A DNA stretch of 32,000 nucleotides from Halomicronema hongdechloris C2206 (GCF_002075285.3 NZ_CP021983.2:5250001-5282000), one strand, 5' to 3'; shown: positions 1 to 32,000, numbered from the stretch's first letter. Notes: generated by a model from the letters alone, not told the origin. Numbers and translations: made by a program.

Positions 1-1254
1 CAGCTTCAGGGCCTCAAACCCCACCAGGGTCGAGAGGCGCTCTCCCAGCATGCGGTTGCCCACCTGGTCGTGGTTCTGGGCACAGACCACAAATTGCTGG
101 GGCGGACAATCGCTGGCATCACTGCCGTGGTAGCGACGGCGGTGACGGGAATAGGCCCAATCGTAGACAAACCCAGCCTGCAGGGCCTTGGCCAACTGCT
201 CGGCCTGACCAAAGTCTTGGTAATAGCCGCTTTGTTCGCCGGTGAGCAAGGTGTGCAAACAGTGGTGAAAGTCGTCGCTCCACTGGGCGGCTAGGCCATA
301 GCCACCGCGCTGGGGGGGATGAATCACCCGCACATCGTTGAGGTCACTCTCGGCAATCAGATAATAGGGACGGCCCCGCTCCTGACTCAGGGCTTGGGTG
401 GCCTGCTGCAGTTCCGCCAGGATGTGCTTGGCGCCAAAGTCGTAGATGGCGTGGATGGCATCTAGGCGCAGGGCGTCGATGTGATAGTGGCAAAACCAAT
501 GCCGGATATTGTCCACCACAAACTGGCGTACCCCAGGACTGTGGGGACCATCGAAGTTAATGGCCGCTCCCCAGGGGGTGCGGTAGGTGTCGGTGAAGTA
601 GGGGCCGAAATCGGCGGTGTAATTTCCCTCCGGACCAAAATGGTTATAGACCACGTCCAGCACCACGGCCAGCCCCTGCTGGTGGCAGGCATCCACCAGG
701 CGCTTCAGCCCCTCCGGTCCGCCATAGGAGTGCTGTACGGCAAAGGGATAGACGCCGTCGTAGCCCCAGTTGCGATCCCCAGGAAATTGAGCCACCGGCA
801 TCAGCTCTAGGGCCGTAATGCCCAACTCCTTGAGCTCGGCCAGACGAGGAATAATGGCGTCGAAGCAGCCCTCTGGGGTAAAGGTGCCGACGTGCAGCTC
901 ATAGATGACGTAGTCCGCCAGCGGCACCCCAGTCCACTCGCGGTCGGCCCAGGCAAAGGCACCGTGGTCAACCACCACCGAGGGACCATGGACGCCCTGG
1001 GGCTGATGGTGGGAGGCAGGATCAGGACGGGTAATCTCGTTGTCTAACCGGAACTGATAGGTGCTGCCAGGCGGGATCTGGTCAGCAACACCTTGCCAAT
1101 ACCCACCAGCTGTTGGCTCCAGGGGAAGCTGACGGGGCTGGGGAGCCAGAATTTCCACGCTCACCTGCTGGCGTTGGGGCGCCCATAGGGTGAAGTGGCA
1201 ACGATGGTCTCCCAGGTACTGGGCACCGAGGGTCATGTTAGCGATAGCATCCAT
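1..1254 (-). CDS. treZ: malto-oligosyltrehalose trehalohydrolase (GH13), first 418 codons; C-terminus lies left of the window
   Basis: Absent from the ORF track because it runs off the window edge. The reverse frame is open from ATG (1254-1252) to base 1. Hand translation: MDAIANMTLGAQYLGDHRCHFTLWAP...PDPASHHQPQGVHGPSVVVD...YELHVGTFTPEG...MPVAQFPGDRNWGYDGVYPFAVQHSYGGPEGLKRLVDACHQQGLAVVLDVVYNHFGPEGNY...IDALRLDAIHAI...LIAESDLND...QWSDDFHH...QNHDQVGNR. These are the GH13 catalytic regions in the TreZ-type arrangement. Confidence 0.85.
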   Translation of the reverse strand, partial: MDAIANMTLGAQYLGDHRCHFTLWAPQRQQVSVEILAPQPRQLPLEPTAGGYWQGVADQIPPGSTYQFRLDNEITRPDPASHHQPQGVHGPSVVVDHGAFAWADREWTGVPLADYVIYELHVGTFTPEGCFDAIIPRLAELKELGITALELMPVAQFPGDRNWGYDGVYPFAVQHSYGGPEGLKRLVDACHQQGLAVVLDVVYNHFGPEGNYTADFGPYFTDTYRTPWGAAINFDGPHSPGVRQFVVDNIRHWFCHYHIDALRLDAIHAIYDFGAKHILAELQQATQALSQERGRPYYLIAESDLNDVRVIHPPQRGGYGLAAQWSDDFHHCLHTLLTGEQSGYYQDFGQAEQLAKALQAGFVYDWAYSRHRRRYHGSDASDCPPQQFVVCAQNHDQVGNRMLGERLSTLVGFEALKL

Positions 1255-1305
1255 GGTTTGGATCTTAGGGCGAAATGCCGAAAATGGATGGTATCGTCGG
1301 CTCAC

Positions 1306-2115
1306 TTAGGCGACAGCGGGGCTGGCGGTGCTGACAATGCCAGACCATTGCACTTTCTTTTCCCGGCTGCGGCGGTAGGAGAAGAAGTGCTGGGGTTCCT
1401 GGTAGGTGCAGTGGGGTGCGATCGCAACTTGCTCTAGGGCGATGCCTAGGTGCATCAATTGCATCAGATTGGCTCGCCGTACATCCAGCCGGAACCGCCC
1501 CAGGGTCGGATCCGGTCCAATCGGAGAGTCGGTTAAGGCCTGCACCTTAACCAGGAACGTGTCAGGATCCTCGTCAACATCCATCGCTACAATACTGCGA
1601 CCCACCTCCAGAGCCACCGGAGTCGACACCTGATACATCTTCCCGGCAATAGCTGGTCCCATGGCCACCCGCAAGTCTGCCAGGCGGCTACCTTGAGTCT
1701 GCAGCCGTCGAATCGCCTGGGGGACCACCTGCTGAGCCGTGCCCCGCCAACCGGCATGCACTGCCGCCACATGGCCACTGCGACCATCGGCAATCAGCAC
1801 CGGGTTGCAATCCGCCGTACAGACCCACATGGCCTGCCAGGGCTGGGTCGAGACCAACGCGTCTGCCTCTGGTCGCTGCACCGTCTTCAGATCCAGAGGC
1901 CGAGTCGCCAGGGCCACCTCATCGGCCCCCAGCACCCGATTGCCGTGCACCTGTCTGACTCGATACACCGGGGCCTGCTCCCGCAGTGCTGCCACCATTG
2001 TCTCCGGAGCTCGAGGCCAGAATTGCTGAGTGAAAAAGCCATGGGGCCATTCACTCAACAGACTGCAGGTCAGATAGGGCAGTCCCTGCCAGTGCTGCCA
2101 ATGCCAGGTATGCAT
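1306..2115 (-). CDS. pgeF: peptidoglycan editing factor PgeF / YfiH (DUF152, polyphenol-oxidase-like) family protein
   Basis: 269-aa ORF. Family-typical N-terminus (WQGLPYLTCSLLSEWPHGFFT), QVHGNRV, ADALVS, CADCNPVLI and HAGWRGT motifs, and a C-terminal CTY...FFSYRR. Confidence 0.85.
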   Translation of the reverse strand: MHTWHWQHWQGLPYLTCSLLSEWPHGFFTQQFWPRAPETMVAALREQAPVYRVRQVHGNRVLGADEVALATRPLDLKTVQRPEADALVSTQPWQAMWVCTADCNPVLIADGRSGHVAAVHAGWRGTAQQVVPQAIRRLQTQGSRLADLRVAMGPAIAGKMYQVSTPVALEVGRSIVAMDVDEDPDTFLVKVQALTDSPIGPDPTLGRFRLDVRRANLMQLMHLGIALEQVAIAPHCTYQEPQHFFSYRRSREKKVQWSGIVSTASPAVA

Positions 2116-2594
2116 AGGGTTATATAGAGAAAAGTTTTTCTAAGGCGAAGAGTAAGGCGAAGAGTGCAGGTATCCAGGTGGGGAACAGCCTTAACGGATG
2201 CACTGGACGTTATTCCATAAGCTGTGTCTAGCCTAGTCAAAAATGGAATTGTTTGAGTCCGTGATGCAGTTGCCAAAAAGCGAGCATCCGTCAGGCTGAA
2301 GATTAAGTTATAGGTCAAATACCTTAATTTCTTGAAGATTCGTCGATCTTCTTGACAAGAATCGGCAGTAAATAATAAATCTTAGTCCCAGTTTCCGCTG
2401 TTTTGAGAGATTTAGGAACAAGTCTCCCCTGATTATCCTTCTCTAGGCTTGGCAGTCATGTACTCAGCCGGCGAGTGCATTGACAATAGATGAGCTGGGA
2501 TACTGCTATCAACAGCATTCCATCTATCAGATTACTGCCTGAGCAAACGAGTCGAGTCGTCTCGCCTGTGGTGTTGTAGGAATCAAGTCACTCA

Positions 2595-4379
2595 ATGAAA
2601 TTCACTCAACTGTCTACCTCAGGGTACGTCTCACAGCTTGGTCTCCTAGTGGGCTGCTGTCTAGTGGGCCTGCCCGATCAGTCGCCAGCCATAGGGGCAG
2701 AAATCATCGCCGTTGACTCAAAGACACCTACTCCTCAGCTAGGGGCGGAGGCTCGTGCCCGCCCAGCTCCATCAGAATCGGTGCTGACGCTAGCCAATGA
2801 GCCGTCCCTATTAACCTTAGAGGCATCAGCTGCCGGAGAAACAGCTAGTGTGCCCCGGCCAGAAGAGTCCTATGAGCTGGGGCAAAGGACAGATGCCCCC
2901 CTAACGCTGGAGACAACGTCCCCCTCCGTCGATGGTCTCTCCGATGTGCAACCAGGGGATTGGGCCTACGAAGCCCTGCGCTCCCTAGTCGAAGATTATG
3001 GTTGCTTGATGGGCTTCCCAGACAATACCTTCCGGGGCAACCAGGCCCTTAGCCGCTACGAATTTGCCGCCAGCCTATCCGCCTGCCTAGATGCCTTAAC
3101 CGATCGCCTGACCAGCGGTGAGCTGGATAGCGCTGACCTGACTACGGTGCAGCGACTCCGCCAGAGTTTTGCCGACGATTTAGCCACCCTAGAGGCCGAT
3201 ATTACCGCCCTAGAAACCGATGTTAGCCGGCTCCAGACCCAACAGTTTTCTCCCACGACCCGCTTGTTCGGCCAGGTGATTTATGGCATCCAGCAGCGGA
3301 CTCCTAACCGAGCTGACTTTTTTCCCGTGGACGGAATCCGGGATACCGACGATCCCGGAGATTCCCTCAATATGATCACCAATGCCCAGCTCTCTTTGTT
3401 CAGCCGGTTGACCCCTCGCAGTTTTCTGCTGATGGGGTTGCAGGCAGGTCAAGGCAGTACCTTTCCCCGTCTCAACAATGATGTACGCTTGGGCTTCGAG
3501 GGGGATACCGACTTCAACCTAGTGGTCAGTGACCTCACCTATCGCCAGCTGATTGGCGATCGCTTTGCCTTGATTGCCGGAGCCCGGGGCGTGAATCCAG
3601 TGAATGTGTTTCGCGGCGCCAATCGCATCGAGAGTGCTGGCTCTGGTCCCTTGTCTGCCCTGGCTCAGCGCAATCCCATCATCAACATTGGCCGGGGCGA
3701 TGCGGGCCTCGGGTTTGACTGGCAGATAAGCGATCGCATCAGTCTGCAGGGGGTCTATGCCGCCGCCGATGAGGCCGATCCCCAGATTGGACTCTTCGAA
3801 GGAGACACCACCCTCGGCTTCCAACTCAGTTTGGCCCCCGTGGATGAGATAGACCTGGCCCTGCATTACATCAATAGTTTTTCTAACACGGGTAATTTAT
3901 TTACCGGCAATGGGGATGCCCAACTCACCGCCGGAGATGCCACCACCACCAACGCCATCGGTGCTACCCTGGCTTGGGATGTAAACCCATTCTTAACCTT
4001 GGGAACCTGGGGCGGCTACACCAGGTCGGTCACTCCTGGAGAGGTAGGCTCCGTAGAGACCATCAACTGGATGGTATTCGCTAACTTTCCCGATCTGTTT
4101 GGGGAAGGCCACATGGGAGGCATTTACGTGGGACAACCCCCTCGCATCAGCAGTAGCACCTTGAGACAGGGGCAAAACATCCCTGACTTGCTGGCAGGAG
4201 GATTAGGCGATCCGGACGATCAACCCGGCAGAACCACCCACATGGAGCTGTTTTATCGCTATCAAATGACTCCCAATATCAGCCTGACCCCTGGCTTCAT
4301 TGTGATCTTTAACCCGGCCCATACCCCGGATAGCGAAACCATCGGCATTGCCGCCCTGCGCACCACCTTTACCTTTTAG
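2595..4379 (+). CDS. cyanobacterial outer-membrane porin (N-terminal SLH domain plus OprB-type carbohydrate-selective porin barrel)
   Basis: 594-aa ORF. Hydrophobic signal-like N-terminus, SLH motif GDWAYEALRSLVEDYGCLMGFPDNTFRGNQALSRYEFAASLSACLD, a coiled-coil linker (LATLEADITALETDVSRLQ), then a long beta-rich domain ending in the aromatic terminus RTTFTF. Confidence 0.85.
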   Translation: MKFTQLSTSGYVSQLGLLVGCCLVGLPDQSPAIGAEIIAVDSKTPTPQLGAEARARPAPSESVLTLANEPSLLTLEASAAGETASVPRPEESYELGQRTDAPLTLETTSPSVDGLSDVQPGDWAYEALRSLVEDYGCLMGFPDNTFRGNQALSRYEFAASLSACLDALTDRLTSGELDSADLTTVQRLRQSFADDLATLEADITALETDVSRLQTQQFSPTTRLFGQVIYGIQQRTPNRADFFPVDGIRDTDDPGDSLNMITNAQLSLFSRLTPRSFLLMGLQAGQGSTFPRLNNDVRLGFEGDTDFNLVVSDLTYRQLIGDRFALIAGARGVNPVNVFRGANRIESAGSGPLSALAQRNPIINIGRGDAGLGFDWQISDRISLQGVYAAADEADPQIGLFEGDTTLGFQLSLAPVDEIDLALHYINSFSNTGNLFTGNGDAQLTAGDATTTNAIGATLAWDVNPFLTLGTWGGYTRSVTPGEVGSVETINWMVFANFPDLFGEGHMGGIYVGQPPRISSSTLRQGQNIPDLLAGGLGDPDDQPGRTTHMELFYRYQMTPNISLTPGFIVIFNPAHTPDSETIGIAALRTTFTF

Positions 4380-4432
4380 GATTAACGTTGCGAGTCTATG
4401 GACCTGAGCTGGATATCGTAAGGAGTGCACCC

Positions 4433-5326
4433 ATGACTGTCCCCCTGATTAAAACAGCCCTGACCGCCATCACCAGCGGATTAGCCCTGACCCTGGCCGC
4501 CCTGCCAGTGTCGGCTCAGTTAACGGTAACGGGGGGCAATGCCACCCTGAGCGATACCGATGTGTTCATTCCTAGTGATGGCACCATTAACGATGCCACC
4601 GGGGCCGCCACTGGCGACACCGATACCCGAGCCGTCATCTATGAGAGTACGCTGCAGGAAGAGGGATTTCTCATCCAAACCCTACAGGGGGATATTCCTA
4701 CTAATGCCATTTTCAGGCTATCGACCTTGCCGGTGATCCAGGCGGCTGGCAATGGGGGCGAGCCGACGTTGACCAATTTACCTGCCAATCTGGTAGATTC
4801 CACGGGGAACATCTTAGGCACCTTATCCCTGCGTTCCATTAGCCCCGGGGGTCCCACCTTCGTCAACATTCCCACCACTCTTGATTTCCAGGTCAGTGCC
4901 TTCAGTAATCTCACCAATTCTGGAGATCTGACTGAATTCATTAACCCTGGCTGGATTTTGCAAGAAACCGGGTTTGTCGTTGATGCGCCCTCGGCAGCCG
5001 GGGTAGTGCAGCGACGCACCCCAGTACGGCTGGTGCAGTATCAGCCCGGCACTGCTCCTCCAGGAGGCACGGCCACTGCCGAAGACCAGGTGGTTTTAGG
5101 GAACTTGGTGCCCTCAGAGGGCTATACCCCTCAACCGGGCTGGGGAAGGGGTTGCCATCGACGACATCAGCCTTACCTTCACGGATGGTCGCATCGATAC
5201 TCCGCCCGGCTTCACCCTGGAAGGGGTGGCTCCTACGGTAGAGCCCGGGGTGCTGGTGGCGCGACTGCGGGACGATACCTCGGATGTGGTCTACATCAGT
5301 CTCTTTACCGATGTCGAAATCGTTGA
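4433..5326 (+). CDS. secreted hypothetical protein, N-terminal part of an apparently frameshifted gene
   Basis: Track ORF 4388..5326. The best start is ATG 4433, preceded by AAGGAG (4420-4425). Signal peptide MTVPLIKTALTAITSGLALTLAALPVSAQ. After about 5140 the translation turns Arg/Gly/His-rich and junk-like, while frame 0 (open from 5100) becomes protein-like. Confidence 0.55.
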   Translation: MTVPLIKTALTAITSGLALTLAALPVSAQLTVTGGNATLSDTDVFIPSDGTINDATGAATGDTDTRAVIYESTLQEEGFLIQTLQGDIPTNAIFRLSTLPVIQAAGNGGEPTLTNLPANLVDSTGNILGTLSLRSISPGGPTFVNIPTTLDFQVSAFSNLTNSGDLTEFINPGWILQETGFVVDAPSAAGVVQRRTPVRLVQYQPGTAPPGGTATAEDQVVLGNLVPSEGYTPQPGWGRGCHRRHQPYLHGWSHRYSARLHPGRGGSYGRARGAGGATAGRYLGCGLHQSLYRCRNR

Positions 5327-6095
5327 GATTCCCTTTCCACCGACTGATGGTGATGATGACGGCGACGATGATGATGATGGTTTTGATGACGACGATGACC
5401 TAGGCGATGATGACCTAGGCGACGATGACGACGATGACGACGATGACCTAGGCGACGATGACCTAGGCGATGATGACGACGACGACAACGACGATGACCT
5501 AGGCGATGACGATGACCTAGGCGACGATGACGACGATAGCTTCGGCCAACCCAATCCCTTTGATGGCAGCAGTCAGTTCACGCCGGTATACCCACGCTTT
5601 ATCTTCGTCGGTGGATTTATCTTCCAGAATGTCCCCTCCGGTCGCTGGTTTGACCCTCCCATGGCCGATGGGTTCCAGTACCGTATGCAGCCCCGCAATG
5701 TGCCTGTAGGTCTGGCCAGCCGCGTGTTTCCCGGTCTTACTGGGGTCGGGGAGGCCTCGGATGCCGTGTTTACGTCCATCAGCGGCTTCCCAGAAGGAGT
5801 TGATGATGATGATCGCTTCCTGGTCTCGGTGGACGGGCAAGTCCTAGGCCGCTTTGGCCCCGGCGATACTCTCAGCTTCGGGGACTATGCTGATGTTCTA
5901 GGCGACCAGTTGGTCGATGGTGGGGTGGCTCAGTTCACCATCACGGAAATTGATCCGGCAGTGGACTCTAGCAATCCGGTGGCATTTCCCCTGAAGCTGG
6001 AGTTCAATACTGCAACTGCTAGCTTTGAAATGCGAGCTCTGGAGGCCATGACGACCTCTCAAGCCTCTGATGCCGCGGTCACTCCAGATCCCTAA
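5226..6095 (+). CDS. Asp-rich (DDLGD-repeat) acidic protein, C-terminal part of the same apparently frameshifted gene
   Basis: Track ORF 5226..6095 uses a GTG start, but the frame is open from 5100 and reads NRAGEGVAIDDISLTFTDGRIDTPPGFTLEGV upstream of that GTG. It contains a ~64-codon near-pure Asp tract followed by a ~185-aa non-repetitive C-terminal domain (WFDPPMADGFQY...). Confidence 0.55.
   Translation: MAPTVEPGVLVARLRDDTSDVVYISLFTDVEIVEIPFPPTDGDDDGDDDDDGFDDDDDLGDDDLGDDDDDDDDDLGDDDLGDDDDDDNDDDLGDDDDLGDDDDDSFGQPNPFDGSSQFTPVYPRFIFVGGFIFQNVPSGRWFDPPMADGFQYRMQPRNVPVGLASRVFPGLTGVGEASDAVFTSISGFPEGVDDDDRFLVSVDGQVLGRFGPGDTLSFGDYADVLGDQLVDGGVAQFTITEIDPAVDSSNPVAFPLKLEFNTATASFEMRALEAMTTSQASDAAVTPDP
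5346..5537 (+). repeat. coding low-complexity Asp tract with six copies of GATGACCTAGGCGA (DDLGD)
   Basis: CCTAGG occurs at 5399, 5414, 5447, 5462, 5498 and 5516, each time inside GATGACCTAGGCGA, embedded in GAT/GAC runs. Confidence 0.9.
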
Positions 6096-6163
6096 CGGTA
6101 GGGTGCCAACTTCTCCAGGCTTTCCGGCATCATAAGTGGGGAGAGTTCTACACTGCGACCTAC

Positions 6164-6983
6164 TTGAACCAAGCTCAGATCCTGAAGGCCCTGGAGGACC
6201 ATCCTGACGCCTTGGGGGTAATTCCTTCCTATCGGGCAGTTCGGCCCCATTTAGATGTGCAAATCTACGACTGCCTAGAGTCTACCAATCACCATCTGTG
6301 GCAGTTACTAGACCAGGGAGCTACCGCTGGCACGGTAGTCATCGCCCGCCGCCAGTGGGCCGGTCGGGGGCAGTGGGGCCGCCGGTGGCAGTCCCCCGAG
6401 GGCGGCCTCTATCTGTCGCTCCTGTTGGAGGTGGAGGTGCCGGTACAGGAGCAGGGGATGTTGACCCTGGCCAGTGCCTGGGGCCTGGCCACCGCCTTGG
6501 TGAAGGTGGGCTTGCCCATTCAGATTAAATGGCCCAATGACCTGGTGGTGATGGGCCGTAAGCTGGGAGGCATTCTCACAGAAATCCGCCGGGAGAACCA
6601 CCAAATTCGCTATGCCGTCATCGGGGTTGGCCTGAATTGGGCCAATCCGGTGCCTGACTCTGGGATTACCCTGAAGACCCTGCTAGAGCAGACAGGGGGG
6701 GCTGGCTTAGAGACCCTTGAGAGCTTGGCAGCACTGACCCTACGGGGGTGTTTTGCAGGGCCAGCAGTTCTGGCAGGATCGGGGCTCGGCTGAGTTGGCG
6801 GTGGCCTATCAGCAACGGCTAGTGAACCTAGGGCAAGCGGTTACTGTGGCGGGTCAACCAGGCAGGGTGATTGGTGTGGCTGGTGATGGTCGCCTCTGTG
6901 TGCATCTCGATGGCGCTACCAGAGAAAAGGCGACCCTGCGATATCTACAGCCAGGCGAGATTCATCTTGGCTATGGACTGTAG
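6164..6983 (+). CDS. birA: biotin--[acetyl-CoA-carboxylase] ligase, split by a 1-nt frameshift at a G5 run
   Basis: ORF 6164..6793 carries the catalytic core (GRGQWGRRWQSPEGGLYLS, IKWPNDLV, KLGGILTE, VIGVGLN). ORF 6753..6983 in the next frame carries the typical C-terminal SH3-like domain (LVNLGQAVTV...GRVIGVAGDGRLCV...LQPGEIHLGY). Reading GGGGG (6744-6748) as GGGG joins them as ...LTLRGVLQGQQFW... Confidence 0.8.
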
Positions 6984-7186
6984 TCAGGACTACATCAATA
7001 TGAAGCCAAGATAAAAAGACCGGCCCTGAAAGGCGATCGCACCCGGATGCCCCCTAACAAGCCATGCATTAAGAAGCAATTAGGCTAGTTCATCGGGTAG
7101 CTTGCTTGAGACTGAGGCAGCAAACGGGCTATTTCCAGCTCAACATCGCCATGGCAGCCTCCAGTTGATGTTTTCGTGGTTAGATC

Positions 7187-7492
7187 GTGACCTACCGTCT
7201 CCACAGTTCCCTAACCCCAACCGCCGCTTCCAGGCGAGAGGCACTGTATCGAGCCGCTGGTCTCCTGGGTGGGGTCAGCCTAGTGCATAGCAGCCTGGGC
7301 ATGGTCTGCACCCCCGTCATTGCCACTGAGCCAGTGTCGGCACCTGCGGCTGCCCCAGACACAACCACCCCCGCTACGGAAACCATTCCTACCCCTTCCC
7401 CGTCTGCAGCTAGTGGGGCCAACACTGAATACGTCAGGTCCCACGTTCTCTTCGTCAGCCCGGGCATCTACGACACCTATGGGGTCCTCTGA
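7187..7492 (+). CDS. twin-arginine-like signal peptide plus Ser/Thr/Pro-rich segment; possibly the true N-terminus of the downstream M23 peptidase
   Basis: GTG-start ORF with SRREALYRAAGLLGGVSLV followed by a PAAAPDTTTPATETIPTPSPSAAS linker. It overlaps the 5-prime end of ORF 7320..8912, whose first ~45 codons look out of frame. Confidence 0.35.
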   Translation: MTYRLHSSLTPTAASRREALYRAAGLLGGVSLVHSSLGMVCTPVIATEPVSAPAAAPDTTTPATETIPTPSPSAASGANTEYVRSHVLFVSPGIYDTYGVL

Positions 7493-8912
7493 ATCATCTC
7501 CTCAGCCTATCTCTAATCCCTCGACTGCCGATGCCGTGGTTACGGCTACCAACCCCGCCAGTTCTCCAGTAGAATCGACACAGGTTTCAGCAGATTCGCT
7601 ACCCTCAATGGGGGAGGTGACAGCCCCTGTGACCTCTCGTCCTGCCAGCCCTGATAGGGTATCGGAGCCGTCCCATCCGGCTACCTCAGCACTGGTCCGA
7701 CCCTCCGACGTTTCTGGCTGGCCCAGACAACTCCGTAGCCCAACGACGCATCCCCGCAAAGATCCCTCCATGGCCCATAAGGTACCCGATCAACGTCCTA
7801 ACTCGCCGCGCCTCTTGCAGCACACTCTGGGCATCGTCAGTGGCCTCAGCTTACTCAGTAGCGGCGCGGCGGTAGCCAACCCTGCTTCCACGCCCGTTGC
7901 GGGGCCCCAATCGGCCACCGAACTGCTGGCACCCGCCCCTGCTGCCCCATCGGGATCGACGGCATCGACCGATCCAGGTGCCTCCGCATCCCAGAAACCG
8001 TCATCCCCAGAGCGGGTTCCGGCGTCGATTCCAACTGAAACCGATGCTCCAGCTGACTATGGCAACGTCTTTATCGACTCGACGGACTATAGCCTGGGCG
8101 CCACCGAGAGCCCTGACAACCCCACCTTGATCTTCTCCGAACGGTCCAGTGGCTGCCAGGTCACCGTTAGCCAAGGGCAACCCCTGGGAACCCAGTGCAC
8201 CGGCCAGGCCTCGAGCTCATCGGCAGCTGGGACGACAACTCAGGGCAACGATGGCGTTCGCCTGGGCCCTGTCAACATCAGTCGTCAGGGGGTTAGCGTA
8301 GGCAACACCACTGTGATCAGCCGCGAGGCCATCAATCGTCGCATTCAGCCCCTAAATCTATTGCGCCGGGGACAGCAATCCTTCGTCTTTCCCCTCTCGA
8401 TTCCAGCACCGATTACGTCCCTGTTTGGGTGGCGGGTGCACCCTATCTTCGGCGACCAGCGCTTTCACTCAGGCACCGATCTGGCAGCCCCCACAGGGAC
8501 GCCAGTGCTAGCTACCCAGGCCGGGCAAGTGGCTGTGGCAGATGCCATCGGCGGCTATGGCCTCACCGTGATCCTGCGCCATGGCGAGGGCGACTTAGAG
8601 TCTCGATACGCCCACCTATCGCGCATTTTGGTGCAGCCAGGGGAATGGATCGAGCAGGGGGATGTGGTTGGCCTGGTGGGAAGCACCGGGAATTCCACCG
8701 GTCCCCACTTACACTTTGAGATGCGCCAACTCACAGCTCAGGGGTGGGCCGTTGTCGATCCGAGCCAGGTGCTGCAGCAGAGCGTCGCGCAATTGATCGA
8801 CCTGATCGATAACCCGCTACAGGCGTTGAATCGTCCGGCCGACGAGTCTAGTGCCGAGTCCTCAGCTTCAGGTCCCTTGCCTCACCGTCCAGCCCAGCCG
8901 AATGCCAGCTAA
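7320..8912 (+). CDS. M23 family metallopeptidase (LytM/NlpD-like)
   Basis: C-terminal M23 domain: FGWRVHPIFGDQRFHSGTDLAAPTGTPVLA...GYGLTVILRHG...YAHLS...GDVVGLVGSTGNSTGPHLHFE. The long N-terminal part is Ser/Thr/Pro-rich. An alternative start at ATG 7770 (MAHKVPDQRPNSPRLLQHTLGIVSGLSLLSSGAAVA) would give a membrane-anchored 380-aa protein. Confidence 0.8.
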   Translation: MPLSQCRHLRLPQTQPPPLRKPFLPLPRLQLVGPTLNTSGPTFSSSARASTTPMGSSESSPQPISNPSTADAVVTATNPASSPVESTQVSADSLPSMGEVTAPVTSRPASPDRVSEPSHPATSALVRPSDVSGWPRQLRSPTTHPRKDPSMAHKVPDQRPNSPRLLQHTLGIVSGLSLLSSGAAVANPASTPVAGPQSATELLAPAPAAPSGSTASTDPGASASQKPSSPERVPASIPTETDAPADYGNVFIDSTDYSLGATESPDNPTLIFSERSSGCQVTVSQGQPLGTQCTGQASSSSAAGTTTQGNDGVRLGPVNISRQGVSVGNTTVISREAINRRIQPLNLLRRGQQSFVFPLSIPAPITSLFGWRVHPIFGDQRFHSGTDLAAPTGTPVLATQAGQVAVADAIGGYGLTVILRHGEGDLESRYAHLSRILVQPGEWIEQGDVVGLVGSTGNSTGPHLHFEMRQLTAQGWAVVDPSQVLQQSVAQLIDLIDNPLQALNRPADESSAESSASGPLPHRPAQPNAS

Positions 8913-9018
8913 GTCCTCTATAGCTGGCCTTGAGAGAATCGGTATTTGCCTGCAATGGAGTAGTCACTTCCCTATGTTGCCGCCCATGTCACCGCCCCTG
9001 TTGCCGATAAAGGATCTG

Positions 9019-9645
9019 ATGAAGCCACGGATACAGCTGTCGCCCCGCTCACTGGCGGCGGTCTTGATGGGAGTGGCTCTGGGCGCCTTGATGCCGTCTG
9101 GGGTCAGGGCTGACATGTCCCTGAGGCAATACGACCCAGTGGAGCTGACGACGCCTCAGCCAGTGCTATCGGACTCGATCGCCCAGTCCATCTTGCGGAT
9201 CGTCTACGGGGTGACCCAGAGCGACTAGAGGCGGAGTTGCTTCCCGTCCCAGAGGCGATTCATCTTGTGCTCAAACTCCAGGACCGCAGACTCTATGTGT
9301 ATCGGGGGGGGGGAGACCCTAGAGGCTAGCTATCCGGTGGCAGTAGGGCGACCCGGCTGGGAAACCCCGACTGGGCAATTTCGAGTGTTTGCCATGCTAG
9401 AGAACCCAGGCTGGACCAATCCCTTTACGGGGGACGTGACGCCGCCAGGTAACGCCAATCCCCTAGGGCAGCGCTGGATTGCCTTTTGGACCGATGGCAG
9501 CAATGACATCGGCTTCCACGGCACCCCCAACCGGGACTCCGTGGGCCGGGCCGCCTCCCATGGCTGTGTGCGCATGTATAACGAGGATATCCGCGAGTTA
9601 TATGCGCAGGTGCGCTTGGGCACCGTGGTTAAGGTGGAACCCTAG
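9019..9645 (+). CDS. L,D-transpeptidase (YkuD domain), interrupted by two compensating 1-nt frameshifts
   Basis: Signal peptide MKPRIQLSPRSLAAVLMGVALGALMPSGVRA from ATG 9019 (frame of ORF 8851..9228). A middle segment in another frame reads AIHLVLKLQDRRLYVYRGG. ORF 9265..9645 carries ETLEASYPVAVGRPGWETPTGQF...GFHGTP...SHGCVRM, including the catalytic His/Cys motif. Confidence 0.8.
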
Positions 9646-9650
9646 CGGCA

Positions 9651-10163
9651 TTACCAGAGGGCCCGGGGATTCTGGGAAGTGTCAGCAGCCTCCTCTGGGG
9701 CGTCGGCATCTGAGGTCTCATCTGTAGAGGTCTCATCTGTAGGAGAGGCCTCTGGATCAGGGGATGACGCTGCGCCCGCTTCGCTCTCTGAGGGACCATT
9801 CTCTGAGTCTGCCTCAGGAGTGGGAGAGGCAGTCCCATCATCTGGCCCTTCTGGCGCCGGGGTGGGTTGGGGTTCGGACTCGGAGGCCGGTGATTCTGCC
9901 TCTTCGGGTGAGGCTTCTGGTGCCGGGGTCGGTTGAGGCTCGGTGGCGGGTTCCTCAGGACTTGGGGTTGGAGGGGGAGCATCTTGAGCCCAGGCCGAAG
10001 GCAGGGTGGCTACCGGTGCCGCCAATACTACCGCAGTCAGAACGGTAATCTGGCTGATGCGGCCTATCTGCCCCGCCATCATGCGCAAGAGCCCCTGGCC
10101 GTTGAGCTGATTAATCCCAGGGTCTGAGCAGGGCGTTAACGGTGATTGCTGAGTACTAACCAT
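9651..10163 (-). CDS. secreted acidic Pro/Glu/Ser/Thr-rich low-complexity protein
   Basis: 170-aa ORF. Signal peptide with an AxA site (ISQITVLTAVVLAAPVATLPSAWA/QD), then a PE-rich tail. A likelier start is ATG 10082 (MMAGQIGR...). The gene lies 7 nt downstream of the MORN gene on the same strand. Confidence 0.5.
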   Translation of the reverse strand: MVSTQQSPLTPCSDPGINQLNGQGLLRMMAGQIGRISQITVLTAVVLAAPVATLPSAWAQDAPPPTPSPEEPATEPQPTPAPEASPEEAESPASESEPQPTPAPEGPDDGTASPTPEADSENGPSESEAGAASSPDPEASPTDETSTDETSDADAPEEAADTSQNPRALW

Positions 10164-10169
10164 GGTGAT

Positions 10170-11357
10170 TCACCCCTCAGGTGTGGTGGTCTTGGGGTCG
10201 CTAGGGACGCCGCGATCGCATGATAAGGTATCGTCGCCGACGAAGCGACCATCTTGCCAATTTCCCGAGGTGGAAGACCCATCCGGGAATAGGAAAGTTC
10301 CCCAACCGTGGCAGCGATTGTCCTGAAATTGACCGATGTAGTAGTGGCCACCCTCTAACATCCAGATGCCAATGCCCTGAAAGTCATCATCCTGGAACTG
10401 GCCCATGTAGCGACGGCCACTGTCAAAGGTGAAGGTGCCACAGCCGTTGCGTTTGCCCCCTTGAAATTCGCCATCGTAGCGATCGCCGTTGGGGTAGACC
10501 ATGGTGCCGCGGCCATCGGCAGGCGCACCATTCTCGATGGAGCCATAGAATTCGACGCCATTGGCATATTCGTAATCGGCGGGGCGATTGGGCAATGGCC
10601 CTGGGGCTGGCTCATTACAGGGCAATGAGGACACATCGATCTCACCACTGGGCAGATCCGCTAGCGGATCTGCCAGTGGCCGTGGTCGTAGGATGACGAC
10701 GAGCAGGGATGCGATCGCAAGGCCCACCATACCGATTCCTGCCGCCCATAGCGTCCATCGCGGTCCAGGATACTGACTAGGCCCAGGGCGATTGGTGTCT
10801 ACCGGCGAGGGTAGACTAGTCGCTACTGGTGGCTCAAAGGTCTCCCGCACCCAACGGGCAAATTCATCCGTCGCAAAGGTCCGATCGGATGGCTGCCGCT
10901 TTTCGGGCACGGCGCCCCAGTAGACATAGTCGCAGTGCACTCCCGAGAGATCCGTTTGAGCATTAACTTGCCACGCCTGTACACAGGCTCCCGTCAGCGT
11001 CGCCCCAGAGAAATTCGTCCCCAGGGCCTCCACCTGGGTCAAGTTGGCTTGGACAAAGTGAGCATGGCTAAAATCGGCTCCGCTCAAATTCGCCTGATGC
11101 AAGTTGCCATGGCTAACATTGGCTTTGCTGCCATAGGCATTATCGAGATTGGCCCCCTGCAGATTGGCCCCCTGCAGATTGGCGCCGATCAGGCAGGCGC
11201 GGTCGAGATTGACCCGAGCCAAATTAAACTCCCGTAAATCGGCTTCAAACAGATAGGCCGCCGTCAGATCTGGACTGTCATCGGGATGGTCCTCTCGCCA
11301 GCGATTCCAGGGCTCAGCCCCCTGCTTGATCAGCTCTAGATAGTCGATCTCAGTCAC
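10170..11357 (-). CDS. pentapeptide-repeat / transmembrane / MORN-repeat protein
   Basis: 395 aa. N-terminal pentapeptide repeats (ANLQGANLQGANLDNAYGSKANVSHGNLHQANLSGADFSHAHFVQANL), one TM helix (WTLWAAGIGMVGLAIASLLVVIL), and about five C-terminal MORN repeats (YDGEFQGGKRNGCGTFTF, YMGQFQDDDFQGIGIWM, YIGQFQDNRCHGWGTFLF). Confidence 0.8.
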   Translation of the reverse strand: MTEIDYLELIKQGAEPWNRWREDHPDDSPDLTAAYLFEADLREFNLARVNLDRACLIGANLQGANLQGANLDNAYGSKANVSHGNLHQANLSGADFSHAHFVQANLTQVEALGTNFSGATLTGACVQAWQVNAQTDLSGVHCDYVYWGAVPEKRQPSDRTFATDEFARWVRETFEPPVATSLPSPVDTNRPGPSQYPGPRWTLWAAGIGMVGLAIASLLVVILRPRPLADPLADLPSGEIDVSSLPCNEPAPGPLPNRPADYEYANGVEFYGSIENGAPADGRGTMVYPNGDRYDGEFQGGKRNGCGTFTFDSGRRYMGQFQDDDFQGIGIWMLEGGHYYIGQFQDNRCHGWGTFLFPDGSSTSGNWQDGRFVGDDTLSCDRGVPSDPKTTTPEG

Positions 11358-11614
11358 GACAATCCCCTTGGTGGTTTAGAGACATATACCCAAGCCCAGC
11401 TCGAGAGCGGTTTTAAGCCCCCTTACGATTTTGGACTACAGTGTACCCACATCTGGCCCCCTCCCCTTCAGTCTCTTCTGCCCAAAATATTGCATTTGTC
11501 AGGTAGCTTAGGACATTGAGAATCGCTCCCATGCCTAGACTAGGGAGCTACCTGACCGCAACCGTCCTAAGCATAGGCACGGTTGCTATAGGCCCGGGAC
11601 TTTGACATATCCGG

Positions 11615-12195
11615 CTACTCTAAAATGCCGACCAAGATCCGCACCAAATCATCTAGATCATCGGGTAGCGTATACGCCCCAATATCTTGAGTGATTATGG
11701 GATTATTAGGGTCCAAGGTGCCAAAGATCCAGAGGTTGCCGATGGTGACGGCTCCATATAGCCGCGATGGAGCCTCTTCCAGCATTGCCGGCGCAATCAT
11801 TTCTACGGCCAGTTGAGTGAAGCCACGGGTCAGGTCATCTCGTTTGGCTGCCACGACCACGAGATAGTGCTCTGCTCGAATCGGATAATCTAAGCTGCCT
11901 TGCAGCCAGTTGTTGACCTTGAGGGGATACTCAATCCGCAGTATTTGCTGGCAAATGACCGCAACTCGACTCAGAGGATATTTGGAAAGTACCCTGCAAC
12001 CTTACTCCAGACTAACTTTTGGCCAACAGAACCATACGCTCTAAAACGCCTGCCTTACAGGCCTTTCAGCCAAGTTTCCAAATGTCCTCTCAGAATGGGA
12101 GCGATTAAAATTTCTCGCTTGGCGGTCTCGCTGGTCAGGGGGACGAAGGGCAAGGTATAGGTGGCATCCTCTTGCAGAATCTTCAGGCGCGACAT
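11615..12195 (-). pseudogene. decayed PD-(D/E)xK nuclease-fold gene (HsdR-N-terminal-like family common in cyanobacteria)
   Basis: A 46-codon ORF (12195..12055) reads MSRLKILQEDATYTLPFVPLTSETAKREILIAPILRGHLETWLKGL and then stops. After a garbled ~50 nt, another frame open from 12001 with no start codon reads ...IEYPLKVNNWLQGSLDYPIRAEHYLVVVAAKRDDLTRGFTQLAVEMIA...GNLWIFGTL... to the stop at 11615. Track ORF 11615..11860 is its tail. Confidence 0.6.
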
Positions 12196-12213
12196 AGAAA
12201 GACTCCCGTCTCT

Positions 12214-12559
12214 TTACTCTGCTTCCGATAGCTGGCCAGCTGCCAGGATGATCTCCACCGTCAGGGTTAGCTCTGGACACGTCGGAGATACCAGTGGCTG
12301 ATTGCCGCCAAACACCGCCTCCTCGTACATGCCTTCAGTTCCCAGCTTCTCGAAAACATAGCCATCTGAAGCCTAAACGACGAATTTCAGTATCGAGGCA
12401 CTGCTGAATGAATTTAGCTATCAGCATATGCCGAAACGTTGGTGGCGTCATTTCGACCAGTGCTCCATCCACCAGTTCGTAGCGGGCGGCAGTACCGTCG
12501 TCATCGGCGACATAGTCTTCAAAGCTGATCCCGGCTGTGGTGGTTGACGGTGTCATCAC
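12214..12559 (-). pseudogene. Uma2 (DUF820) family endonuclease remnant with internal deletion and frameshift
   Basis: ORF 12335..12559 gives the Uma2 N-terminus (ISFEDYVADDDGTAARYELVDGALVEMTPPTFRHMLIAKFIQQCL). A different frame downstream gives the family C-terminus (DGYVFEKLGTEGMYEEAVFGGNQPLVSPTCPELTLTVEIILAAGQ, stop at 12216-12214). The central catalytic core is missing. Confidence 0.6.
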
Positions 12560-12639
12560 ACCCCCTCCAGAGAAACGGTCTACGATACTAAGGTGCTGTA
12601 ATCCTTTCCAACTCCCCCGAACGACTTCGAGTCGCGCCC

Positions 12640-14730
12640 CTAACGGCTGCTCTGAGGGCTTAGGGGCAGATCGACTGGGGCAATGACCTGGGCCTTGACT
12701 TGCGATCGCAACAGCAGTCGCACCAGCCGCAGGGCCTGATGCCGATAGAGGGGCATGGGAAACACCCCAGGCAACTGCGTCATAAACTGGCGGGCCAGGG
12801 CCAAGTCACAGCCAGAGATCAGGGCCAATTCATTGGCACCCTGGAACCGAGCGTCGGCCGTTTGCACCCCATCGATGCGGACGCGCCACCACTTAATCGC
12901 CATTTGCCCCTGCTCGATGCGACGCAGCCCTCGAATCGTCGACAGCACCACCAATCGATCACCTATCTGTAGCCGCAGATCTTCCATGGGCATAATTGCC
13001 GGAGCGGCATGACCCACCCGTTGATACCAGAGCGGCACGACCCCATAGCCATAGGCCACCTCCGAGAGCAATAGCCCCTGCAGGGTATCCTCTAGGATAA
13101 TCTCATACTGGGTCACCAACACCGTCTGATGATACAGCCGAAATAGACCCACCACATTTTCGCCAAAGGCCGCCCCAGCGAAGGCTTCTGCCGATAACGC
13201 CGACGAACACAGCACCTGGGCGTAGGGAAACAAGCGGGCTACCTTATCGCTAAAGAGCTGGTCATAGGTGCGGATAATCAGGCGACAACGAGGATTGGTG
13301 CGATAGGCCATTAAGCCCATCTCCAGATTCAGCATCTCATCCTCACTCACCGCCACCACACTCTTGGCCGTTTCGATGTTGGCCTTGTCTAGCAGCTGGT
13401 TCAGTTCCCCCACAATCAGCGGTAGCTGAGGTAAGGACTCGCCATTGGCCGCCTGCCGAGTGATGCCCACCACTACCTGCTGTAACTCCTGTAAGAGACT
13501 GACCACCCGTCGTCCCACTCGTCCCAGGGCAATGACCACCACATGGTTCTCCTGGGGAATAGGTGGACGCCGGGTCAGGAATTCAAACTGGAGGGTCAGT
13601 AATTTCTCCGTCAGCAGAGCATAGAGGACACCGATTAATGCCGTGCCGGCCAGGGTCATGAGCAAGCTAAACCCGGGCAACCACCAGGGCAAGGGCTTCT
13701 CTAGGGCGAATTGACTGAAGAGTTCGGTGTAGCCTCCCAACAACAGCCCGGCGGTGGCATAGAAAGCATCCATCAGGGTCGGTGACACTCCGGTTGCCAG
13801 CATCAATATCGTGCTGAGGATGCAGAGGCCAACCACGGTAATGCCACACAGCAGCGCCACCCGCCGAATCTGCTCCCGGTAACTGACCTGCCAAAACTGG
13901 ACTAGGGCTCGCTTAATGTCGGGCCAGCCCCGAAACTGTTGCAGGGCTTGGCCTAGTTCTCTCCAGGTCCAACAGTAGTGGCGGCGCTGCCGGGAGGGGG
14001 TGGTTGAGGAGTCTATGGTTGCTTCCACGGTGACCACCTCATCGCCTTCGCGAACGGTGGTATTGGGCAGCCAGGTATAAAACTGCTCAGAAGGGCTGTG
14101 AAAATGGGTGCTTTCCGGCATCGGCCGGTTGGCCGGGATGTGGCGCAACACTTGTCGGTGCCGACTCTCGAGTTCATACAGACACCGGCGATTGCGCCAG
14201 GGATGATGGCGATGCACGATTTGCTTGCGGACTCGAAAGTGGACTTGCCCCACCTGAAAAAACCCGATTAACTCATCGCTATAGGCGGACAAGGCAAAGG
14301 CTGGAGCCGCCAATTGGGTGGGCTCAAAGGCGACGAAGTTAGTCAGCTGCAGTCCCAGCAGGTCGTTGAGGTTCTGTTTGTCTGAACGCACCACCAACCG
14401 CACGGTGGGATTTAGCACCCGGGCGGTGAGGGCCGCCTCTAGGTTGACCCGTTCGTTTTCGGTCACCAGCAGCACGGCTCGACAGTGGCTGACTCCGGCT
14501 TTTTCTAGGATCTCACTGTGGCAACAGTCACCAATTAATAATTGCTCTAATAGGTCGGGGAGATGGGGAACTTCCCATTGCTGGGGCGGATTGATATCCA
14601 CGGCGCTGACCACGACTCCAAAGGTCTTGAGGTGAGCAACACAATGCTGCCCAAGACTACCCAGACCGCAGACGAGGAAGCGATCGGGTTGACCACTGAA
14701 GGATGACCAGGAAGATGTAGCAGGGGGCAT
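12640..14730 (-). CDS. potassium-channel-like membrane protein with two RCK/TrkA-N NAD-binding domains
   Basis: 696 aa. N-terminal Rossmann motif (FLVCGLGSLGQHCV), a central 2-TM pore-like module (MDAFYATAGLLLGGYTELF), and a second Rossmann motif (VVVIALGRVGRRVV) with a C-terminal RCK-like region. Confidence 0.7.
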   Translation of the reverse strand: MPPATSSWSSFSGQPDRFLVCGLGSLGQHCVAHLKTFGVVVSAVDINPPQQWEVPHLPDLLEQLLIGDCCHSEILEKAGVSHCRAVLLVTENERVNLEAALTARVLNPTVRLVVRSDKQNLNDLLGLQLTNFVAFEPTQLAAPAFALSAYSDELIGFFQVGQVHFRVRKQIVHRHHPWRNRRCLYELESRHRQVLRHIPANRPMPESTHFHSPSEQFYTWLPNTTVREGDEVVTVEATIDSSTTPSRQRRHYCWTWRELGQALQQFRGWPDIKRALVQFWQVSYREQIRRVALLCGITVVGLCILSTILMLATGVSPTLMDAFYATAGLLLGGYTELFSQFALEKPLPWWLPGFSLLMTLAGTALIGVLYALLTEKLLTLQFEFLTRRPPIPQENHVVVIALGRVGRRVVSLLQELQQVVVGITRQAANGESLPQLPLIVGELNQLLDKANIETAKSVVAVSEDEMLNLEMGLMAYRTNPRCRLIIRTYDQLFSDKVARLFPYAQVLCSSALSAEAFAGAAFGENVVGLFRLYHQTVLVTQYEIILEDTLQGLLLSEVAYGYGVVPLWYQRVGHAAPAIMPMEDLRLQIGDRLVVLSTIRGLRRIEQGQMAIKWWRVRIDGVQTADARFQGANELALISGCDLALARQFMTQLPGVFPMPLYRHQALRLVRLLLRSQVKAQVIAPVDLPLSPQSSR

Positions 14731-14942
14731 AGATCGGGTGAGTGCCTAGGGCCTATTTTATGGGAGAGTCAAGGGCGGGCAGATGACGAGGTAATGGGTC
14801 CCCCATGGGCATGGTGGACACGATACCCAGTGGACTGATCCCGATCTACTTCACGGTGTTCCTAGCCAATTCCGGCATGGGGGGTGTTGTCAAGATCGAG
14901 GTTCGGTATACTAAATCCTTGGCATTTTAGCGGGATATCGCC

Positions 14943-16145
14943 TTGAATTGGCTTGCCTGGATTCCCCTATGCGATCGCACCTTGCGTGATTGGGCTACCG
15001 AAGCCCGTTTACTGCGATGGCTCACCCTGATCTGGTTAGTGATCGGATTAATTACTCTATTTTCGGCCTCCTACCCGGTGGCCCTAGCCGAACAGGGCAA
15101 TGGATTGCAATACATTCAGGTGCAATTACTCTGGGTATTTTTGGGGCTGTTGCTATTCAAAGCCGTGGTCCATACCTCCCTAGATCGGTTGCTGCGGCTC
15201 TCAGGCATCGCCCTGCTGTTGATCTTAGGGCTCATTCTGTTAACCCTGACCTCGGCCTTGGGCGTCACCGTCAATGGCGCTACCCGTTGGCTCCCCCTCG
15301 GCCCCTTTCTCCTACAACCGTCAGAATTAATCAAACCCCTACTGATTCTGCAGGCAGCCCGGCTATTTGGTCAGTGGCATCAGTTGGGCTGGCTGACGCG
15401 CCTGCTGTGGTTGAGCATTTTCGGGGCGGTGCTAGGGACCATCTTGCTACAACCCAATCTCAGCACCGCAGCTATTTGCGGCGTGTTGCTCTGGTCCATC
15501 GCCCTGGCGGCAGGGTTGCCCTATCGATATCTGGGACTGACGGCCCTGGGCGGTGTCGGCGTGGCTACCATCAGCCTGCTGCAGAATCCCTACCAGCGCC
15601 AGCGGATCACGGCATTTCTTGATCCCTGGGCCGATCCTACCGGCAGCGGCTACCAACTGATTCAAAGCTTATTGACCATTGGCTCCGGGGGGCTGTGGGG
15701 TCAGGGCTATGGCATGTCGCAGCAGAAATTGAGTTACTTGCCGATTCAATACACTGACTTTATTTTCTCGGTGTATGCCGAAGAATTTGGCCTCATCGGC
15801 AGTTTGGTCTTGTTGCTGCTGCTGGCCACCTATGCCTCTGTGGCATTACTGGTGGCCTATCGCGCTCGCCATGCCCTGCATCGGTTAGTCGCAGTCGGGG
15901 CCATGGTGCTACTGGTGGGGCAGTCCTTGATGAATATGGGGGTGGCGACCGGCTTATTGCCAACCACGGGGCTTCCCTTTCCCTTGTTTAGCTATGGCGG
16001 CAGTTCTATGATTTCGAGCCTGGTGACGGCGGCGTTGCTGGTGCGGGTAGGGCGGGAGATTCATGGAGCCGATGTCACGCTGCTACCCACAGCCCCAGCG
16101 CCGCCAGCGCCGTCTAAGGTGACTTTCCTACGGCGACGGTCTTGA
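14943..16145 (+). CDS. ftsW: SEDS family peptidoglycan glycosyltransferase, FtsW-like
   Basis: 400 aa and polytopic. Motifs LFSASYPVA, QPSELIKP, GYQLIQSLLTIGSGGLWGQGYG, TDFIFSVYAEEFG and GLPFPLFSYGGSSMI. The ftsW-ccdA-ccsB order is typical of cyanobacteria. The TTG start is uncertain. Confidence 0.8.
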   Translation: MNWLAWIPLCDRTLRDWATEARLLRWLTLIWLVIGLITLFSASYPVALAEQGNGLQYIQVQLLWVFLGLLLFKAVVHTSLDRLLRLSGIALLLILGLILLTLTSALGVTVNGATRWLPLGPFLLQPSELIKPLLILQAARLFGQWHQLGWLTRLLWLSIFGAVLGTILLQPNLSTAAICGVLLWSIALAAGLPYRYLGLTALGGVGVATISLLQNPYQRQRITAFLDPWADPTGSGYQLIQSLLTIGSGGLWGQGYGMSQQKLSYLPIQYTDFIFSVYAEEFGLIGSLVLLLLLATYASVALLVAYRARHALHRLVAVGAMVLLVGQSLMNMGVATGLLPTTGLPFPLFSYGGSSMISSLVTAALLVRVGREIHGADVTLLPTAPAPPAPSKVTFLRRRS

Positions 16146-16945
16146 CCTTGGGGGCAGCCCGCTTCGATAGAATTGGGAAGGTAATCGTTAGCTGGCGTGT
16201 GATGCTGGAGACGCTTCAGACCGATCTATATTCCCTCAGCCTCTGGGCTGATCACCAAGTCGCTGAGCAGTTGGCCCATGTCTCTGGCCTCAGCCTAGGG
16301 ATCTTGCTCTTGGCTGGATTACTGACCAGCCTATCCCCCTGTATGTTGTCGATGCTGCCAATCATGGTGGGCTACATGGGGGGCTATGACGCTAAGCATC
16401 GGGGGCAGGCCCTGTTGCAGGCCTCAGGCTTTGCCCTAGGGTTGGCGACAACCCTGGCCATCTTGGGGTTAATTGCCGGTGGCGTGGGCCGTGTCTATGG
16501 TCAAGTCGGGTGGGGGCTGCCCATTCTCGTTAGCGTGGTGGCGATTCTCATGGGGTTGAATCTCTTGCAGGCTCTGCCCTTACCGCTGCCATCCCTGGGC
16601 AATCTCACCTTTCTAGAGCAGGAAATTCCCGTGGGGGTAAAAGCCTATCTCTTGGGGTTGACCTTTGGGGTGGTGGCCTCTCCCTGCAGTACGCCGGTAT
16701 TGGCCACCCTGCTGGCCTGGATCGCTAGCACGGAAAAGCCCTTGCTCGGCGGCATTTTCCTGTTAACCTACACTATCGGCTATGTGTTTCCCGTGCTCCT
16801 AGCGGGCACTTTCACCGCCACCCTGAAGCAACTCCTGCAGCTACGGCGATGGTCTGGCTGGATTACCCCCACCAGTGGGGTATTGCTGGTCGGGTTTGGG
16901 GTCTTTTCCCTGCTGCTACGGTTGCTTCCCACTGCCCTGGCCTGA
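16142..16945 (+). CDS. ccdA: cytochrome c biogenesis thiol-disulfide transporter CcdA (DsbD family)
   Basis: LLTSLSPCMLSMLPIMVGYMGG and VASPCSTPVLATLLAW motifs; polytopic. The track start is TTG 16142; ATG 16202 (MLETLQTD...) is the more likely start. Confidence 0.85.
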   Translation: MTLGAARFDRIGKVIVSWRVMLETLQTDLYSLSLWADHQVAEQLAHVSGLSLGILLLAGLLTSLSPCMLSMLPIMVGYMGGYDAKHRGQALLQASGFALGLATTLAILGLIAGGVGRVYGQVGWGLPILVSVVAILMGLNLLQALPLPLPSLGNLTFLEQEIPVGVKAYLLGLTFGVVASPCSTPVLATLLAWIASTEKPLLGGIFLLTYTIGYVFPVLLAGTFTATLKQLLQLRRWSGWITPTSGVLLVGFGVFSLLLRLLPTALA

Positions 16946-16973
16946 TATTCGGCCCTTACCCAGACACTAGACT

Positions 16974-18377
16974 ATGGCATCGGAGGCTTCTTTCATGACG
17001 GTTGGCTGGCAAGCTCTGAAGCGATACATTCAACGAGATCTGCTGCCCCTGCTGGCAGATCTGCGCCTGGCCATCGGCCTCTTGTTAGCCATCGCCGGAT
17101 TTAGCATTGCCGGTACCGTGATCGAGCAGGGCCAATCCCTGGCATTTTATCAGGCCAACTATCCCGAGGATCCTGCCCTGTTTGGCTTTCTCAGTTGGCA
17201 GGTGTTGCTGGGGCTGGGGTTGGACCATGTCTATCGCACTTGGTGGTTTCTGGCCCTGCTGATTTTATTTGGGGCCAGTCTGACGGCCTGCACCTTCACC
17301 CGCCAGTTCCCAGCCCTGAAAGCGGCTCGCCAGTGGCGCTACTATACCCGGCCGCGGCAGTTTCAAAAGTTGGCCTTGAGTACAGAAGTGTCCCAGGGGT
17401 CCCTGGCCGCCATGGTCGGTTTCCTGGGGCAGAGGCGTTATCGGGTGTTTCAGTCAGACCATACCCTCTATGCCCGTAAGGGGATCGTGGGGCGCATTGG
17501 TCCCATCGTGGTCCATGCCAGCATGTTGATCATCCTGGCCGGGGCCATCTTAGGGGCCATGACCGGCTTTTCTGCCCAAGAGATGGTGCCCAGCGGTGAG
17601 ACCTTTCAGGTTCGCAATATCCTCGATGCTGGCCCCTGGGCCCAGGCCCAGATTCCGCGGGACTGGTCGGTACGGGTCAATCGCTTTTGGATCGACTACA
17701 CCCCCGATGGCACCATCGATCAGTTTTACTCGGACCTATCGGTTTTGGATCAGGCCGGCGACGAAGTCGATCGCAAGACCATCCATGTGAATGAGCCCCT
17801 GCGTTACCAGGGGGTTACCCTCTACCAGGCCGACTGGGGCATCGCCGCCGTGCGGGTCAAGTTGAACAATAGTCCGGTGTTGACGGTGCCGATGCGGCGC
17901 CTAGGGCCAGAGGAGATGGGCCGGTTTTGGGGAACCTGGCTACCCACCGATCCCGATCTGAGTGAGGGGGTGTCTCTGCTGGCTAAGGATCTGCAAGGGA
18001 TGGTGCTGGTGTATGACCAGTCGGGCAAGTTGGTCTCAACGGTCCGCGAGGGGATGGCCACCGAGGTAAATGGTGTCGCCCTTTCCCTGGTGGATGTGGT
18101 GGGCAGCACTGGTTTGCAGATCAAGGCCGATCCTGGCATCCCCCTGGTGTATGCCGGATTTGCCCTGCTGATGGCGGGGGTGTTGATGAGTTATGTGTCC
18201 CATTCCCAAATCTGGGCCTTGGAAGTGGACGGCCGGCTCTATGTAGGGGGACGGACGAATCGGGCCCAAGTGGCCTTTGAGCGGGAACTGATGGAGCTAT
18301 TGGATCGGTTGAGCGCTCAGACTGAGGCGCTCCCCCTGGCGACGGGCCTCTCGACCAGTGCCAGCTCAGGGGCTTGA
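16974..18377 (+). CDS. ccsB: cytochrome c biogenesis protein Ccs1/CcsB (ResB family)
   Basis: 467 aa. [49 protein letters not shown]...[10 protein letters not shown]...[16 protein letters not shown], followed by a large soluble loop and a C-terminal TM helix. Confidence 0.9.
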
Positions 18378-18467
18378 CTCGAGGGTTGCCAATGGGCCTG
18401 TGGGAAAATGTTAAACTTTAACATTTATCATGTAGATCTGACTGTATAGAGCTAAGAGGATACGACC

Positions 18468-18578
18468 ATGCCTGAGAAGAACTACTCTTGGAAGGGCAGC
18501 TGGAATGCTGGATTGGTACTCCTGATATTAGCCCTGGTAGCTGGAGTGCTCCTGATTGCCTCAGGCTTTAGTGGCTAA
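18468..18578 (+). CDS. 36-aa single-pass membrane peptide (hypothetical)
   Basis: ATG 18468 preceded by AAGAGGA. Translation MPEKNYSWKGSWNAGLVLLILALVAGVLLIASGFSG, then TAA followed by TGA. A perfect hairpin follows 20 nt downstream. It is below the length cut-off of the ORF track. Confidence 0.35.
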   Translation: MPEKNYSWKGSWNAGLVLLILALVAGVLLIASGFSG

Positions 18579-18597
18579 TGAATGAAGGACAAGCGCC

Positions 18598-18621
18598 ACG
18601 GACGTGATATCTCACGTCCGT
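18598..18621. terminator. perfect 10-bp stem hairpin between convergent genes (candidate bidirectional terminator)
   Basis: ACGGACGTGA-TATC-TCACGTCCGT. There is no U-tract, so intrinsic terminator function is uncertain. Confidence 0.35.
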
Positions 18622-18622
18622 A

Positions 18623-18670
18623 GATCACAGTTTGAGATCACAGTTTGAGATCACAGTTTGAGATCACAGC
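18623..18670. repeat. 13-nt tandem repeat GATCACAGTTTGA, 3 full copies plus 1 partial
   Basis: The sequence reads GATCACAGTTTGA GATCACAGTTTGA GATCACAGTTTGA GATCACAGC, with no spacers. Confidence 0.9.
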
Positions 18671-18683
18671 TGGCCTCTGGACA

Positions 18684-19238
18684 TCAGGTCCCTGCCAGGT
18701 CGTTGAACTGGGCTCGAATGGTCTCGATGCGATCGCGATTCACCCCCAGATCTGATTGGCCCAGGCGGGAGGCAGAGCGCACTTGAATCACCGAATTGGG
18801 GGCATCTAGGTAAAATTCCACATCGTCGACAAAGCCCATCAAGCGGCTGCGGGCTTCGGCATAGAGGTAATCCTCGCGTTCAGTGATGATGTCAGTGCGG
18901 GGTTGCCCTTGTAGCACCTGTTTGAGACGGGCCATGGCTGTGGCGGCATCAGAGGAGTAGGTCAAGGGTGCGATCGCATGCTCGGCATCGGCATCTTCGC
19001 GACTGACCACACAGTTAGGTGAACTAGGACACGCGGCCAACCGACCATCATCTTGAACCCCCAGGGTATCGGGGCGGGTACCGGCAAAGAGGCCACTGAG
19101 ACCAGGAATCGCAGCAATGTACATAGGAGACCCTGAAACAGTATGGGGTGATGCGGCCAGGGCTGAGGAACTTCCCCCCAACCAAGCGCTCACCAGCAGC
19201 ATAACAGCGAGCGTCACGGGAATCAGTCTGCACACCAT
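18684..19238 (-). CDS. DUF1499 domain-containing protein with signal peptide
   Basis: 184 aa. Signal peptide (LIPVTLAVMLLVSAWLGGSSSALA), then CPSSPNCVVS...HAIAPL...YLYAEARSRLMGFVDDVEF...VRSASRLGQSDLGVNRDRIE, matching my recollection of the DUF1499 family. Confidence 0.7.
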   Translation of the reverse strand: MVCRLIPVTLAVMLLVSAWLGGSSSALAASPHTVSGSPMYIAAIPGLSGLFAGTRPDTLGVQDDGRLAACPSSPNCVVSREDADAEHAIAPLTYSSDAATAMARLKQVLQGQPRTDIITEREDYLYAEARSRLMGFVDDVEFYLDAPNSVIQVRSASRLGQSDLGVNRDRIETIRAQFNDLAGT

Positions 19239-19294
19239 AGAAGTTTGGGGATAACGTCTTTACAGAAGTTTACTAAAATTTTGGCATCCCGATC

Positions 19295-19768
19295 ATGGCT
19301 TCCAGTTCGTCACCGCCGCTGCAACCTCCACCGCAAGAGGTCGTCGACCAAGTGATCGACAGGTTAGAGGCAGAACTGCCGACCCTATTCGAGACTGACC
19401 TAACCTACGACATTTACACTCAAGACATTCTGTTCAAGGATCCGGTGAATCGATTCCGCGGCAAGTTCAACTACCGGATTGTGTTTTGGACATTGCGGTT
19501 TCACGGACGCCTGTTTTTCACTGAGTTGCACTTTGACCTGCACCGGGTTTATCGCCAAGCGACTCGACACATTCGAGCCGACTGGACCGTGCGCGGCACC
19601 CTGCGCCTACCCTGGCGACCTCGAATTTTATTCAATGGGGTATCCGATTACCAGCTCAATGCAGCAGGGCTGATTTACCAGCACATCGACACCTGGGACC
19701 GCCCTCCCGGGGACGTGTTGCGGCAGTTCTGGCGCGGACCTGGTGGGGGAGTGAAGGATGAAGGATGA
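19295..19768 (+). CDS. DUF2358-like conserved cyanobacterial/plant protein
   Basis: 157 aa. LTYDIYTQDILFKDPVNRFRGKFNYRIVFWTLRF... resembles the DUF2358 family as I remember it. The stop codon lies inside the heptamer array. Confidence 0.55.
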   Translation: MASSSSPPLQPPPQEVVDQVIDRLEAELPTLFETDLTYDIYTQDILFKDPVNRFRGKFNYRIVFWTLRFHGRLFFTELHFDLHRVYRQATRHIRADWTVRGTLRLPWRPRILFNGVSDYQLNAAGLIYQHIDTWDRPPGDVLRQFWRGPGGGVKDEG

Positions 19769-19799
19769 AGGATGAAGGATGAAGGATGAAGGATGAAGG
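19751..19799. repeat. heptanucleotide tandem array (ATGAAGG) x7 (first unit GTGAAGG)
   Basis: Read directly from the sequence: one variant unit plus six perfect 7-mers. This is the STRR-like repeat class known from cyanobacteria. Confidence 0.9.
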
Positions 19800-19807
19800 G
19801 TGACTTA

Positions 19808-19866
19808 TTACTCGTCACTCGTTACTCGTCACTCGTTACTCAATCACCCCAACACCCCATCACCCC
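19808..19866. repeat. second heptamer array (TTACTCG/TCACTCG alternating, 5 units) followed by three 8-mers (AWCACCCC)
   Basis: TTACTCG TCACTCG TTACTCG TCACTCG TTACTCA, then ATCACCCC AACACCCC ATCACCCC. A CCTCCGT x2 doublet follows at about 19885-19898. Confidence 0.85.
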
Positions 19867-20070
19867 ATTTACCTACCTTGCCGCCCTCCGTCCTCCGTCC
19901 CCACCATGGGCGTCGTGCTAGGGACAGCGATACACTAGGGGGAAGAAGCTGGTGCCGTAGACCCTGTAGATGCGGTGAATTGCTGAGGGTAGCTATTCTA
20001 GAGGTGGACAACGGCAGGGGCTTGAGTCGCTAGCTTGTGCAGGTTGAGAGTGTGCGCCTAAGGGAAACTG

Positions 20071-20743
20071 ATGATGGACGATCAAAAAGGCTTACGGCAG
20101 ATTCCGATCAGCGTGGGGATCGGGTTGTCTGTGGTCATTCTGGCCTCGGGCGGAGCGGCCGCTTGGTTTACCTGGCGTACCCTTAATCCCCAGCCCGCCG
20201 TAGTCGAGTTTCCGACGCTCGATCCCCCCCACCGAGTCGATCCCTATTCCTGAGGTCCCGACGACAGAGACTCCCCAGATCGAGTCCCCGGCCCCAGAGG
20301 TGGCGGCGACGGAGGAGTCGGCTCAGGTTTTCTGGGTAACGGATGCCGAGGGTGCCTTGGCCCTCTCTCCCCAGTCTATTTCCCTACCCGCAGAGGCTGC
20401 TGCGACGGCTAAGCTACAGGCGGCCTTTGAGGCATTGCTGAAAGGGGCAGCGACAGACACCGAAGGCGTTTCTACCATTCCTGCCGGGACGACCCTGCGC
20501 CGGCTATCGGTAGAGGCCGATGGCATCCATGTTGACCTCTCTGCGGAGTTTCAGCAGGGGGGAGGCAGCTTCTCCATGCGGGGCCGTCTAGGCCAAATCA
20601 TTTACACAGCCACGACCCTGGACCCAGATGCCTCGGTTTGGATCTCGGTGCAGGGCGAACCCCTGACTCTGTTGGGAGGGGAAGGGTTAGAAGTGCAACA
20701 GCCCATGACCCGAGAGAGCTATCAGGCCGCTTTCGGCGGGTAA
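20071..20743 (+). CDS. GerMN domain-containing membrane-anchored protein, split by a 1-nt frameshift at a C7 run
   Basis: ORF 20071..20253 gives an N-terminal TM anchor (IPISVGIGLSVVILASGGAAAWF). ORF 20300..20743 (frame open from 20204) gives a GerMN-like domain (VFWVTDAEG...LSAEFQQGGGSFSMRGRLGQIIYTAT...VWISVQGEPLTLLGGEGLEV). Reading C7 (20224-20230) as C6 joins them as ...FPTLDPPTESIPIPEVPTTE... Confidence 0.65.
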
Positions 20744-20812
20744 GGCCCAAGCGGTGCTCATCCCCGTTCTCCCAGGTAAAGCCAGCGATGGTGGCCGGCT
20801 TAAATGGATGCC

Positions 20813-21166
20813 CTATTGCCGACTCGAGAGGCTAAAGGCGCGGAAGTGCTGGGCCTGCTCTTCGATGCGGGCGGCGATGCGATCGCATACCAGGCTGCAC
20901 AACTCAAAAATCAAGTCATCCGAGACCCGATAGAAGGCTGAGGTACCTTCGGTGCGGCGGCTGAGGATCCCAGCCTGAAGCATCACCTTAAGATGCTTAG
21001 AGACATTGGCCTGACTGGTCTGAGTGGCCTCCACCAGATCCTGAACACACTTCTCACCATCTCGAAGTAAATTCAAGATTCTCAAACGCATGGGTTCGCT
21101 GAGAACGCTGAAGTACTCCGCGACTTGCTGTACCACCTCGGTGGGAAGGGGATCCATGGGCATCAC
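20813..21166 (-). CDS. ArsR/SmtB family transcriptional regulator
   Basis: 117 aa. Winged-helix core FSVLSEPMRLRILNLLRDGEKCVQDLVEATQTSQANVSKHLKVMLQAGILSRRTEGTSAFYRV. The true start is probably an internal ATG (MDPLPTE...), which sits 8 nt after a GGAG. Confidence 0.85.
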   Translation of the reverse strand: MMPMDPLPTEVVQQVAEYFSVLSEPMRLRILNLLRDGEKCVQDLVEATQTSQANVSKHLKVMLQAGILSRRTEGTSAFYRVSDDLIFELCSLVCDRIAARIEEQAQHFRAFSLSSRQ

Positions 21167-21191
21167 TCCAAAGGCGGGATCAATCGCCGTT

Positions 21192-21219
21192 ATTGTAACA
21201 GTATAGTTATTGATGGCAA
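21192..21219 (-). promoter_or_regulatory. candidate sigma-70-type promoter for the ArsR-family gene
   Basis: On the minus strand: TTGCCA (21219-21214), a 16-nt spacer ending in TGT, then TACAAT (21197-21192). It lies about 30 nt upstream of the ORF start. The direct repeat GTTATTG x2 overlaps it. Confidence 0.3.
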
Positions 21220-21302
21220 TTCAGTGATACCGGTTCCGACTCTCTCATCTCATGCTTGGTTATTCGAGCCATTTGTAAAGATGGGGGAGCTAAGGGACAA
21301 GC

Positions 21303-24300
21303 TTACTTCTGCCTTGGCGTACTAGGACCGTGGCGAGTTTCGATCGTCTCCTCGGCGGAGTGGGTTAGACTCCGCAGGGCGTCCAACAAGGTCGGCATCG
21401 CTGAGGGCCACAGTCCCCGTTGATGGGCTTCGATCAGTCGCTCAGCCATGTCCCGCAGGGCCCAGGGATTGGCTTGGCGGACAAAGGCTTGCACCTGGGG
21501 ATCGAGTAAATAGGCCTGGGCGACGCCCTCATAGATGTGGTCCGCCACACACTGGGCCGTGGCATCGTAGGCAAACAGATAATCGACCGTCGCCGCCATC
21601 TCGAAGGCGCCCTTATAGCCGTGGCGCATGACGCCGGCGATCCATTTGGGGTTGACCACTCGGGACCGGTAAACTCGAGCGATTTCTTGGCTCAGGGATC
21701 GTAATCGGGGCGTCTCAGGCCGGGAATGGTCACCAAAATAAGTTTGGGGATTGCGGCCGGTGATGGCCCGCACGGCGGCGGTTAATCCCCCCTGAAACTG
21801 GTAATAGTCGTCGGAATCGAGCAGATCATGTTCTCGATTGTCTTGGTTGTGGAGCACCACCTGCAGATGACTGAGGCGATGGGTAAACGCCTCTGGGGCC
21901 GACCGTCCTGGGGCGTCGTGGCCGTAGGCATAGCTACTCCAATTGACATAGGCCCGAGCCAGATCCTCATTCCCCTGCCAGTTTTGGGCGTCGATCAGCC
22001 CCTGTAGCCCGGCACCATAGGCCCCTGGCTTGGAGCCAAACACGCGGTAGCTGGCCCGCCGCTGGGCCTGGTCTGGTGGCAGTCCCTGCTGTTGCCAGTA
22101 GGCAGCTTCTTGCTGCACTCGCTGAGCCAGGGGGTTTTGGTCGGGAGGTTCGGCCAAGGCGGCCACGGCGGCGGCGGCCTGGTCAAACAGGTCGATTAAA
22201 TTGGCGAAGGCATCCCGGAAGAAGCCGGAAATGCGTAGGGTCACATCTACCCGGGGCCGCCCCAAGGCACTCAGGGGCAAGATCTCAAAATCGACCACCC
22301 GACGCGAAGCCCCGTCCCAGATAGGCCGTACTCCCAGTAGAGCCAGAGCTTCAGCCAGATCATCGCCGCCAGTGCGCATGGTGGCAGTGCCCCAGACGGA
22401 TAAGCCCAGGGTCTGGGGATAGTCGCCATGGTCTTGTAGGTACCGCTCGATCAATTCCTCGGCGGCTCGACGCCCCACGTCCCAGGCGCTTTCGGAGGGG
22501 ATGGCCCGCAGATCCACGGCGTAGAAGTTGCGGCCAGTGGGTAAGACATCGGGGCGATTGCGACTGGGAGCCCCAGAGGGGACGCTGGGGACATAGTGCC
22601 CCCCTAGTCCTCGGAGCAGATGGGTGATTTCCTGGGGAGTCTGAATCAGGGCGGGCAGCAGCTGCTGCTGCATCCAGACCAGATCGGGATGCTGGGGCGG
22701 CGGTGGCTGTATCGGCGGGCTGGTGGATGGGGCCGGGCCATGGCCCAAGGATGCCAGCATGGCCGCCACGATGGCGGCAGCTTGCTGCTCTAGGACCTCG
22801 ACCACGTCACCGACGATGCGGCAAGGACGAAGCAGACTGTCAATGGCTGGATCGGTATCAGGGGTAAGGGCATCAACCTGCCAGGGCTGGGCCGGCGGAT
22901 CGCTCAGGGGATCGAGGTCGAGGCCCCACGTGTCGGCGATGGCTCGGGTTAGCCCCCGCCGATGGCCGCTGGGATGGCGGGCAATGGCGACGACTAAATC
23001 TCGCAGTAACCGCCCTGCGGGGCAACGCCCTAAGATGTGTAGGCCGTCTCGAATCTGAGCTTCTTTGAGATCGCAGAGGTAGGCATCGAGAGTCGGGAGT
23101 AGAGACGATAGGGACGCGGAGGAGGCAAGAGACGTCGGGGAGGAGTCGAGGGGGAGCTCGTCTAGGAGGTGGCTGTCGCGCAGGAGATTGACGATGCGAT
23201 CGCAAATCACCGGCAGGCGCGTCGGATCCAGACTCTGGGCCTCATAGTATTCATCCACCAGCCGTTCCAGGGCCTGCAGCGGCCCATAGAGTTCGGCCCG
23301 AGTCAGGGGTGGCGTCAGGTGATCGAGAATCACTGCCTGGCTGCGACGCTTGGCCTGGGCGCCTTCCCCTGGGTCATTGACAATGAAGGGATAGAGGTGG
23401 GGCAACGGCCCTAGGGCCACCTCCGGGTAACAGGTGTGGCTGAGGGCAATGCCTTTACCGGGCAGCCATTCCAGATTGCCGTGTTTGCCCACATGCACCA
23501 GGGCCTGGGCCCGAAAGACCTGGCGCAGCCAGTGGTAAAAGGCGAGGTAGTCGTGGCTGGGCTCCAGGTCGGGGGCGTGGTAATTCAGGGATGGATCGGC
23601 ATCGTAGCCGCGACTGGGCTGGATGCCCACGAACACATGGCCCAGCTGCAGGCCAGCTACAGGATAATACTGCCTGTCTGGTGGCGGGGCCAGGGGATCG
23701 CCCCAGCGTTGCCGCAGGGCCTGCTGCACAGTCTCGGGCAAACTCTGGAAGTAGCTCTGGTACTGCTGCCCGGAGAGAGACTGACGCACTGGTCGCAGCT
23801 GCCGCCCCTCTGGGTCATTGCTGATGCCATCGGTGAGCCACTGGATGAGCTCATCGCCATCGCTGGGCAGGGGATCGACCCGATAGCCAGCCGCCCGCAG
23901 GGCTTGCAGGAGTTCCACCACGCTTTGGGGAGTATCGAGGCCGACGCCATTGGCCAGGCGGCCGTCTCGGTTGGGGTAATTGGCCAAAATCAGGGCAATC
24001 CGTTGCTGTTCGGGGGGAGTGCGGCCCAGGCCAGCCCAGTTGGCTGCCAGATCGGCCACAAAGTCGATGCGATCGACGATGGGCTCGTAGGTAACCACAT
24101 CGGTTTCCAGGGCAGTGTTGCGCTGGTTGATCGCCTTACAGGACACCAGGCGAGTAATGATGCGCCCATCCACCTCTGGCAGGGCCACATTCATGGCCAT
24201 ATCTCGGGGGGATAGGCCCTGGGGATGACGTTGCCAGAGCTCTTGGGAGCCACCGCTGAGGATGGCCTGGAGTACGGGCACATCCAAGGTTTGCCAGAGA

Positions 24301-25154
24301 TCGAGGCGGGGGCTGGCGCTCTCTAGCTTGGCCAGCGAAAAGCTAGTGGTGTTGATCACCCCATCGATGGCTGGCCGTCCCTGATCACAGACGTGCTCTA
24401 GCAGCCCTGCCTGCACCTCCGGATCCTGTAGGGTGGCCACATAGATGGGCAGCGGCCGCAGTCCTCGCCGCTCTAGGGCTTGGCAGAGGGCATCGATGGG
24501 GGCAGTGTTGCCGGCCAGATAGTGGGCCCGGTAGAAGAGCAGGCCGATGCTGGCTGTAGGGGGAGCAGTTGCCGGAGCGATAGATGTCGTGGAATGGTAG
24601 GGGTACAGCCCCACCTTAGGCACCGGTTGTGGATCGGGTGGATTGAAATGACTACCGAAGATGCGATCGCAGATCCACAAGAGGCCATGGCAAACATTAT
24701 CCAGCCCCCCCTCGACTAGATAACGCCAGAGACCATGGGCAACGGTGAGCGACACTGTAGAATGGCTGATCAGGTCTGGATCTGGCCGATCATCCCCCGG
24801 CAGCACGATTAACGCCGCGCCAGTACGATCCACCACCTCCTTCACCACCTCCAAGCCGTAAGACCAGTAGGCCCGTCCTCCCAACAGCCGCAGGATAATC
24901 AACTGGGCCTGGGCCAATACCTGATCAGCATAGGTGTCAATGGTCAGGGGCTGCTTCAACTGCAATAAATTGGCTCCCCGCAGCTGCGGAAACCCCGATG
25001 GCAGTTGCGGGGTCACCCGAGCCAGGGTCTGAATTTCACTATCTGCTGCCGTGATAAAAACCACCGGCGCCGGGGTCTGCTCAATAAAAATTACCCCATC
25101 GGTGTCTGGAGTCCATCCCCCTGGCGTTGCCGCGAGTCGGTGCATGGTCGTCAA
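21303..25154 (-). CDS. cobN: cobaltochelatase large subunit CobN (aerobic cobalamin pathway)
   Basis: 1283-aa uninterrupted ORF. The N-terminus (VVFITAADSEIQTLA...LIILRLLGGRAYWSYGLE) and overall length fit the CobN/Mg-chelatase H family. The N-terminal pattern fits CobN rather than ChlH. Confidence 0.85.
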   Translation of the reverse strand: MTTMHRLAATPGGWTPDTDGVIFIEQTPAPVVFITAADSEIQTLARVTPQLPSGFPQLRGANLLQLKQPLTIDTYADQVLAQAQLIILRLLGGRAYWSYGLEVVKEVVDRTGAALIVLPGDDRPDPDLISHSTVSLTVAHGLWRYLVEGGLDNVCHGLLWICDRIFGSHFNPPDPQPVPKVGLYPYHSTTSIAPATAPPTASIGLLFYRAHYLAGNTAPIDALCQALERRGLRPLPIYVATLQDPEVQAGLLEHVCDQGRPAIDGVINTTSFSLAKLESASPRLDLWQTLDVPVLQAILSGGSQELWQRHPQGLSPRDMAMNVALPEVDGRIITRLVSCKAINQRNTALETDVVTYEPIVDRIDFVADLAANWAGLGRTPPEQQRIALILANYPNRDGRLANGVGLDTPQSVVELLQALRAAGYRVDPLPSDGDELIQWLTDGISNDPEGRQLRPVRQSLSGQQYQSYFQSLPETVQQALRQRWGDPLAPPPDRQYYPVAGLQLGHVFVGIQPSRGYDADPSLNYHAPDLEPSHDYLAFYHWLRQVFRAQALVHVGKHGNLEWLPGKGIALSHTCYPEVALGPLPHLYPFIVNDPGEGAQAKRRSQAVILDHLTPPLTRAELYGPLQALERLVDEYYEAQSLDPTRLPVICDRIVNLLRDSHLLDELPLDSSPTSLASSASLSSLLPTLDAYLCDLKEAQIRDGLHILGRCPAGRLLRDLVVAIARHPSGHRRGLTRAIADTWGLDLDPLSDPPAQPWQVDALTPDTDPAIDSLLRPCRIVGDVVEVLEQQAAAIVAAMLASLGHGPAPSTSPPIQPPPPQHPDLVWMQQQLLPALIQTPQEITHLLRGLGGHYVPSVPSGAPSRNRPDVLPTGRNFYAVDLRAIPSESAWDVGRRAAEELIERYLQDHGDYPQTLGLSVWGTATMRTGGDDLAEALALLGVRPIWDGASRRVVDFEILPLSALGRPRVDVTLRISGFFRDAFANLIDLFDQAAAAVAALAEPPDQNPLAQRVQQEAAYWQQQGLPPDQAQRRASYRVFGSKPGAYGAGLQGLIDAQNWQGNEDLARAYVNWSSYAYGHDAPGRSAPEAFTHRLSHLQVVLHNQDNREHDLLDSDDYYQFQGGLTAAVRAITGRNPQTYFGDHSRPETPRLRSLSQEIARVYRSRVVNPKWIAGVMRHGYKGAFEMAATVDYLFAYDATAQCVADHIYEGVAQAYLLDPQVQAFVRQANPWALRDMAERLIEAHQRGLWPSAMPTLLDALRSLTHSAEETIETRHGPSTPRQK

Positions 25155-25590
25155 TGCTTAAGGAACTGCGAAATCTGAAGGAACTCTAGTGTACGAGGGG
25201 AAAGCCCTTAGGGGGAAGTTAGGATAATCATCAGCCATTTCAAGGTTGATCATGTCCCTATTTTCATTGTCCCCGGAGGCCATGAGCTGAGGTTGAGGCT
25301 ACTGCACAGCCGATAAGCCTCGGCCAAGTCTACCTCCAGAGAGGGCTGCCCGGGAACCAACCACTCCCGACTTGACTTGGTATGGGGAGGCTGTTTGAGA
25401 GCCGATTGTTCACTCAGGCTAATTGTCCGCTGCTATGGGCAGGGGGCGATAGAGATAGCGAGGCTGAAGCAGTTGAGATGGTTGTGCCATACAACCACCG
25501 TCACGCTTAGGCGGTGGCATGTCCACTAGGAGTCAACTAGAGGACTAATTCATGCTGCTCTGAGTATTGGGCTAAGGCGCTATTCCTCGC

Positions 25591-27966
25591 TTGGCCAGAC
25601 CTGCAAACATCCGTGTAGATTGCCAGTTGCCAGGGTGCTGCTGTCACCCGCCGTTATTTATGTTCAGTTTTGCCGACATTCCTTACTATCCCTTGCCCCG
25701 GGCTGTGCTGCAGCGGATGCAACACTACTTAGAGTGGCAACAGCGGCAGCTAGGCGGTACCTTACTCACCACTGCCCATCCAGCCGTGTCAGCGGCGGTT
25801 GCTCCCTACGGGGTTTACCTCCTGGTAGCGCCATCCTTGGCGGTATTGGTGTTGCATCGTCCCAGGGCTAGGGAGGAGGTCACAGACAATGTCAGTCTCA
25901 TTCTAGAGAAGGAGACCATGGTCGAGTTCCTCCACTACTTACAGGCCAGCTTGGCAGCAGAGTCTCCCCATCAAGCCCTGTTGTCTATCCTAGAGGCCGA
26001 GTTAAGCAACAGCCCCTCCCCAGAGTATGGCCCCTTTTTCCTAAAGCTGATGGCGGCAGCCATGGTTGGAGAGCCAGTATCGGCTCCTCAGACTGATGGC
26101 ACCACTCCAGAAAAGCCCGATCCAGAGAGCCACTGCCAGTGCCAACCGCTACGGCAGGCACTAGATCAACAGCTAGAACAGAGCCTGTTGCTCAATCACG
26201 TCGTCCAGAAAATTCAGGGCAGCCTAGAACTCCCCGCTATTTTGGAAACCACCGTAGCAGAGGTGCGTCGGTTCCTAGAGGCGGATCGGCTACTGGTGTA
26301 TCAGTTTGCAGTAGACCCGGACCAGAGCCCAGAGCCATCACCCCCACCCCTGGCCCCAGACAAGTCTGCAGGCCAATCTCACCATGCCGGTTACATTGCC
26401 TACGAATCCCGAGCAAACGACACGATCTCATCGGTGCTGCACCACAGTGAGCACTACTGCTTTATTAAGCCGCCCCACTCCCAGGCCAGATATTACCAAG
26501 GTCATCCTTTGGTGGTGGATGACATCGTAGCCGCCTACCACCACTGCGACTGTTTGCAGACCGTTTTACAGCAAGCCCAGGTTCAATCCATGCTGATTGT
26601 GCCGATTCTGGTGGATCAGACCCTGTGGGGCTTACTAATTGCTCATCAATGTACCCATCAGCGGCAGTGGCAATCCTGGGAACTGACCTTTCTGCAGCAT
26701 ATTGGTGAGCATTTAGCCATCGCCATTCATCAAGCCCAACTCTACCGAGAGCTACAGCAGCAGACCCAAAACTTAGAGTCCTGTGTTGTAGAACGGACCC
26801 AAGATCTGCGGGATGCCCTAATTGCGGCTCAATCGGCTAATCGGGCCAAGGGCGAATTCCTAGCCACTATGAGTCACGAGCTACGGACGCCCTTGACCTG
26901 CATTATTGGCATGTCGGCCACGTTACTGCGGTGGTCCTTTGGCGATTTGAGCCCCCGGCAGCAACATTATCTGACCACGATTCATCAAAGTGGTGAACAT
27001 TTGCTGGAGCTGATTAATAACATCCTGGAAGTCTCCAAGATCGAGTCCAGACGAACAGCCCTAGATATCAGTGAGTTTTCTCTGGCCGCCTTGGCTCATC
27101 AAGTAGCCGATGCCTTTCGCCAAGATGCCCTCACCCAGGAAGTCACTCTCACGGTCGAACTTTCCCTCGGTGCTGACCAGGATAGATTTATTGCTGATTT
27201 CCGGCGGGTTGGCCAAATCTTAGCCAATCTACTCAGTAACGCCATTAAATTTACCCCTCCTGGTGGTCAGGTCTGCCTGCGTATTCGTCGGGACCAACAG
27301 ATGGCGGTGTTAATCGTAGAAGACACTGGTATCGGCATTCCGGAGATGCAGCAGTCCCTGTTATTTGAGAAATTTCAGCAGTTAGAGACTGCCCGCCAAC
27401 GGCAATACCAGGGCACCGGATTGGGCCTGGCCTTGACCCAGCAACTGGTTGATTTACATGGGGGGTCGATTCAGGTCAGTTCTACCGTGGGAGAGGGATC
27501 TGTCTTTATGGTGCGGTTACCGATGCAATCGCTGGCGGGTCCCACTCGTCCCATGGCCAGTGCCCCCGCCATCACGGCTGACTCCGAGGTGGGTCGGATT
27601 GTTTTGGTGGAAGACAATGAGGAGACGGCCAGTCTCATCTGCGATTTATTGACAGCAGCTGATTATCAAGTGATTTGGGTGATGGAGGGCTCGACGGTGG
27701 TCGAGCAAGTCAAGTTACTGCAACCAGCCGCTGTCATCATCAACCTAAATATGGCTGATACCCATGGGGGTGGCATCATGCAAGCCTTGCGGTCTACTCC
27801 CACCACTGCCAGTGTTAAGATCGTTGCCTTAATCGATGTCGGCGATGCAGAGCAGAGTATGGCTGCGCACCGGGTAGGGGCGGATGAGGTATTGCCTGCT
27901 GCCATTGTTCCAGATCAGTTGTTAACGACAATTCATACCCTGATGACCTCATTACCGGTGCCCTAA
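25591..27966 (+). CDS. cikA: GAF-domain sensor histidine kinase with C-terminal pseudo-receiver (CikA-like circadian input kinase)
   Basis: GAF domain (LPAILETTVAEVRRFLEADRLLVYQF...LIVPILVDQTLWGLLIAHQC), H-box FLATMSHELRTPLT, and ATPase boxes LSNAIKFTPPGG, EDTGIGIP and GTGLGLAL. The receiver-like domain has Asn in place of the phospho-acceptor Asp (AAVIINLNMAD). The likely start is ATG 25660 (MFSFADIPYY) rather than TTG 25591. Confidence 0.6.
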   Translation: MARPANIRVDCQLPGCCCHPPLFMFSFADIPYYPLPRAVLQRMQHYLEWQQRQLGGTLLTTAHPAVSAAVAPYGVYLLVAPSLAVLVLHRPRAREEVTDNVSLILEKETMVEFLHYLQASLAAESPHQALLSILEAELSNSPSPEYGPFFLKLMAAAMVGEPVSAPQTDGTTPEKPDPESHCQCQPLRQALDQQLEQSLLLNHVVQKIQGSLELPAILETTVAEVRRFLEADRLLVYQFAVDPDQSPEPSPPPLAPDKSAGQSHHAGYIAYESRANDTISSVLHHSEHYCFIKPPHSQARYYQGHPLVVDDIVAAYHHCDCLQTVLQQAQVQSMLIVPILVDQTLWGLLIAHQCTHQRQWQSWELTFLQHIGEHLAIAIHQAQLYRELQQQTQNLESCVVERTQDLRDALIAAQSANRAKGEFLATMSHELRTPLTCIIGMSATLLRWSFGDLSPRQQHYLTTIHQSGEHLLELINNILEVSKIESRRTALDISEFSLAALAHQVADAFRQDALTQEVTLTVELSLGADQDRFIADFRRVGQILANLLSNAIKFTPPGGQVCLRIRRDQQMAVLIVEDTGIGIPEMQQSLLFEKFQQLETARQRQYQGTGLGLALTQQLVDLHGGSIQVSSTVGEGSVFMVRLPMQSLAGPTRPMASAPAITADSEVGRIVLVEDNEETASLICDLLTAADYQVIWVMEGSTVVEQVKLLQPAAVIINLNMADTHGGGIMQALRSTPTTASVKIVALIDVGDAEQSMAAHRVGADEVLPAAIVPDQLLTTIHTLMTSLPVP

Positions 27967-28030
27967 TGCTATGACTGCTCCCTCAGTGGAATTACCCTGC
28001 GACCTCTACGCCATTCCTATCTGAGATGCC

Positions 28031-31000
28031 ATGAATCCGATACAGGATGCCTTTATTTCCTACGGACGAGCTGACAGTAAACAGTTCGTCCGTAAGCTCA
28101 GTGATCGGCTGCTTGAGTCGGGAATTGAAGTGTGGGTTGACTTCGAGGATATTCCCTTAGGGGTTGATTATCAGAAGCAAATTGATGATGCCATTGATAA
28201 GGCGGATAACTTCATCTTTGTCATTGCCCCGCACTCCATCAACTCGGCTTACTGTCTGCTAGAAGTCGAGCGAGCCCTGAAGCACAACAAACGTATCATT
28301 CCATTACTGCACGTTGAGCAGATTAGTTACGACACTTGGAAGGAGCGAAATCCAGAGGGAACTGCGGCTGACTGGGACACTTTCCGCTCGGCTGGAAAAC
28401 ATTCCAGTTTCCCCAACATGCACCCGGCCATCAGTAAAATCAACTGGGTTTATTGTCGCGAAGGCATTGATGACTTCGACCAGTCTTTTCAAGGGCTGTT
28501 AGATATCTTCCAGCGGTCCCGTGACTATGTGCGTCAGCATACGACTCTGTTGAGCCAGGCCTTGACATGGGAGCGGAATCAAAGACAAATCCAATATCTG
28601 CTGGCGGGTGAATCGCTACAACAGGCGGAAGCCTGGCTCAAAACTCGTTTTAGGGAGGTTCAATCGCCCTGCTGGCCCACAGATCTGCAGTGCGAGTTCA
28701 TCACCGAAAGCATTAAAAATGCCAATAATTACATGACTCAGGCCTTTCTGAGTCATGCGGAGGAGGATGCAGCGATCGCCCGAGAAGTTCACCTGTCGCT
28801 ACGGCGGATGGGGTTCACGACTTGGACCAGTTGGAGTGATATTCGCACTGGGGTAGATTTTCAGGCGGCCATCGATCTCGGGATTGAGGCGGCTGATAAT
28901 TTGATCTATTTGTTGTCGCCGGCGTCGTTGCGATCGCACTACTGTCAGTACGAACTAAACTATGCCCTGCGCCTGAATAAGCGGATTATTCCGCTGCTGG
29001 TGCGCCCGGTTGACCTAGAAACAGTGCCAGAACCGCTGCGAGTCCTGCAATTCATTGACCTAAGCGATAACACTCAACCCTCAGACTATTGGTCTGACGA
29101 GAGCGATTTAATCAGGGCTCTGAACCGGGAAGCCACCTACTACGACACCCACAAGCGGCTGTTAGTTCAGGCCTTGAAGTGGCAACGACAGCGACAAAAT
29201 CCCAGTATTTTGCTGCGCGGTTATGAGCTGCGGCAGGCCGAGTCTTGGCTGACGGTGGCTAAGCAGCATCCCCAACATCCACCGGTTTCTATTCAGACAG
29301 ACTTCATTGAGACCAGCCGGCAGCAGCCGCTTGATATTACCATTGATGTCTTTATTTCCTGCTCCGAAAAAGACCTAGATTTTGCCCGCCGCCTCAACGA
29401 CACCCTGCAAGTGCAAGGGGAAAGTACCTGGTTTGAACAGAGCAAATGGGCAGACAACCAAGAATATCGGGCCCAGGTGAGACAGGGGATTGAGAATGCA
29501 GAAAACTTTATTCTGATTGTCTCCCCCAGTTCGCTGACGTCGACTAGTTGCTTAGAAGAGCTGGACTGGGCCCAAACCCTCTGCAAGCGTATTGTTGCCG
29601 TCTCATACCAGCCGCTGGCGCAGCTGCAGATACCGACTGCCCTAGCAGCCTCTCTTTGGGTGGATTTTACTGCCCATGACGGCGACTTCTTGACGAACTT
29701 TGGCGAGTTGTACCGGATGCTCAAGAGCAATCCAGAGTATGTCCAGGCCCATACTCGCCTGCTGGTTAAGGCCCTGGAGTGGGAACAGTCTGGCCATGAC
29801 GATAGCCTGCTGTTGCGCAGCCGAGAGTTGACTAATGCCAGCACTTGGCTACAGCAGGCTGCCCAACAGACACCGCCGCCCACCGATCGCCACCGAACCT
29901 ATATCCAGGCCAGCCAGGCCCTACCGTTTCGGCGGATCAAACTGCGCTCTGCCGCGTTGATGGGGGCCATGGCTACCGTCTTCGTATTAGCGGCCCGCCT
30001 GTTGGGGGTACTGCAAGGAGCTGAACTTCAGGCCTATGACCATCTGTTGCGACGACAGCCCAATGAAGCCCCAGATGATCGATTCTTGATCGTGACTGTC
30101 GATGAGAACAGTGGTTCCCTGCTGCGAGAGCGCCTGATTGCCGGAGACTATGCCCCGACTATCGGCACCATTCCTGATGCTGCCTTGCAAGAAACCCTGA
30201 GGATTTTGGCAGAGCATCAGCCGCGTCTGATCGGCCTCGATTTTTATCGAGATTTTCCGGCAACCCCTGAATTGGCTAACAGCCTACGCAGCAGAGACAC
30301 CATCATCACCCTCTGCAAGGCCAGCTATGAGGGCGAAGGGGTGCCCAAGTCCCCGGAAGTCCCCTGGGAACGGGTGGGCTTCAGTGATTTGGTCAGCGAC
30401 ACCATGACTGGTCCTACCTATATCCGGCGTCACTATATCATGCAGGCCCCTGACCCTGACTTTTGTAATACCCCTAGGTCCTTTAGTTTGCTGCTGGCCA
30501 GCCGTTACCTAAAGCAGGAGGCAGCCATCAGCCGCACTGATCCCTTGCTCCCAGTGGGGAACACCTATGAATTTCGCCGCGATGGTCTGGCCTTTGGCGA
30601 GACAGTCATCTCCAACCTGACCTTAGGCCGCGGCCCCTATTACCAGGATCCAGACTTCTTCAATGGCTATCAAACCCTGCTGAACTATAGAACTGGCCCC
30701 AATCCTGATACTGGTAAGGCGCGAGATCCGGGACAATTTGCTCCGCGGGTGTCCCTAGCAGACCTGCTGACCAATCAAGTGCCTAGACAATGGGTGGAAG
30801 ATCGCATTGTGCTAATTGGCTATAGCGATCTGGCCGATCGCAATGCCGACTACTGGCAAACGCCCTATGGCGAGGTGCCCGGGGTAATTTTACAGGGACA
30901 AATGGCAAGTCAGCTGATTAGTCGCGTGCTAGATAATCGCCCCCTGATTCGCTGGTGGCCCCTGGGGGCAGAGGTGCTCTGGATTGCAGCCTGGGCCATG

Positions 31001-31204
31001 GTTGGCGGGCTAATCTTCTGGCGCATCGTGCGGTCGCGACGACTGATAGTTGCGATTGTTGTGAGCCTCGGCCTCTTATATGGCACAGCTTATATATTGA
31101 TGGTTAGTAGTGCTCTCTGGATTCCCTTGGTTCCCCCTTTGATCACCTTCCTGCTCACGGCAACGGGAGTGGCTGTTCTAAATCACCGACTGCGGAATCC
31201 TTAG
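28031..31204 (+). CDS. membrane protein with three tandem TIR domains fused to a C-terminal CHASE2 sensor module
   Basis: 1057 aa. TIR1 starts at nt 28031 (DAFISYGRADS...NFIFVIAPHSINSAYCLLEVERAL..KRIIPLL). TIR2 starts at about nt 28733 (QAFLSHAEED...NLIYLLSPASLRSHYCQYELNYAL..KRIIPLL). TIR3 starts at about nt 29339 (DVFISCSEKD...NFILIVSPSSLTSTSCLEELDWA). A TM helix lies at about nt 29941-30012. The CHASE2-like ectodomain reads FLIVTVDENS...PRLIGLDFYRDFP. Three C-terminal TM helices lie at about nt 30955-31180, then the stop. Confidence 0.8.
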   Translation: MNPIQDAFISYGRADSKQFVRKLSDRLLESGIEVWVDFEDIPLGVDYQKQIDDAIDKADNFIFVIAPHSINSAYCLLEVERALKHNKRIIPLLHVEQISYDTWKERNPEGTAADWDTFRSAGKHSSFPNMHPAISKINWVYCREGIDDFDQSFQGLLDIFQRSRDYVRQHTTLLSQALTWERNQRQIQYLLAGESLQQAEAWLKTRFREVQSPCWPTDLQCEFITESIKNANNYMTQAFLSHAEEDAAIAREVHLSLRRMGFTTWTSWSDIRTGVDFQAAIDLGIEAADNLIYLLSPASLRSHYCQYELNYALRLNKRIIPLLVRPVDLETVPEPLRVLQFIDLSDNTQPSDYWSDESDLIRALNREATYYDTHKRLLVQALKWQRQRQNPSILLRGYELRQAESWLTVAKQHPQHPPVSIQTDFIETSRQQPLDITIDVFISCSEKDLDFARRLNDTLQVQGESTWFEQSKWADNQEYRAQVRQGIENAENFILIVSPSSLTSTSCLEELDWAQTLCKRIVAVSYQPLAQLQIPTALAASLWVDFTAHDGDFLTNFGELYRMLKSNPEYVQAHTRLLVKALEWEQSGHDDSLLLRSRELTNASTWLQQAAQQTPPPTDRHRTYIQASQALPFRRIKLRSAALMGAMATVFVLAARLLGVLQGAELQAYDHLLRRQPNEAPDDRFLIVTVDENSGSLLRERLIAGDYAPTIGTIPDAALQETLRILAEHQPRLIGLDFYRDFPATPELANSLRSRDTIITLCKASYEGEGVPKSPEVPWERVGFSDLVSDTMTGPTYIRRHYIMQAPDPDFCNTPRSFSLLLASRYLKQEAAISRTDPLLPVGNTYEFRRDGLAFGETVISNLTLGRGPYYQDPDFFNGYQTLLNYRTGPNPDTGKARDPGQFAPRVSLADLLTNQVPRQWVEDRIVLIGYSDLADRNADYWQTPYGEVPGVILQGQMASQLISRVLDNRPLIRWWPLGAEVLWIAAWAMVGGLIFWRIVRSRRLIVAIVVSLGLLYGTAYILMVSSALWIPLVPPLITFLLTATGVAVLNHRLRNP

Positions 31205-31369
31205 GGTGTTGAATGATGTCATCTACTAGTGCTCGACGGTGGCAATAGCCCCCTATTGGTTAAAGGCAGCAGCCTTGAGACGTCGAGAATTCTCCTTCTG
31301 CCTTCTGCCTTTCTGTACTAGTGGTGTTATCTACCGTATCTCCTAGTCATCTAAGGATGCTCTGACGCT

Positions 31370-32000
31370 ATGCCTACCCCCACCTTTCGTCGTCGCCTCG
31401 TCCGCAGACTCGTACCCTTGGTTCTGGCAGTACCGATCATGGCTGCGATCGCACCCCAGGCTGAGGCTGGATTAATCGAACGCATCCAGTCTATTTTCGG
31501 TGGCGGTAATACTGGTGGCCAAGTCAGCAATGGCCGCAGCCGCGGTGGGGCCATCCGGAGAGAAGTCTGCGGGCAACCAGTAGCAGGAACTAGCGAGCTC
31601 GGCAGCACTAGCGAGTCGCAGCAGCCCAATCAGGGGGCCTCTCAGGCATCTGCGGCAGACGTCACCACGGAGCCCAGCTCTAACATGCTGGTAGTCCTAA
31701 GCCCGCCTACACGGCAAAAAACCACCCAGGCCCGCCCTTCGTTTTACCTCTACGTACCCTACGGGCAATCTGCCGAGAACATACGACTGTTCTTCGAATT
31801 GAGCCAGATTAATCCTGAAGTGCCTGTTCCCCATGCCCCCCGCACCATTGCCAACCTACCCCTACAGCTGCCAGAGACCCCAGGATGGGTCAGATTTCAG
31901 GTTCCCGAAGAGATCGCCCTGGAAGTCGGCAAGACCTATGCCTGGAACTTTAATATCCAATGCGTTGCCTCCGAGTCTGCCACTGCAACCGCGTCGGCTG
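31370..32000 (+). CDS. DUF928 domain-containing secreted protein (partial; continues right of the window)
   Basis: Absent from the ORF track because it runs off the window. ATG 31370. Hand translation: MPTPTFRRRLVRRLVPLVLAVPIMAAIAPQAEA (signal), GGQVSNGRSRGGAIRREVCG, LVVLSPPTRQKTTQARPSFYLYVPY...LFFELSQ...PGWVRFQVPEEIALEVGKTYAWNFNIQC. This matches the DUF928 pattern as I remember it (GG.RG..C, PtFyWYvP, Y.W.f...C). Confidence 0.7.
   Translation, partial: MPTPTFRRRLVRRLVPLVLAVPIMAAIAPQAEAGLIERIQSIFGGGNTGGQVSNGRSRGGAIRREVCGQPVAGTSELGSTSESQQPNQGASQASAADVTTEPSSNMLVVLSPPTRQKTTQARPSFYLYVPYGQSAENIRLFFELSQINPEVPVPHAPRTIANLPLQLPETPGWVRFQVPEEIALEVGKTYAWNFNIQCVASESATATASA

Follow-up and report, generated by a model that had tools for sequence, protein, structure and literature searches.

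A triple-TIR protein with a CHASE2 ectodomain in Halomicronema hongdechloris: a candidate envelope-sensing receptor in a conserved gene cluster of cyanobacteria

Introduction

What could a protein that joins three TIR domains to a CHASE2 ectodomain sense, and what would it do with the signal? The question is raised by an ORF at positions 28031 to 31204 (+ strand) of the window, the whole stretch of 32,000 nucleotides of Halomicronema hongdechloris C2206 DNA that was analysed. An earlier note, made from the sequence alone, proposed a module in which the TIR array is the N-terminal output of the CHASE2 sensor, and it knew of no described system with such an architecture; we found no description of it either in the literature searched. 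In the TIR systems covered by that search (the Thoeris types, SPARTA, TIR-SAVED and TIR-STING) the trigger is sensed in the cytoplasm. We know of no ligand of CHASE2 in cyanobacteria.

Gene and domain organization

The ORF begins with ATG and encodes a 1057-residue protein composed of three repeats of a TIR domain with a helical tail, a first transmembrane segment (TM1), CHASE2, and segments TM2 to TM4. Pfam detects TIR_2 (PF13676) in three stretches of the protein (E 4.2e-69, 231 bits versus a cut-off of 28), TIR (PF01582) also in three stretches (75 bits versus a cut-off of 21.3), and CHASE2 (PF05226) over aa 648-994 (E 2.8e-49, 168 bits versus a cut-off of 26.3), the latter match extending from position 2 to position 257 of the 257-position profile, i.e. 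over its full length. The domain content deduced in the earlier note is thus borne out, and the motifs that it quoted (SAYCLLEVE, SHYCQYELN, STSCLEELD, FLIVTVDENS and PRLIGLDFYRDFP) are all found.

An NCBI protein of H. hongdechloris C2206 that is 100% identical to the product of the ORF is named "histidine kinase". There is practically no chance that the name is correct: neither HisKA nor HATPase_c nor any other kinase domain is found in the receptor at E<=1 in Pfam and NCBIfam, domain scans that rule out this identity, and the polypeptide stops 6 residues past TM4. The label is a mis-annotation. The true hybrid histidine kinase (GAF-HisKA-HATPase_c-REC) is encoded by a separate gene (25591..27966, + strand) that ends 64 nt upstream of the receptor on the same strand. 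It is kept beside an ortholog with 89% identity to the receptor, but not family-wide, and is probably context and not a core part of the system.

The receptor is no one-off fusion, since at least 1386 homologue matches are obtained at E<=1e-10. The family has a 3-TIR and a 5-TIR form, and among its best 80 genome loci all the named ones are cyanobacterial.

Membrane topology and the CHASE2 ectodomain

Hydropathy and AlphaFold2 place TM1 at 29948..30022 (~aa 640-664), crossing from the cytoplasm to the periplasm, and TM2 to TM4 at 30959..31183 (~aa 977-1051), after which the chain ends in a short, basic carboxyl terminus in the cytoplasm. The CHASE2 periplasmic ectodomain lies between them (30023..30958, ~aa 665-976; Pfam and AlphaFold2). 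The AlphaFold2 model of aa 628-1057 has four long helices that coincide with the hydropathy set, in agreement with the one segment before CHASE2 and three closing segments seen in the earlier note. Basic clusters are found before TM1 (RRIKLR), between TM2 and TM3 (RIVRSRR) and at the carboxyl terminus (HRLRNP), and the receptor sequence has no N-terminal signal peptide; this arrangement fits cytoplasmic TIRs and a periplasmic CHASE2.

The CHASE2 region is modelled with a pLDDT of 71, aa ~763-815 and ~838-884 being poorly predicted, and resembles no fold in the PDB at E<1. A model of moderate confidence that matches no PDB fold gives no structural clue to the ligand. The ectodomain shows strong conservation, many of its residues being invariant. 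The protein departs from the classical CHASE2 layout, in which the output is C-terminal to the last transmembrane segment: its output is N-terminal.

The three TIR units and their putative catalytic glutamates

Each repeat consists of a TIR domain and a helical tail of ~60 aa, for a total of ~205-232 aa, and the three units are 31-36% identical to one another. Unit U1 (28031..28726, aa 1-232) carries the putative catalytic E78 (nt 28262-28264) in SAYCLLEVE, with Y74 at position -4, and holds before its helical tail a conserved ~60-aa insertion (about aa 95-160) whose residues are invariant. U2 (28727..29341, aa 233-437) has the putative catalytic E308 (nt 28952-28954) in SHYCQYELN, Y304 at -4 and a three-helix tail. 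In the membrane-proximal U3 (29342..29947, aa 438-639) the corresponding residues are E510 (nt 29558-29560), in STSCLEELD, and S506, and the helical tail continues into the basic RRIKLR stretch directly before TM1.

The TIR fold was assessed by structure prediction on U2, whose AlphaFold2 model reaches a pLDDT of 91 and a pTM of 0.87. Its top Foldseek matches are solved TIR domains (E ~1e-6, target-normalised TM-score 0.7-0.86), the best in the PDB being those of SPARTA TIR-APAZ, SARM1 and TLR/TRR-2. Alignments to PDB sequences pair E78 with residue 77 of SPARTA TIR-APAZ and E308 with the last E of the BtTir WTEYE motif. The alignments of TIR3 end before the Glu or mis-register, and the assignment of E510 relies solely on aligning the three units with one another and on the E-x8-K-R spacing that they share.

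In an alignment of 72 orthologs (~50% identity) the putative catalytic Glu is found in 72/72 sequences in TIR1 and likewise in 72/72 in TIR2, where position -4 is occupied by Y (47) or W (23). The TIR3 column has E in 58, Q in 9, D in 3 and other residues in 2, and TIR3 is always the last unit in the family; in the H. hongdechloris protein it has no aromatic residue at -4 (S506). The observation of the earlier note that each TIR keeps the position of the catalytic Glu holds family-wide for TIR1 and TIR2; TIR3 has lost the Glu in part of the family. The motif of enzymatic TIRs (a WxxxE-like combination of a catalytic Glu in helix alpha-C and an aromatic side chain at position -4) is present in TIR1 and TIR2, which are putatively of the NADase type by this motif, a conserved Glu being necessary, not sufficient, for NADase activity. 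The (near-)invariance of both residues in the two units is hard to explain without catalysis.

A secreted DUF928 partner and other exported neighbours

The neighbouring gene, which follows the receptor gene after 165 nt and has the same orientation, codes for a DUF928 protein (PF06051, E 8e-14); its 5' part (31370..32000) is present before it runs off the window. The product starts with a signal peptide (...AIAPQAEA) followed by a conserved Arg/Gly motif, NGRSRGGAIRREVC, and is a candidate for a partner of CHASE2 in the periplasm or for its ligand. The locus thereby shows the adjacency of a secreted DUF928 that characterizes a CHASE2-DUF928 envelope module defined by gene neighbourhoods. The DUF928 gene lies directly downstream on the same strand in 46 of 54 3-TIR loci and is divergent upstream in 4 more. 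The usual further neighbours are an exported TPR-CHAT protease, a TPS-domain exoprotein and a ShlB-type outer-membrane transporter: in the 3-TIR loci with at least 8 kb of flanks, where genes, as in the loci generally, were crudely called as longest ORFs, DUF928 is found in 21/22, CHAT in 17/22, TPS in 16/22 and ShlB in 13/22. All four proteins begin with a sequence that, judged by eye, resembles a signal peptide, which leaves the TIR array as the sole cytoplasmic part of the core cluster.

The window, with 28 kb before the receptor and 0.8 kb after it, ends inside DUF928 and shows no CHAT, TPS or ShlB gene. The contig of the 89%-identical ortholog has the order cobN, histidine kinase, TIR-CHASE2 and DUF928, then a convergent CHAT gene, and it is solely from this contig that a CHAT gene may be placed beside the receptor in H. 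hongdechloris. Neither TPS nor ShlB is seen for the receptor's own lineage in the window and the ortholog contig. The receptor is thus not a self-contained module: its gene belongs to a conserved envelope system of several genes, and the cluster around it is widespread and apparently undescribed.

Exchangeable outputs on a common CHASE2 chassis

An adjacent CHASE2 gene is present in 63 of the 66 DUF928-centred metagenome loci with enough flank, and it carries a TIR in only 3 of them, the others having CHAT, Pkinase or Guanylate_cyc. Similarly, the 63 closest CHASE2 representatives sampled comprise 36 with CHAT, 8 with TIR, 3 with a kinase and 3 with a cyclase, plus trypsin, nSTAND and EAD10. 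Since DUF928-paired CHASE2 genes carry CHAT, kinase or cyclase in place of TIR, the TIR array can be viewed as an output module, and sequence comparisons support that it behaves as the cytoplasmic output of the CHASE2 sensor, as the earlier note had proposed. Its view that an N-terminal output is unusual for CHASE2 does not extend to this clade: in the closest 150 representatives the dominant layout puts the effector at the N-terminus and CHASE2 at the C-terminus, and Caspase-CHASE2 fusions are already in print (PMC8195603; PMC2853523).

Putative lysis effectors near TIR-bearing relatives

Genes for a SLOG protein of the LSDAT type and for a SLATT-muramidase fusion are found near TIR-bearing receptors only (28/86 versus 0/60 non-TIR CHASE2 loci; Fisher p ~5e-8, a value that, like the counts, overstates independence because many loci are related, and flank lengths differ between the two sets). 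LSDAT and SLATT genes are nearby in 33/83 family loci. When M15 peptidase genes are included, such neighbours occur in 19/62 loci of the 3-TIR form and in 14/21 of the 5-TIR form, or 9/10 with long flanks, against 0/60 of the non-TIR CHASE2 loci; LSDAT and SLATT are missing from most 3-TIR loci outside Nostocales. In the 5-TIR clusters a second protein with several TIRs, TIRx3-WD40, is encoded two genes further downstream. The specific co-occurrence of SLOG and SLATT, which are nucleotide-responsive, with TIR points to a small-molecule product. No LSDAT, SLATT or M15 gene is found within 28 kb upstream of the receptor or in the 0.8 kb downstream of it; either NAD+ depletion alone could be the outcome in H. 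hongdechloris, or the genome may encode the effectors at another site.

A model for signalling and its alternatives

We privilege the hypothesis, to which we give a probability of roughly 55%, that the protein is an inner-membrane receptor whose periplasmic CHASE2 domain would respond to an event in the envelope or outside the cell and activate the three-TIR array, which would cleave NAD+; in this scheme we infer the NADase activity, what CHASE2 binds and which way the signal runs. The TpsA, TpsB, CHAT and DUF928 proteins would produce or present the signal, and DUF928, or a fragment freed at its conserved Arg/Gly-rich N-terminal motif, would act on CHASE2. The signal could travel through the four-helix transmembrane bundle and the U3 tail and favour TIR-TIR assembly. 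Three TIRs in one chain might, as the earlier note suggested, offer a pre-assembled activation interface. Active sites would be contributed by TIR1 and TIR2, TIR3 often being structural and membrane-proximal. The product would be an ADP-ribose-derived messenger, and by analogy it is probably a nucleotide signal like that of Thoeris. In many relatives the adjoining LSDAT protein and the SLATT-muramidase fusion may read this messenger and, with the M15 peptidase, lead to lysis.

The cluster could also function as a conventional Thoeris-like anti-phage sensor in which the TIRs detect a phage cue in the cytoplasm, CHASE2 and the transmembrane segments serving only to anchor the protein or localise it near a membrane effector. 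Described Thoeris TIRs do respond to phage infection inside the cell, relatives have SLOG and SLATT effectors close by, and partial matches at the TIR level are obtained to the models of ThsB, type III ThcB4 and retron-TIR (PADLOC, NCBIfam). However, the scores are far under the family cut-offs (55 bits versus 220 for ThcB4 in NCBIfam, 63 versus 600 for retron-TIR), and the ThsB models of PADLOC match single TIRs only. A mere anchor also accounts poorly for the invariant residues of the ectodomain, for a dedicated secreted DUF928 partner kept whatever the output, and for a core cluster whose other genes all encode exported proteins; we regard this explanation as unlikely. Improbable too is a non-enzymatic array that works as a scaffold or adaptor in the manner of TLR and MyD88, CHASE2 activation recruiting TIR-TM-WD40 paralogs or other partners. 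It would accommodate the Foldseek matches to the TIRs of TLR, MyD88 and TRR-2, which equal those to NADase TIRs, the TIRx3-WD40 protein of the 5-TIR clusters and the tolerance of Q, D or A at the TIR3 Glu position, but not the retention of the Glu and of the -4 aromatic residue in TIR1 and TIR2 nor the small-molecule product indicated by SLOG and SLATT.

Signalling could in principle run from the inside out, the TIRs sensing the cytoplasmic NAD+ or nucleotide status and CHASE2 regulating the periplasmic CHAT protein or two-partner secretion, since the other cluster products are all extracytoplasmic and would be possible targets. We give this scheme very little credit: sister receptors carry classic output enzymes there (adenylate/guanylate cyclase, Ser/Thr kinase), CHASE2 acts as a sensor in the sole characterised case, and the TIR-specific link to SLOG and SLATT puts the downstream step within the cell.

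An elaboration of the receptor hypothesis, which we consider doubtful as a whole, is that the cluster is a bacterial counterpart of Toll logic. A surface or periplasmic protease module, the TPS-exported or signal-peptide-bearing CHAT protein, would cut secreted DUF928 at its Arg/Gly-rich motif (G-R-S-R-G-G-A-x-R-x-x-C), and the processed DUF928 would be the ligand of the CHASE2 ectodomain. The heterotypic TIR array would then make an ADPR-derived messenger, LSDAT (TRPM-type SLOG) would read it, and the SLATT-muramidase, a "holin-endolysin-like" effector, would open and the cell would lyse.

Relation to known systems

The TIR gene of a Thoeris system (types I-VIII) is expected in an operon with an effector that its signal activates, such as SLOG-SIR2, Macro-TM or SLATT. 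Both SLOG and SLATT effectors receive signals from TIRs in Thoeris; type VII combines a SLATT effector with a cADPR signal and type III has several TIR proteins (bioRxiv 10.64898/2025.12.03.692087). The receptor resembles them by its TIRs with a conserved catalytic Glu and, in many relatives, by the proximity of a SLOG protein (type I/III logic) and of a SLATT effector (type VII logic). It differs in that its TIRs are covalently linked by three or five, non-identical, and borne by an integral membrane protein whose sensor domain is periplasmic, its partners being exported DUF928, CHAT and TPS/ShlB proteins; the SLOG of the relatives is of the LSDAT type and on a separate protein, and their SLATT is fused to a muramidase. 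The sensor module of SPARTA TIR-APAZ, SARM1, TIR-SAVED and TIR-STING likewise governs TIR oligomerisation and NADase activity, but these sensors recognise nucleic acids or nucleotides in the cytoplasm, whereas that of TIR-CHASE2 is extracytoplasmic and its TIRs are tandem and heterotypic.

The cassette of one transmembrane segment, CHASE2 and three further segments is shared with receptor enzymes such as the Sinorhizobium meliloti adenylate cyclases CyaD1, CyaD2 and CyaK, CHASE2 kinases and GGDEF proteins, in which the output is a C-terminal cyclase or kinase instead of an N-terminal TIR array. In S. meliloti, the sole characterised CHASE2 pathway, a protein signal is sensed via an outer-membrane beta-barrel protein (PMC13001267), a requirement paralleled by the ShlB, TPS and DUF928 neighbours of TIR-CHASE2; in cyanobacteria DUF928 is likewise the partner of CHASE2-cyclase genes. 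The closest CHASE2 relatives are the cyanobacterial Caspase/CHAT-CHASE2 fusions (36/63 sampled), which have the same layout (an N-terminal "conflict-type" effector, then CHASE2 and the transmembrane segments) and the same DUF928 partner. They differ by their protease effector and by the lack of LSDAT and SLATT genes nearby (0/60 non-TIR loci).

The likeness to animal Toll and Toll-like receptors, in which one polypeptide spans the membrane with a sensor outside the cell and a TIR inside it, is an analogy only. The ligand of Drosophila Toll, Spaetzle, is processed by proteolysis, and the exported protease and small secreted protein of the cluster recall it. In contrast to Toll/TLR, the order is reversed, with the TIRs N-terminal, there are four transmembrane segments, CHASE2 takes the place of LRRs, and the TIRs are probably enzymatic and not adaptor-recruiting; homology is claimed for the TIR domain only.

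Implications

A TIR array controlled by a periplasmic sensor would, if the receptor hypothesis is true, widen the reach of TIR immunity or signalling to cues that arise at the envelope or beyond it, and the family comes with a secreted partner of its own, a caspase-like protease that is exported, and a pair for two-partner secretion. Three orphan components would gain a testable context: CHASE2, DUF928, mentioned in a single paper of the literature searched, and the LSDAT SLOG domain, whose prokaryotic form has a homologue in the N-terminal domain of TRPM channels. One sensor chassis with a TIR, CHAT, kinase or cyclase output is a natural experiment on what CHASE2 senses. The SLATT-muramidase link suggests a route to regulated lysis and may bear on programmed cell death in cyanobacteria and on bloom collapse. 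If the parallel with Toll were true, these mostly filamentous cyanobacteria would possess an envelope-triggered form of altruistic death or danger signalling, built on the same chassis that would also serve cAMP, kinase and protease outputs.

Architecture of the TIR-CHASE2 receptor

The TIR-CHASE2 ORF (28031-31204, plus strand) starts with an ATG and codes for a 1057-aa protein. Pfam finds in it three TIR_2 stretches (E 4.2e-69) and a complete CHASE2 domain (E 2.8e-49), in which amino acids 648-994 align to positions 2-257 of the 257-position profile. Kyte-Doolittle hydropathy places one transmembrane (TM) helix at about amino acids 640-664 and three within amino acids 977-1051, the protein ending six residues past the last of them; the AlphaFold2 model of amino acids 628-1057 has the same four long helices. 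The succession of three TIRs, one TM helix, CHASE2 and three closing TM helices proposed in the earlier note is thus borne out, far beyond chance, by Pfam, hydropathy and AlphaFold2, and every sequence motif cited there is found in the protein. Clusters of basic residues lie before TM1, in the TM2-TM3 loop and at the C-terminus, and no signal peptide is read in the N-terminal sequence, which indicates that the TIRs are cytoplasmic and CHASE2 periplasmic. The model of the CHASE2 part (pLDDT 71) has no PDB fold match below E=1, and structure therefore gives no clue to the ligand.

An NCBI entry of Halomicronema hongdechloris C2206 matches the protein at 100% identity under the name 'histidine kinase', a name also borne by the Nostoc ortholog P0097. 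Pfam and NCBIfam find no kinase domain in the window protein. The reading as a histidine kinase is thereby refuted, and the name looks like a mis-annotation propagated to both entries. At least 1386 proteins match the window protein at E<=1e-10, and genomes scanned at one per GTDB species contain 463 relatives, which disposes of the possibility of a one-off fusion that the earlier note had entertained. The matches form three groups: proteins of ~1050 aa with three units and CHASE2, proteins of ~1500 aa with five units and CHASE2, and TIR-array-TM-WD40 paralogs. Among the best 80 of the 463 relatives, every named record is cyanobacterial, mostly from filamentous lineages.

TIR units and their catalytic positions

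The N-terminal 640 amino acids are made of three copies of a unit of ~205-232 aa, a TIR domain followed by a helical tail with the consensus H-T-R-L-L-x-K-A-L-E-W … L-L-R-G-x-x-L-x-x-A-E-x-W-L … F-I-x-x-S. The copies share 31-36% pairwise identity in the window protein and represent distinct conserved types, U1, U2 and U3, the latter membrane-proximal in all cases. The 5-TIR relatives display the order U1-U2-U1-U2-U3 in 46 of 46 proteins, indicating that the U1-U2 pair duplicates as one block. U1 is distinguished by a conserved stretch of some 60 extra residues (amino acids about 95-160, window 28310-28510) without counterpart in TIR2 and TIR3. W103, R106, W115, M130, I134, I137, N138, W139 and R143 are among its residues invariant across orthologs; its function could be regulation or ligand binding. 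The AlphaFold2 model of U2 is confident (pLDDT 91, pTM 0.87), including the three tail helices. Its top Foldseek matches (Hydra TRR-2, SPARTA TIR-APAZ, TLR15, SARM1 and MyD88) cover the TIR part alone, about 140 columns, and Foldseek finds no counterpart of the tail in solved structures.

The putative catalytic residues are E78 in TIR1, E308 in TIR2 and E510 in TIR3. Alignment to PDB sequences pairs E78 with residue 77 of SPARTA TIR-APAZ, the catalytic Glu of that protein, and E308 with the Glu that closes BtTir's WxxxE motif, WTEYE. Neither U1 nor U2 departs from Glu at this position in any of 72 three-unit orthologs (~50% identity), nearly all of which have an aromatic residue at position -4 (Y/H in U1, Y/W in U2). 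The same column in U3 holds E in 58 orthologs, Q in 9, D in 3 and another residue in 2; the last unit of the 5-TIR forms has E in 19 cases and Q in 17. TIR3 of the window protein keeps E510 with a Ser at -4, and its PDB alignments, which stop before the Glu or mis-register on a SARM1-specific insertion, are uninformative on this residue. The proposal that each TIR retains the catalytic Glu consequently holds for TIR1 and TIR2, by alignment and by invariance in the 72 orthologs; TIR3 has the residue in a column that varies across the family. Judged from sequence, TIR1 and TIR2 are very probably enzymes, and TIR3, where the residue pattern points to a weaker catalytic constraint, may be mainly structural.

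Genes surrounding the receptor

A hybrid histidine kinase gene (GAF-HisKA-HATPase_c-REC, 25591-27966, plus strand) ends 64 nt before the receptor start, an arrangement retained in L084, the contig of the 89%-identical ortholog. It was rejected as a core partner: similar kinases accompany only ~14 of the 83 loci, and neither their position nor their orientation is constant. Further upstream, the minus strand carries a CobN/Mg-chelatase gene (21303-25154, 1283 aa) that encloses several long antisense ORFs, such as 23436-24215 on the plus strand, most likely artefacts of a stretch rich in G+C (0.60-0.65). The region 2595-18377 codes for an OprB/SLH porin, an M23 peptidase, a YkuD L,D-transpeptidase, FtsW/RodA, CcdA (DsbD_TM), ResB (cytochrome c biogenesis), a pentapeptide/MORN protein and a TrkA_N protein. 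A defence-island context was discarded, the neighbours (cobN, ResB/CcdA, FtsW, M23, YkuD and the OprB porin) being housekeeping and envelope genes. A promoter and terminator scan of 25200-32000 yields sites rarer than in shuffled sequence and is thus uninformative on operon structure.

At 31370, 165 nt downstream of the receptor, begins a DUF928 gene whose product is secreted and of which only the 5' part lies before the window end; it and the receptor are the only cluster genes visible in the window. The order in L084 is cobN (minus), hybrid kinase (plus), TIR-CHASE2 (plus), DUF928 (plus, 392 aa) and CHAT, a caspase-like protease (minus). We infer from this contig what lies downstream of the window, where the CHAT gene is probably found just past the end. 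The three-unit neighbourhood set comprises 62 genome loci. Among the 54 with enough sequence, 46 have DUF928 as the next gene downstream in the same orientation, and 4 more have it divergent and upstream. Of the 22 loci with flanks of 8 kb or more on each side, 21 contain DUF928, 17 TPR-CHAT, 16 a two-partner secretion (TPS) exoprotein and 13 a ShlB/POTRA transporter; like the other neighbour counts, these derive from crude ORF calls and ad hoc profiles in related genomes that are non-independent samples. All four kinds of protein start with signal-peptide-like sequences, leaving the TIR array as the sole cytoplasmic part of the core cluster.

DUF928 proteins, from the window gene and L001-L084, have two conserved Cys and, right after the signal peptide, an Arg/Gly-rich motif, G-x-a-S-G-R-S-R-G-G-A-x-R-x-x-C (SGRSRGGATRxxC in another rendering), which reads NGRSRGGAIRREVC in the window (31370-31480). 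The five-unit clusters have a secreted TPR protein in the stead of DUF928, with the analogous motif RRRGRASNTRAGGKRTGR at the same place; these TPR proteins look unrelated to DUF928 despite the motif. TPS and CHAT are joined there in one exoprotein of ~1285 aa (15885-19742 in locus L059, with equivalents in L062, L064, L065, L068, L079 and L080), implying that the caspase-like protease is itself two-partner secretion cargo. A TIRx3-WD40 gene comes next in these clusters.

CHASE2 and DUF928 as a shared sensor chassis

A DUF928-centred set of 79 metagenome loci samples divergent DUF928 proteins, 28-40% identical to the query save in the two closest loci. Where the flank is long enough (66 loci), a CHASE2 gene adjoins DUF928 in 63, preceding it directly in the same orientation in 54, and only 3 of these CHASE2 proteins bear TIR units. 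Pfam assigns to ten other CHASE2 partners an N-terminal CHAT (6), a Ser/Thr kinase (1), a C-terminal adenylate/guanylate cyclase (2) or CHASE2 alone (1). The CHAT-CHASE2 fusions (~765-836 aa, metagenome loci L087, L094, L101, L119, L139 and L146), each followed by DUF928, appear to be the commonest member of this chassis; cyclase and kinase versions are found in L111, L142 and L091. An exhaustive search with the CHASE2 region returns 2804 cluster representatives, and a sample of 63, drawn from 146 of the closest relatives, has fused CHAT (36), TIR (8), kinase (3), cyclase (3), and trypsin, nSTAND1 and EAD10 (1 each). Sensor and secreted partner are constant and the cytoplasmic module is swapped, which provides the strongest argument available that the TIR array is the output of CHASE2.

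Candidate effectors near TIR-bearing receptors

Clustering of flanking ORFs reveals further recurrent neighbours: a SLOG-fold LSDAT_prok protein, two-TM proteins of the DUF4231/SLATT_3 type and an M15 peptidase. None of these effector genes is visible within the window. Long forms (427-545 aa) account for 21 of 29 SLATT proteins, and all three that were scanned carry a muramidase-type domain at the C-terminus: Phage_lysozyme in the one from Nostocales, Glyco_hydro_19-like in the two of marine Leptolyngbya type. These fusions, in loci L022 (6518-7930), L059 (6519-8054, minus strand) and L044 (3044-4681, minus strand), all adjoin an M15 gene. The arrangement recalls a holin plus endolysin.

Among three-unit genes, 19 of 62 have LSDAT or SLATT genes nearby (12 of the 22 with long flanks), as do 14 of 21 five-unit genes (9 of the 10 with long flanks); Nostocales carry them on either flank of the cluster. 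In the DUF928-centred set they are found only beside TIR-bearing receptors (L086, L088). They are present at 28 of 86 TIR-bearing loci versus 0 of 60 loci with non-TIR CHASE2 genes, a contrast with Fisher p about 5e-8, or about 2e-5 in loci of at least 9 kb, both values ignoring phylogenetic non-independence.

Proposed signalling pathway

We privilege, with a probability of roughly 0.55, the hypothesis that an envelope signal reaches CHASE2 and leads to NAD+ cleavage by the TIRs, the product being a lysis messenger where effectors are present. It starts from the topology, the conserved Glu residues, the set of exported partners, the exchange of output modules and the association of SLOG and SLATT genes with TIR-bearing receptors specifically, all of them observed. 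The TPS, ShlB, CHAT and DUF928 proteins would generate a signal derived from the envelope, or present it to CHASE2, and the TM bundle and the U3 tail would relay it to drive TIR assembly. TIR1 and TIR2 would then cleave NAD+, yielding a messenger that could trigger lysis in clusters with LSDAT and SLATT-muramidase/M15. The only characterised CHASE2 pathway, that of the Sinorhizobium meliloti cyclases CyaD1, CyaD2 and CyaK, senses a protein, plant uL2, via an outer-membrane beta-barrel protein (PMC13001267); a protein-mediated input to CHASE2 fits this precedent.

Other readings of the same architecture are disfavoured. The TIRs could be purely adaptors, as the variable Glu column of U3 might suggest for that unit, but the invariant Glu of U1 and U2 and the link to SLOG and SLATT speak against this. 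A cytoplasmic sensor of Thoeris type, with CHASE2 as a mere anchor, is made unlikely by the conserved ectodomain and by a DUF928 partner that is dedicated whatever the output. Signalling from the inside outwards would turn the exported proteins into the output, yet the sister architectures carry a cyclase or a kinase on the cytoplasmic side. Signalling from the envelope towards the TIR array remains our preferred reading.

For a link between TIRs and such effectors, Thoeris supplies direct precedents. In type I, 3'cADPR made by the TIR switches on a SLOG-SIR2 effector; type III combines several TIR proteins with a SLOG-domain effector, its signalling mode then uncharacterised; SLATT-effector systems of type VII signal by canonical cADPR; CHASE domains go unmentioned in that preprint (bioRxiv 10.64898/2025.12.03.692087). 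By sequence, the window protein resembles a Thoeris TIR sensor joined to a CHASE2 receptor, but it falls below curated family thresholds and no effector is visible in the window, so it is not to be classed as Thoeris. Caspase/metacaspase-CHASE2 fusions are the nearest published mentions (PMC2853523; PMC8195603). The earlier note was aware of no described TIR-CHASE2 architecture, and none was found in the literature searched, which under-represents subscription journals; titles and abstracts of the CHASE2 literature from 2015 onwards contain nothing on it either. The same searches return an incidental mention alone of DUF928 and nothing on the CHAT domain together with two-partner secretion. 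The system-level organisation, an envelope chassis with a TIR array and SLOG/SLATT-muramidase effectors, appears undescribed.

TIR-WD40 paralogs

The paralogs P0061, P0064, P0066, P0069, P0071, P0077, P0117 and the product of L059 19985-24214 have the same TIR units, 50-53% identical, with WD40 repeats in place of CHASE2. A strong single TM helix separates the TIR array from the WD40 repeats in 7 of the 8 examined, which suggests that the repeats form extracytoplasmic beta-propellers. If true, the TIR-WD40 paralogs would add another class of membrane receptor built on a TIR array.
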